DNA from: Rhizophagus irregularis
Taxonomy: Eukaryota
Assembly: GCF_026210795.1 (NCBI RefSeq)
Contig: NC_089435.1
Coordinates: 3,286,001 to 3,350,000, forward strand
Direction of reading: 5' to 3'
Length of the DNA: 64,000 nucleotides
Part shown: piece by piece, positions 1-64,000 of the stretch
Layout of the letters: every line of letters begins with the position of its first letter
Numbering within the stretch: the first letter of the stretch is position 1
Notes under the pieces: model-generated
The model's input: only the letters and a program-made list of their open reading frames with translations
Databases searched by the model: none
Told to the model about the DNA's origin: nothing
Position numbers and translations under genes: made by a program

Positions 1-693
1 TTATTATTTATTACCCTTGTTTTAATTGTAAACTAAGTATGACCAAAACAAAATCTCAAAGTTTAAGAATAAAAATACTGGATAGAATTTAAAACCTTAT
101 ACGACTATCGAAATATGAAAAAAATAAAATTATCAAATTGATGCTGATCATGTAACACAAAATAATTGCATATACGAAAATTTTTATTTCTTGTACTTAT
201 GAAAATTTTGATATTTTAAAATGAAAACTTTATTAATATATAATTTATCATTTTTATAATAGATAAAAAATTTTATATAATTGGTCCTAGTCCAGACCAG
301 TCCTTAAAATCTTGGACTAAAGACCATGAAGACCCAATTGATATATACACGTTATCATTACTTTATTATTTGTTTACTTATTGCTCACTATTTACGCACA
401 TATTATCCGATTTACTTTAAATAATAGTTATTGCGTCAGTCACACAAGATCATGCTATTATTATAGTAAGAGCATATAAAAAGTATAATTAAACTGCGAT
501 ATTTAGCCAATAAAAGAAAAATATCAATTATTTAGCCATTAACAAAAAATATCAGTCCGTCAAAATCAGCATGATCCTATTAGACTGACCAATAGCACTT
601 GATATTCAACGTCATATTACCTTGCGATTAATAACCGATCCTTATTTATTTTTCTGTACTACCTAGCCGAACGTTAAAATCAGTGGTAACAAT

Positions 694-1170
694 TAGGGAT
701 GCCAAAAGTCGGTTATAACCGATTATAACCGGTTTTTGCCGTCGGTTTTATATATAAAAAAACCGACAAAAAAACCGATCAATTAATCATATTATTCCAA
801 AAGAAAAAATATTTTTTTCATTAATTATATTGAGAATACTATTAAAAATTATGATTTTGTGTTTATATATATATAGTATTCTTATTTTTGAAATAATAAG
901 AAAATTTATTTTTTACGCGTCGATCACGTGATTTTTCGTTCCGCTGAAATAAATCGCAAAATTGACATTATTATCGTAAAAAATAAATTATAACTTTAAG
1001 GAATATTATTAAATAAAATTATAATTAACACTTTCTAACATTAGTTCATTCAATTTGCAGTAGTTTTGCGATCGGTTTTGCAATTCGGTTTTATCGGTCG
1101 GTTTTGCGGTCGGTTCGGTTTCAGCTGAAAACTGCGGTTATAAAACCGAAACCGAACCGAACTGTCCCTA
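694..1170. mobile_element. Non-autonomous hAT-like MITE
   Basis: Ends TAGGGA...TCCCTA; perfect 8-bp TSD GTAACAAT (686-693, 1171-1178); subterminal AACCG/CGGTT repeats. Confidence 0.85.
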
Positions 1171-3368
1171 GTAACAATAAGAAAAATCATAATTGGAAAT
1201 GATATAATGAAAATATGTAGCACTAAAAAGTTGGACAATTCAAAAAATGTTACATTAGAATTTATGAATGAGATATAGTTTTATTATAGTTTATTAATTT
1301 AATTTATTAGTTATGATCATAATACACAGATTATTAGTCATACTAATACATTTGTACTTTTACATTCACATAGACTATGTTACATGATAAAGTAAAAATG
1401 GATAATAATGTGATTGTTAAATTTTATGGAATAACTCAGGATCCAGAAACAATTTAAAAAATTTGAATATTTACAATATATTAATGTTAGACTCAGATGT
1501 ATTCGATGAAAAGGAATTAATTCATCGGCAGTCTAAAGTTGCTAATAAAACTTTTTATTAAATAAAATCTTTACTAATTGATATATCTCAATTGAACGTT
1601 AATTAAGATGTAAGCTTTTAATTAATATAGTTAATGGTTAATATTACTTATTATTCATATTCAATGTTTGTTTATTCTTTTTGGATTCAAAATATCAAAT
1701 TTATTATGCATAGAAAAAGTTTGAACGAAAGTCAAACTGACTATTGGGGTTGCTATTCTTGTTGATTTGTGGAATTTATTAGACATAAACCATGGGTTGA
1801 CAATGGTAAGTCGAATTAGGATTTTAAATCTAAGTTTTAGTTGCTAATTACCAATATTATAAATATTATTGTATGCCATCAGTAAAGTTTTTGGGGTGTA
1901 GATTACTGGGGATCCCAAAAATCCTGTAATTAATGAGGACCCCTAAGGACCTTTCCTACTCACAAGTATTTCCTATCAAGAGACTTATGGAATTCTTAAG
2001 GATCCTAAATTTACAATAAAGGAATCCTTAAGAACATTTTTACTTATAATTATTATTTGCTTTTTATTGGTTTGAAGAAAATATATTTAATTAATACTAA
2101 TATAATAAATATAACAAATAAATATGAAAATTAATCATTCATCAATTAGATTTTCAGAAAAAAATTGTCGAAATCAGATTTGTAATGTAAGCTTCGAATA
2201 AATGTACAGATAAATAAATATATTTAGCGTACATTAACAGTAAAAGAAATTATTGTTGTTGTTGTATATAATCCAAGTGAGGAAGTGCGTGCTCAGGAAG
2301 AATATGAAAAAAGTGCGAGCAACGGTATTGCACTAATCTTCGTAAACTTCTTCGTTTGTGAAAATGAAGATCTAACGAAAAAAATTTTGTTAAAAAATAA
2401 TCATGGCCTAATAATAATACGTAATTCTTGTAGAACCTACTAATAAATTTTTGCGACATTGATAGATTATTCTAACAACAATAACTGTTTTGGCCAGGAG
2501 GATAACAACAAGTGCAATCTGCAACCAGCTAGCAATGATCACCACCACCAGAGAGTAGCAGGATCTAAACAACCTAATAAAGAATAGATAAAATATAGAA
2601 GTGAAAGAAACTGAAACTAATAACGAAGAATTCTAATAATTTATAGTGCCTAATTCTATACCGCAGTAATATCCATAACCTCTACCGTGATTGCATACAC
2701 AGGCAAAGTTATTGGAAACCATAAAAAATAAAAGACAAAGAATAGACGAATAAATTTATCGATGATTTTTTTGAATCCTGAAATTATCGTTATTTTTTGC
2801 AAGGTATAAATATTTGAATGAGCAAAAGATTGACGCGTCTTGCAGGGTAGATCTACGTATGAGAAATCCGTACTCATGTGCTTATTGGCATCATACGATA
2901 ATGTTAATCACGCTCCTTATTTCCTTTCCCCTTTTCCCAGCAAGATATAAAGCATGTGAGAACTCGTAGAAGTTCAGCCAACCTTCCCGCAAAAATCATT
3001 TCCGTAAAAAATAACGCAAAAAAAGGGGTCATTTCACCGAAACCCTTTCACCGAAACCCATTTCGCCGAAGCCATTTCGCCGAAGGGACATTTTGCCGAA
3101 GATATGAAATTTTTCAATTTTCCTTTTCTTTTTTATAAGACAACCTAATTATTTACACATTAAAAGTTGCGTTTATTTATTTTATTTTAATTACTGTAAA
3201 GGAAAATTAATTTATTTGACAACTCATCAATTTTCTGAAATATTTTATTTTCTCTGTGTTGATTCAGGAATTATGTTAATTACTAGTATTTTCAGCGAAA
3301 TTTCCTTCGACAAAGTGAACGATTCGGGGAAAAGGATTCAGCGAAATGTCTATTCGACAAAACGCCTA

Positions 3369-4635
3369 CAGTCAACTCCCTCTATAGTTACTCCCGTTAT
3401 AGTCACATTCTACTATATAGTCACACCAGTTGAATGTTCAAAACACTTTATTATTAAAATCTATCCTATATAGTCACAATCTATCTATAGTCACTATCAC
3501 ACCTATCCTCAAAAATCTTATATTAAAAAAAACCGTTTATAATCACAGTTATATAAAGAATATATTAAATAACTTGGCATCTAATAATCGTACAAAGATG
3601 TATCATAGCTTGTTAGAATCGTCTCACTGAGACGAATCGAATGGTGGTAGTTTTATCCTTTTCCTTTGCTATTGTTTACGGCCAGACCACCCATTGCCTC
3701 TTATGAGACTAATCTCGGGTCTGTGTCCTATCATCTTCAATAGGCAACCATTAAACCGAGTACTTAATTCCTCAGGTAACAGCACCATGTAGAAGACATC
3801 CCCCATCGAGCCATTTTAGGCTGATCTGAAGCTAGGTACACGCCGCCTATTCATCCTTAATCCATTGCATGATACTGGTACTCAATTTATTTTACGACCT
3901 TTAGAGAGCACCTACTTTCATGGAGGACTTTCGACAGGTAACATCAACCATCTAGAGTTTTATCCTTTTCCGATCACTGGCTGACGAGTTATTCAACAAA
4001 ATGTTAAACATCGGCATTATAATATTTCTTGATTTACGTTTACTGCGCCATTTAACATTTTGCTAGATTTCTCGGTACCTAGTGATTGTAAAAAGACGAT
4101 TTATAGCTCGTTGGAATCGCCTCATCAAGACGAATCGAATGGTGGTAAGCTCATCTCTCTGTGATTAATATTGACGGAGTTATTACTTAAAAACCATTTA
4201 ATATTTTTTAATTTCGGAAATTGATCTAGTGATTGGATTTCGATGTATCTTATACCATTAGATTCGTCTCATTAAGACGAATCGAATGGCAGTAAGATCG
4301 TCTCTCTAGGATCAATATTGGCAGAGTTATTACACAAAAACCATTAATATTTTTTTAATTTCGGAAATTAATCTAGTGATTGGATTTCGACGTATTATAT
4401 ACCATTAGAACCGTCTCATCAAGACGAATCGAATGGCGGTAAGATCATCACTTTACGATTAATATTGGTGAAGTTACGATACAATAAAGTTTTAAGTATA
4501 ATTCTGGCTAAAATTATGTTAATTTTTGGCCGGAATTATGATATACAAATATAAGAAATTTTTATATAGTCACATCTTTTTATAATCACCAAATATGGAC
4601 TGTCCCAAATGTGTGACTATAAAGAGAGTTGACTG
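3369..4635. mobile_element. Tc1/mariner (pogo-like) non-autonomous element
   Basis: TA|CAGTCAACTC...GAGTTGACTG|TA; ~23-bp imperfect TIR; internal repeats containing GACGAATCGAATGG near 3631, 4129, 4275, 4423. Confidence 0.85.
3665..3955 (-). mobile_element. 291-bp insertion with 16-bp TSD, probably a truncated non-LTR retroposon
   Basis: AGTTTTATCCTTTTCC duplicated at 3649-3664 and 3956-3971; insert is GC-richer; minus strand ends in a short A-rich tail. Confidence 0.6.
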
Positions 4636-5289
4636 TATATCCTTTCAGCGAAACTTCCCTCCGGCGAAATGGCCTCGATGAAATGAGTCTCGACAAAAAT
4701 AGATTTCATTCGGTGAAACGTACCGTAACCAAAATAAGGTATGTATATGTAGTTATGTATGCATGAGGGTGAGTTTTAGTTTACGATCTCACTATGGGTC
4801 TTTTATTTAGGAAACGAAATGACCGATGAAAACATCACTCTCAATTTTCTTATTGTTCTTATAGGAAAACTCCTGAATATTCCTTGTATTAAAGTAATGC
4901 AAGCGATTATAATTCACAAATAAAGGTTATAGCGATCTCGAGGCTGCAATTCAAAGCAGATTGGGGGCACCATTTAATTATATCCGTCTCAAAATTTGTA
5001 TAATTCAACACTATTTCCGAAATTTTTAATGAGGAACTTAAAGCAGAGCACTTCCATGTCACTGTATACCCTATGCCAGAATAATTTTCCGTATTATGTA
5101 ATAGCGATGTATTTCGCAAATTTTATTTTATGTATCAGTTGCTTCGGCAACGTTTTTCACAAATAATAAAGCATGTATAAGTCACGTGTAATGATTGCAA
5201 TCCAATCGCCTGACACCTCTGTACTACCTAGGGGAAGATAAATAAACGGGGACAATTTATGGTCACACAGGCTGATCAATAACCTGAAG

Positions 5290-5503
5290 TAGTGTTTCGA
5301 TCCGGATAAAACCTCAAATATTTTAACGTGGGATTATGATTAAAAAAGGTTACAAATTTCGGTTTTGAGTGGACTATAATTTCGGCCAGAATTAAAATAA
5401 TATTATTCCATAAATTTTTATTAATTTTGGTGGTCTCAGCCTAAATTAACCGAGCCGGTATCCGGATAAAAACCGGATAAAACCGCTACGGATCGAAACT
5501 CTA
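5290..5503. mobile_element. hAT-like MITE
   Basis: TIR TAG(T/A)GTTTCGATCCG; perfect 8-bp TSD ACCTGAAG (5282-5289, 5504-5511); CCGGATAAAA subterminal repeats. Confidence 0.85.
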
Positions 5504-7317
5504 ACCTGAAGCCTCACAAATTAGTTACACACATTCATTCTTCATATTGAATATCGCGAAAATTTAAAAATTTTTTTTAATTTTTTAATACATACACATG
5601 GAAAAGCTGCTGATCTTAAAAATTAAGACCATTTAGTTAGTTCTACATGTTAGAAGTGTTTTTATTCAAATTGGGCTATTGTTAATTTGCCGATCATGTG
5701 TAGCACGTGCATATAAGCCACATATTTTAATAACTTACAATTTTTTCATATTCTTCGTGAATCTCAAGAAATCAATAGTGATTCTGTATTTGCTAAGGCT
5801 AGTTTCGTTATAGTTAACAACCTTACATATTAAATAATAATCATATAAAATATACAAAAAGTTATTATTTAAAAAATTGTGTAAATATCATCATACAACG
5901 ACGCGAACTAGCAGTTACGTTAGTTTCTTGTGGAATAATTGAACCCCGCTTACATTATGGACCATTTTCGCGAAACTGGTGGTTTATTCCAATGATAAAA
6001 AGTAATAATGATATAGAAATGATGTATCCTATTCGGATTGGTACTCCAAATTATTACTAGCTATATTTTTGATATGATAAACAAGTCTTGCAATATTTTT
6101 AACTAAATAAAAGTGTTGTAGAATAAATCCTTTCACAATATTAACATTTATTCTCATTATTATTAGAAGGAATAAACTTAATCAATTTAGAGCTAGACTT
6201 TGAAATTTAGATCAAGAGAATTTTCATTATAAACTAGCAGCAACCCGTTGCGTCCCTAAAATTTATTTCAGTTGCACTTATTAAATTGTATACTATACGG
6301 TTCATTTTGATTTAAAAAAATGGATAAGTGAAAAACTCCAAAAATCCGAAAATCCGTAAAATTTCGAAGTAGAGATAAAAAAAAGTATAAATAAAACGGG
6401 GTCAAAATAAATTTCTTTAATCACAGATGATCTGTTAGCAATTAAAATTGAAGAATTATCTATCTAAAGCCAATCAAATTTCTTCCCCATAGTCACATAA
6501 TAAATTATTTTATCAAACAAATTCCTAAAATTAAAAGATTGTTATTATTACCATTTCTGTAATCAAAGCCTCATGAAGTTTTAATTTTCGTAAGACAAGA
6601 TTTAATTATTTTCTAATTAAGATACTGGTTTCCATTTATGAAAATCTTTTATTAACGGATTTCATATGAATTCATTTTAATCATTGTGGAAAAAATTAAC
6701 TTTATAGCAATGAAATTATCAAAGTCAGCCATTGCATGTAAATTATACTAAAAATATGAATTATATTTGTTTAATTCTTGTATTTTTGAACAAAGTTATT
6801 AATTATTTCATTTATAACAGTTTTTTCATGATTTAACATTTTTTTATATCGCATAATTCCAAATTTTACAATATCTAATATAATTAAATAAAGTTTCTAT
6901 ATAATTCATGGTTAAATTAGAATTATCTCTTATTTCATCATCTATAAAGTGAATTAGCAGTGAATTATTACATTTGATAGTGATTTCTTCTTATTTAAGT
7001 ATCTCACGGATTCTTCTATAAAATTTTCAAGTTGCTTCTATAAAAAATTTTATCTATTATTTCTAAAATATCCATAAAAATAAGCCTTTCACGGATCCAT
7101 TCACGGAAAATGTAAATAATTCGATAAATTTCGTGATATAATTCTAGAAATATGAGCCTTTTACGGAAATAAGATGGAATATAAAGACTTGTTTTTTTTC
7201 AAATTGTTTTCTTACAAATTTAATCTTTTTTGAAATTTTTGGTTGTGATAGCATGTAAGAGAATTATATTTATATTTATAAACATGATACATTATTAATA
7301 AATTACTTTTTGTAAAT

Positions 7318-7520
7318 CATGTCGGGAAAATGTCTGTCGGGATATATGTTGTTGGGATAATATCATGTCGGGAAAACTAACATGTCGGTATAATGTCCAT
7401 TAGGGAAGGTGTCATGTCGGTAAAATGTTCATTCGGGAATATGTCTTGTCGGGGTATCGTCATCGCTCGGGCAAAGGGTATGTCGGAAAAAGGTTGTCGG
7501 GAAGGTTGTCCGACATCGGA
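7318..7520. repeat. Degenerate ~15-bp tandem array (TGTCGG core), probably a DNA-transposon subterminal array
   Basis: Repeated ATGTCGG(G/T)AAA units; related arrays at ~10820-10905 (inverted) and ~11178-11270. Confidence 0.6.
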
Positions 7521-8196
7521 AAAGGATAAATATTTAGTAGATCAGTTGCCACAACTGCGCCTTATACTCCATAGTTGAGAAGATTCTCTAGGGGGTATCT
7601 GTTTTATAAAAAAATATCGAGTGCAGCAAAATCTTCGTGAAACAGATTTTCATGCATAAGAATAAAAACCTTTAAATGCTTTATAATTTCTTTAAAAACG
7701 ATCTAAATTCTCGGTTTGGATCGATTGGAGCTTCTAAGCAGTTTTTGAACTAGTGTCAGGTTATTCGCTGATCATCTAAATAAAAAAAAAAATACGGTAT
7801 ATAATACATTCGGATAAAGAACTAGTTCAGAAACTGCATATATCTTTTTTGGTAAAACAAGTAAGAACACAGTACTTAAAAGAATAATAGCATCTGTATA
7901 GTACATTGTGCCTAAAGAATTTAGTGATTATATTATATGATCACAAAATTATCTTTCTAAATTTACGCGTTGTAATTGGCTTTTCGGATACCGAGTACCA
8001 AGTACTAACGATATAATATTTATAAAATATTTCACATTTAAAATATTTTCAAACGTAAAAAAAAGAATTTATTTATTTATAAAAAAAAATTTAAAATAAG
8101 AAAAAATAAAATAAAATATAATTATTAATAATTAATTAACTAATTAATTTACTTATTATTAATTAAAGATTCGTGTAAAATAGGTACATCAAACAC

Positions 8197-8709
8197 TTAT
8201 AAAAAACTCCAAAAGTCAGGTACAGCAGAAGAATCACTAGCACCAAAAATAGCAGCTGAACAGGCTAATGCTTCAACATTAGGTGGGTTTCCATGTTCCA
8301 TTGCAACTAAAATAGCATATGATTGAGGCAAATCTTTTGGTGCAGTGTATTTCTGCGTTGTAGAAAATTCAGTTCCGGCTTTAATCGGACAAGTAACTCC
8401 AGGTATTGTACAAATATCCACAACAAGGGGATCTCCTATGGGTGCTTTCGCGACAAGATCGACGAATCCAAGACCAAGCAAATCTCCAGCGACAACATCT
8501 TTTTTCAATGTTCCCTTAATGTCAAACGTTTCTTCTTGTCCAGGAACGAGAGGATCAGGTGTCATTTTTACATCGAGTCCCACTACATCTGGTGGCAAAC
8601 CGGGACATAGTGGAAATTTAGTTTCTCTTTTTACAAGTTCAAGTGGTGCCGCATTGACCGCAAAAAGCGTAGCAAATAAAACGAATGCCAAGATAAAAAT
8701 TCGATTCAT
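8197..8709 (-). CDS. Secreted ML-domain (MD-2/NPC2-like lipid-binding) protein
   Basis: Signal peptide plus KR site; PDPLVPG, DIC...CPIKAG and C-terminal LAC motifs of the ML fold. Confidence 0.85.
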   Translation of the reverse strand: MNRIFILAFVLFATLFAVNAAPLELVKRETKFPLCPGLPPDVVGLDVKMTPDPLVPGQEETFDIKGTLKKDVVAGDLLGLGFVDLVAKAPIGDPLVVDICTIPGVTCPIKAGTEFSTTQKYTAPKDLPQSYAILVAMEHGNPPNVEALACSAAIFGASDSSAVPDFWSFL

Positions 8710-10819
8710 GATTACTTATTTTCTTGTAATTAGATTTTTATTAAAATAAATGTTTATTATTTTTTTTTTTGAATTCGGATTAAATCAGTTACTTCTTTTA
8801 TAAGAAAAAAACAACAACCAAAAGATTTAATTTGTTTCATCTTTTTTTTTTCTTCGTATTAATTTTATTAATTTGCAAATCTAGAATAGACGATTATGCT
8901 ATACATCAATCATGTTGGAAGAAAATCATACTAAAATAATTATGTATTATTACTGCGTTGGATATTTTAAATAATTTCGTTTTTGTTTCTTAGCGGCTGT
9001 TCTTTGCTTATAACATAATAAGAAGTAATGATGAAATTTCAGCCGTCAGAATTTAAAAAAGGATATGGGAGTATAGAAATTTGAGATCACATGAGGAATA
9101 CAAATTTCAGGGGCTTGTATTAAAAAATGTCTATTTATAAAAATAAAATAAAAAATAAAAAAGGAAATAAAAAATAGGGGGATAATAATGCCATAAGTTT
9201 CATTCTAAAATTAATTTTAAATAAAACTATGTCATTCAAAATAAATCGTAAGGTTTATTCGAATGCATAACTATTTCATACAAGAGGACATCACCATATG
9301 ATCCCGAGGGGGAATAATAGTGCTCCAAACTGGTAAGGTAAACCGGGTGTTCTCTTGGAAATTTACACAAGAATCTTTCGTTTAGACACAAACAGAGTTA
9401 TAAAGGCAATTATTGTCCCAACGCATTTCTAAATGTCGAGATTTTCAATGCACATTCGGCATTCCACATGCCCTTATTCTCAAACACTGATGATTATAAT
9501 AAAGAAGTTCCAAATTTCGTTCAAACGTTAGAAAGGGTTAAAAAAACTCATACTAGCCGAGAATAAGTTTCGTCTAGATAGATTCCAAAGTTTCGGCCAG
9601 GAATGAAGAGTTTAGCAAAACCACATGCCCAAGCCCTTTCATATTCTATTACTTTCCATTACTTCATTGTTATTTCATTTTTTATTAGCATCTTTCTTGT
9701 AATTTACTTATCTTTTTATTTATTGTTATTGTTTCTTTTATTTGTATCACTTCATTAAAAATACAGTGATTTTTTTCTTTAAAATCATAAATGTGTGACT
9801 TAAATTTTAATATTTGTAAATAAAATTTCATTAGATAAGATTATTTTGAATAAATATGTTTGCAAAAAAATTTTTTTTAAAATATTAAGTTTAGCCGATC
9901 AAAAATTAAAAAAAATCAGCTGTCAGCCGATCAATAAATTTACTCTATATATTGTACATCATGTGACATATTTGAAAAAAAAAATCCCCAGGCGACAATC
10001 ACCCAGGCGACGTTTAGCAATTCCCTTAAATTTTTACTATTTTACTATTTTAACTAATAATAAACCGAAATCTGCCATTTCTCAATACTTAATTTACCCA
10101 TTATAAATAGAAAACATCATTTCTTTATTCATTTTATTAATTTATTTATTTTAACGAAGCTTATTTATAAAAGAGAGATCAACAATTTGCATATTTATAA
10201 ATTGGTCATTTTTTTTTACAATAACTTTCACTTAAAAGATCTTTTAAAAGCATGCCAAGCTCCCCCTGAAAATGACCCCTTGTTTAATTCAAGATGTGTG
10301 ATCGTCAATGATACTCCGATTCATAATGTTTCATTAATTGAATATCATAATCTCATTTAAATGAGACGATTGATAGACTGGTTACAATATGGTTTCCTGA
10401 ATGTCATTTTTACTGAAATCAATTTTCCGATTGGCCATTTCCCGACCGGATCATTTCCTGAATATCTCGAACTTTACTGGAATAAATGATATATATATAA
10501 ATTTCCTTTTTAGAATAGATTTTGTTTATATTTAGTTAAATCACAAATGGCAGAAAAATAAAGATTAAATAATATTTTCCTATAATTTTTAGGCTTCTTT
10601 TTAACCCATTCCATTTTTTTACCAAAAGATTATTTGATTACAAAATTTAAAATAAAAATAACTGATAACGTTAATTTTCAAACAAATATTTAAATATATG
10701 ATAAATTGATAATAAAAATAATGATACAATATGTAACTATATATACTGTACGTAAACATTTTTTGCGTAAGAACCATAAAAGAAAAATTCATCTGAACGG
10801 CTACAGTACAATTTTAATA

Positions 10820-11275
10820 TTCTACCGACATGAAATTAACTGACGCCATTTTGCTGACTTCCATTTTACCGACATGTAAAATTACCCGACTTGCTATTTC
10901 ACCAAAAATTTATTAGCTGCGCCTCCGTCCTTCTGCGCCTTAATTTCAAATTATTTCAAGTGCTGAAGTTCAATAAACTGATTAACAAAATGCAAGATTT
11001 TATAGCACCAATCTAATAATTCCTTTGTAATCTTTTCTCTATTTTTTTTTTCAAATATTACAGTTAGAAATTTTAGAAACAAAAAATTTATTTCATTGAA
11101 AATATTCCTTGCTTTCTTAATACTGTAAGGGCAAAATTTCATGATCGTCGACAAAATAAGGATTCGTTAAAATAATTTCGGAAAATGTGATGTCGGTAAA
11201 ATGGCAAATAGGCAAAATTATGTTGGTAAATTTTATGTCGGTGAAACAAGTGTTGGTAAAATGGGTGAATATGCA
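10820..11275. mobile_element. Degenerate MITE with inverted subterminal arrays
   Basis: TTTTACCGACA repeats at left and TGTCGGTAAAA repeats at right; exact ends uncertain. Confidence 0.45.
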
Positions 11276-13504
11276 TCTGATCTACTACGCAATAATTATT
11301 GCTGGTGATACAGTAAGTACATAGATTTAATAACTCAATAAAATTCTTGAAGCAATAATTCCTTAATCCTTGTTTTTTATACAATGTTTATGTAAAAAAA
11401 TCAAAAATAAATTTAGAAATTAAATAGTTAACCTGGAATTTAATTTGCTGATCATAATTTTGATCGGTAATTTTTCAAAATAATAAACAATTTTACTGTG
11501 GCTGAGAATTTTTTAAAATAGTCGCTGGGGACTTATTGATTACCTTTTTTCGAATTTAATTAAAAATTTTTATTTTTTTAGTCATGAATTCATTCGTTAA
11601 AAAAATTCATTTTTCATTATAAATTTTTTTAATTTTTTTTAATTAACTATAAATAAAAACCAAGTTCGTAAAGTGGGAGGGTGGAGCGTTACTCTACACA
11701 ACAATGATTAATGGTTAAAGAGTAATGATTGATGATTAATGATTGTTTTTTATCCTACGATAATGTTTGTAAACTGATTTATTAAAAATTCTCTATAGAA
11801 CTTTATTTTCTGATTTGAATTCCATGGAAGAAATATTGATGTAATAATTTCTGAATATCCCAATTGAATGTGTTAAACTTCTGTCAAAAGTCCGATAATC
11901 CGCAGTAGACTGTTTCTCAATAGTGCATATTTATGACGAAAAAAGAAAAAATTCTTACTTTATTTGATTATGTTATTTTTTCTCGACATAGTAGTAGGCA
12001 AAAAGTTCAGCCAATTATCTCACAAAAATTGGTTGGCCTTAGGATGACGTTTCAAAAAATATGGTTCTACACCAAAAAATATTTCTTTTAGGATTAATTC
12101 TTTTACGATGCTTTAACGAACATTAAAATTAAATATATCGATATATTTAGATTTTAGTAAGTTCTATTATATTTTTGAAAATTAATTAAAATTATTTGAG
12201 TGTTATTTAACTATTAAATATGGCGAGGATGAAATAAAATAAGTATGTATTGCAAACTGAGGTGATATGTATTCTTATTGACGGTTCGTAGTCATTATAT
12301 ATTATTTTTATGAAAAAAAAATTATTTTAAATTACCCGATACGATATTGTGATACGTGATATCATGCGGATTTTTTTGACAAATTTAACTAATGCCCTAG
12401 TTTTTGGCAGTGGTGATCGTCACCTAAGTTTTTATTGTAGATCTTCATGTGACTTATAATTTTACAAAGAAAAGTTGATAATACTTCGTGAATTATAAGC
12501 ATGAATAATTAGAGTTTGTGCACATACTCCGATACTAGATACTTGAGAATAGAGTTAATATATACTTTTATTCATTGATACCTATGGAATAACAAGTATT
12601 AACACTCTTTTAATATAAGGTTTTATAATACTCTAATTAGTATATAATATATTATCCTATTTAAGCGCGTCTGTCGAATTATGGTTATTGTTTGGTCGGC
12701 ATAATATTAATAATAGGATTAAAAAAAATATTTTATTTATTTTATTTTATTTTTTTTGCTTTCTTCAATAACGTATCTTAATTATTTAGAATTTATGTAT
12801 ATAACTTGCAATCTTGGATTTCATTACGGTATTGAGGATTATTATAATTGCAATTGCTTAATAATAAATGAGAAAAGTAAAGAGTAGTGACATTTGATGG
12901 AAAAAAACATTTCACTAAGTGATTTTAAGAATTTATACAATTTTGTTGATTTAAAAGTCATAGTTATTGATAAATCAAGGATGAATCAACAATCCGTAAT
13001 GAAATGTACAATAAAAAAGGAAGGAATAAATAAGTTTATTTAAATATATCGAAAAAATTGAAGGTTGAATTAACTTCTTAAACATCGTCCTCCCTTCCAT
13101 CCTTTAAATATCAGTTGAAATCCTTGTTCAAAAAGACATCTTTGTCAAATGACCAAATTGTCCGCAGTACAATTTTGTCCAAATATGCCACTTCCGATCC
13201 CACTCAGTCGCTCATTAGCTAATTTCCCGATAACATGTTTACATACTCAATAAACAATATACACTAAAAAATAAATTATATATAGAATGAACTATATAAA
13301 ATAAACTTTACTAAGTTATGCTTGATCAGCGTAACAATAAAAAAAACATTGAACAGATCATTTGTCAAATAACATCACATGATTTAAATGATTTAAATCT
13401 CAATGTTACACAAATATGCGTAGAGTCACATATATTACACAGTGGCGTTTATTTATCCCAAAAACTTTTTTCTTTCTTTCGAAAATAATAAAAATTAAAA
13501 AAAA

Positions 13505-14971
13505 ATGACTTTTCAACTTTCAACACTTCCAACTGAATGTTTACATGAAATTCTTAAACATTTTGAGAATAATATTTCCACTTTACATTCATGCTTATTA
13601 GTTAATCGTCTTTGGTGTAGAATTTCCGTTAGAATTTTGTGGAGGAATGTTTGGAATTATAAGGATAATATTATTATTCGAGAACATTCATTGAAAGTTT
13701 CAACATCAATTCTTATTACATTAATTTCTTGTCTTCCTAATGATTCGAAAGAGATTTTATATAAAAATGAAATTTCTATTTTGACACCTACTTTAAGAAG
13801 ATCACCACTATTTAATTATGCAGAATTTTGTAAAGTCCTTTCAATTGATTCCCTTTCTGGAATGGTTCAAAAGATTCTTAAAAATGAATGTAGTGTTCTC
13901 ATGGATGAATTTATCAAAATGTTTGTGAATCAAATCTCTTCTTTAGAAAAATTAACTTATAATTGTCGATATAATACTAAATTTTCTTTTACCTATTTTC
14001 CTGGAGCGAGAGACCTTTCAAAATTATGCTGCAGGTCAAATCTTCCAACTAATTTTTTTTGGCAATTATCTAAAATATGTCATAATATACAATCAATTTC
14101 TATAGATGTTCGTACTAAAATTCCAGATGAGTTAAATGAATTGATTTCTTCACAAAATAATTTAAGAAATTTAACTTTAATAGTTTTTGGAGTTAGTTTG
14201 GAAAAGATTATACCTTCTTTAACAAAGAATTCCAATACAATAACAAAGTTGTGTCTTTATAGTGAAAATAATGCTTTACATTTATCTTTTATAAGTTTAC
14301 TAACTAACTTACAAGAAATTTTCATTTCAATCTTTGATGATGGATATATTGATGATTTTAAAAAGTTACAATATGTTAATTTTTCTAAATTAAAAAAATT
14401 AAAGATTCCATATCATTGTCCAAATCCTAAATATTTAAATAAATTTTTAGAAATTAATGGAAAAAATCTTGAAAATTTTTATTCAGGTGGAAATGATAAA
14501 AATTTTGGTTTATCAATTGCTAATTTTTGTCCAAATATTAAAAATCTTTTTGTATTATTTTATGATGATGAAATAAATCTTTTAAGAAATATACTTATTT
14601 CTTGTCAATATTTAGAAAGTATTAAAATTCATTGTGGAAAAAGATTTTTATCAGAAAGGGAAATATTAGGAATTATTGTAAATTATTCACAAAATAATTT
14701 TTATGAATTAAAACTTTATAATGATTCATATCCAAATCCAATCACTGTAACTCCGCAATATTTAGAATCAATTTTTATAAATTGGAAAAATAGAGAATCT
14801 AAAAAATTACTTAATTTAGTAATTATTGAGGATTATGAAGGTTATAATGGTTTAATAAATGAAGCAAATATGATGATAATTAAAAAATATGAAAATTTAG
14901 GTATAATTAAATTTGTGGTTAGAAATTATGAAGAAGAATCAATAGAAGAGAAAGAAGAATATTTTTTTTGA
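13505..14971 (+). CDS. F-box / RNI-like LRR protein
   Basis: N-terminal LPTECLHEILKHF...LHSCLLVNRLWC..SVRILW F-box; LRR-like C-terminus; intact 488-aa ORF. Confidence 0.85.
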   Translation: MTFQLSTLPTECLHEILKHFENNISTLHSCLLVNRLWCRISVRILWRNVWNYKDNIIIREHSLKVSTSILITLISCLPNDSKEILYKNEISILTPTLRRSPLFNYAEFCKVLSIDSLSGMVQKILKNECSVLMDEFIKMFVNQISSLEKLTYNCRYNTKFSFTYFPGARDLSKLCCRSNLPTNFFWQLSKICHNIQSISIDVRTKIPDELNELISSQNNLRNLTLIVFGVSLEKIIPSLTKNSNTITKLCLYSENNALHLSFISLLTNLQEIFISIFDDGYIDDFKKLQYVNFSKLKKLKIPYHCPNPKYLNKFLEINGKNLENFYSGGNDKNFGLSIANFCPNIKNLFVLFYDDEINLLRNILISCQYLESIKIHCGKRFLSEREILGIIVNYSQNNFYELKLYNDSYPNPITVTPQYLESIFINWKNRESKKLLNLVIIEDYEGYNGLINEANMMIIKKYENLGIIKFVVRNYEEESIEEKEEYFF

Positions 14972-15331
14972 TATCTAAGACTAGATTTTTTTATAACGTT
15001 ATATAATGTATATTTTTTATAATAATAAAGCATTCTTTATTTTTTTAAATTAATTATTATTATCGTCTCTTGTACGTTTATTAAGGTGTTTAATGACTTT
15101 TAGCCAGTAAGAGATTCAATGAAAGAGAGAATAATAATAAAATAATAAAAATATTAACAATAAAGTTACTTTAATAATGATTACGATCGTATTTGAAGTT
15201 CTTTTTTAAATCGCAGTAAATTCGGATAATATATATAACAAATATATATATATATTATTTAACTATGTCTCCAAGTAAAAATCAAACTTACTATCATAAA
15301 AGTTTATTTTAATCATAGTAAAAGGTATGTA

Positions 15332-15754
15332 CAGTTGCGTCGGAAAGTAACGCCCGATTCACAATTACATAGTAAATTACATATATAAAATGAATTCCGT
15401 ATTTTATAATTAAAACGGTTTTTGCATTTTGACTTTAAAATGATATAAAATTAGAAATAATTATTAAAATAAATATAAATATATGTGCATCTTGAAATTA
15501 TCTATTTTTATATGTAAATTCTTTTTTTGGATTTAAAACATATAAAAAAATACTTTTTTACATTACAATTAAAATATCTCTTGCATTTTAACTTTCCCAA
15601 AGTTTAAATATCATTTTTCTAAAAGAATATGATATTAACTTTAAAGTAATATAAATTTAGAAACAATTATTAAAAGAAAAATAAATATGTATATAGCTTG
15701 AAATTTTTTATTTTTATATGTTTACTATGCGGGCGTTACTTTCCGACGCGACTT
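15332..15754. mobile_element. Tc1/mariner-like MITE
   Basis: 25-bp TIR CAGTTGCGTCGGAAAGTAACGCCCG (2 mismatches); TA on both sides. Confidence 0.85.
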
Positions 15755-16373
15755 TACAAATTAAATTATGGTTATTGATTTTTACCATTCCTAATTATTA
15801 TGTGTTAATTTTGCCAATAAATAAAATTTAAAAAATTACTCAAATGTTAATTATCGAGACATTTAATATGGATACAATGCATTTATTTGTTTTATAGATA
15901 TTAAAATTGGCTTGACATAAATTCAGAGATTTCAATATCAATAATACTTTATGGTCGAACAGATCGGCCAGAATTAGCATGTTCAGGTTGAGGCTGAATT
16001 ATAACCTAAAGCTGGCCAAAAATTCCAGACCTAAGACGTACAAAAAATTGTAGTTGATCATCAATTTGAATCATGCTAATCGACTATTATCTATGTCCTT
16101 TATTTGTATCTTGAATAAGTTTAATTTCGAACACATCTTGACCATGAATAAATTATTATGATTACAAGTAATTCCGGCCAGAATTACAGATCATTTATTA
16201 TAAGTAAATAATGTTTCACAAAGGTCACGTAATCAAATTAATTATTTTAGGATATTCCGAGTGAAATGTTACACGTACATAGCGTTACAGATATTTTTTA
16301 TTGCGTAATTTTTATTTGTGTTTGTGTTTGTGGTTTTTTTTTAATCCCTTGAAAAAAAATTGAGAAAAAAAAA

Positions 16374-17843
16374 ATGACTTATCAACTTCCAACACTTCCA
16401 ACTGACTGTTTAAATAATATTGTTGAATTTTTAGAAAATGATAAAGATACTTTGCATTCGTGCTTATTAGTTAATCGTCTTTGGTGTAAAGTTTCAGTTA
16501 GAATTTTATGGAGAGACCTTTGGGATAATAAGGAACGTTCATTAAGAATGGCATCATCAATTCTTAGTACATTGATTGCTTGTCTTCCCAATAAATCGAA
16601 AGAAATCTTATTCAAAAATGGAATTTTTATTTCAACCCCTACTTCAAAATCACCTTTGTTTGATTATACGGCATTTTGTCAAGTTCTTTTAATTTGTGAG
16701 ATTAATAAAATAGTTTATAATGTCCTTAGAGATATACCTTCCAATAACTCATTGAGTTTACAAGATAGATATTGTTTAGTTACTAATGAAATTATCAAAA
16801 TGTTTATGAATCAAGTTTCTTTGAAAAAACTTTCTTATATATATAATCATTATCAATATAATCTTTCTTTCACTTATTTTTTTGAAGTGAGAAATCTTTC
16901 AGAATTACATTGTGGCACAAATCTTAATTCTGACTTTTATTATCGGTTATCTCAAACATGTCGAAATTTACAATCAATTTCTATAGAATTTTATAGTAAT
17001 GAAGTTTCAAGTGAATTAAAAGAATTAATTTCTTTACAAAATAATTTAAAAAAATGCACTTTAATTGCTTATTATGGTAATAGTTGGGAAAATATTATAC
17101 CTAGTATAACAAATCATTCTAATACATTAACGAAATTACACCTTTGTAGTGATTATACTAATTTATCATTATCATTTGTTAGTTTATTTCCAAATTTACA
17201 AGAAATTGTATTTTCATTCCTTGAGAGCGCTGATTTTGAAGATTTTAAAGTGTTACAATTTTCTAAGTTTCCTAATTTACAAATTTTAAAAATTCCTTAT
17301 CATTGTCCAAAACCTGAATATGTGATGAGATTTTTAGAAATTAATGGAAAAAATCTTAAAAATTTTTATATAAGTGAAAATGATAAAGATTTAAGTTTAT
17401 CTATCGCTAATTTTTGTCCAAACCTTAAAAGTCTTTGTGTAACTCTTAATAATGATGAAATAGATATATTAAAAAATATATTTATTGGTTGTCAATATTT
17501 AGAAAGAATTAAAATTTGGTGTGGTGGTGAATATTTAACTGTTGAGAAAGTATTAGAAACTATAGTAAATCATTCATCAAATAATTTTCATGAATTAAAA
17601 ATACATAATAGTTCAAATTCAGCTTATGTATCATCAGAAATTTTAGAATTATTTTTTATGAGATGGAAAAATAGGTTACCAAAAAAATCACTTAATTTAA
17701 TAGGTATTAATTGTTTTTATTATAATTATAATAGTTTAGTAAATGAGGAAAATTTGAATATAATTAAAAATTATGAAAATTTAGGTGTTGTTAAATTTAG
17801 GACTAGGAGTTATTATGAAGAAGGAAAAGAAGAAGAAAACTAA
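16374..17843 (+). CDS. F-box / RNI-like LRR protein, tandem paralog of 13505
   Basis: LPTDCLNNIVEFL...LHSCLLVNRLWC; shares LKIPYHCP, FLEINGKNL and LSIANFCPN blocks with 13505; 489 aa. Confidence 0.85.
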   Translation: MTYQLPTLPTDCLNNIVEFLENDKDTLHSCLLVNRLWCKVSVRILWRDLWDNKERSLRMASSILSTLIACLPNKSKEILFKNGIFISTPTSKSPLFDYTAFCQVLLICEINKIVYNVLRDIPSNNSLSLQDRYCLVTNEIIKMFMNQVSLKKLSYIYNHYQYNLSFTYFFEVRNLSELHCGTNLNSDFYYRLSQTCRNLQSISIEFYSNEVSSELKELISLQNNLKKCTLIAYYGNSWENIIPSITNHSNTLTKLHLCSDYTNLSLSFVSLFPNLQEIVFSFLESADFEDFKVLQFSKFPNLQILKIPYHCPKPEYVMRFLEINGKNLKNFYISENDKDLSLSIANFCPNLKSLCVTLNNDEIDILKNIFIGCQYLERIKIWCGGEYLTVEKVLETIVNHSSNNFHELKIHNSSNSAYVSSEILELFFMRWKNRLPKKSLNLIGINCFYYNYNSLVNEENLNIIKNYENLGVVKFRTRSYYEEGKEEEN

Positions 17844-19189
17844 TATTATTTATGATTATTTTTTTTATATATTTTATTCGTTTCTATTTATAAATTTTAG
17901 AGATAAAATTTTAATTTATTTATATTTATTTTTTTTTTTTACATGATTATTTTTGTATTTTGAGTGAAAGTTTCCAAATATCCAGATAATAAATTTAAAT
18001 CCAACGAATTGTGAATTTAATTCTAATAATTTTTTGATTTATTCGCTTATTTGAACTAAATCATACTAAACGAAATAAGATAGAATTAGTGCGCGTGCTA
18101 ATATTATAATATGTCGATTAGGATTCAGGATCAAAAATATCGGGTATGATAAAAAATTATCGGATACAGCAAATTTTACAGTGTCAGGAAGCAAGCAATC
18201 ATAAATTAGACCTTTGGCTTTTTCATCAGTGCTTTTATCAAATGTCCGATTAGCTTTTATCGATTCATCTTCTGCTATACAAGCTTATTCATATAAGTTA
18301 GCCATATTTTGTAAGATATCCGATTTTCCCTGACCCGAGGTCAGCGAAATTTCATTCACACGAGATATAGAGTCATGCAAAGCGCCTCTCGGCTAGAAGA
18401 TATGTCGTTACAGCTGATACTAGTAGATATTTCTCTAATCAAGCCTTCGCAAGCTGAAGATCCCTGTTCGTTCTTCCGCTCATGGCAAGTAGAAGATGTA
18501 ATATTCTGGGAAATCGAGGGCGTCTCCTGGTCCTAATTTCGTTACCAGGAAAACTTCTGGTGGTTATGAATATTCGCAGGCTTATGACTCTTCTGATATT
18601 TATACTATTTGCATAGTAGGTCCAGCTATTGAAAAATAAATAAAATTTAATAATAAAACATGTTTTTGATTCATTTTTTTTAAAAAAAATTATAAAATTT
18701 CAGAACTAGCATAACTAAAATCGGGTTTGGAACTTATACTCAATTAAAATTATAATAATTAATTATATTGAATTCATTATTTCCTCCTACAATTTTTGCA
18801 TTAGATAACTTCATACAATATAGGCTAATTAGAAATTTTATGTACAAAAATATATAAATGTTATATATCAATAAGCAAGTGAACAGCTAATAGTTGTTTT
18901 TTAATATTTTCTAAATAATTTTATTAAAAAACAATTTTTTCATGTACTCTGATAGTTCTGATAGTACTATATGCGATAATAAAATATTTTGGATCATGGA
19001 ATTTAACTAAAGGATCGGTAAATACCTAAATTTGTAGTTAATTGCTGATATATCCTATAAGATTCAAAAGGTTTCGATTTTCAAAGCAAGTAATTTCCGA
19101 AAAAAAGGCCTGTTACCGGCGCACCTGTCACACTTTTCATTATATCAATGGGAGACGAAAAGAAGTGATGGGAAGATGAAGAGGAGTAA

Positions 19190-20450
19190 AAATTTATTAA
19201 AATTATAAAACTTAATAAAAAATTTTCCAATAAATTTTCAATCAATTTTTTATAAAAAAAAAGATCTCTAATGAAATTCTTTATTAAAAAAAATTTCAAG
19301 CCAAAATTCTCGATACCCTTATTAAAAAAAACTATTTTCAATAAAATTTTCTATTAAGATTTCTAAACAAAATTCTCCATCAAAAAAATAAAAATAATTT
19401 TCTCTGATGAAATTCTCAATCAAAAAAAAATATCCCGATTAAAGAAAAGTTTCTAACGAAAATCTTCCATCAAAAAACACATTTTAAAATTCAAAGATTC
19501 TTACCTATTAAAAAAAAATCCAAAAGAATTTCTATATCAAAAAAAACTCCCCTCCTATTAAAAAAAAAAATCTTTACCGAGATTCTCTATAAAAAAAATC
19601 TCTGTTAAAAAAATTTACTAACGAAATGATCTATCAAAAAAAAAATCTACTGTATAATGAAATTTCTATCAAAAAAAAAAATTCTCAGCGAAATTATTTA
19701 TCTTCCTATTAAAGAAAAATTCTTTATAAAATCCTCTATCAAAACAATCTCCCTATTAAAAAAAATTCTCTAATAAAGTTCTCCGTCGAAAATGCTTTCA
19801 CCTATTAAAAAAAATTCCCAAAAGAAATTCTTTATCAAGGAAAACTCCCTCCTATTAAAAAAAGATTCTTAACGAAATTCTCACAAAATTATTTTTATCA
19901 AAAAAATATTTCCTATTAAAAAAATTCTCCAAAGAATTTATTTTCTACAAAAAAAAGATCCTCAATGAATTCTCTATCAAAAAAAAAAAATCTCTCCTCA
20001 AATTAAGTATATGAGGACCCAGAAATATACATAAAAGGTCATGTTTGAGTTTGCTAAAAAAATCATGAAAATCTTTCCTTTTTTAGATAATTTTTGATAA
20101 TGCCGGTCAGAATTGTATTCCCTATTATAGTAACTGGCTAACGTTATCATAATTCCGGCCCTGAAAAAATGCGTACAGCTCATAGTAAAAAATTTTTTCA
20201 TCACCTGACCCCTATATATATGTCCTAATATGCCAAAAAAAAATCTTATTAAAAAAAAATCCTCCAATGAAACTTCTAATAAATAAGATTTTTGATGAAA
20301 ATATCCATCAAAAAAATCAGAAATGATGTCTAACGAAATTTTTTATCAAAAAAAAATCTTTTTATTAAAAAAAATTCCCAAAAATATTCTATCAAAAAAA
20401 AGCCTTTGCCTATATTAAAAAAAAAGCAATAAAAAAAAATCATTCATGTA
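19190..20450. repeat. Degenerate A-rich minisatellite
   Basis: About 1.2 kb of AAATTCTCTATCAAAAAA / CCTATTAAAAAA units. Confidence 0.7.
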
Positions 20451-20559
20451 AAATTTTAAACTTAAAAAACATGTGATCGACAAAATATCAGACAAAGAAA
20501 CTAATTTTTGACAAAGATAAAATTATCGAGTATAGTTGGATTAAATGAAACACAGTTAG

Positions 20560-20715
20560 ACAAAAACATCAAGCACAGACGGACGGAAATACATCAAGCA
20601 AGCATGATCAGATAAAACCATCAAGCACGTACAGATAAAAACATCAAGCACCCACACAAGCATGAACAGATAAAAATATCAAGCACGTGATAGATGAAAA
20701 TCAAGCATGAACAGG
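20560..20715 (+). repeat. Short tandem array with ATCAAGCA core
   Basis: About 6 copies of AAAxATCAAGCA...ACAGATAAAA. Confidence 0.7.
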
Positions 20716-21232
20716 AAAATGTCAGGCACGGTGTAACATTTTGTCAATCCACGCTTGATTTTTCACCCGCCAAATGCCTGATAGTTTAGTCCAACTCGGC
20801 TTGCCATAGTTACCGGTGCACCTGTCACACCTAGGCGCAAGTATGCAACAGCAGGTAACGCCTGAATGCGACAGGTGCGCCATGTTTATGCGCCTAAACA
20901 TGCGCCACATGCCATATAAAATAAGCTGCACCTTCCTAATCCAGGCGCGAGCTGTCGGCAAAACCCGGCACACTTTAATCAATGATGGCATTTACTGGAA
21001 ACGGTAGAGTCTGTTGCAGATCATCGGACTTTCGGTTAATTGATTTGCCTGATCTGCCTGGTGACATAATGTGGAATTCTAGAACTTAAATCGAAAAAAA
21101 AAAGTTCTATAATAAATTTAATACACAAATCAGGTTTAAGTGGAAGATCATAGTATAATGCCAAATAAATATAAATATCGTTATAATTGAACTTAGCTTT
21201 TTAAATTTCTTCTACTTCTTAAATATAACCAC

Positions 21233-24200
21233 ATGGAACTTTCAAATATATATATTGGAAATTCTCTTGATTCAAAATCTAGCCCTAACTTGATTCAGTT
21301 TATTCCTTTTAATAATGATGAGAGTAAATGTTACTATTGTCAAAAGCCTTATTCTACAACATATCTATTTAATCAAAAATATTGCAAGCATTGCTTGATG
21401 TTGTATATTAAATATACAGCTAATGACAATTTGGATGTATGCATAAGGACAAGTTATTTTAATTGTAGTAGACATGAACCAAGAAGCTTAGATTATTGCA
21501 CAAATAAAATTCAGGAATGGTGCAATAGTTGCTCTGAAATTTTATACTTTAAACAAATAGTTACAAATCAAAAGTTTGGATTTGTAAATGAGCAAAGAAA
21601 AAAGTTTATTGAAAATAAAATAGATTGTAAATTATGTGGAAAAGTAATTTACAATCAGTTGGTATTTGTTGAAATATATTTATATTGCATTGAATTTAAG
21701 TTGTGTTCAGATTGTTTTAAAATTTCTTCTGGATTGATAGAATCAACTTCAACTAAAAAATCTATTCCAATTCTTTATTTACCTTGGTGGGATGCTCATA
21801 ATCAATGTATAGCTTGTAATCGATTTCTAGAATTCAAATCCAATTGTCAAAAATTGTGCTTAAATTGTAAGATTATTTATATTGGATGTAGATTCTGTTT
21901 GACAACAAATATTATATTTGGAATTGTAGACCAATCTCAATGCAAAAAATGCAAAAGAATGATATCTATTATTGTTGATATTACCAATTTTGTAGAAGAA
22001 AGCGGTGTTTTTACAAAAATCCATACACATAATTATAATCAAATAGCCAATTATACAACAGTTAACAAGAATTCTAATCCATTAGAAGTATATAATTTTA
22101 TAAGTAGGCGTTATCTTTCTTTAAAACCATTAATAGATTTGATTTCATTATATTCTCAAATCATAAATTTGAAAGAAGATTCTTTACCAATTATGTTTAT
22201 TCCTTTTAATAATGATGAGAATGAATGTTGTTATTGCAAAAGGACTTATTATATAACACATTTATTTAAGCAAAAATATTGCCAGCATTGCTTAATATTA
22301 TATATTAAATGTACAGCTAGCAGCAATTTAGATATACATATAGCTACAATAGATTATCAGTATAGTAATACAAGTCATATAGTACAGGAGTGGTATGATA
22401 ATTGCCCTGAAATTATATACTTTAAACAAATGGTCACCAATGATAAATGGAATTATATTAGTAGTTATGATAATATTGAAAATATAAAATATTGTAAATT
22501 ATGTGGCAAATTAATTTTCAATCAGATATCTTCAGATATACTAAGTTTATATTACATTGAATTTAAGTTGTGTTCAGACTGCTATAAAATTTCTTCTGGA
22601 TGGGTAGAATCAACTTTAACTAAAGAATTTATTCCAATTCTTTACTTACCTTGGTGGGATGCTTATAATCAATGTATAGCTTGTGATCAATTTCTAGAAT
22701 TTAAATCCAATTGCCAAAAATTGTGCTTAAATTGTAAGATTATTTATATTGGATGTAGATACTGTTTGACTACAAATATCATATTTGGAATTACGGAACA
22801 ATCTCAATGTAAAACATGCAAAAGAATGATATCTATTATCATTGATGTTACCAATATTGAAGAAAGTGTTGTTTCCACAAAAATCAGTACATATAATTAT
22901 AATCAAATAGCTAATTATACAAATAACAAGAATTCTAACCCACTAAATATATATAATTTTATAGGTAGGAATTATCTTCCTTTACAATCATTAATAGATT
23001 TGACTTCATATTTCAATATTACAATTATAGAAGATAATGATAATTCTTTTAATCCTACTATACCAATTATGTTTATTCCTTTTAATAATGATGAGATTGA
23101 ATGTTGCTATTGCAGAGGGCCTTATTCTACAACGCCTTTATTTGGACAAAATTATTGTAAGGATTGTTTATTTTTATATATCAAGCATACAATTATTAAT
23201 AATTTGGATGTATATATATGTTCAGGCTATTCTGCATGTAAAAAGCATGAACTAAGAAGATTATATTTTTGTACACAAAATATTCAGGAATGGTGCAATA
23301 GCTGTTCTAAAGTTTTATTCTTTAAGCAAATAGTTACAAATAATAGACTGGAATATATTAATTGTTATAACAAAGAGTATATAGAAAACATTAAAAATTG
23401 TAAATTATGTGACAAAATGATTTACAAACAGATATCTATAAATAAGATTGAATTTAGATTATGTTTAGATTGTTACAAAATTTCTTCTGGATGGGTAGAA
23501 TCAACTTTGACTAAAAAAATCATTCCAATCCTTTACTTACCTTGGTGGGATGCTTATAATCAATGTATAGCTTGTGATCAACTTCTAAAATTTAAATCTA
23601 ACTGTCAAAAATTATGCTTAAATTGTAAGATTATTTATACTGGATGTAGATTCTGTTTGACAACAAATATTATATTTGGAATTACGGGTCAATCTCAGTG
23701 TAAAAAATGTAAAAGAATGATATTTATTATCAATAATATTACCAATATTGAAGAAAATGTTATTTCTACAAAAGTCAATATATATAAATATAACCAAATA
23801 GCCAATTATACAATTGATATGAATTCTGATCCATTAGAAGTATATGATCTTATAAGTAGGTTTTATCTTCCTTTAAAACCACTAACAGATTTGATTTCGT
23901 ATTTCAAAATTGCAATTATGGAAGATAATGAAGATTCTTTTAGCTCTATTGTACCAATTATGTTTATTCCTTTTAATAATGATGAGAATGAATGTTATTA
24001 TTGTAAAAAGCCTTATTCTACAACACTCTTATTTAAACAAAAATATTGCAAGCATTGCTTGACATTATATATTAAATGTACAGCTAACAACAATTTAGAT
24101 GTACATATAATTACAATAGATTCTCAATGTAGAAATAGACATAAACCAAGAAGCTTAGATTTTTGCGTACAGAATCTTTGGGAGTGGTGTAATAGTTGCT

Positions 24201-26318
24201 CTGAAATTTTATGCTTTAGACAAATAGTCACAAATAATAGATTTTATAGAGTGAATAATACTGATAATTACAGACAACAAAAATTGATTGAAAATGGAAA
24301 AGACTGTAAAATATGTGGCAAAATAATTTACAAACAGATATCAATAAATATTGTTGAATTCAAGTTGTGTTTAGATTGTTATAAAATTTCTTCTGGATGG
24401 GTAGAATCAACTTTAACTAAAGAAGTTATTCCAATTCTTTACTTACCTTGGTGGGATGCTTATGGTCAATGTATAACTTGTGATCATGTTCTAGAATTTA
24501 AATCCAATTGTCAAAAATTGTGTTCAAATTGCAAGATTATTTATATTGGATGTAATTATTGTTTGACAACAAATATCATATTTGGAATTACAGACCAATC
24601 TCAATGTAAAAGATGTAAAAGAATAGAAGAAATATCTTTTATCACTATTAATACTAAGGATAATATTGACACTTGCAGAGACATTAATGATGTTATATAT
24701 TATATACAAAATACAGTAGCACTTTACAAGTTTAATTGTAAGATTGCTAATTATATGGATACTATTAATGAAAATATGAATTTATTCGATTTACATGAAT
24801 ATATTAGAAAAATATTTCTTAGTTCTAGAACAAACCAGCTATTAATAAATGAAATTCCACATTCTCAAATTAAAAATTTTAAGTATGTTGCAAAAGGAGG
24901 ATTTGGTATTATTTATAAGGCGACTTGGTTAGGTCAAGATGTTGCTGTAAAAAGATTTTTGAATTCGCAATATATTAGTAAGTATTTTATAAATGAGGTA
25001 ATTGATCTTTACTTTTGGTGCAAACTATTATTTAATACATTTATCTATTTAGTTTTAATAACCACTATATATTTAGGTAAAATCACTTTTCCAATGTTGT
25101 AATTTAGAATATATTGTTGAAGTTTATGGTATTTCGCAAGATATTAAAACAAAAGATTATATGTTAGTAATGAAGTATGCAATTGGTGGAAATTTACATA
25201 ATCATTTGCAAAATAATTTTAATGATATTACATGGAATAAAAAACTACACATTTTATTGAAAATTTCAGAAGGGTCAGTATTTATATAATTATACTTATT
25301 AATAATTGTTGCATTTATAATATTAATTTATTATTTCTTAATTATTCAGACTAAATGTAATTCACAGAAATCATTTTATACATCGAGATTTTCATAGTGG
25401 AAATATATTATTAGCACATCAAACATGGTTGATTTGTGATTTGGGATTATCATTACCTGCAAATTATAGTTTATCAAATAATGAAGTTTATGGAGTAATA
25501 CCTTATGTTGCTCCAGAAATACTTGAGGGTGGTACATTTTCAAAAGAATCAGATATTTATAGTATGGGTATGATCATGTGGGAATTAACAACAGGTTGTA
25601 AACCTTTTGCTAATATTGAACATGATGTTAATCTTATTTATAAAATTATTGATGGAAAACAACCTGAAATTACAAAAGATACTCCTGAATGTTTTTCTAA
25701 TTTAATGAAAAGATGCTGGAATTCTGATTCTACAAAAAGACCTTCAATAACTGAAATTACCGAAAGTTTTAGTAATTGGTTTCATAAGAATAAATATGTA
25801 GAAATATTCAAACAGGCAGAAAAAAAGAGATTAGAATTAATACAATTAAGACAACTTGGTCCTGAATTTAGTGAAACTACTCATTCTGGTGCTATATATA
25901 CAAGTAGACCACTGAGCTATATGATTTCTAATTTATCTTCAATGAGATCATTTAGTATAAAACAAGGTAGGTAAATTACTGGATTATGTAAAATGATGTG
26001 AATTATTAATTTTAAATCAGTTTAATTCTTTTAGAATATATTACTGAAGAACAACACCTTGATATAGACATAAGGTACTGATAATATTTAATTGTGTTGT
26101 ATGAAATTTAGGGGTGTATTTTTCTAATTTTAATACTATATTGTCTTAATCAAATGCAATTTTTATTAGTGAATCAAAAAAACGTAATATTACTAAAGTA
26201 TTGCAAATTGATCAAGGTAAATATTAAGGCTTTATTAAGTTATATGATAATATTGAATAATCAACTAATATATTGATTTATTATAGGAAAGCGCATTAAA
26301 ATTGTTAATAAAAATTGA
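21233..26318 (+). CDS. TKL-type protein kinase with four N-terminal Cys-rich repeats (multi-exon)
   Basis: Exons ~21233-24997, 25077-25273, 25350-~25966 plus short 3' exons (GT-AG). Motifs KGGFG, VAVK, HRDFHSGN, DLG, APE. Four repeats each contain FIPFNNDE...LYLPWWD. Confidence 0.85.
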
Positions 26319-27924
26319 TATTTAAATTAATATAACTTGTATATTTATTGATATATTTCATAGTTTTATCCATTTTATGATATTAAATAAAGGCATTTAA
26401 TTTTTTAAAATATTTTGATTAGTTAATTTATTCAATCTACTTATTACGAAATTTTCCAATCAATTATTAAAAAAATTACTGAAAACTCTAAAAAATTTAA
26501 AAAAAATTGAGTTTTTCTTTCGGCGCAGCAAAAATTTAGCACGGATGGAATCCAAAAGAAGTAACAGAAGATTCTACGAGGACCAATTGGACTGTAGGTG
26601 GTTTGCTGTGGGACAAAATTGCGGCAACAAATTTATCCGAGAAGGGATCAGCCATATCTGCCGCAGTAATCACGTGAGGGACATTATCGATCTCGGTATG
26701 GATTTTTTGAGAAAATTTAACTGGACGAGGACACCGTAGACTTGGACGGTAGTAATGTAAATAAAGACAGACAAAACCTGTTTTGTTCAAAGAAATACAA
26801 ATAGCTAACGTCGAGCAAGTCGTTGTAAAAGAAAAAGAATAAACCAAAGAGGTGGTAAGTTTGTTAGTAAGGTATTTCATGGTCGTAGGTATTAGCATAG
26901 ATTTTGGATTAAAAGTTAAATTAAATCATAAATAGCTAGTATGTTTTGGTATTTCGTTTTTTTGTTTTATGTTATAATTTTATTTTAGGATAGTTAGCAG
27001 ATAGATATTTTATTAGGAAATGCATGACGTCTAAATTATAACAAATTGTTGTATAATAATTGTTATAATATTAATAAAGTTAATAAAATAGAAAAAAAAA
27101 TAATAATAATACAAAATCCAATAATCATAATGATTACGACAAGTAACCTTATTAGGGTCCATTTTATTTAACCGAAAATTATTTCACTGACAATCAACTT
27201 ATTGACAGTGAGCTCACCAAAAATCATTTCACATAATTTTATTTTAAATATCAACTTAATATCATAGTCATAAAGAATAAAAGAAAAAAAATCTTGTGAC
27301 TAATTTTAATAATAAGAGATAATAAGAGTCTTTATATTATAATTATATTACATATATTAAGTGTTTTTTTATTTATTAGTGTTCACTTACGAAATTTCCA
27401 TGATATAAATACATTTTAATGAACTTACTACTAGTATTTATAAACAGTTATTATTAAATATAAAAAATTTAGAACTTGTCGGTAAAGTGACAAATAATCA
27501 TCATTGGTGAAAATGGTTGTAGTTGCCATAATAGTTAAGCGAAACAAACCTATTTCATTTCTAAAGTTAAAGTGAAAATTGACAAGGGGTAATCACATCC
27601 CTCATAAACACCTCCAAGAATTAAAGGTGAAGAAAGTCAAAAAAAAAAAGTGAAAAATGAATAATAAAAATTGAAAGAACAGAAATGAAGATAAAAAAAT
27701 CATGCAATATATTTTAGTCGCAAAGTACATCGTCAGCAGCAAAGGCAACAATCGGTAATTATCAATGATAAATAAATACATATAATTATAACCAAATAGC
27801 TAATTATACAAGTAGAAATTATTCCAATCCATTAGAAATATATGATCGTATAAGTAGACTTTATCTTCCTTTAAAACCATTAATAGATTTGATTTTATAT
27901 TTTCAAATCACAGATTTGGAAAAT

Positions 27925-30422
27925 ATGAAAGATTCTTCTAACCCTATTATACCAATTATGTTTATTCCTTTTAATAATGATGAGAATGAATGTTGTTATT
28001 GTAAAAGGTCTTATTCTGCAACACTCTTATTTAAACAAAAATATTGCAAGCATTGCCTGAAATTATATATTAAATGTACAGCTAGCAACAATATAGATGT
28101 ACATATAACTACAATAGATAATCAATGTAACAATAGACATAAACCAAGAAGTTTAGATTTTTGTATGCAAAATATCCATGAGTGGTGTAGTAATTGCTCT
28201 GAAATTTTATGCTTTAAGCAAATAGTCACAAATAATAGATTTCATGAAGTAAATAATAAGGATAATTATAGACAACAAAAATTGATTGAAAATGAAAAAG
28301 ACTGTAAATTATGTGGCAAAATAATTATTAAGCAGATATCTGTAAATATTATTGAATTTAAGCTGTGTTTAGATTGTTATAAAATTTCTTCTGGATGGGT
28401 AGAATCAACTTTAACTAAAGAAGTTATTCCAATTCTTTACTTACCTTGGTGGGATGCTTATAATCAATGTATAGCTTGTGATCAGTTTCTAATGCTTAAA
28501 TCTAATTGTCAAAAATTTTGTTCAAATTGCAAGATTATTTATATTGGATGTAATTATTGTTTGACAACAAATATCATATTTGGAATCACAAACCAATCTC
28601 AATGTAAAAGATGTAAAAGAATAGAAGTAGTATCTATCAATATTAATACCAAAGACGATATTGATACTTACAGAGAAATTAATGATGTTTTATATTATAT
28701 ACAGAATACAGTAGCATTTGATAGTTTTAATTGTAAGATTGCTAATTATTTGGACACTATTAATGAAAATTCAAACATATTAAATGTATATGACTATGTT
28801 AGGAAAATATTCCTTAATTCTAGAACAGACCAGCTATCAATAAATGAAATTCCACATACTCAAATTACAAATTTTAAGTATGTTGCAGAAGGAGGATTTG
28901 GTATTATCTATAAGGCGACTTGGTTAGGTCAAGATGTTGCTGTAAAAAGATTTTTGAATTCACATAACATTAGTAAATATTTTTTAAATGAGGTAATTGA
29001 TTTTTTCTATCGGTTTATTATATTTATATGTTTTATTACATTTATTAATTAATTTTGATAATTAATATATATATATATTTAGGTAAAATCACTTTTCCAA
29101 TGTTATAGTTTGGAATATATCATTGAAGTTTATGGTATTTCACAAGATATTGAAACAAAGGATTATATGTTAGTAATGAAGTATGCAAGTGGTGGAAATC
29201 TACATAACCATTTGCATAAGAATTTTAGTGATATTGCATGGAATAAAAAACTACATACTTTATGGAAAATTTTAGAAGGGTCAGTATTTATATTATATAT
29301 TTATTAATTATTGTTTAAATTTATAATATTAATTATTATTACTTATTTATTTCAGCCTAAATGTAATTCATAAAAACCATTTTATACATCGGGATTTTCA
29401 TAGTGGCAATATATTGATAGCACATCAAACATGGTTAATTTGTGATTTAGGATTATCATTACCTGCAAATTATAGTTTATCAAATAATGAAGTATATGGA
29501 GTAATACCCTATATTGCACCAGAAATATTTAAGGGTGGCGCATTTTCAAAGGAATCAGATATTTATAGTATAGGTATGATTATGTGGGAATTAACAACAG
29601 GTTGTAAACCTTTTGCTAATATTGATCATGACGTGGATTTGATTTATAAAATTATTGACGGAAAACAACCTGAAATTACAAAAGATACTCCTGAATGTTT
29701 TGCTAATTTAATGAAAAGATGCTGGGATTCTGATCCTTCAAGAAGACCTTTAATTACTGAAATTACAGAAAGTTTTAATAATTGGTATCACAAGAATAAA
29801 TATGTAGAAATATTCAAACAGGCAGAACAAAAAAGATTAGAATTAATACAATTGAAACAACTCGGTCCTGAATTCAGTGAAAAACCGCATCCTGGTGCTA
29901 TATATACTAGTAGACCACTAAGCTCCATGATTTCTAATTTATCTTCAACTAGATCATTTAGTATAAAACAAGGTACGTATTATTTGCTCCAAAAAAATGA
30001 TTTATGTTTGAAATTAATAATTATTTTTATTATTTTTAGATAATATACTAATTGATGACAGTGGAGGTAAGTTACTGAATTATATAAAATGATATTATGA
30101 ATAGTTAATTTTAAAATCGGATTAAATTCTTATAGAATATAATACCAAGGAACAAGATCTTGATATAGACATAAGGTATTGATATTAAATTATACTGTAA
30201 AAATTTTAAGTGTATTTTCTAATTTTAACATTATTTTATCTTAATCAAATACAATTTTTATTAGTGAATCAAAAAAGCGTAATATTACTAAAGTATTACA
30301 AATTGAAACTTCGGATCAAGGTAAATATTAAGATTTTATTAATTCATAAGGATAATATTAAATAACAGCTAATTCATTGATTTATTGTAGGAAAGCGCAT
30401 TAAAATAGTTAATAGAAATTGA
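27925..30422 (+). CDS. Paralogous TKL kinase with one Cys-rich repeat (partial tandem duplicate)
   Basis: Homology starts mid-repeat at ~27781; first in-frame ATG at 27925; same main intron positions; HRDFHSGN, DLG and APE intact. Confidence 0.75.
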
Positions 30423-31540
30423 ATATAATTTATAGATTTTATTTGATATGTTTCATAGTTTTATCCATTTTATAATAAATAAAGGACGTTTATTACTTAT
30501 TTTATCACGTGATTTTAAAATATTTCGATTGGCTAATTTTATTCAATTTATTTATCACGAGATTTGCCGAAAAAATTACCGAGAATCCGAAAATTAATTG
30601 TAAAAGTATTACAAAACAATTACAATTTTTTTTAGTCATAAAAAAAAAGATAAATAACAGTCATTAGATATTGTTGAAGCACAAAAAATATATGTACTAA
30701 TTTTATATGTTTATAAAAAGTATAAACAAACCTATTTTTAATTGGATCATTTCTAAAAGTTAAAATGAAAATTGAAGAACGAAAAAAAGGTAACTAAACA
30801 CTACTAAGAATTAAGGGTGAAGAAAAATAAAAAAATGAAGATCAAGAAAAATGAACAATAAAATTGAAGGAAAAGAAAATGAAGATAAAAAATGCGTATG
30901 TACTGCTGCAGTATAAAATTTATAAATTTAAGTTTTAAATTTAAATTTTAAATTTTTTTCTAATGAACGACTCCATCATTGTCTCATTAGGGCACTATTA
31001 AAATTTTGATTATAATTGTAAAAACCATATCTAGTAAGTTAAGAAAAACTTTTATCAATGAAATTTTACAAAAGTAAATTTATATCACTAGGTATACAAT
31101 TCAATTTTAAAATAGAACTTTGGCTCGCGCTAGTGTAACTCGCTAACGTAAAAATTATCTTTTTTGACCCTCCCTATATGTAATACAGTATGTGCGTGTC
31201 AAAAAAACAACACGGGGAGGTCAAAAAGGTAATTTTTGCCTTGATAGATTTTTTTAGAATCTGATCGATCATTTCGGCCAAAAAAACGTTAATTTTGGCC
31301 AAAATGACCAATATTCAGTGAGCCCAAATCCGCTCATATGTATTAGCGGTTCTATAATTCTATGCTTGGTGAAATTATCATCGACGAAGCAACGAGGTTA
31401 TAATCCCGTTACAATAATATTTTTGTATATATTTGCTATTCTCTATATATTTTGGCAAGTTCAAACATCATAATGGTCATATTCTATCACGCTGGTTATC
31501 GATTGATCTACATTATTTATGCAATAAATTAAAAACCTCC

Positions 31541-32044
31541 CCTAGCGTAACCTGAAAAAAATGTCACGAAATGGCCGGCATTACGCAACTTGACTAAAAT
31601 TAAGTGTGGCGCACATGTGACGAATAACGTGTGACGAATAAGTTTTTACCTACTCGAAAAAAACTGAGTCCCTCAGATACTTATAGAAAATGGAAGCGCA
31701 GTGGGGTGTGACCAGGGACGATGATTTTTTGTGATCACAGAATTTCACAGAAAATCACAAAATTTGGCTATAAAAATGTTGATAATTTTCAAGTTTTTGG
31801 CCTGATTTAGGATTTGAAATTATTATAATTCCGGCAGACACTAAATTTGGCCAGAATTTACGAATCGTAATGTTGGCTAACCTTGCATAATTCTGGCCAA
31901 ATCACAAAATTTCACAAAATTTACTTTTACCACACACAAAATTTACTTTATACCGCCGCAAAAAATCATCGTCCCTGGGTGTGACGGTTGTGACAAAAAA
32001 ATGTCACGTGATTTTTCGTGACATTTTTTCCAGGTTACGCTGGG
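31541..32044. mobile_element. TIR element, possibly CACTA/EnSpm-like
   Basis: ~31-bp TIR CC(C/T)AGCGTAACCTG(G/A)AAAAAATGTCACGAAA; no clear TSD. Confidence 0.65.
31713..31977. mobile_element. hAT-like MITE nested in 31541-32044
   Basis: TIR CAGGGACGATGATTTTTT; perfect 8-bp TSD GGTGTGAC (31705-31712, 31978-31985). Confidence 0.9.
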
Positions 32045-32563
32045 AAAGTCCTTCGACATCTGCTGCGACAGTTATTGTATCACGCTGGTTATCAATTGAT
32101 CTAAGGAATGTATCACTTTTGATATCTATAAAATCTACTTGTGAGTGATAAGTTACCTATTACAGTATATCGTGATCAAAACAATATATAATAATAAAAT
32201 CATTGCCTATAAATATATTAGAATTTACTTTTTAAAGAAAAATAACACAAACAATTATTCTGCAATCATGAATTTACCATATAATCAGTAACGCAATTTG
32301 GTTATATTGTACAAAGCGAGTTTCCTGTTTTATGACGTGTAACTGGGGGTTATTATTTTGTTTTTTTAATTGAACGCGTCTTATTGCGTGTGAAAATTTC
32401 TTTATCTCATCAAATAACATATAAAATCCCCTACTTACAAAAGAAACGAAATTTTTCAAAAAAAAAAAAAAAAAAATTTCATCCAAATAACAATAAAGAA
32501 ACGAAAAAAAAATATTATTCAAATATACTCAAATATTGTTCAAATAATTTGTGATACAAAATC

Positions 32564-32824
32564 ATGTCTACAAACTCCAATACTTCCTCAACTTCAAATA
32601 ATAATTCTTCATCTCAAACTCAACCTTCAAATAGTAACGATAACGTTTATAGAGGCGTTAATGATCAAGGAAATAAATGGACTCATCGTGGAGATTCAGT
32701 AGCATCTGGCGGTTCTTATCATTACTCCAACCAAGATAATTCTTATTATTATCAAAATCCTGACGGTTCCAGATATTATAACGATGGAAATGGCTTTTCC
32801 AGTTACAAAAAGTACGAATCTTAA
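32564..32824 (+). CDS. Small Ser/Asn/Tyr-rich protein of an uncharacterised fungal family
   Basis: GVNDQGN...SYHYSNQDNSYYYQNPDGSRYYNDGNG; upstream TATAAAA; paralog at 61427. Confidence 0.75.
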   Translation: MSTNSNTSSTSNNNSSSQTQPSNSNDNVYRGVNDQGNKWTHRGDSVASGGSYHYSNQDNSYYYQNPDGSRYYNDGNGFSSYKKYES

Positions 32825-35800
32825 CTAGAATAATGGAATCTTTTTTTTCCTTTTGAATTTTTTCCTTTATTTCTTTTTCTTTTTTTTTTTCGACAATGAT
32901 AGATTTTTTTGTTGTCTCAGTGTTTCTTATGTTCTGTTATATATATATTTTTGTCGTTGTTTTTCTCTCAATGTTCTTTTTATCGTCTTAACTCTCATGT
33001 CCATGTCTAGACAAATATTAAGAAATAAAGTTTTGAATTTTAAATTTTAAATTTTGACGTTTTTATAATATAGATTACACTTATAATATGTTACGTGTAG
33101 ACAATTAATAACTACACCATATACCATTTAAAAATGATACTGTTAGTAGGGAACTGTCGTAGTATATAAATATATTCCTGTTTTAAAGATGTTAAAAATA
33201 TTCGTCAGTATTTAGAAAATTTTATCTATCAAACACTCTAAACACTCTTCATATATAAGCTGTTACATATCATCATTATTTACATTTACAAGGATACTTA
33301 CTAAAAAATTTGATTTATAGGCAAAAATATCATACCGATGAAATCACCGACACTAATCTCGCTAAAATAGAATTTTATTTTGATTTATCATAAAAAAAAA
33401 CTCGCCAAAACCTGTTAATGAAACCACATCTTTAAAAACAACAGAATCAAAGACAAAAAGTACCTAAGTTGATTTAGAATTTACATCAATCAAGAAAGAA
33501 ACTGATGTGGATGTAATAAAAAATTCCGGTGAAACTTGAGGAAGTGGCAACGATCTCCATCAAAAGCAGTTTATTCCTCAAGTGTACGAATTAAATTTTA
33601 ATAGGTAGTATCCAGGTCATTGGACTCTAAAGGAACGTAAAGGGCGTGATGATATGGAAGATCTATTGGATAATGGTAATGATTACGCTTTTTTAAATAA
33701 GTTTCAAGTTTAACGCTTCAAATTTGTTACTACAGAATGAAATTAAAAGTTCATAGGGTACTTCGAATCACCATTTAAAATTGACCAAAATTATAATTTG
33801 GAAGTGAATAGTTCGTCTCAACGAAAAGGAAATTCTTAAGAAAAGAGGAGAAGACTCGTGAGGAAATCAGCAAGAAATTAAAGACAGGAAAGAAACGAAG
33901 GAATCACATGACCGGACTTCAAATGATTTTTTGGTAAATTTAGTTTCAGATAGATTACATAGTCTAGATAATAATCGTAGATTAGACTACTTAGCAAAAG
34001 CATAAACCTAGTGATTTTTTAGGTAAAGAAAGAGGAGAGGTTTTAAAAGTAGTTGAGAAAACTCTTACTGTCGATATCTTTAATTTAATGTATGGCGTTA
34101 ATTTATGAAAACACATATTTACAGTATATGAAAGTACTTTTCAGTTTCTCATTTATCGTGGCAAAATAGTATTAGATGCTATTGTCCTGTATTATATTAC
34201 GAGTAAAATATGAATCAACTACGTTAAATGTTTCAAAAAAATTATTAAAAAGAAACTTATTAAAGTAAATAACTTTGTCGTTAAATATTAGTTGAATGAA
34301 AAGTATAAAAAAAAAATTTCAATCATAAGACCATAGACTTCTTTTATATTGCTGAATATATTGTATTAAACTTACCTTTTATTTTTTTCTTTACGTAAGC
34401 TAAATTATAAAAACTTTAGACCGTATTACAGAGAATCACATATCCACTCACACACCAACACATCCACACGCCACCGCCTAAAAAAAAGTTACTGTAGTAT
34501 TTATAGATATATTTATACCCTTCTTAGATTACTGTCGCATACCAGGAGTAATTTTTTTACTATTTCCCATTAAGAAATTCTATAGAAAGTTACGGTTCAA
34601 ATTCAACGATGTCACAAGAAATGTATTGAGTTTCATGACAGAATTAAACTTTACGGTCGTCAAGATATGAAATATTTATTTACTTTGCACGTCTGAATTT
34701 TTTTAAAGACGGACGGAATAAGAAAAATCAAGATAATATGCGTGTAATAATAATTTTTATCTTAGATTTAATTAATTTGTTAAACAAAACAATATTAAAT
34801 AGTAAACCATTTTAAGATTGTAATAATATGAATATATTAATTGAATTGTACCCAATTGCAGCTTCATTTATAAAAAGATTTAACCATACATATTAATAAT
34901 TTTTCAATATCGTAAAACATTTTTTTCATGAAAAGTTTTGTAAAAAGAAATTCTTGGAACTTATCATGGAGAAGTTACCAAAGAATCTCCTTTTAGGTAA
35001 CATAATTGAATAAAATTTTGTTCACGTGCAGTCATCCCGACATGATTGATGACAATAAAGTACTATCACCAACAAGAGCTTCTGATTCCTTTAACAAACA
35101 CCATTTATTAAAAATCGTTACGATCAAGTTCGTTATATAATTTTTTTTTTTATCAGAATATTTTTAATATTAAAATAAACCTTTTATTTTATTTTAGTAT
35201 CAAAGAATTACAAAGTAAAAGCATGATAATTATTTACAATTAAAGTAAAAAGAAAAAAGAATTTTCATAATCACGTAAACTATTTTTTTTTAATTATCAC
35301 AAAATAATTCCGCACTCAAAATACAAGATTTTCCTTTTCGGTAATTAATCATTATTTTTTTTCAAAATTTTTTCATATTATTAACTAAATGGTTATTTTC
35401 ACATTTTAGTGTTAAATAGACTGATAATTCTCATAATCAATACGATCAAAATGAATGGCCTGTTGCATTATCTGTAATATATCATTTTTTTTCTTTATCC
35501 AAAGAAATTTATATATATATATAATATTTTATTTTATTAGACTCATATACCACAAATATCATCAGTCAATGAAATGTATCCCTTATCACAACGAAGAACT
35601 TTCACAAATTGCTTTGGAAAGCCCACTTCCATCTCCAGATCTTTTAACGATGATAGCATTACCGGTATGACGGCATCTGCTCCTTCATATTCTCTAATCT
35701 CTTTCGGTAATCCACAAACTTTTAAATTACGTATTTAATCCGGTATGTTTAATGGTTTGTTGCGCCATTCTAATTAATATTGTTTCAACGATAACAACTT

Positions 35801-36244
35801 ATCACGTGATCAATGATCACCATTTCAACATTTCGTACACGGAGTGACGGAGGTAAAGAAAATGAGATTTTCACCAGAATTAAAAGAAAGAAAGATTCCA
35901 AGACCTCAACACTTATTCTACGAAATGATTAATCCAAATTTTTAACTCTTATTCAGGGGCTGTCCTATTTTTCATTACCCTAACGTCCTTCAGAAACTAA
36001 AACATAATTTTAATAATGTCGTAGGACATGTTTATCTTATAGATTCATTTAAAAAGAGTAGTTTCCGTCAAAATAGTCCAGATTCCTTTAGAATAATAGT
36101 TTCTTTCAGAGAACTCGAATGGAAGGTTCTGATATTTCTCGTCGATTCGAAGTGAAATCATCGATTCTTCGCATGTTAATTGTATGCCTTCCTGTTAATT
36201 CAAAAAAAAATCTTATCTGAAAGTGAAATTGTTCATCTCGTTAA

Positions 36245-36640
36245 AATTACCACTATTTAATTATGCAGCTTTTATATGTGAACTTAAGAGTGCAGCAATT
36301 TCATCTATTGCTAGTTTTTGTCTAAATCTTCAAAATCTTTTGTAATTTTTAAAAAGTAATAAATTACATTTATTACAAGCAATATTTATTGAATTTCAAT
36401 AGTTGAAAAAACATTAAAACTTGGTTATGGGTAAGAATATTTAAACGAAACGGAAGTATTAGAAATTTTTGCAAATCATTCATCACAAATGAATTAAAAT
36501 ATATAATGATGACTCAAATTTAAAATTTGTAACTCTGAAAGATTTAGAATCATTTTTCATAAGTTGGGAAAATAGAGTATCAAAAAAATTACTTTCTTTA
36601 ATAATCCTTAAGAAATATTATGAAGATTATGATGAATTAT
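36245..36640 (+). pseudogene. F-box/LRR gene remnant
   Basis: Fragments PLFNYAAF, SIASFCLNL, LESFFISWENR with frameshifts and deletions. Confidence 0.7.
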
Positions 36641-37486
36641 TAGGAGTGTAATTCGAATTACTATAAGAGTTGATGCAGCCAAAGTATTATTTGCGATTGA
36701 CAATTTGCGATTTGTATTGTCATTATACTCGTCAATTGAACAAAAATCTTTTACGCGTCATTAAAAAAAACCATTTAATTAGCGGGCACTTTTCCTAGCC
36801 AAAATCCAATTTTTTTGTGGTACGCATATGAGCTCTTGGTTAGCAATCAGTAGAATATTAATAACTATTTTTATAACCAGCGAGTATATTGTACGAAAAT
36901 AAATATCATGCCATTCATATACATTTATTATTTATTAAAATACTATTGTTTATAGTGTCAAAATGGTATTATATTAAAACACAATTCGGTATTATAAAAA
37001 AAAAGGTGTGCAAATTTCCAGTAAATAAATAAGTATATTTATTATAAAAATACGTATCAAAAAAAGTTTCAATAAAAAATTTGCATGAGTCTTTCATATT
37101 ATTAGTGAATAAAACTCTGGAAAAAACCTCCAATAAATGATCATTTTTCTAGTTTTGTTCTAAAGAAACTCAGACACGTGATCATTTTTCTGAAAAAATT
37201 TTTATAGGGAAATGAGCTAATTGTTTAAAATACTGTATGGTATCAAGAAAATGTTTTTTGAAATAAAATGATCATTTAAAACATGTATGAATGTAAGCAA
37301 ACAAACATTCAATATTTTTTTTTGCATATGAAATATATAATGTGTGAAATACTATTATCTTTAATGCTTTCTACTACCACATATATTTAATTTGAAATCA
37401 CATATATATCTGGATACAAATATTGAACTCTTCCTTCCTTACTAGTTACTCCTTTTTGATATCTTAAGTAAAAAATTGTTTAAATG

Positions 37487-39360
37487 TCACAGTTCTTCCT
37501 CATCTGACATTGCCTCAGTGATATACTTATTAGTCTGATTCATAATAAGCTGTTGCACTTTTCTTTCAATTCTCCATACTCTTGCATTTTTTTTAATAAT
37601 ATTATGTCTCAAGCATAGTAATGTTTGAATTAGTTGAGCTGCATATCCCAAATTAGCAGCAGAAGTTGGAATAGTGAGACTTGGGACCATAAATGGTGAA
37701 AATAAGTACAACCCTGGTCCAATATATATCATTTGACCAATTTCAAGATAATTGTCTGTAATAGTTATATTAAATGTTAAGATATATAAACAATTTATAC
37801 ACTAATATTTAATAGTGACTTATTATGACCTTGTGCTGGAAAGATTCCCAAAGTTTCACATACATCCCATGATGGAAAGAATGTTCTTATTATAAACTTA
37901 TTTAGGGCAAAAATGCCTTTCTTTATTAGATCCAGTTTATTAGGAACCTCAGAAACATCTAGCAAAACATTGGGATTGGTCAGGCTGTTTAAGGAATTCT
38001 GCACTATCTGCCTTATAATCAGTATCTTGTAAATCTGATTTTGTAGAAATGGATGTTCACATGAAAAGTATTGAATAGAATCCAAGAAACTGAATGTCAT
38101 AAAAAAAAAATATGACAGAACATGTGCTGTCCAAGATTGTTCTGTGGTATTCTCCTTCTCTTCTTGATCTGTATTGGTATTCACACTGTCACACTGATGA
38201 TGATCATTAGCTGCATTTTGTCATCTATATTCTCATTGTACAAATCTTAAATCCAATAAAATAAAAATATAAATAAATTATAAATTGTTTACATAAAACA
38301 AATTTGAAATTGATAATTACCTGTCTGCATCCAGATATCATCATTCATCTTGTTAAAACAACTGCAATCAAAGCTGTTTGGGCTTTTGATCAGAAATCCT
38401 TCTTCATTACCCCTAATTATTTGTGTAAAGTTTTCATATCTCCTTTTCAAAGCATTTCACTTTACATTTTAGTGTAACTATCAATGTGACTTGAGATACT
38501 TTTAATAATATGAATATCAATATGGTAAGATTGATGTTTAGTAAGTTTTGCTTTAATTGGATCATCATCTTCAGTGTTTTGTTCTTCAGATTCTAAAATT
38601 GTGTTAAATAATGGCAAATAATCAAGTGCTTTTGGACTTAAATGAAGTTCTTTATCATCTAATTTTAATATTTCAAATAATGACATTAATTCATCATTTT
38701 CTAACAAATTATGTACTTTCACTAATATTTCTCAATTTCCAAAGTCAATTACATAAAAATTGGATTCAAGTTCATCATTATACCATATGGTTTTAAGTTT
38801 ACTATATTACAAAGGAAATGGACCTCTTTGAAGGTATTTTAAGCTTCATTGACAGAATTTAACAAATCTTCTTGCATAGTACTTCCTTCTTTTTGAATGC
38901 AAGAATGTTGAAATCCTTAGTTTTCAAATGATATTTAATCATTCATTACCAAATTCTATTTATATAATAAAATGAACAAAATCAAAAATGTGCCAAGTAA
39001 TTGAACAAGCAAAATTTAGAATAAAGATCTTGACTTACCTGTCCTTTTTCATTTTTTTTCATTGATAATACTTTGACAATAAGTCATCAAGATTTTATTA
39101 GAAGTTTCTAATTTCACCTATTATGGGAAAATTAATTAAAGTTAGTTATAAATATCAACTATAACAATGCAATAATGCAATGAGAAATGCAAACCATCAT
39201 TACATAAGTAACCAATCACTTTTTTTTTATTTATAATGAAGAACCTTTTCACATATTTCTTCATATTTTTCTGGAGTAATTTCTTTATACTTCTCAGGAA
39301 TCTAGTTTTTCATACAGTTTCTAACCCAGTTGTTGGTGACTCTATGATCATTTTTGTAAA
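37487..39360 (-). pseudogene. Disrupted multi-exon gene divergent from the tyrosine recombinase
   Basis: Collinear ORF fragments (38462-38722, 37795-38184, 37487-37732) with intron-like gaps and frameshifts; product not identified. Confidence 0.5.
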
Positions 39361-40021
39361 CTTTACAAATTTGCAAAATGAACAGTTTTCACCTATATAA
39401 GAGCAAATAGCTAAAGAGATTGATTGGTTAGTAAGTGGTAAAGAAGAATATCAAGAAGGTGCTGGTGAACTATCATTAACTATGGTTAATATTCTGACAT
39501 GTTTAAAATAAAAATGTCTAGAAATACAGTTAAAAAGAATTGATATCTATAACCAGTGTTGAATGATTCAAAATGATTTATATGCATATTGGTGAAAATC
39601 ATGTGCCAGTTTAAGATAATCGGACAATTTGATATATTTTGATATATTTCGTATTATTTGATGGATTTGAACATATTTCCAATTGTCTAATTATTTATTG
39701 TATTATTAACATATTCCCCTATTTGACAATTATATAATTGGACATTTGTTACGTTGATCAATAACAAAGAAATCATGAGCAATAAACTTTACTATTTTTA
39801 GTATCACCTCACAATTAATCTGGACTTAAATTAGACTAATGCGTACAATTTAAATAATTATAAATTATAGTGTGACATTATGATGTTTTATTTAAACTTT
39901 TATTAAACTCGAATTAAACTCATAAATTAAGCTTTTATCATTTTTTTTCTTTATCCAATTTCATTTCTCTCCATTTCTGACTCTCTTTTTTACACAAAAC
40001 CTTTCTATTAATATTTTAAAG

Positions 40022-40938
40022 ATGCAAGATAACAAAGATAAACGACCTTGTAAGAAATTAAAGGTGAACTTTACTTATAAAAAACCTACTGATGATGAGC
40101 TTCGCAATCTTATTGATAGTAGCCGATGTAAAAATACTGATTATTCAACTTCAAATTGGATACGAGCTTTGGAAAAATTTAGAACAGATGTTAATTATCA
40201 AGGATTGATTGAGGAAGTTGATACAAAAGAAGAATTAGAGGATCAGCTTTGTAGATTTGTTTATGCAATGAGAAAAAAAGATGGTTCTGAATATCATGTT
40301 TCTTCAGTTAATAGTTGCATGTTTGCAATAAATAGACATTTGAATAATAAGTCTGTCCTTTCAAAACCTATCAACATTATGGATAAAGATCAATATTACA
40401 AATTATGGCAGATTTTGAATGGTAAAGTTAAGAGTCTTGTGAGTCAAGGTCGTGGGGAGCGTAACGGTGCTGATGGATTTACTGAAGATGATCTTCTTCA
40501 GATTCTTGATCATCCAGCAATGTCTGGCAATGATCCTGCCAGTTTATTATATAGGATCTTTTTTTTTAATGCTATTTTTTTAGGGTTAAGGGGAGGAGAA
40601 CATTTCAATTTGCAGCTTCAAAATTTTATACGAAGAAAAGACAAATATGGTGGATTTGATGTTATCATTTACAAATCAAAAACTAATCAACGCGGTGCCA
40701 ATAATATTGAATCTCAAGGTGATAAGTTATACATTCCCGAAATACCTAGTATCATTGAAATGTATGAAAATTATTTTACCAAACGTCCAACCCAAGCTGA
40801 TCCACATTTTTATTTAAAGCCATGCAATATTAGTGAAGGTAAATATTAAAATTTTTTTTTTTTTTTGACAAATCTAATGTCAAAATTTTTATTATTTTTT
40901 ATTTCATATTATACAGTTGAATTTAATGGACCATGGTA
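40022..40938 (+). pseudogene. Crypton-type tyrosine recombinase, 5' part
   Basis: RKKDGSEY, LGLRGGEH (catalytic Arg), KSKTNQRG; exon 1 at 40022-40838, intron 40839-40916, exon 2 begins VEFNGPW and is then interrupted. Confidence 0.85.
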
Positions 40939-41376
40939 AGTAGTATGAAAACCCCAATTCTAGCTCACCCCCACCATATAATCTAAAATACTACCACTTT
41001 ATATAATCTAATTACCACCATCATATAACTTAATTACCATCATATAATCCACCTACCACTTTTACTATAATTTAACTACCACTTTATATAATCTAATTAC
41101 CACCATCATATAATTTTAATTACCACCATATAATCCACCTACCACTTTTCATATAATCTAGTTACCATCATATAGTTTTATTACCACCATACAATTCTAT
41201 TACCACCACACAATCTGAAAAAATTAACCGAACAAGAAATAGGATTTCAAAGCCAACGGAGCCAAAAAAGGTAAGGAATATTAACCCATCCAGGAAACCA
41301 GCCATGGAGTCAATAGAGCGGAATAGCAAGGCAAGCAATTACCCTTATACCGAGAAAAAATGTAATTGAATAAAAG
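40939..41376 (+). repeat. Left TIR (438 bp)
   Basis: Reverse complement of 52549-52987; one substitution and one 1-bp indel noticed; TACCACCATATAAT-like tandem array at ~40970-41215. Confidence 0.95.
41353..41376 (+). promoter_or_regulatory. Putative element promoter motif, copy 1
   Basis: AGAAAAAATGTAATTGAATAAAAG, 39 nt before ATG 41416. Confidence 0.6.
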
Positions 41377-41415
41377 GTAGGTACCAAGTAACTATACAGA
41401 TAAATAGTACATAAC

Positions 41416-41862
41416 ATGGTATATACCGCAGAAAAGTTAGCAACAATCTTTGGCTGCACAGTCTCTGATCTTATGGCTATCAATAGAGAGATTCTAAAAA
41501 GCCACCAAACCCCGTACGCAGTATCAGTAATCCCCGAACTTGTGGGCCATATCCTGGAATACATTCCAAGTAGAAATTTCGGGACACATCTTCTAGAAGT
41601 CAGCCCAATCTGGAGAGCCGAAGCTGAACGAATACTCTGGAAGCGGCATAAAGAAGCCGAGGAGGCATACGACAAAGCAGTAGAAAAGAAGGAAAAAGCA
41701 AATGATGCTCTTGGTCGATCAGAGGAGGAGGGTAATAGAAATCGTGACCTCCGTGAACTTGAATGGGAGGCATATCAAAAGGCTTGTAAAGAGAGAACAA
41801 ATGCTGCAGTAGAGCATATTATGGTAAAAGAAGCTATTCGCCGTTGTAGCTTACAACTATAA
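41416..41862 (+). CDS. Element-encoded F-box-like / coiled-coil protein
   Basis: IPELVGHILEYI...LLEVSPIWRAEAERILW resembles an F-box; followed by a charged helix. Confidence 0.65.
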   Translation: MVYTAEKLATIFGCTVSDLMAINREILKSHQTPYAVSVIPELVGHILEYIPSRNFGTHLLEVSPIWRAEAERILWKRHKEAEEAYDKAVEKKEKANDALGRSEEEGNRNRDLRELEWEAYQKACKERTNAAVEHIMVKEAIRRCSLQL

Positions 41863-42024
41863 GTTACTTAAGGATAGAGTATACATCAGGACAAGGATGT
41901 GCTCAGTGACTCGGATGACAATCCCGATGACTCAGATGGTGAGGAATAGTTTAGGAAGACAGTACTAATCTGTCTCCCTCTTTTTTTACCCTCATAGGGT
42001 AGGCGAACAATTAATTTTATTTTC

Positions 42025-42048
42025 AGAAAAAATGTAATTGAATAAAAG
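42025..42048 (+). promoter_or_regulatory. Putative element promoter motif, copy 2 (outside the TIR)
   Basis: Identical 24-mer, 22 nt before the PolB ATG. Confidence 0.65.
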
Positions 42049-42070
42049 AGGAGTATAAAAAGTTTACAAG

Positions 42071-45000
42071 ATGTCAACACATCAAGCAAGAAGTGCCCAA
42101 CACAGACAAGTCACCCGATCAGTTCTAGCTGAACTCAAGCAGGTACCTGTCAAGTCCATCCCATATCCCCGCTCAAATGCAAAATTGCAGGAATATGAGG
42201 ATGAGATCCGCCAAATCCGTGAAGCACAAGCGGCGGTAACCAATGAAGAGATAACCCGCATGATGCAAATTGATCCAGACCCACATTATGAGGTAGTCTT
42301 TGAACGTCGTGATCAGGTACGTATAGGAAAGGAGTTAACAGACTCAAACTTTACGGCTGATATTGCTATAGGAACACCTGGAGAGCATGACTATGCTTCA
42401 TTTCTTACAGCACACAGTCAAACAATCCAGAATATTCTTCAGGATGAAAGAAATCGATTGGGATCAATAAAAGTAAGAATTGGAATATTTGCCACAATAA
42501 GACGTTTAGATTCTTACCTTGAGGGATTATTCGGAGATGGTAACTTTAGTGAAGATGATGGAGTAGAGTATATCTACAGATATAACATACCATTTAAAAC
42601 TCGCAATATGCCAATCCTACCATCAACAGATATTAATGGTACATTTAACTTTGCATTAGCAAGAATCATGCAGAAAGTAGAAGACTATGTAAATTACGGA
42701 TCAGGTTGGGAATTCTATCGTGTAGAAAAAATATTTATAGAAATCTCGCAATTTCAACCACCCACAGGAGCAGGACATATACCACTCCCAAAAGATCTTG
42801 CCACGAAAAAGGGAGTAGTAAATCCAGCTAATGATGATGACAAATGCTTCCAGTGGGCAATCCTAGCAGCATTACATCCAGTAGAAAAGAACGCAGAAAG
42901 AATTTCCAAGTATAAGGAGTATGTAAATGAGTTAAACTTTGAAGGTATCGAATTTCCAGTACAAGCTGATGAGGTAATTCTAAGAAGATTTGAGCGACAG
43001 AACCCAACTATTGCCCTCTGCATTTGTGAATGGCGTGACCACCGCCTATGCCCAATATATGTTACCGATAGGGATGATGCAGAGGGCCGTAAAATAATAG
43101 ATTTAGTACTTATCAGTAACGGGGAAAAGCAGCACTATTGCTGGATTAAGAATATGAGCCGTTTAGTAAATAAACGTACAAAAGATGGACATGCAACATT
43201 TGTCTGCCGATGGTGTATCTCCCACTTCACACATCAACAAGAAATCCATAACAAACATGTAGCAATATGTCGAGGATTAAAGAAAACCCCACAAGCAGAC
43301 CGAATGCCATCAGTAAAGAAAGGAAATGATATATATGAATTCAAGAACTGGAAACGCCGCATGCAAGTCCCATATTACTTTGTTGCAGACTTTGAAGCCC
43401 TAGTAATGGACATACCACCCACAGATGAAGACAAAGATAAGAAAACCAAGAAAGTACAAGAGCAAATCCCCTGCTCATACTCGTATATTAAGGTAAGATA
43501 TGATGGTGTAAGTGAATCACAGAAGATATTTACAGGAGAAAATGCAGCACAAAAATTTGTAATCGAAATGCTAAATGAGGCTGAAGCAATCCGTAATGAA
43601 TTCAGAAACCCAATGGAAATGATGCCGTTAACAACCCAAGAGCAAGCAAGTTATGATAATGCAATAAACTGCTGGATATGTCGTAACCCCTTAAATGGAA
43701 ATAAAGTAAGAGACCACTGCCATATTACAGGAAGGTATCGAGGTGCAGCACATAGAGGATGTAATCTTGACTTATCCATAAAACCTCGTGAAATGCATAT
43801 CCCAGTAATCTTTCACAATTTATCAGGATATGATGGACACATAATTATGCAAGGAATTGGTGCAATGGAATGTGAGGATGATATTGATCCTATCCCTTAT
43901 AACATGGAAAAGTATATGGCATTCAAGTTAGGTTCCCTCCGATTTATAGACAGCTTACAATTCATGAAATCAAGTCTCGACAAATTAGCATCCAATCTAG
44001 GTGCAGAAAAATGTAGAGCACAAGAATGTAGTAATCCACAACACTTATGGCGAATTGATGCAGGTAGATGCTTTGCACATCCCGAAAACTTTAAGATAAC
44101 ACGAAGTCAAATACCACCTGAATTACTCGAGATTTATCTTAAAAAAGGTGTCTACCCGTATGAATACATGGATGACTGGAAAAAGTTTGAGAAAACTAGT
44201 TTACCACCTAAAGGAGCATTTTATAGCAAACTTAATGAAACCCACATTAGTGATAAAGAATATGAATATGCACAGTATGTATGGGAAAAAGCAGGATGTA
44301 AAACAATGCAAGATTATCATGTCATTTATCTCAAAACTGACGTCCTCCTACTAGCCGATATATTTCAGAATTTCCGAGAAATGGCCTTGAAAAAATATGG
44401 GTTAGATCCTCTCTGGTATTATTCAACACCAGGCTTCGCATGGGATGCACTATTCTTAATGACAGGGCAAAGATTGGATCTTATAACTGACCAGGACATG
44501 TACATGATGGTAGAACAAGGATTACGTGGTGGAATCTCTATGGTAAGTAAACGATATGCTCGTGCAAATAATCCAGGTATGGGAGAAGGTAAATGGACCG
44601 CAGATAAGCCCAAGTCATCTATTCTATACTTAGACGCAAATAACCTATATGGATGGGCCATGTTGCAATACTTACCTACAGGTAACTTCCACTGGATAAA
44701 GGAGGAAAACGAGTTATCTAACATTCAAAGGCAAATAGAAAGTAATGAAATACCAGACGATTCTTCTGAAGGATATATCCTTAAAGTTAAACTGGAGTAC
44801 CCTCAAGCCCTCCATTCACAACACACAGATTACCCCCTTGCACCAGAACGAATGAAGGTTAAGAAGGAATGGCTTAGTAAAAAGCAGCAGGAAATAATAG
44901 CACGCTCAGGACAACGATACACACCCACAGATAAGCTCATCCCTAACCTATTTGATAAGGATGAATATGTAGTTCATTATAGAAATCTCCAGTATTATGT

Positions 45001-45967
45001 TAGCCAGGGCTTAGTAATCAAGAAGGTCTATGAAGCTATAAAATTCGAGCAGGCTCCATGGATGAAACCATATATAGAATTTAACACCGCCGAACGTGCT
45101 AAGGCTAAGAATGATTTTGAGAAGGACTTCTATAAACTCATGAATAATAGTGTATTTGGTAAAACTATGGAAAATCTCAGGAAACGTGTACGTGTCTCAG
45201 TAGTACAACCCCAAACCCATCCCAAGAAATATAAAAAGCTTACCTCAGATCCTGCATTCAAGGGTCGTAAAATATTCTCAGAAAATCTTGTTGCAATCCA
45301 CCGACGAAAAGTGGAGGTAATGCTTAACCGTCCAACATATGTGGGTATGAGTGTGCTTGACCTCTCGAAGCTCTGTATGTATCAATTCTACTATGATACT
45401 CTTAAAGTACGATATGGTGAAAAAATCCAGTTATGTTATACAGACACAGACTCACTTCTTGTACAAATCCAAACTGAGGATATTAATGCAGACCTCATAG
45501 ATATGGCAGACCAATTTGACTTCAGTGATTATCCTAAAGATCATCCTGTACGAAAAGCATTAGGTGATAAGACTGACATAAATATGAAAATCCCAGGGAA
45601 ATTTAAGGATGAATGTAATGGAGCAGTTATAGCAGAATTTATTGGCCTCCGTCCCAAAATGTATTCCATTCTCAAGGTAGGGGATGAGACCACCAATCCA
45701 AAACATGGTATCCGTAAGGCTAAAGGTGTCCCCTCAAAGGTAGTTAAAAAAGAGTTCCACCATGAGCGGTATAATAAGGCACTCTTTGATCCTAAACATA
45801 ATGATACAGTCACCTTTAGAGCAATCCGATCTGATAGACATGCCATAAATGTTATAGAAATGTCGAAGGTAGGATTATCCCCTATGGATGATAAAAAATG
45901 GATTGCACAAGATAATATCACAATGTATGCACATGGAGATTATAGGATACCACAACTTGAAAATTAA
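42071..45967 (+). CDS. polB: Protein-primed family B DNA polymerase
   Basis: Exonuclease motifs ADFE, FHNLSGYD, YLKTDV; KGVYPYEY; polymerase motifs YLDANNLYG, KLMNNSVFGK, YTDTDS, KAKGV; EndoVII-like DHCHITG...RGAAHRGCN insert; 1298 aa, intact. Confidence 0.97.
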   Translation: MSTHQARSAQHRQVTRSVLAELKQVPVKSIPYPRSNAKLQEYEDEIRQIREAQAAVTNEEITRMMQIDPDPHYEVVFERRDQVRIGKELTDSNFTADIAIGTPGEHDYASFLTAHSQTIQNILQDERNRLGSIKVRIGIFATIRRLDSYLEGLFGDGNFSEDDGVEYIYRYNIPFKTRNMPILPSTDINGTFNFALARIMQKVEDYVNYGSGWEFYRVEKIFIEISQFQPPTGAGHIPLPKDLATKKGVVNPANDDDKCFQWAILAALHPVEKNAERISKYKEYVNELNFEGIEFPVQADEVILRRFERQNPTIALCICEWRDHRLCPIYVTDRDDAEGRKIIDLVLISNGEKQHYCWIKNMSRLVNKRTKDGHATFVCRWCISHFTHQQEIHNKHVAICRGLKKTPQADRMPSVKKGNDIYEFKNWKRRMQVPYYFVADFEALVMDIPPTDEDKDKKTKKVQEQIPCSYSYIKVRYDGVSESQKIFTGENAAQKFVIEMLNEAEAIRNEFRNPMEMMPLTTQEQASYDNAINCWICRNPLNGNKVRDHCHITGRYRGAAHRGCNLDLSIKPREMHIPVIFHNLSGYDGHIIMQGIGAMECEDDIDPIPYNMEKYMAFKLGSLRFIDSLQFMKSSLDKLASNLGAEKCRAQECSNPQHLWRIDAGRCFAHPENFKITRSQIPPELLEIYLKKGVYPYEYMDDWKKFEKTSLPPKGAFYSKLNETHISDKEYEYAQYVWEKAGCKTMQDYHVIYLKTDVLLLADIFQNFREMALKKYGLDPLWYYSTPGFAWDALFLMTGQRLDLITDQDMYMMVEQGLRGGISMVSKRYARANNPGMGEGKWTADKPKSSILYLDANNLYGWAMLQYLPTGNFHWIKEENELSNIQRQIESNEIPDDSSEGYILKVKLEYPQALHSQHTDYPLAPERMKVKKEWLSKKQQEIIARSGQRYTPTDKLIPNLFDKDEYVVHYRNLQYYVSQGLVIKKVYEAIKFEQAPWMKPYIEFNTAERAKAKNDFEKDFYKLMNNSVFGKTMENLRKRVRVSVVQPQTHPKKYKKLTSDPAFKGRKIFSENLVAIHRRKVEVMLNRPTYVGMSVLDLSKLCMYQFYYDTLKVRYGEKIQLCYTDTDSLLVQIQTEDINADLIDMADQFDFSDYPKDHPVRKALGDKTDINMKIPGKFKDECNGAVIAEFIGLRPKMYSILKVGDETTNPKHGIRKAKGVPSKVVKKEFHHERYNKALFDPKHNDTVTFRAIRSDRHAINVIEMSKVGLSPMDDKKWIAQDNITMYAHGDYRIPQLEN

Positions 45968-47022
45968 TATAATATATAAGTAGGAGGCAGCATAGTATCA
46001 GATGGCACAACTAATAATTCTTCTCGAGTAAATATTTTTTTAGGTCCATCAGATAACCTATATATAACCGGCTGCCCATCAACAACTGTGGAAGATTCAA
46101 TTGTATAAACTTTAGTAGACCATATTGGATCAGTTGCACGTCTCCTACCTTGGTAATCTGAGTTATCAAGTAAGTATCTCACAAGAGAACCAGCTGGTAA
46201 ACGTATTTCTTCTGCACCTACAGGTCTATCCTTCCGAATTTTTGAAGGTAGTGCATACACTTGATCTTTCTGGATTGCCTCAACTGGCAACATACCTAGT
46301 AGACGAGTATTAGAATTATTTAGCTCATTCACAATATCAGAAAGGTTCTTAACCCAGGCAGTATTCACACCTTCTGTAAGGAGTTCCTTTGCATCCTGTA
46401 TTTTGAAAAGTCTCTCTGCTAAAGTTCGATTATACCGTTCAACAATAGCCTGACTCTTATGAGTAGTACCCACCCGAATACGCACACCTTTTTCATCCAT
46501 TAATCGGATAACTTCATCCTTAAATTCTGATCCCCCATCTACTTGTAAAACTCTTGGCCAAATAAGCGGGCAGTCTGCTTTACCATAAATCTTTTTAAAT
46601 GCCTTAGCAACACGTGCAGAGCTGCGATCTTCTAGAGGTACTGAAGCTTTATATCGGCTAGCAACATCTACAATATTCAGACAGTATTTATACAGCTTTC
46701 TATCTACAGTATCATAGGGCATATATAAGATATCTGCTTGATGATACATATTTGGTCGAGTAATCTTATTAAAAGAAACCTGTGGAACATACTTGGGTAT
46801 AGGTAAGTGTATTTGCCATATAGCCTGTTTATGCAACCACTCTGTAATATCAGATATATTAAAATCATGGCCTTCAGCTTGCACTTTAGCCCAAAGTTTT
46901 TCAGGAGTACGATAATATCCACATGGATGGTAATAGATTTGTTGAAGGATATAATTTTGTTCGATTTGTTTATTAAATGTAGGGTCTATAAAAATCTGTG
47001 GAACTGGCAATGGAAGATACAT
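45964..47022 (-). CDS. Retroviral-like (rve) DDE integrase, Polinton type
   Basis: HQADIL, VDVASRY, QVDGGSEF, IVERYNRT (D-32-E spacing); first ATG at 47022. Confidence 0.95.
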   Translation of the reverse strand: MYLPLPVPQIFIDPTFNKQIEQNYILQQIYYHPCGYYRTPEKLWAKVQAEGHDFNISDITEWLHKQAIWQIHLPIPKYVPQVSFNKITRPNMYHQADILYMPYDTVDRKLYKYCLNIVDVASRYKASVPLEDRSSARVAKAFKKIYGKADCPLIWPRVLQVDGGSEFKDEVIRLMDEKGVRIRVGTTHKSQAIVERYNRTLAERLFKIQDAKELLTEGVNTAWVKNLSDIVNELNNSNTRLLGMLPVEAIQKDQVYALPSKIRKDRPVGAEEIRLPAGSLVRYLLDNSDYQGRRRATDPIWSTKVYTIESSTVVDGQPVIYRLSDGPKKIFTREELLVVPSDTMLPPTYILY

Positions 47023-49341
47023 CGTTAAAGACACAGATTACAAAGCTTGCACATACATTGCAATCACAAGAGCAATATATAAAATACCTGTATGGTGTAA
47101 TCGAGGGTCATGAATCTGAGATAGAAGAACTTAGGCAAAAAAATGCTGAGTTGCGTGCAAAGCTTAAGAAAGCATTAGAAACGGCATCACTAAAGGAGGA
47201 AGGGCTTCAAGCATTAGAACGTCAGCTGATTGAAGTTGATACTCTAAATATTCAACTCAAAGATCGAATAAAAGAACTTGCTAATAGACAACGGAAAAAC
47301 ATGGCAGCAATTCCTCCTGACCCTATTACAGAAATCTTAAATAATCGGACAACTATAGCAAATAGTGTAGCTGGTATTCACCTTGATCGTACAACTATAG
47401 CAGCACACCCTCATATAAATCATTTATTTAACACTGCAAATGATAGTCTTGATGCCATTATCCGATATGCTAATGAGTTGCGAAATATTATAGAAGATCA
47501 AGATAATATGGAGGATAGACTTGAAGGTTTGTTAGATGATGCACATAACCGTGAAGAATATCTTAGACGAGAACTTAATAATACACGTGCTACTATACTA
47601 AGAACAAGACGTACCTATGAGGATGCATATGCAAATGAAGTGCGTCATCGCCAACATTGGGAAGGCCTTGCACAAAATACTCAGATCCAATTGGCTAACA
47701 TCCAGGCTCAATTTGCTAACAGTCAAATCCAACTAGCTAATGTCCAGAGAGAACGTGATGAGAGTAGAAGAAATGCTCATAGATTATTACAGCGCTATAA
47801 TACTGAAACAGAGCGAAGTAGAAGGCGGGCTAATGGTATCATTCAGCAAGCTCGAGCATGGAGAGGGCAATTTTTAAACTGTCGCAATCATGGTCAAAAT
47901 TTGCAAAATCAGGTCAATAATTTGAATCAACAGATTCTAGCATTACAAAATAACCCTCCGGTAATACAACAACCTATAATGGCAGGATATGCACCTAAAA
48001 AATTTAGAGGAGCATCTGGTGAAGATCCAGAACTTTGGCTTCAAGAATTCAGGCAATGGTGTGAGTCTGCTGGACTTGATCCTGCTGCTAATGCTAGGAC
48101 TCGTGTTAGGATTCATGGGATCTTTGAAACTTTACTTGAAGATGATGCTAGAGATTGGTATGAAAGCGCATATCAAAGGAAAAAATTGGGAATGTGTAAA
48201 TCTTCTGGATAATACTGGTGTGGCCACTCTTGCTGCTTTTAATGCTTTGAATAATGCCGCTATACAGGCTGTAGCGGCGAATCAATTTCGTGGAGGGGCT
48301 GGTGTATTACATGGACAAGCAGCTGCAGATAATACTATTACTGGTGCTAATTTTATACCTGATCATACTGTATGGGATGAAGATTGGTCAATAGTCGAGG
48401 GTCGTCCTACTGATATAGCTGTTAATAATCCTAATGCTAATAATGGAGGTACAATTGTGGCTCCTGGAATACGTATTGGACAATTAATATATCGTTTTAA
48501 GCATTACTTCCCTACTATAACATCTGAAAAGTCTAAGCTTGCATTTAATGCTATTGTTCAGGGTAGTGATACTGTAAGCCGATTCTATTCTAAATTACGA
48601 AGAATGGTTAGACTTGCATATCCAATTCTTCCAGAGGTAAATCAGAATGAATTAGTACGGCAACAGTTCTTAAATGGTCTTTCCAGTGAAAATAAGTTGG
48701 ATGCGCGACGTATTGGTTTAGAAAATTCAGTTGCATCTATTCTGAATAAATTGGAAGAAGTTGAGAAATACAGGACAGATATGCCACCTACTCCTATAGT
48801 TACATACCAGGGTCCAACTTTAGCGGATATTGAGAATCTTATAAATTCTAAAATTCCTATGACTACGGCTAAATCATCTGCAGTACCAGTACCATCTTCT
48901 AGTCCATTTTCAAGTCCTCAAAATGATACATCATTTCAGAGATTACTTGCTTTAGCATATAAATTAGGTCTTCCAAGAGATATCGATATAAGTAAAGTAA
49001 CCCTTAGTGATCTTGAAATATTTATTGATACAGAACTTAATAAAAATTTACCATCTGACCATATTTACCGTGGTAATCAGGTATTTGGTATAAGTTCAGG
49101 TACACGCAAACCAAAGAAATCAAAGAAATGCTCAAGTTGTGGAAAATCTGGTCATACTAAGAGTTCCTGTCCAAAATCTAAGAAGGGAAAGAGGAAAACA
49201 AATTATGCACATGACTCCTCTGATTCCTCTAACTCTTCTGACGCCTCTGACTCCTCTGACTCCTCTGATAGTGATTCAGACTCTGGACATGCCTGCTATG
49301 GATTAAAAAAAAAAGCCTACAGAAAGGAAACGTGTAGATAA
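47010..49341 (+). CDS. Coiled-coil plus Ty3/gypsy-like Gag (capsid and CCHC knuckle), one +1 frameshift near 48163
   Basis: PKKFRGASGEDPELWLQEF, LEDDARDWY, IVQGSDTVSRFYSKL, QFLNGL, CSSCGKSGHTKSSC; removing one A of GAAA joins the two ORFs as DWYEAHIKGKNW. Confidence 0.8.
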
Positions 49342-50215
49342 AAAGCCTACTGATAAGAAAAAATCACAACTTGAAAGGCAGCGTATTATCTTTGAGGTTT
49401 TTATACAACTCTTAAAGCTTCTGGTTCAATCCTTCGTTAATGCTGTACCAAAAGAGACTGTTATATCTGCTTACAATGCTCTGAATGCTGAATTCATTAA
49501 TTATAAAGAACCAGTACTCAGTCAGCTTAAAGGAGAACCCTCGATAAAAACACGTGAAAAAGTTTGGGATAATGTTAAGGACCTTTTCACATCTATCCTT
49601 CATCCTATGATTTCGGTTGTAACTAATAGTATGGCTGCAAATTTAATCCGTAAAAATGATGATGTTATATGTAATAATGACTTATGGTCTTCTATAGCGG
49701 GTATTGGAATTGTTAACCGCAAGTCTGCTAGTGATGTAGTCACTATTAAGACCAAAGTAGTCGCACCTGAGAGTGAAAAATCTTTAGTTATTCCTACGAC
49801 AATTTTTGATACTGGTTCTGATAGTTCTCTGATATCTAACAATATTGTAAAGCGCCTAAATCTTGACGTTGATAGAAGTAATGCTCCTGATCTTAGTGGT
49901 GTTGCAACAAAATCTGATACTATTGGGACAGTATATGGTCTTGGTATTCTTGTATATGATGGGGAGAACTCTAAAAAAATTGAAGATGACTTCATGGTTG
50001 TTAAGAGTGATAAGGACTTTTTATTGCTAGGTGTACCTTGGATTGATCGTGCTAATGTCATTCTAGATTTCCAAAATCGGCAACTGACCATCCCTCTATC
50101 ATCACGTAAAAAAATTACCATTCCAATTTCTCTACATAAACGGAAAACTAACGTGACTTCCTTGCAGATGGATACTATCGACTTAAAAAAAATTCACACT
50201 CTCGAGGAAGATTAA
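49307..50215 (+). CDS. Retropepsin-like aspartic protease ORF
   Basis: IFDTGSDSSLIS and LLLGVPWI motifs; frame is stop-free from the A10 run (49305-49314), ~100 codons before ATG 49607. Confidence 0.88.
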   Translation, partial: KKKPTERKRVDKKPTDKKKSQLERQRIIFEVFIQLLKLLVQSFVNAVPKETVISAYNALNAEFINYKEPVLSQLKGEPSIKTREKVWDNVKDLFTSILHPMISVVTNSMAANLIRKNDDVICNNDLWSSIAGIGIVNRKSASDVVTIKTKVVAPESEKSLVIPTTIFDTGSDSSLISNNIVKRLNLDVDRSNAPDLSGVATKSDTIGTVYGLGILVYDGENSKKIEDDFMVVKSDKDFLLLGVPWIDRANVILDFQNRQLTIPLSSRKKITIPISLHKRKTNVTSLQMDTIDLKKIHTLEED

Positions 50216-50334
50216 CCTGTCATCTATGTGGAGCAAGTTTTGACTTTCCCTCTAAGTTAAAGCGTCATCTTGCTAGGAAAAATCCATGTGTTTCCCAAAC
50301 TTCTGCGGCAATGATGGGCAGTGGCGGGCAGTGA
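50185..50334 (+). CDS. C2HC zinc-finger extension in the -1 frame of the protease ORF
   Basis: After TTA AAA AAA ATT the -1 frame reads KNSHSRGRLTCHLCGASFDFPSKLKRHLARKNPC...*; not in the ORF track. Confidence 0.65.
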   Translation, partial: KKNSHSRGRLTCHLCGASFDFPSKLKRHLARKNPCVSQTSAAMMGSGGQ

Positions 50335-50406
50335 CAGGGCAGTGCCCAAATTTTTTCGGCAGTGACGGGCAGTAACAGGGCAGTGCCCAAATTTTTTCGG
50401 TAGTGA
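50307..50406 (+). repeat. GC-rich GGCAGTG array with duplicated GGGCAGTGCCCAAATTTTTTCGG
   Basis: Direct reading; lies between convergent ORFs. Confidence 0.85.
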
Positions 50407-50422
50407 TTAGCCTTTACAAATA

Positions 50423-50935
50423 TTACATTTGCCATGTTACTCTGATTTCTAGGTCTTTACGGGTTTCTATGAGTTTTTCAATGGCATTTCTATTTTTAAA
50501 ATATCGACTATATCTGATATCTAGCTTTTGAAGGTTTGGTAATATATGCAGGATTTCACTTAGCAAATCTCTAACGTCACCTTTTCCACCATAGTATTGA
50601 TAATCTATTATGCTAAGTTCCTGGATATTGGGACAAGCTTGTAGCATTTTTACAATACAAATGGGCCATAATTTTACTCCATCCATATTAAGCTTTCTGA
50701 TATATTTTCCACATACTGTTCCTGGTTTTGTGAGATGTTTGTACATTTGGAACTCCTTAATATTATAGAGGTTATAAAGGTCTGTTTCACCCCATAGGAG
50801 AGAGTTTGCTACTACAGCCCATTTTCGACACACTAATGCATAATTGCAAAGATAATGCCAACGGGAGTAAGTACCTTCATATGAAGTTTTGAATATCTTT
50901 TCTAAAAGTTCGAAAGGTAAGCTATTGTTTGTCAT
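50423..50935 (-). CDS. Element-encoded F-box / short LRR protein
   Basis: LPFELLEKIF...ALVCRKWAVVANSLLW; CPNIQELSI and LPNLQKLDI. Confidence 0.85.
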   Translation of the reverse strand: MTNNSLPFELLEKIFKTSYEGTYSRWHYLCNYALVCRKWAVVANSLLWGETDLYNLYNIKEFQMYKHLTKPGTVCGKYIRKLNMDGVKLWPICIVKMLQACPNIQELSIIDYQYYGGKGDVRDLLSEILHILPNLQKLDIRYSRYFKNRNAIEKLIETRKDLEIRVTWQM

Positions 50936-51039
50936 GGTATCTCATATGAGATATTGATGAAGAAGTTTTATTTAATTAGATTTTTTCTTAGGATAAAATA
51001 ATTTGAACATTTCTTTTCTATCAATAGAAAAAACCAGAC

Positions 51040-51831
51040 ATGCTTACTTTTAGTGAACTTACTCCATCTCTTACTGTTACTGAATTTAAGATCAATGTTG
51101 AAGGGCTTGATTACACCGTGCTTGGTCATAAGCTTGAACCTACTAAGGATGTTATTGCCATTAATAGCAACTTTATTCATAAAGCTTTTGAGGGTTATGA
51201 ACAGTACTTGTCTAAACCAAAAGGTGAGAGGCGATGCAGACGAAGTACACCTGACAATCCATTAAATAGACGGCGACGTACAGGGGATGGTAGCACTTTT
51301 AATGCATGCATTGAGTTTGTTATCATCTTAGCTGATACTGTACATACTATTCGTTATTTTCCTAAATCTGGTAGTATACAAGTTTTCGGGTCTTTTGATC
51401 CTGTTGCTATCTTCTTACGTTACCTTTCTGAATGTTCCCTACCTGAATTTTCTTCTGTAGAACTTGTGGGTGGAAATAAGGCTCTCCTGCGCAATTATAA
51501 ATTTGTGATTAATATTGGGGGTGATAAGTTTATTAATCTTTCTACCTTAGCATATGCTTTAGAATCTATAGATGGTATTCGTGAGATTCTTCCCTTTCCG
51601 ATAAAGTATATTAAGAATGATGCAGGTGATATTCATTCTAAAATTGCTATAATCTTTACTTCAAAGATTCGGGTACATATCTGGCCTAAATCTGGTAAGG
51701 TTAATATATTTGGCACTAAGACTGAATTGGATGCTGATATGGTTTATAAGTTCTTACAGAAGTTGTTTTCTAATCCGAATGATTTTGGGGATTTTATTTG
51801 TGATGCACCTATTCCAGATTGTGAGAGGTAA
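51040..51831 (+). CDS. TATA-binding-protein-like protein resembling asfarvirus B263R
   Basis: Two TBP-like repeats (IRYFPKSGSIQVFG; VHIWPKSGKVNIFG); AINSNFIH, GDGSTFNACIE and C-terminal PIPD match my recollection of ASFV pB263R. Confidence 0.8.
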   Translation: MLTFSELTPSLTVTEFKINVEGLDYTVLGHKLEPTKDVIAINSNFIHKAFEGYEQYLSKPKGERRCRRSTPDNPLNRRRRTGDGSTFNACIEFVIILADTVHTIRYFPKSGSIQVFGSFDPVAIFLRYLSECSLPEFSSVELVGGNKALLRNYKFVINIGGDKFINLSTLAYALESIDGIREILPFPIKYIKNDAGDIHSKIAIIFTSKIRVHIWPKSGKVNIFGTKTELDADMVYKFLQKLFSNPNDFGDFICDAPIPDCER

Positions 51832-51852
51832 AAAAAATGGTTTCACTGAGAA

Positions 51853-52524
51853 CTAAAAACCCTCTATTTGTAAAATCCAGCAATCGCATTCCTGACTTCT
51901 TGTTGGCATAAGACATTCGTCACATAGAGTTATAGCCAACTCATTTTTTAGTCTATCCAGCTGACTCTCGGTGGTCGGTGCAAGATTCTGATAGTATTCA
52001 TTGAATTCATTCTGCTCTACTTCATCTATGTCTTCATCTGTGTCTTCGTCCATATCTTCATCTCCTTTAATATGGTAGATGCTGAATTCATTTCTATATT
52101 CATCATTAGGATTCGTGAATATTCTTTGTATATTGTAATCTATAATGTTGAATGTTGTAGGTTTCTTTTTTGATAATATTTCTACTAAGTCTAATAATGC
52201 ATATGCTAATTCTTTATCCTCTGAGAAGTTCTTAATGATATCTGAAAATCTTTCATATATTGCCATCTCATCTGGTAGAATAGAATATCTTATTCGTGAT
52301 AAAAGTGATGGATGTATCCATATATCATCACCTTCTAACATCTCATCAAATATTTCTACTAGCTCTTCTAATCCAGATACTAACATACTTTCTTTGCTAA
52401 ATTCGGAATCTAAAGCTTTTAAATATGCTATATCTAAATACCACATTATTTCCTTTACCCATTCTTCTATGTTGAGTTCAAACTGGCCTAGTATACGTCT
52501 TAGTAATGGTCTGTATTGTGACAT
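51853..52524 (-). CDS. Element-encoded hypothetical acidic protein with C-terminal CxxC...CxC
   Basis: 223-aa ORF just inside the right TIR, preceded by the shared motif and TTACAAGATGTCA start context. Confidence 0.7.
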   Translation of the reverse strand: MSQYRPLLRRILGQFELNIEEWVKEIMWYLDIAYLKALDSEFSKESMLVSGLEELVEIFDEMLEGDDIWIHPSLLSRIRYSILPDEMAIYERFSDIIKNFSEDKELAYALLDLVEILSKKKPTTFNIIDYNIQRIFTNPNDEYRNEFSIYHIKGDEDMDEDTDEDIDEVEQNEFNEYYQNLAPTTESQLDRLKNELAITLCDECLMPTRSQECDCWILQIEGF

Positions 52525-52548
52525 CTTGTAAGTCTTTTATATGTGAAT

Positions 52549-52987
52549 CTTTTATTCAATTACATTTTTTCTCGGTATAAGGGAAATTGCTTGCCTTGCT
52601 ATTCCGCTCTATTGACTCCATGGCTGGTTTCCTGGATGGGTTAATATTTCCTTACCTTTTTTGGCTCCGTTGGCTTTGAAATCCTATTTCTTGTTCGGTT
52701 AATTTTTTCAGATTGTGTGGTGGTAATAGAATTGTATGGTGGTAATAAAACTATATGATGGTAACTAGATTATATGAAAAGTGGTAGGTGGATTATATGG
52801 TGGTAATTAAAATTATATGATGGTGGTAATTAGATTATATAAAGTGGTAGTTAAATTATAGTAAAAGTGGTAGGTGGATTATATGATGGTAATTAAGTTA
52901 TATGATGGTGGTAATTAGATTATATAAAGTGGTAGTATTTTAGATTATATGGTGGGGGTGAGCTAGAATTGGGGTTTTCATACTACT
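52549..52987 (-). repeat. Right TIR (439 bp), including promoter motif copy 3 at 52549-52572
   Basis: Reverse complement of the left TIR. Confidence 0.95.
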
Positions 52988-53661
52988 ATGGTATCATAAG
53001 CAACATGTGTCTGAAAAAGAAATTAAATCCTTTATGAAAAAAATTGTTACCTTAACCGGAATTAACGTGGATGATCGCAAAATTAGTAACCATTCAGGTC
53101 GGAAAATGCTAGTACAAATATTAAAGCGATGAGGATTTTCAAATTCTGAATGTATGGCAAGTACACGACATAAGTCTGAGCAAGGGCTTGCTAGATATGA
53201 GCGTCCAGAAACTGAAATTCAACGAAATAATGCTTTTAACCTTGTTGAAGCATTTGGTTTTAATAAAAATAATATTCGATCAGGTAAAAATTTGAAATTT
53301 TTAATCATTAATAAATGACCTGCATTCTAATTTTCTTCTATAGAAGAATCAATGGAACAATCAACTTTATCAACAGACAATTTCGTTGTTGCAAAATCAT
53401 TGCTTAATGGTAATATTCTAAAATTTTATTCTATTTTTTGATAATCAATTTAACAAAATTGAACTTTTTCTAGATAATCGTGAAGTTATTAATTCGGCAA
53501 ACAGTAATATTAAAGTTACAAGAAGGCCATTAAAAGATTTAAATGAAATTCAAGAAAATAAAAGTCAAAATTTGGAAGAATTAGTTTCGAAATTAACAGC
53601 TGATAAAGTTTTTATCAATTCTGTTATTATTTTCAATAATAATCCTAATAGCCATAATTAA
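52988..53661 (+). pseudogene. Crypton-type tyrosine recombinase, 3' part
   Basis: Continues in frame WYHKQHV...ISNHSGRK (HxxR)...TRHKS...LARYER (catalytic Tyr); in-frame TGA at 53130-53132; two further GT-AG introns. Confidence 0.85.
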
Positions 53662-53849
53662 TAATTATAACACATGTATTGTTTATAGCTTAAATATAGT
53701 TTATTGTAATTATTAAACTTACGCATAAAAAATAATTAAATTACAAATCATCAACATCATACAGCGGAGCACGATAATTGTATTTATAACTAAATATATA
53801 ATAGTATTATTTTAACAAAAAAAAATAATAACATTTCTTTAAAAAGAAA

Positions 53850-54900
53850 CCCCAATTTGGATATATACTTTTAACTAAAAACCAGTATCTGGGTTTTTGG
53901 ATATTCCATATATTCTACATTGTAATTTAGAAAAATATTAGTTATTAAGAAAATTTAGGACTTCCGGAAAGAATTTATACCTCTTTCAAAATTTTATCAA
54001 CGTTTTGTGAGTTATATAAACATTTTTGAGCCACTTTCATATATGGTAATCTTTTCCAATCATAACAAGATCGTGAACCTTCTTCCCACATTGCTGAATA
54101 TAATGCATTGAAATATTTTTGCTCACTTCTTTGATATTATTGAACTGACTGTATGGTATCCATTCAAGTATTGTTCGGTAGAAGATAATATCATTTAACT
54201 CACTTGACTTAGCATATTTTAATTGTCTCTTAAATAAAATTATCAATTTTTTTCATTATTACTTGCCCAGTTTGTAAAATTTGCTTTCAAATAGTTAGTT
54301 TGGCACTGTCTACACAACTTAGGCCACACAAATTCGAATTTTCGGTTCACTTCACCCGGCCGGGTCACTTTTTCAAATTTCAATAAAAAAAAGTTTATAT
54401 ATAAAAAATTTATCACGTGATCAGGACGTAAATTTATTGGCGGGTAAGTTTATCACGCGGCTGAGAACTTCTAGAGCGAAAATAAATTCCTCCCTTTTAA
54501 AAGTCAACCAATCAAATGTCACGATTTTATATATAAACTTTTTTTACTAATAAACAATAAACCCTGGGTCCCCGGGTCGATTTTAAATTTCAATGTTACG
54601 TGAACCGAAAAATTGAATTTGTGTGGCCTTATCTGTTAAACATCCAAATTATAACAATTATTCCCCACATTTACTACATCGTTCAAATGCATACTTTTTA
54701 TACTCTAAAACCATAATATAATCTTTTATATATGTATCTTGAGATGTTCCATATATTTTAGGAATTCTAATAAGAATCTCAATCGAATAATTTTCTCTAA
54801 TCTGTTGATAAACAATATGAATTAATATAACGTAATATTTATAAGAGTGTTGAAATTAAAAATTCACAATGAAATTTTATACCTTATTGAAAAATTCAGT
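53850..54900 (-). pseudogene. Degraded kinase-family gene
   Basis: LEWIPYSQFNNIKE and YGISxxPDT-type fragments with frameshifts; interrupted by a MITE. Confidence 0.7.
54322..54628. mobile_element. PIF/Harbinger (Tourist-like) MITE
   Basis: TIR GGCCACACAAATTC...TTCGGTTCAC; 3-bp TSD TTA on both sides. Confidence 0.88.
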
Positions 54901-55074
54901 AAGATTTTGACAATTATATAAATATTTTAACTCAACATTTTTTATCTGACTCGCTTATCCATTTCTTATTAGAATTTATTTTTAATTGTATCTCTAGAAT
55001 AAAAACAGCAATTCCTTTATTACAATTTGTCCTAATAAAAATGATTCATCTGACATGGCTTGTACATTCATAAT

Positions 55075-55635
55075 TCAAGCATGATGCAGTTTAATTCTTG
55101 AAAGATTTCTTATTCCAGGAAAATAAAGAAAGGAATAATTAATATGATAATGATTATGATAATAGAATAATTTTTTCAAGGAATAAATTTGCTTTCCAAA
55201 CATTTTGATAATTTCATGTATGACTAAATAATTTCTATCTTCTAAGCTTAATTGAATTATGGAGTGATTTATCCTTGAAAGCATTATCAAATATTCTACT
55301 AATATCACGAACTGAAAGTACTCTGCAAAATGCTGCATAATTAAACAGAGGTTTTTTTGCTGTAGGTTTGAAATAAAAATTCCATTCTTCTGTAAGAGCT
55401 CTTTTGATTCATTTGGAAGACAAGCATATAAGGTAGTAAGAATTGATGAGTCTATCTTAAATGGATTTTGTTGATAAGAACTTTTATTAAAATTCCAAAT
55501 ATTTCTCCATAAAATTCTAACAGAAATTCCACACCAAAGGCGATTAGTTAGCAAATATGAATGCAAAGTAAGAGTATCTTCCTCTAAGCATTAAAAAATC
55601 TCATTTAAACAGTCAGATGGAAGTTGACAAGTCAT
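55075..55635 (-). pseudogene. F-box/LRR pseudogene
   Basis: MTCQLPSDCLNEIF* early stop, then LLTNRLWCGISVRILW; frameshifts; truncated. Confidence 0.8.
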
Positions 55636-57919
55636 TTTATTATAATTTCAAAAAAAAAAAAAAAAAAAAAAAAAAGATTGATGTTAAACCTTTTTTAAAA
55701 TATAAAGAAATATAAATACAAATGTAGTGTAATATTAATTTTTTTGTCGATCGGTACAATTATAGTGCGAGCTGAAATTACGTTTTCAAAATGGTTGAAT
55801 TTGATGTCAATCGCATAAGGTGTTGGCCCATAAACGTAAATACGTAATGTATGTAATGTAGTTAATCGATTAACATAATAAGATTTTTAGATAAACATTG
55901 ATCTTGCCTTATTTTATATACATTGTTTCTTGTCACCACCTTACGTGGTTATCGCTAATATAAACAAGAATCATCACATGATCTGAATTATTTTATTATA
56001 TGTCGCACAAATCGCACAAATGTATAATCAGAAAATTTTTTCTTCCAGGTGATGTTCAATCATTACAATCAAGGTCACGATTGACCTTTGAACAAACTCT
56101 CTTCACTTTCTTCATTTTATAATTCATCATTGTGTCTTCAAAAAATCAAAAAAGAGACTATTCAACGAATAAAAGAAACATTTCCAACAATAATTCAAAA
56201 TATTCCCATTTCTCCCTTTGCAGATTATACAAACTTTCATATGTTGTTTAAGCAACAGTATCCTGTCACACAATTCTTTGTGAGTTCTATGAAGTATGAA
56301 ATCTTTAATCATGATTCATGAATAAAGATAATGCAAGATTAAAATAAACAAAATTTTCATAAAAAAATTTAATAATTAAATTTTTTTGTATATATGATAA
56401 AATAAAGATTTTTTCTAAAGTATTGCCCTTCTATCAATAATTTAATATGAACAAGAAAATTTATCACTTCAACAAACGGCTCCAGAATCTATGCTAAAAT
56501 GTAAGATGATAAGTATTAGTTATTCTTGTTTGAGTTTCCTAACATTTCTATATGCTATGATAGTTTTTAGAAAATACAATGAGCTGTTGGTTGATTTCAT
56601 CGATTTTTGCACTTCACTGAAATGAAAAATCTCTGTTAAACGTAACTCTATAGCAATCTTCATAGGTACTATTTGCATAATGAAATATAGTAGCTTATTG
56701 ATTATATATTTAAAAAAATATATATATATTTCTTTCAAATCTTTCTTGTAATTTATAAATTCTCCAATCATTTTCTTTCAGCTGATCTTTCGATTTAAAA
56801 TTGAAGTTGTATAAATTTGTCAAAAATTCTTCAATCTTTGAATAATCTTCGTTCAAAGCAAATGGTAATATTAATTTACTTTATAAATAGAATATTCTTT
56901 TTTGAATAAATTAATTAAATTATAACAATTAGGATTCATTATAACTAAATAATAATTTATGACTGAATTAATCTCGTTTAATCATATAATAAAGTTTTTA
57001 TTTAGGATTCAAACTTCAAATGACATCTCTCAAGATTGACGATTCTATTTGGGACCTCTTGAAAAAAACAATTTTATGAAATATGTCTTTTATGCCTTAT
57101 TTACTGTAACGATTGATACTTAATACCATTATTTTTAGTAACTTTATAATCATCTGTGTTTACTGCGCCACATTCTATTTACACTCTGTAGTAACCAAAA
57201 TTATATCAAACACACAAAAATAAATTCCTAATCACAAAGGATTTCCACTAAAACAACCTTTCTTGAGAGAAAATCTTGTTTTAGGGTCTAAAGATCTTGA
57301 TTCTAAACTGAACTCTTCTAAAAAAAACTATTCTTCCTCCCACATCCATTTGGAGAAATATTTATAATGAAAAAAAATTCAAAGGACAACTTGTTTATAG
57401 CTAAATTGACTTTAGACAACTTACACACTTCGTCCAAGTGACAATTTGTCAAAGGTCACTTTGTGATAAGTTGACCAAAGCAAATTTGATTACATAATCA
57501 TGATTGTCCCTTGGCTAACGCTCTAAAAATAATTCTAACCTAATATATCTAATAAAAAATCAATAAAAACAATATACTAATACAATAAAACATTATATAA
57601 AAAAATAATTAATACAAAAATATAATAAAAATACAATAAAATACTAAATAGTAAAAAAAATTCATATAAATTATGATTGATCATTTCACTAATCACTAAT
57701 AATATATTAGTGCGCGATGATCATTCAGTAATCAAAATTTCGCAACAGTAATATTATCATCCTGGTTATTACCATTGATCACCCGTTATATCATATGATT
57801 TCATCACCTAATTTTTCTATCATAACTATATTGATTTATATGAAAAATCAAGTAAAATTGAATAATCTAAAACTTAGTTTTCTAAAGCTACAAAATTTAA
57901 ATATATTTCAAATCATCAA

Positions 57920-59420
57920 AATGTATATATAATGCTTACAATGTAATAATCTGTAACTTCAAATTTCTTGATAATACCTAAATCAATATATTTTTCAATG
58001 ATTTCCAAATTCTTATCATTTTTGTTTAAGCTTGACACAATACAAAAATCAATAGTAATAATCAATGAAATTGACTTTTGTGATATATGATTTGACCAAC
58101 TTATAAAAAGAAATCTAATTCTTCCAGAAATATTTTAAATTGTACATTATAGTGATAATATAATATTACTTAATGTATTTTTTTTGAATATTCCAAAATT
58201 ACTTCCAATGCATCTTTCTCATTTAAAATAAACCACCACATCAAACTTTAATACTTTTTAAATTCTGACAACTTTCAATAATTATTTTTAATATTTCCAA
58301 TTCATTTAGAGGTGTTGGTACACATTGTTCATAGTAGTGTATCATTAGTTTACTTTTAATTCTAGTAGAAAGCTTATTAAGAATTGGACAATATCTGGCA
58401 ATTGATAATTTAATGAATTATTATTATAAATCATACTATAATCACAAAAATCAGACTTTTTCCATTATTTTCCCAATTAGAAAGTTCATATTTAAATTTT
58501 AAACTTGTAACTTTGGGAAAATAATGTATTGTAAAATTTCAAAATCTTTAAACTATTCTTTAACTTCAAATGACAGTTGTAGTTCTTGTAATTTTGTTAA
58601 CCTAATGATAAATGATAATGAAATATCATCATCACCTCCATAAAGTTTTAATTTAGTCAATGTATTGGGAACTCTTGTCATTAATAAAGATATTAAATCT
58701 GTCAGAACATAATATATTGATAAATTAAGACATGTTGAACAGAAATTAAATCTATCAATCCATCTGGAAGACAATCTACAACTGTTATATCTAATAATGA
58801 AATATTATTACAGATTTGAGATAATTGATGAAAAAATCAGAGGAAGTATCTGAACTACAATATAATTCTGAAAGATTTTTTAAACAATTCCTTGCTCCAG
58901 GGTAGGAAGTAAAACCAATTTCTTGATAGTGTGGATAATCTAAAACCTTTAATGAATCTGAAAAAAAATTAAATCTATCAATCCATCTGGAAGACAATCT
59001 ACAACTGTTATGCCTAATAGGAGGATTATGAGGATATTGTGAACTAGTTTTACTACGAAGCAAGGCTACCATTCCCTCAGCCCTATGATGAGCTGAATTT
59101 CTCTCATGACGCAACCTATTACAATCCTCTCTTAAAGCTGATATTTGGTGACGAAATGCAAGATGTTCATTTGTTCTTTCATTTCTGAGTTATTGAATGA
59201 ACTCATCCCTTTCTTGAACTTCATTCAACAAAATTTCGTTCTCTGCAACCAGTTGATAATGCTCAGAATTGGTAAGAGGAGGAGGAGGAATAATGAAAAA
59301 TAATTACAGATTTGAGATAATTGATAAAAAATCAGAGGAAGTATCTGAACTACAATAATAAAATTCTGAGGGATTTTTTAAACAGTCCCTTGCTCCAGGG
59401 TAGGAAATTAAAACTTTTAA
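57920..59420 (-). pseudogene. Rearranged F-box/LRR pseudogene, C-terminal part
   Basis: SYPGARxCLKNxSE present twice; NTLTKLKLYG; IIEKYIDLGII; many frameshifts. Confidence 0.7.
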
Positions 59421-59499
59421 TGATTCTATATATTTTCCACCACATCTTTCACACAAAGACCATAATGCAATCTTTAGTATCAGGATTTTGAGAAATTCC

Positions 59500-60544
59500 A
59501 TAAAACTTGAGAGTAAATTTTCTTAAACCATGTAATTAGTTTACATTTTACATTAAAACATTCAAGTTATTTTTTAAATGTTTACGCATTATTTCAAACC
59601 AATTTTTATCTGATTTTCTCATCCGGTCCTCCTTATTAAGGTCACAATATATTGGTCCGTCCTTCCATATTGCAAATATACTGAAGTTTTTATTTCTTCA
59701 ATAATATTAAACTGGTTGGCATGGTATCCACTCAACAACTATATCAAACAAGTCATAAATGCTTAATTGTTTTTCTTAAATAAAATCGTCAATCATTTTA
59801 TTTCCACTGGTCCAATTTGTATTTACTTTAAAAAATTTGTTTGATATGGAATATACCATTCATATTTTGCGTACGAGCGTTCTGCATACTTTTCATCACA
59901 TTTTTTACATCGTAGTTTATAATTTTCGCCATTCATATATTGAAAAACCATAATGTAATTGTGTGTATCTGGATTTTTGGATATTCCATAAAATTTATAA
60001 GATTCTTTTTTTGAATATATTAAATATTCATCTACCTGTTAAAGCATATAGAAAAAAAATTAATTGTGTAAAGAACGATAATATTTTTAAATTCATCACA
60101 ATATTTTCTCTAATCTATTAAAATAAAAAATAATATTTTAATTAATAAAATTTTTTTTTAAAAAAAAAATTTTAAAAATATCGTACCTCATTTAAAAATT
60201 CATTAATGATATTTGGTTTATCATAAAAACATTTTAAAGCAATTGTTTCAAACGAATCAATATCATGATATTGTAATGAACCATCCTTCCTTTTTGAATA
60301 ATATAATGCAGCAAAACTACCTTTGTTTTTTTCCTTAATATTAATGAATTGATTGTATGGTATCCATTCAAAAATTATATCATCATAATTATTAAGCTTC
60401 ATTACCGCTTGTCCAGTTCATAAAATTTCTTTTTAAAGAATTTATTTGACAATGTTTACACCATTCTTTTGCTGCACTTGAACGATCTATATAATTTTTA
60501 GCACATTTTTCACATCGTCCTGCTGGATTTATCAATGGAGACAT
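59500..60544 (-). pseudogene. Degraded kinase-family gene
   Basis: WCKHCQ...WTSG, FEWIPYNQF, ALKC, EFLNE|gt, IYGISKNPDT; frameshifts. Confidence 0.75.
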
Positions 60545-61426
60545 AGTATATTATTTCGAAAGATTCTTTTAATTAGAATAATAAGAATAATTAATAATTA
60601 GAATAATTTCGGTTTAAAATTAAAGACGATCAAACAATTTGAGAATCAACAAGGAGTTACCGCAGTAATGTTTAACCAAAAGAAATTAATGCCTTGTCGA
60701 TCATCCCCTTACATTCGCGTTATCGAAATTTTTTTGGAATACAATAAGACTTGGTTTTCCGTCTAGTAGACAAAGAACTTGACAAGTAAAAAAATTGTTC
60801 TTTTATTCTGTCATGTCAATAACAGTTGTGAAAATATTATAATCTACATGTTTAATTGGTTATAGATGAAAATATTTATACAAAATATTATAAAAATCAG
60901 TTATAAATACAAGTAATTAATTAAGATATAAGAGGGATTATTATTATATAATTTATTAAGTAGTTACATTGAAATACTGTATTAAATAGTCAACTTTTTT
61001 ATTTCTTTGTTTAAACAAAAAATTCTTATTTTTATTGTTAGTATCGACAATTTTATTTTATTTTTTTTTTCACCATTTGGGTGGATAATAAATAGATCAT
61101 GTTTAAAAGGAAATTACCTGCATTGTGGCTTGTGGGCTTAGATAATTTATGTGACGGAACCGGCTGCGGCTGGAGACCTGCACCGGGCTGGGTTCGTGTA
61201 ACCCAGTCTGGTATCGTAAATCAGTTAAGCCGCAGAGCTGCGGCAAGTTCTAGAACTTTTTTCAATTTATGAACAAAAAGCGTAAGCACCTGATATGTTG
61301 TAAGAATTTCGTAAAAGTTTAACCCAAATTTAGCGATCAAGATAACTTCAATAAAGTATATAAACACGTAAAATTCTCACATACGAAAAATTATTTTAAT
61401 AAAATCAAAATAAACAAACGGAAAAC

Positions 61427-61654
61427 ATGCCTTCAACTTCAAATAATAACCCTTCATCTCGAACTCAACCTAAAGATAACGTTTATAGTGGCGTCAATAA
61501 TAAGGGAAATATATGGTATCATCGTGGAGATTCAGTAGCACCCGGTGGTTCCTATTACTACGCTAACAAGGATAATTCTTACTATTATCAAAATTCAAAT
61601 GGATCAAAATATTATAATAATGGAAAAGGTTATTCTTATTACAAAAGATATTAA
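61427..61654 (+). CDS. Small Asn/Tyr-rich protein, paralog of 32564
   Basis: DNVYSGVN.KGN.W.HRGDSVA.GGSY.Y.N.DNSYYYQN shared with 32564; upstream TATAAA. Confidence 0.75.
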   Translation: MPSTSNNNPSSRTQPKDNVYSGVNNKGNIWYHRGDSVAPGGSYYYANKDNSYYYQNSNGSKYYNNGKGYSYYKRY

Positions 61655-64000
61655 GCTCAGTATCGAATTTTTCTTCTCTTTCGATAATGATATTTTTTTA
61701 CCGTTTTTCTTTTGATGTCTCTTTTTCTGTTATTTTTTGTTTTTCTCTTGATATTTACGTATACAAGTGAGCTATAGTACCCGGGTATCATACAAATTTT
61801 TCTGGGGTAATATACTACGAGGGATGCTTAGAATTAGGTACAAGATTATTAGGTATAAAGGTCATTTTTCAATTCAAGATCATTTCACATAAATATTTTA
61901 CTTTCCCCGGAATTGTTATTTCATTAAATATACATCAACCTAATAAAGTATCATGTGTAATACCAAAAGTCAATTATTGACTATTTATTATAATGTATCG
62001 GCGTTTATGGAAACTTTGTGCTTACGGTTTCTCTGCCCATCACGTGATTGTCGGCTAATATTTTGGGTCGACGCCAACATTTGTTGCATTAACTCAATAT
62101 ATTATCATTACATATTTCAATAATAAGATCTGCATCACGAAAATATATATCGTATATTTTTGCCCTTGAAAACTTCTGGAGCAACGTAAGGTATTCCATA
62201 AACGGATAAACCTTTCAATCGATAACCTTTCAATTGCAGATTTTAATAAGATGGATTATTATCATAATTACGAAAAATCTAATAAAAAATTTTGCGTTTA
62301 AGAAACTTCATTTGTGTTTTAGACTTATATGTCCCTTTATTGTTTTGGAATTTCTATTCCGACACATAAAAGAAAAGTAAGAACCAAGCAAAATATTTTA
62401 ATATAATTTTATTTATCTGTATTGTGGTCAATAAATGAATATATCACGATTCAGGTGATATTTATTTTACGCCATTCAACATGTATTAATAATTTCCAAT
62501 GCTTAATGAAGCTCAATAGAATTATTTTGGAATTTAAAGTGTAGTTTAAAGTATGACAAATGCTTCGTCACGGATTTGATAATTAATCCATTTATAAGCA
62601 CAAATTTTGCATCTATAATTAACTAAATTGTCTAATTGATTAGTACTCATGTCGTTACCTATTTTTTCTTTCTAGACTTCTAATATTCTAATAACATCAT
62701 TACCTAAAAATTTCCTGATTTTAAAATAAGATCAATATAGACGAAAGAACTGAATATGTAATTAAAATAATTTGAGAAAATCTTCGTAAAAGTTCTAAAA
62801 TGATTTTTTTATATACAGTTATGTTTATTAAAATACTATTCATAATGAATCAGAATAAACAAATCCTAATTAATACATATTTGAGTACAAGGTGGAATTA
62901 AGGTATGTCGATCATTTCAAGTTTAAAAGGGGCTGAAAAGTTTTTGGTAATGAAAATCTTTATTCTGCATTTAAATTAGATATTTTCTACCTTTGTATTT
63001 AATAATTTATATTATAGTATGTTAAAATATAATGCAGTTTAATAGTTTAATAGGAAGGTGCTTGATATTTAGCTATAATTTAATTTTAAGAATTTCGACA
63101 AAATGGTAGTTTTTCTTGGTTAAATAATAAATATATATAATGAAAAGTAACAACCAACTTATTGATTTGCATCCTCCATGACTAAATCGTCTGACATAGG
63201 CATATCATCGTCCATATTGTCGATATTGTTATCGTTCTATGTTAGTCAGTCACAGATTATATGTTAATTATTCAAATAAATTATATTTTGTATTTGATTT
63301 ATTATTTAACTGACATATTTGTTGAAGTTTGGATTTAGTTTGAACCTTTATATAGTATTTCTTTTAAAAAAAATCATACTGGATACTCGTCAAAATTCAA
63401 ATTTATCTTCAACATTCCTTGAATATGTGATTAATTTGGTTTATTATTATTACTAATGTTAACCAAAATTTTATTTGTATATCATATAGATAATGCTATG
63501 GCATATAAATTATGCCCAAATTAGGTCAAGAGATCGAAGATTTTAAATATAGTAACAAATTGGCGCCATTTGGAAACGAAAAAGTTCATTAAAGTTTACT
63601 GGCTTGGAATTAAAGATGAGGTTAGTGAATATATATACATATATACGTTTATTATACTTGGAGATCTTTTACTTTAATTTTATAAATTTCGTTTAAAAGA
63701 TAACCACTAGGAAGCCATTGATTTTCGCCTTCCAAAGAATTCAATTGTTAACGACATCACCATCACCAAATTCTAGAATTAGGTTCATCAGGATAGGATT
63801 TAAAAGGACTATTTGGGGACCGAACCAGTAGAGAGAATACAAGAAGAACATGCAACATTATACGCAGAGGTGAATATCATGAATTGATTAAATTTTTTTA
63901 TTTTACCATAAATATACATGTATTTATTTTAGGAAATACCTCAAGATGAAATTCATGTCGATCAAAATAACCGAGCGAGCTATTCAAGTATATCATTTCA

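Follow-up and report, generated by a model that had tools for sequence, protein, structure and literature searches.

The question raised by this locus of Rhizophagus irregularis is what kind of element combines the termini, DNA polymerase and integrase of a Polinton with the Gag and protease of a retroelement. The window, the whole 64,000-nt stretch of contig NC_089435.1 that was analysed, contains such an element of 12,049 bp at 40939-52987 (Table 1).

Polinton features and earlier records

Both terminal inverted repeats (TIRs) and the target site duplication (TSD) of the preliminary description were found. The sequence from 41278 back to 40939 pairs with 52648-52987 (340 nt, 100% complementary), and this core is extended by a 113-nt arm at 95% (41264-41376 / 52549-52661) to a total of about 440 nt; one hexamer stands at both flanks. 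The C-terminal part of the Crypton-like gene split by the insertion picks up again to the right of the element. ORFs fill 10,688 of the 11,172 nt (96%) between the TIRs, in agreement with the near-complete coding density noted earlier. The GC content is 36-39% within the element versus about 20-35% in the flanks. R. irregularis has an Asfarviridae-related giant endogenous viral element (EVE), present in one of five strains, with a GC content of 36.6%, close to that of the element.

Table 1. Features of the element and its insertion site (positions in the window)
Feature	Position	Strand	Remarks
Host target, Crypton-like tyrosine-recombinase gene	40022..53300	+	Split by the element; DUF3504/QRICH1 matches on the left
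Left TSD	40933..40938	+	6 bp; repeated at 52988-52993
Left TIR	40939..41376	+	340 nt perfect plus 113-nt 95% extension; internal 19-86-nt repeats
orf1	41416..41862	+	148 aa
Early-promoter-like motif before pPolB	42035..42046	+	Similar motifs elsewhere in the element
Further early-promoter-like motifs	41363, 51001	+	41363 in the inner left TIR, for orf1
Further early-promoter-like motifs	50978 (variant), 52562	-	Similar to the pPolB motif
pPolB	42071..45967	+	1298 aa, open; exonuclease and polymerase motifs
rve integrase	45964..47022	-	352 aa, open; Pfam rve, E 8e-9
Gag	47010..49341	+	Coiled coil, two-domain CA, CCHC knuckle, basic and acidic tail
Gag coiled coil	47010-47978	+	N-terminal to CA, which begins at 47979
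A10 run, Gag/protease junction	49305..49314	+	Conserved predicted slippage site
Helical linker and DDI1-type retropepsin	49307..50215	+	DTG catalytic motif
A8 run and -1 frame C2H2 zinc finger	50185..50334	+	Occupies the pol place of a retroelement
F-box-like protein	50423..50935	-	170 aa; PF12937, E 1.5e-6
TATA-binding-protein-like gene, asfarvirus-type	51040..51831	+	263 aa; 99.6% identical to DAC81703
orf223	51853..52524	-	Acidic, C-terminal Cys motifs
Right TIR	52549..52987	-	Counterpart of the left TIR

The protein-primed polymerase (pPolB) and the integrase are intact, as had been claimed: both are open, with polymerase motifs in the former and an rve match in the latter. PF03175 was found in near-identical pieces of pPolB, which is 32-45% identical to its more distant relatives, the few with names being animal proteins, and which is strongly constrained (pN 0.19 versus pS 0.76). 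The starts of the integrase gene and gag overlap head-to-head by 13 nt. The TBP-like and F-box genes had not been named in the preliminary description.

Protein-primed PolB, rve integrase, TIRs of several hundred bp and a 6-bp TSD are shared with canonical Polintons/Mavericks (Polintoviricetes, adintoviruses), but the element has no jelly-roll major capsid protein (MCP), ATPase or adenain and possesses Gag-retropepsin, TBP and F-box instead. These absences, stated previously, hold on closer inspection. No double jelly-roll MCP was found, each ORF of at least 260 aa being assigned to another family or fold; no Walker A motif ([AG]x4GK[ST]) of an A32/FtsK packaging ATPase occurs in the six frames; and no adenain cysteine protease was matched by Pfam among 10 ORFs, the protease present being a retropepsin. 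No jelly roll was found among the ORFs that were folded, a set without orf1 and orf223. As regards the penton (single jelly roll), the Pfam scan gave no family for orf1 and orf223. In a diverged family (L004, L007), orf1 is missing between the TIR and pPolB.

The opinion that this architecture had no description does not hold. The family is deposited in GenBank as the TPA record "Rhizophagus glomeromycete fungus MELD virus", to the proteins of which (DAC81702-DAC81708) three ORFs are 97-99.6% identical, including orf1 (97% over 114 aa, DAC81708) and orf223 (99.6%, DAC81702). The accession span of seven corresponds to the seven genes of the element, the TPA contig has 11,297 bp, and MELD virus is essentially the same family. 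The legend of Fig. 5 in Starrett et al. 2021 bears the labels TBP and Matrix/Capsid/NC/Pro (Gag/retropepsin), and we infer from this legend that the Gag label belongs to the present element; sections 3.4 and 4 of that paper are silent on Gag, frameshifts, promoters and an asfarvirus link (PMC8502044). Table S1 of a 2014 paper lists Polinton-1_GI (P_Gi1.1) of Glomus (Rhizophagus) intraradices, 11,954 bp, as having no MCP, penton, ATPase or protease, which the text takes as concerted loss of morphogenesis genes (PMC4028283); its likeness to the present element concerns host, size and gene absences alone. The literature search revealed no paper analysing this element. The element itself was on record earlier, very probably together with its Gag annotation, and the architecture is not sighted here for the first time.

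The Gag-protease-zinc finger region and its conservation

The region 47010-50334 had been presented as a single ORF encoding Gag-protease; the Gag-protease assignment stands, but the region consists of four reading-frame pieces. Weak Pfam matches to Retrotrans_gag, zf-CCHC, aspartyl protease and zf-C2H2 were obtained, Retrotrans_gag being matched in 30/72 members, and the capsid domain (CA) gave a profile match to PEG10 CA (E 6e-5). Searches with AlphaFold models related CA-CTD to HERV-K Gag (Z 10.1, rmsd 2.8 Å, 87 aa) and both CA lobes to EIAV CA (180 aligned residues, Z 9.1, rmsd 6.8), Z-scores of 9-10 that concern helical bundles, for which the structure-search tool warns of chance matches. 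The protease model corresponds to a DDI1-type retropepsin (Z 15.1). The predicted CA and retropepsin folds are structurally supported, and the Gag capsid, CCHC knuckle, retropepsin and zinc finger initially noticed were all recovered by Pfam and structure searches.

A two-lobed CA, CCHC nucleocapsid (NC) and aspartic protease are features of LTR retrotransposons (Ty3/gypsy, Metaviridae), and the element shares them with Ty3/gypsy-type Gag, PEG10 and retroviral gag-pro-pol. Unlike Ty3/gypsy elements and retroviral gag-pro-pol, it has no RT, RNase H or LTR, carries a C2H2 finger after the protease and encodes the integrase as a separate antisense gene. In line with their absence from the gag region noted earlier, neither RT nor RNase H is encoded anywhere in the window, and the zinc finger takes their place in 6/6 loci; the RT-type YxDD pattern was found in none of the 55 Gag homologues longer than 600 aa, and no LTR-like direct repeats surround gag. 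The longest Gag homologue has 1096 aa among 27 matches of 8000 scored and 911 aa among 150 of the 202 listed. No RT-bearing donor retrotransposon was found in the contexts examined, those of the less distant Gags. A pattern search of IMG/VR gave no matches for pPolB and no confirmed Gag among 49 candidates, and an IMG/VR terminal-sequence match (L024) proved unrelated.

The CA break near 48167 is particular to this copy or assembly, and the two other breaks are conserved A-run frameshifts. All eight loci reaching the Gag/protease junction have an A run there; the shift is -1 in five of them, +1 in this element and two loci, and one locus is in frame. At the protease/finger junction the shift is -1 in 6/6 loci and likewise in the window element. 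In 9/9 cases the RNA 3' of the A run forms no stimulatory structure (z -1.45 to +1.03), and since the Gag/protease frame varies as well, homopolymer assembly error may be involved. The apparent linkage of Gag, protease and C2H2 finger through two conserved A-run frameshifts is reported here for the first time from sequence comparison. Beta- and deltaretroviruses also have two successive frameshifts.

Of 13 informative metagenome loci, 12 have Gag head-to-head with the integrase (23 loci in all, seven with pPolB). Even diverged families whose integrase identity falls to 37% keep the Gag/integrase junction and gene order, and in two loci (L005, L006) the succession of F-box, TBP and orf223 is retained. 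The exception is L009, with a Gag of the family without upstream integrase in another context. The dN/dS values point to purifying selection, being 0.14-0.25 for CA and 0.11 for the protease in comparison with a family whose dS exceeds 1, and 0.25 for gag and 0.07 for the protease among close copies. Homologous Gags in other loci show that Gag is not confined to this copy, and the chimera proposed in the preliminary description, in which Polinton replication and integration genes are stably joined with a retroelement Gag-protease, is supported. By pairwise identity, CA also falls into four or more types, which share 35-42% identity and are shuffled with no link to protease or integrase; this suggests, as a new observation, that the lineages swap capsid domains.

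Asfarvirus-type TBP and a putative early-promoter motif

The 263-aa ORF was assigned to TBP because its predicted fold matches, sequence searches being empty (PDB) or sparse (Pfam TBP was matched in 4/46 members). Among named proteins, the model (pLDDT 88.5) is matched best by the B263R homologue that abalone asfa-like virus encodes (E 4e-16, TM 0.74); the remaining named TBPs of giant viruses reach E 3e-10 at best, and cellular TBP 5e-7. The top Atlas clusters are those of Nucleocytoviricota. On the basis of this model, the ORF is identified here for the first time as an asfarvirus-type TBP.

A motif matching the core early motif of ASFV at 8 of 10 positions lies 34-51 nt upstream of all five genes of the element other than gag and integrase (one copy being a variant). 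In diverged loci it precedes 5/6 such genes examined, and none of the eight examined starts of gag or integrase has it upstream. Its definition was made post hoc, and AT-rich DNA contains it often, with 87 matches across the window versus 106 expected by shuffling; single-site shuffling gave p = 0.015-0.08, two sites lying within the TIR and hence not being independent. It seems, as a novel point, that a putative asfarvirus-like early motif precedes the non-structural genes, not gag or integrase. Poly(T) terminators of 6 or 7 T showed no significant depletion on the coding strands (0 versus 0.8-1.3 expected per set), and depletion at 5 T was seen in host genes too.

Proposed lifestyle and alternative explanations

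The favoured explanation, tentative and given slightly less than an even chance as a whole, is that the element, which joins a Polinton module with Gag-protease, was inserted recently as one of the many copies of a Glomeromycota family, packs linear DNA in Gag particles and needs asfarvirus-like helper transcription, as a virophage-like satellite does. The family has many recent near-identical copies, with protein clusters of 21-99 at 90% identity, copy number being taken from these clusters and accession adjacency. Transcription of pPolB, TBP, F-box, orf1 and orf223 would depend on recognition of their early motif by the RNA polymerase of the helper, and pPolB would copy free linear DNA from the TIRs, as in Polinton biology. 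The TBP, judged by its predicted fold, may help to turn on the motif-less late gag and integrase. Through slippage at the two A runs, Gag would be the main product, Gag-protease a less abundant one and Gag-protease-zinc finger a scarce one; the C2H2 finger might bind the repeated TIR units and recruit DNA, and a packaging ATPase would therefore be unneeded. The protease would mature the shell, and the integrase would insert the DNA in host chromosomes, where the insertion with its TSD is observed. The broken CA of this copy was counted against this explanation.

A bolder reading, held with somewhat less confidence, is that of non-reverse-transcribing, protein-primed dsDNA viruses of mycorrhizal fungi with a protease-matured Gag shell and a frameshift-fused finger replacing the motor, which parasitise asfarvirus-like transcription; such a lineage would link Varidnaviria with Ortervirales as a virophage with a Gag shell. 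Like the element, virophages (mavirus) and the pacmanvirus transpoviron have TIR-bounded linear DNA and a giant-virus-type early motif, and mavirus has pPolB and integrase too; however, virophages have jelly-roll virions and transpovirons no capsid, and the helper dependence of the element is presumed. Caulimoviridae likewise combine dsDNA in a Gag-related capsid with a CCHC finger and aspartic protease, but replicate by reverse transcription and are not known to have pPolB or integrase. If Gag truly encapsidates DNA, a Polinton lineage has replaced its virion module by one from a different viral realm, and a genome without any RNA stage is enclosed in a shell of retro type. Indirectly, the asfarvirus-type TBP together with the early motif would point to live giant-virus infection in arbuscular mycorrhizal fungi, from which, according to one paper, no dsDNA virus had been isolated (PMC10640383). 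The cultured model fungus has intact copies, so direct tests are feasible.

It is rather unlikely that the element is a helper-independent Gag virus or transposon transcribed by host RNA polymerase II, which the TBP may direct, with particles carrying DNA and integrase between coenocytic nuclei. The many near-identical copies and the recent expansion of R. irregularis Mavericks, with low-methylation copies, agree with it, and as the giant EVE is restricted by strain and the family recently expanded, mobilisation without a helper is possible; the asfarvirus-type TBP, the positioned early motif missing at gag and integrase, and the dense intron-free layout with overlapping head-to-head starts speak against it. 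A similarly low probability is assigned to a transpoviron-like passenger of giant-virus virions, in which Gag would be a nucleoprotein core, factory scaffold or interference factor, not a shell of its own. A transpoviron that carries TIRs and helper promoters is known in association with an asfarvirus (PMC11788076), and the independent shuffling of CA types would suit a conflict gene. Yet both CA lobes, NC, the intact protease and a retroelement-style frameshift stoichiometry under purifying selection fit an assembling, maturing shell.

Two further alternatives appear improbable. The pGKL2-type cytoplasmic linear plasmids (VLE), which have their own RNA polymerase and likewise use pPolB and TIRs, might serve as transcription helper in place of a giant virus. 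A relationship between the ASFV early motif and the promoters of K. lactis VLE has been described (PMC7163114), but the TBP is of asfarvirus type and no such plasmid was seen in the data analysed. Equally improbable is a second, retro-type route, in which Gag packages element RNA and the RT of a host retrotransposon copies it: the CCHC knuckle, the gag-pro layout and the related Gag of L009 in its other context would suit this, whereas the location of genes on both strands, the TIRs in place of LTRs and the strong constraint on pPolB argue against it. Finally, a chance nested LTR-retrotransposon fragment in a single Polinton copy, which the frameshifted Gag of this copy might suggest, has a negligible probability. 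The junction and gene order are shared across diverged families, no LTR-like direct repeats flank gag and no RT follows in the 6/6 loci that extend past the protease; this explanation is refuted by the family-wide homologues, the conserved locus layout and purifying selection.

Element, insertion site and earlier records

The element is bounded by terminal inverted repeats (TIRs) with arms of 340 nt that are 100% complementary, plus a further 113-nt arm at 95%, and both its ends adjoin the same 6 bp, the target site duplication (TSD). The TIRs enclose 11,172 nt, of which seven genes occupy 10,688, and a six-frame scan of the element found no Walker A pattern. The TIRs, the TSD, the ORF-filled 12 kb and the absence of Walker A reported in the preliminary description were all confirmed. 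The GC content of the element exceeds that of the flanks. Annotated proteins of Rhizophagus irregularis are nearly identical to those encoded here, which makes this species, or one very closely related, the host. The insertion target was a Crypton-like tyrosine-recombinase gene (DUF3504, E 8e-7; QRICH1, E 2e-5).

Positions of the element and of other features in the window and in metagenome loci (L handles)
Feature	Position	Remarks
Polinton-type element	window 40939-52987	12,049 bp; genes in order: orf1, pPolB, integrase (antisense), gag-protease-finger, F-box (antisense), 263-aa ORF, orf223 (antisense)
Crypton-like gene, left part	window 40022-40938
Crypton-like gene, C-terminal part	window 52994-53300	right of the TSD; a stop inside
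TATATA hexamer	window 47075-47085	~60 nt upstream of integrase start, within conserved gag codons
Tandem 41-nt duplication	window 50317-50398	T6 run at end; directly 3' of zinc-finger ORF, between convergent genes
42-nt inverted repeats (83%)	window 54314-54636	spacing 239 nt; no ORF; possibly a MITE
F-box-like LRR genes	window 13499-17843
Two tandem host kinase genes	window 21197-30043	long, Cys-rich, repeated N-terminal regions
Gag of L009	L009:1-2076	CA 71% identical to element family; no N-terminal coiled coil, no upstream integrase
Second protease of L015	L015:3516-3957	stand-alone, frame-broken; active-site variant D-I-G
Truncated copy in L002	L002:4254-8678	continues from the middle of the protease into unrelated sequence, with a Plavaka transposase (E 5.5e-26) in it

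The earlier view that no description of the architecture existed is not supported. Three ORF clusters include DAC81702, DAC81703 and DAC81708, the last titled 'TPA_asm: hypothetical protein [Rhizophagus glomeromycete fungus MELD virus]', from a record of 11,297 bp; the window ORFs are 99.6, 99.6 and 97.4% identical to them, respectively. The Gag label in a figure legend of PMC8502044, as far as the accessible text goes, belongs with high probability to this element. The element has been deposited before and very probably annotated as Gag-bearing, and is unexplored. The literature searched, in which subscription journals were little covered, contained no study of this architecture. In the accessible parts of the sources, the MELD virus PolB is placed in a tree (10.1101/2022.05.25.493380), Polinton-1_GI (11,954 bp) lacks all four virion genes (PMC4028283 Table S1), and Rhizophagus Polintons or Mavericks are mentioned without Gag (PMC4409740, 10.64898/2026.06.19.733378, PMC11296320, PMC11952901, PMC8647823). 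Other Glomus/Rhizophagus Polintons (P_Gi1.2) are described, in the portions available, with an A32-like ATPase, and thus ATPase-bearing relatives coexist in these genomes.

The Gag-protease module and its conservation

Individual Pfam matches in the Gag-protease region of the window are weak, but Retrotrans_gag was matched by 30 of 72 aligned homologues. A profile search with the Gag-protease returned the PEG10 capsid domain (CA; E 6e-5), a Copia VLP protein and DDI1. Since the window's own CA is broken, the database copy P0188, which covers CA to protease, was folded (mean pLDDT 72.6 overall, about 90 within domains). The model resembled the HERV-K CA C-lobe (Z 10.1, rmsd 2.8, 87 aa) and both lobes of EIAV CA (Z 9.1, rmsd 6.8, 180 aa), Z-scores of 9-10 being modest for helical bundles taken singly, as well as DDI1-type proteases (Z 15.1, rmsd 3.0, 120 aa). 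In an unbiased structure search, capsid proteins and retropepsins made up almost the whole of the 36 best rows. The predicted folds indicate that the Gag-protease proposed earlier is real and has a CA fold. Reverse transcriptase (RT) was correctly reported as absent: the protease is followed by a C2H2 finger, and none of the 55 homologues longer than 600 aa has the RT-type YxDD pattern.

The module is not confined to this copy. In R. irregularis, clustering at 90% gives groups of 21-99 members for each gene, and the gene order recurs in consecutive accessions on several contigs; homologous Gags are also found in R. clarus, R. diaphanus, Diversispora and Entrophospora. A metagenome scan reduced 184 pattern matches to 23 confirmed loci. 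Integrase lies head-to-head with gag in 12 of them, ten begin within gag and are uninformative on the upstream gene, and one (L009) has another ORF there. Seven loci also reach pPolB; F-box, TBP and orf223 follow in that order in L005 and L006, and L004 and L005 have inverted ends in common. The lowest identities to the window are 52% for pPolB, 37% for integrase, about 31% for CA and 33% for protease. In comparisons with L004/L005, where dS approaches saturation, the coiled coil has a dN/dS of 0.30, CA 0.14-0.25 and the protease core 0.11; close copies give 0.25 in gag and 0.07 in protease. The Gag-bearing element is real, conserved and under selection.

At least four CA types (mutual identity 35-42%) reassort independently of both the protease and the integrase, as judged by pairwise identities only; the proteases of P0285 and P0184 are 99% identical, their CAs just 39%. 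The sequences point to exchange of CA domains between lineages (P0285, P0020, L014, P0021). L009 may represent another element type employing the same Gag; its upstream ORF (92 aa, two similar halves) gave no useful Pfam match. The second protease of L015, 78% identical to the protease proper of the element, lies between zinc finger and TBP and is preceded by the early motif described below.

Frame changes in the gag region

The gag-protease-finger region of the window is divided into four frame pieces. The break near 48167 is specific to this copy, since it is found neither in other loci nor in annotated copies, and is thus a lesion or assembly error. The Gag/protease junction contains an A run in all eight loci with a protease match, the frame being -1 in five, +1 in two and unchanged in one (+1 in the window), and many independent Gags stop a few residues past a Lys run. 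The protease/finger junction is -1 in 6/6 loci and in the window, and opens onto a finger of 38-75 aa. No stable RNA structure was found 3' of either slippage site in any of nine folds; therefore, it is more likely that the ribosome or the polymerase slips on the A runs than that a pseudoknot drives the shift. The evidence for double frameshifting is new.

TBP-like gene, promoter-like motif and possible mechanism

Of 492 candidates, 66 proved homologous to the 263-aa ORF, the named ones all coming from Rhizophagus, and the model of this ORF adopts a TBP fold (pLDDT 88.5). The best named viral match was the abalone asfa-like virus B263R homologue (E 4e-16, TM 0.74, 22% identity), ranked below an unnamed entry at rank 1; Atlas grouping assigned the ORF to Nucleocytoviricota clusters. 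A promoter-like motif sharing 8/10 letters with the ASFV core early motif (taken from the accessible text of PMC8906413) lies 34-51 nt upstream of orf1, pPolB and orf223, with variants upstream of F-box and TBP. In L004-L007 it is again present upstream of pPolB, F-box and TBP, and in L015 upstream of two genes; it is missing upstream of the last ORF in L005 and at 8/8 gag or integrase starts examined. Four of the seven matches within the element occupy such upstream positions, the motif being defined post hoc and showing no overall enrichment across the 64-kb window. T runs occur 4-230 nt past gene ends; the lack of such runs in coding strands does not reach significance. The evidence for an asfarvirus link is new.

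According to the available parts of PMC7163114, ASFV TBP is an early gene with a proposed role at late promoters, and ASFV transcription ends at poly(T). The sections seen of two other papers describe an Asfarviridae-related giant EVE in one of five R. irregularis strains (GC 36.6%; PMC10640383) and the use of helper promoters by a pacmanvirus transpoviron (PMC11788076).

From the observed gene set, folds, frames, selection and integration footprint, a model can be tentatively proposed. A helper would transcribe the early genes, and TBP would aid late expression of gag and integrase; frameshifts would yield graded products, the finger would capture TIR DNA, the protease would mature Gag, and delivery would take place together with integrase. 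As a whole, this model falls a little short of an even chance. Its main rivals are Gag particles formed without a helper, which seem improbable, and a transpoviron-like passenger whose Gag is not a shell, unlikely to a similar degree. Caulimoviruses, mavirus, betaretroviral double frameshifts and linear plasmids offer general comparisons.

Judging by its sequence, the 41-nt duplication with its T6 run is a possible terminator; a T7-A7 pair lies between the convergent TBP and last ORF of L005. The TATATA hexamer, also present in L005 and L014, corresponds to an ASFV-like late motif in the accessible text of the pacmanvirus paper (PMC11788076), and could be a coding coincidence.

Follow-up and report, generated by a model that had tools for sequence, protein, structure and literature searches.

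Why does a mobile element in the genome of Rhizophagus irregularis carry a TBP gene that resembles B263R of ASFV, and which transcription machinery would such a protein serve? The gene is an intronless ORF of 263 aa on the plus strand (51040..51831) of the window, by which we mean the whole 64,000-nt stretch of DNA analysed here. From the sequence alone, the original prediction had taken it for a B263R-type rather than a fungal-type TBP that had been captured from a fungal giant virus, which suggested a satellite- or virophage-like relationship or a use in redirecting transcription. In the literature searched, we came across no report of a Polinton, virophage or transpoviron that itself carries a basal transcription factor of giant-virus type.

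The element family has been described before. The GenBank TPA entry 'Rhizophagus glomeromycete fungus MELD virus' (taxid 2707321) belongs to it, and a single residue separates DAC81703.1 from the TBP of the window. The legend of Fig. 5 in Starrett et al. 2021 names 'TBP' and 'Matrix/Capsid/NC/Pro' (PMC8502044), labels that, we infer, apply to this element; the same paper mentions an adintovirus-like PolB from Rhizophagus, and its account of the MELD virus, in the portion at hand, gives the TBP without origin or function and without promoter, selection or helper analysis. A legend in a preprint (10.1101/697771) terms TBP and F-box 'homologs of host proteins', a 2022 preprint (10.1101/2022.05.25.493380) used, in the part available, the polymerase of the element only, and the Polintons of R. 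irregularis are credited to 2006 work (PMC11296320). Already on record, then, were the element and the label 'TBP' as such; new here are the asfuvirus affinity of the TBP, its conservation and the promoter motif. No literature linking this TBP to asfuviruses was found, and subscription papers and supplements may contain it.

A Polinton-type element without jelly-roll capsid genes

Polintons are recognized by a family-B DNA polymerase (PolB), an rve integrase, long terminal inverted repeats (TIRs) starting AGTAGT and a 6-bp target-site duplication (TSD). The element in the window has TIRs, AG ends, a 6-bp TSD, PolB and the rve integrase. It covers 12,049 bp (40939..52987), with a GC content of about 0.36-0.39 compared with 0.20-0.35 in the flanks, and lies between two copies of the TSD ATGGTA (40933..40938 and 52988..52993, both given on the plus strand). 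The left TIR (40939..41376, plus strand) begins AGTAGT, contains internal tandem repeats of 19, 42 and 86 nt and ends in a promoter-like motif; the right TIR (52549..52987, minus strand) is complementary to it (340 nt at 100% and 113 nt at 95%), and each TIR measures about 440 bp. Such perfect TIRs together with the TSD imply recent transposition.

The insertion splits a tyrosine-recombinase gene (40022..53260, plus strand; 5' exon 40022-40849; DUF3504, E 8e-7) that we take to be Crypton-like, and its C-terminal part resumes after 52993 and runs to 53260 with an in-frame stop; the target was itself the gene of a mobile-type enzyme. Further out, the host flank contains a pair of similar F-box genes and two ORFs that match DUF5817 weakly (13505-14971, 16374-17843, 21233-25102 and 27925-29052).

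At the left end of the element, orf148 (41416..41862, plus strand) has no Pfam match and falls in a cluster that includes DAC81708.1, an entry under the name of the MELD virus. It is followed by polB (42071..45967, plus strand), a Polinton-type family-B DNA polymerase gene of 1298 codons with an endonuclease-VII-like insert. Endonuclease VII was its sole match in Pfam and PHROGs, with no library match to the polymerase domain, and all six motifs, Exo I-III and Pol A-C, were located with patterns that we presume to be the canonical ones; priming by this PolB is presumably by protein. The rve (DDE) integrase gene lies on the minus strand (45964..47022; 352 aa; PF00665, E 8e-9), as does an F-box gene (50423..50935; 170 aa; PF12937, E 1.5e-6) that stands head to head with the TBP gene. 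Beyond the latter, orf223 (51853..52524, minus strand) encodes an acidic protein with a C-terminal four-cysteine motif, for which we found no family in Pfam or PHROGs and no Atlas match above 0.77; its cluster includes DAC81702.1. Between the protease and F-box genes lies a GC-rich 41-bp tandem repeat of 2.2 copies (50317-50406). Genes for a jelly-roll major or minor capsid protein, an A32/FtsK packaging ATPase or an adenain are absent from the element, because its largest intergenic gap is 477 bp and its long ORFs are either assigned or shorter than 225 aa. By gene content, the element does not belong with the virion-forming polintoviruses or adintoviruses, which are characterized by these genes.

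The remaining two genes are of retroviral appearance. The Gag-like gene (47010..49341, plus strand) would encode a coiled coil, a capsid-like helical part and a CCHC knuckle; its matches to Retrotrans_gag (E 0.012-0.03) and zf-CCHC (E 0.013) both fall short of the cut-off, and the capsid region, folded alone, gave a model of pLDDT 38 that was discarded. It is broken by a single frameshift near 48160-48180 in the window and is whole, with 743-750 aa, in the related loci L006 and L008. Its end is overlapped at an A-run by the frame of a retropepsin-type aspartic protease with a DTG motif (49300..50215, plus strand; Pfam aspartyl protease families, E 2e-4 to 6e-4). The protease is in the -1 frame in two of four junctions (L006 and L019) and in the +1 frame in the other two (the window and L008), where the A-run is one base shorter. 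The arrangement looks like a programmed -1 frameshift, obscured by homopolymer variation. The first ATGs of gag and the integrase gene overlap head to head at 47010-47022 and leave no intergenic promoter, in a layout that recurs almost unchanged in L006 and L008. The peptide CYGLKKK lies over a long A-run at all four gag-protease junctions (window 49280-49345; L006 3149; L008 4448; L019 428). Shortened protease ORFs (L027 138-596; L032 109-567) have a TBP-type promoter motif of their own, as if the promoter had been duplicated ahead of them.

The TBP is predicted to form a two-repeat saddle

All eight motifs quoted in the original prediction are found in the ORF, at residues 41, 52, 78, 106, 152, 185, 219 and 257. 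The two TBP repeats that it had seen are clear in the predicted structure and weak in the sequence, where a single 15-aa stretch is repeated with a score of 44, which 3 of 1000 shuffles reach. The AlphaFold2 model, computed from an alignment of 46 homologues, has a pLDDT of 89.5 and superimposes on Sulfolobus TBP over 178 residues (Z 13.6, rmsd 3.0 A, VIA-align); the top five VIA-align rows are all TBP-containing chains, and the leading rows of a Foldseek search against the PDB are TBPs. On the level of the structural model, the two-repeat TBP saddle fold of the ORF is confirmed. Sequence searches gave no match in Pfam (including PF00352), PHROGs, PDB sequences or phage tblastn, and even at E up to 10 the PDB sequence search returned no TBP, that of yeast included. 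The ESM Atlas neighbours of the ORF are Nucleocytoviricota clusters (0.93-0.96).

For a comparison of the DNA-contacting face, we used as ASFV reference the 263-aa ORF of locus L034, which agrees at 45 of 45 pB263R residues taken from PMC5825884 and is therefore ASFV pB263R; two further ASFV loci (L033 and L035) agree at 44 of these 45 residues. The set includes three aromatics that were proposed to intercalate (PMC5825884). The element has F87, F107 and W215 at the positions of ASFV F90, F110 and F221, so that three putative minor-groove aromatics are present as in pB263R, and N42, N44 and N152 at those of N52, N54 and N160. In the 46-row alignment, F87 and N152 are found in 46 of 46 rows, position 107 is F or Y in 46 of 46, and W215 is kept in 42 of 46, the remaining four being gaps. 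Both proteins also have a basic insert, predicted to be disordered, at about residues 59-82 of the element TBP.

The TBP is of the B263R type

Is this protein closer to the TBPs of asfuviruses or to those of cells? The element TBP and pB263R align end to end with 31% identity over 240 aa and a score of 235, against a maximum of 37 in 500 shuffles, and the collinearity put forward in the original prediction is borne out by this alignment. A profile of the element-family TBPs gives 129-132 bits for the three ASFV loci, 25-114 bits for 15 other viral loci and 2.7 bits or less for 19 cellular-type TBPs. In a Foldseek search of a viral structure library, the B263R homolog of Abalone asfa-like virus ranks second (E 1.2e-17, TM 0.76) and is the best named match, as rank 1 carries no name; named mimivirid-type TBPs follow from 8e-11 on. 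In the PDB search, the best cellular TBP reaches E 3.6e-7 with TM 0.45, and the cellular group as a whole has TM values of 0.45-0.50 and 11-16% identity.

The viral TBP loci had been retrieved with a profile built from distant matches; of the non-ASFV loci tested, all ten have at least two neighbours in common with the ASFV block, and therefore the designation 'B263R-type' holds. An NCLDV capsid gene is present in four of these ten. The original assignment to the B263R type rather than the fungal type is upheld by the profile scores, the Foldseek ranking, the pB263R alignment and a branch of support 100 that sets the element off from cellular-type TBPs, and we regard the membership of the element TBP in this type as virtually certain. 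A cellular TBP, fungal or archaeal, was rejected as a candidate: PF00352 does not match, and the same branch, in a tree without fungal sequences, parts the cellular-type rows from the element. Two further observations concern the viral side: four viral contigs (L182-L185) encode eukaryote-type TBPs that by profile are unrelated to the B263R type, and NCBI assigns an asfuvirus-type TBP, P0283, to a Patescibacteria MAG, into which a giant-virus contig was probably mis-binned.

Origin and direction of transfer

The trees were built throughout with quick or FastTree methods from 156 of 202 TBP rows kept after a 55% identity filter and from hand-picked subsets of 67, 38 and 41 rows. The element TBPs form a single clade (support 99), in which P0212, P0063, P0167, P0173 and P0175 owe their element label to tree position and not to gene context. 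The closest rows outside it, P0185 and P0217, both come from short contigs of unassigned nature. When the tree is rooted on distant viral rows, the element clade falls within a clade with ASFV (support 99). As a direct sister of the element TBP, ASFV is rejected (AU test, p 0.006), and a basal position of the element clade among the viral rows is compatible with the data (AU test, p 0.32). The stem of the element clade is long (0.47-0.6 changes per site). With eight archaeal and two eukaryote-type TBPs as outgroup, the element clade branches off as sister to the viral rows as a whole with a support of 75, a root position that rests on a poor alignment in which the first repeat is visibly misaligned to the cellular rows; the branch of support 100 between the cellular-type TBPs and the element and viral rows measures about 2 changes per site in this tree without fungal TBP.

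RNA polymerase is established for ASFV among these viruses. In viruses, the B263R-type TBP gene sits within a conserved transcription block, whereas the family of elements, a narrow one, is devoid of RNA polymerase, and for this reason we consider, by parsimony, a transfer of the gene from virus to element quite probable. Of the proposed capture from a giant virus, the event itself is judged likely; ASFV as the nearest lineage is rejected, and the direction is without proof from the trees.

Could the gene instead be a relic passenger, or descend from a cellular TBP or from an ancient element lineage independent of asfuviruses? The root on the element branch (support 75, no fungal TBP in the tree) and the TBP match that is split in 5 of 32 soil loci would speak for this, but we hold it very improbable in view of purifying selection in 66 of 66 pairs, the fixed place of the gene after the protease gene across 43-95% identity, the long branch to the cellular-type TBPs with its misaligned first repeat, yeast TBP giving no match at E up to 10 and the viral gene lying within a conserved transcription block.

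Conservation of the TBP gene across element copies

Is the TBP a constant part of these elements? The original prediction had asked for the gene in sibling copies, and it is indeed carried by them: near-identical copies in R. irregularis give a cluster of 56 TBPs (the ten compared differ at 1-13 aa), relatives occur in Entrophospora, and soil metagenomes contain TBP loci of 43-95% identity. A second element gene adjoins the TBP in 27 of 32 such soil loci, and the protease gene lies upstream of it in 12 of 32, reaching down to 43% identity. The order rve-gag-pro-F-box-TBP is found in two soil loci, one of which also has polB. In divergent relatives, the TBP is retained and different F-box and ankyrin genes take the place of the accessory genes. 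A correlation of TBP and protease identity (rho 0.88, 11 of 12 loci) is non-independent and was given no weight. Scans of IMG/VR with the element TBP profile, the protease and PolB gave no element relative.

Among 12 TBP sequences, all 66 pairs have a dN/dS of 0.17-0.61, with values of 0.18-0.24 for the three pairs in which saturation is lowest. Judged from these comparisons, we show that the TBP is a conserved core gene under purifying selection in capsid-less Gag-protease Polintons of Glomeromycota.

Several features of the soil relatives were seen in passing. A divergent subfamily (L013-L021 and L027; about 45% TBP identity, GC 0.30) has a run of small genes on the minus strand, with F-box and ankyrin genes among them; several genes of this run are preceded by a second upstream pattern (T-run, TATA, GGTAAG); one member, L020, has a repeat-rich terminal arm of roughly 1.2 kb that closes with ACTACT. 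In L026 (1-5900), a truncated copy adjoins intron-split, transposase-like host DNA, presumably hAT, which suggests that the soil relatives are integrated in fungal-type genomes.

An early-promoter-like motif of giant-virus type

We learnt a consensus, AAAWTTGAAT, de novo from 159 viral upstream regions. When 46 element upstream regions were analysed independently, their top 6-mers were TGAATA, TTGAAT, TTTGAA and ATTTGA, and the resulting AAWTTGAAY upstream of element genes coincides with the motif learnt from the asfuvirus-like contigs. The 90th percentile of the host (6.66) is passed by 14 of 46 element regions and by 5 of 46 reverse complements, where the 14 matches are non-independent (four gene families, six being TBP orthologues) and some of the 46 regions belong to spurious ORFs on the antisense strand or to wrongly placed starts; L026, mostly host DNA, was excluded. 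Positions in the element regions cluster at -24 to -45. Since a regular-expression form of the motif was chosen after the upstream sequences had been viewed, our conclusions rely on the de novo test.

In the window, a putative early-promoter-like motif, ATAATTTGAAC (50998..51008, plus strand), lies 42 nt ahead of the TBP ATG and scores 8.8 with a matrix from viral contigs alone, a value equalled by 2.4% of random host windows; both the motif and the genome around it are AT-rich. Most sibling lineages retain the motif at -28 to -39, and an early-type motif also precedes the TBP gene in most related viral loci. Upstream of polB, TGTAATTGAAT (42033..42043, plus strand) stands 38 nt before the ATG with a score of 6.5, and further copies of this polB-type motif are found at 41361-41371 (plus strand) and 52554-52564 (minus strand). 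Of the seven genes of the window, the TBP gene alone passes the threshold, polB, orf148 and orf223 lie just below it, and the F-box gene fails. The 24-bp motif of the original prediction was recovered ahead of orf148, polB and orf223, with a variant ahead of the F-box gene. No early motif precedes rve or gag in the window, and we found no conserved late motif ahead of either.

How do these motifs relate to known viruses? The early motif of pacmanvirus and its transpoviron is AAAATTGA (PMC11788076). For ASFV, recognition of the early motif is ascribed to the early factor and not to TBP, and B263R is an early gene whose product was proposed to be a partner of TFIIB at late promoters (PMC7163114); the TBP/TFIIB-like pair of poxviruses shows little sequence specificity in its binding to AT-rich DNA (PMC12917281). 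Endogenous asfarvirus-related DNA, to which the original prediction had appealed, is on record for the host species as an Asfarviridae-related region that carries RNA polymerase genes and occurs in one of five strains (PMC10640383); the parts of that paper at hand contain no mention of TBP or Polintons. In this decayed endogenous virus region of Rhizophagus, the motif gave 8 and 15 text matches where about 8 are expected by our own arithmetic, and four exact element probes of 20-22 nt gave no match there, although line breaks mask some matches. The suggested satellite- or virophage-like link is strengthened by the giant-virus early-promoter-like motif and weakened by the fact that no helper virus was seen.

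The element is nearly silent in three poly(A) runs

In three poly(A) runs, of which X21 and X23 are one sample of unspecified strain, 91-131 of 11 million reads fall on 11 kb of the element, without a peak and with at most 1.8x coverage of the TBP gene; a fourth run has 12 reads on the element. The flank control is confounded by paralogues, as 63-90% of the aligned reads continue unlike the window, and flank bins of 30-70x show merely that the libraries contain R. irregularis RNA. Four read joints over rve and gag have minus-strand GT-AG ends, which shows that host Pol II transcribes copies at a low level. The reads skip 46293-46369, 46703-46793, 47321-47381 and 47469-47615, as spliced host transcripts that run sense through the integrase gene and antisense through gag. 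The near-silence of the element fits dependence on a helper and also ordinary transposon silencing.

A parasite woken by an asfuvirus?

The reading that we prefer, and hold to be about as likely as not, is that the element is an integrated parasite: a helper asfuvirus would transcribe it, and the TBP of the element would serve the late expression of Gag and integrase. The element would sit integrated and quiet in the host genome until infection by the helper, whose RNA polymerase and early factor would then recognize the AAWTTGAAY promoters of an early set comprising polB, the TBP gene and the accessory F-box genes. The newly made TBP would bend AT-rich DNA through its retained aromatic residues and, together with the TFIIB of the helper, steer the viral polymerase to genes free of the early motif, namely gag-pro and the integrase gene; this late role is modelled on the proposal for pB263R at ASFV late genes. 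Taken separately, transcription of the element by the helper RNA polymerase appears somewhat more probable than its opposite, and for the action of the element TBP on late genes the chances seem balanced. The fuller picture of a three-way chimera, with replication and integration genes of a Polinton, a retroviral-type Gag-protease particle and the TBP of an asfuvirus, dormant in the genomes of arbuscular mycorrhizal fungi and woken by an asfuvirus through viral early promoters while its own TBP redirects the helper polymerase to late genes, is put forward tentatively and stands a little below an even chance.

Several observations speak against this helper-dependent reading. No helper virus was seen, and queries with the TBP, protease and PolB found no element relatives among IMG/VR contigs; donor and direction are not fixed by the trees, and the motif is barely above chance in the endogenous virus region. 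A nuclear copy would need to excise and then reach a cytoplasmic factory, a TFIIB gene is absent from the element, and we found no conserved late motif before gag or rve. Low RNA levels are expected of any silenced transposon, and host Pol II reads the copies at a low level.

The best surviving alternative, which we nevertheless hold unlikely, is an autonomous nuclear transposon that has repurposed an asfuvirus-derived TBP either to bind the AT-rich motif or the TIR repeats and so recruit host Pol II, or to bend DNA for replication, integration or packaging. The many near-identical copies, the recent transposition implied by perfect TIRs and TSD, the spliced minus-strand reads over rve, the lack of relatives among viral contigs and the presence of the endogenous virus in one of five strains (PMC10640383) would all be in line with it. 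However, the motif resembles a giant-virus early motif, which in ASFV is credited to the early factor and not to TBP (PMC7163114), the protein is 11-16% identical to cellular TBPs, and the three poly(A) runs contain no stranded expression peak.

Alternatively, the TBP could be a decoy: the helper would transcribe the element, and the TBP would compete for TFIIB or late promoters, curb the virus and protect the fungus in the manner of an endogenous virophage. This draws on the same origin and promoter evidence as the helper-dependent reading and would supply the reason that a second TBP needs where the helper already brings one; the long stem branch (0.47-0.6 changes per site) and the replacement of the third Phe by W would agree with it as well. 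Yet the strong conservation of the DNA-face residues fits a working factor equally well and direct evidence of inhibition is lacking, so that we rate a decoy as distinctly improbable.

If the helper-dependent reading is true, the element family is a sentinel of a still unisolated dsDNA virus of Glomeromycota, a group whose asfuvirus, in the parts of PMC10640383 at hand, is known from endogenous DNA only. That a recently mobile multicopy element keeps a TBP of asfuvirus type under selection together with asfuvirus-type promoter motifs speaks for a long-standing association with these viruses, which would span at least two genera, Rhizophagus and Entrophospora. Induction of the element, or episomes of it, would be a marker in the search for the Glomeromycota asfuvirus, and the element would provide a small, non-pathogenic model for the proposed role of B263R-type TBPs in late transcription.

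Comparison with known systems

With ASFV, the element shares a TBP that equals pB263R in length (263 aa) and has the same insert and DNA-face residues; it differs in its size of 12 kb, in the absence of RNA polymerase, TFIIB and early factor and in the replacement of F221 by W. PolB, the rve integrase, long AGTAGT TIRs and the 6-bp TSD are common to Polintons/Mavericks and the element, which in place of jelly-roll capsids, packaging ATPase and adenain has Gag, protease and TBP. A putative CCHC knuckle and an aspartic protease are what this part of the element would share with the Gag-Pro of LTR retroelements; its capsid region gave a model of pLDDT 38, and the protease is in the -1 frame in two of four junctions. 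With transpovirons and with integrating virophages such as mavirus, the element has in common a small linear DNA bounded by TIRs and early-promoter-like motifs of giant-virus type. As for differences, it integrates in a cell genome, encodes the polymerase itself and carries a Gag-like protein where a jelly-roll capsid protein would be expected. That Asfarviridae can host such parasites is evident from pltv, the pacmanvirus transpoviron (PMC11788076), which has 7 kb and a helicase, and for which integrase, PolB and TBP go unmentioned in the part of that paper at hand; the element of R. irregularis has all three.
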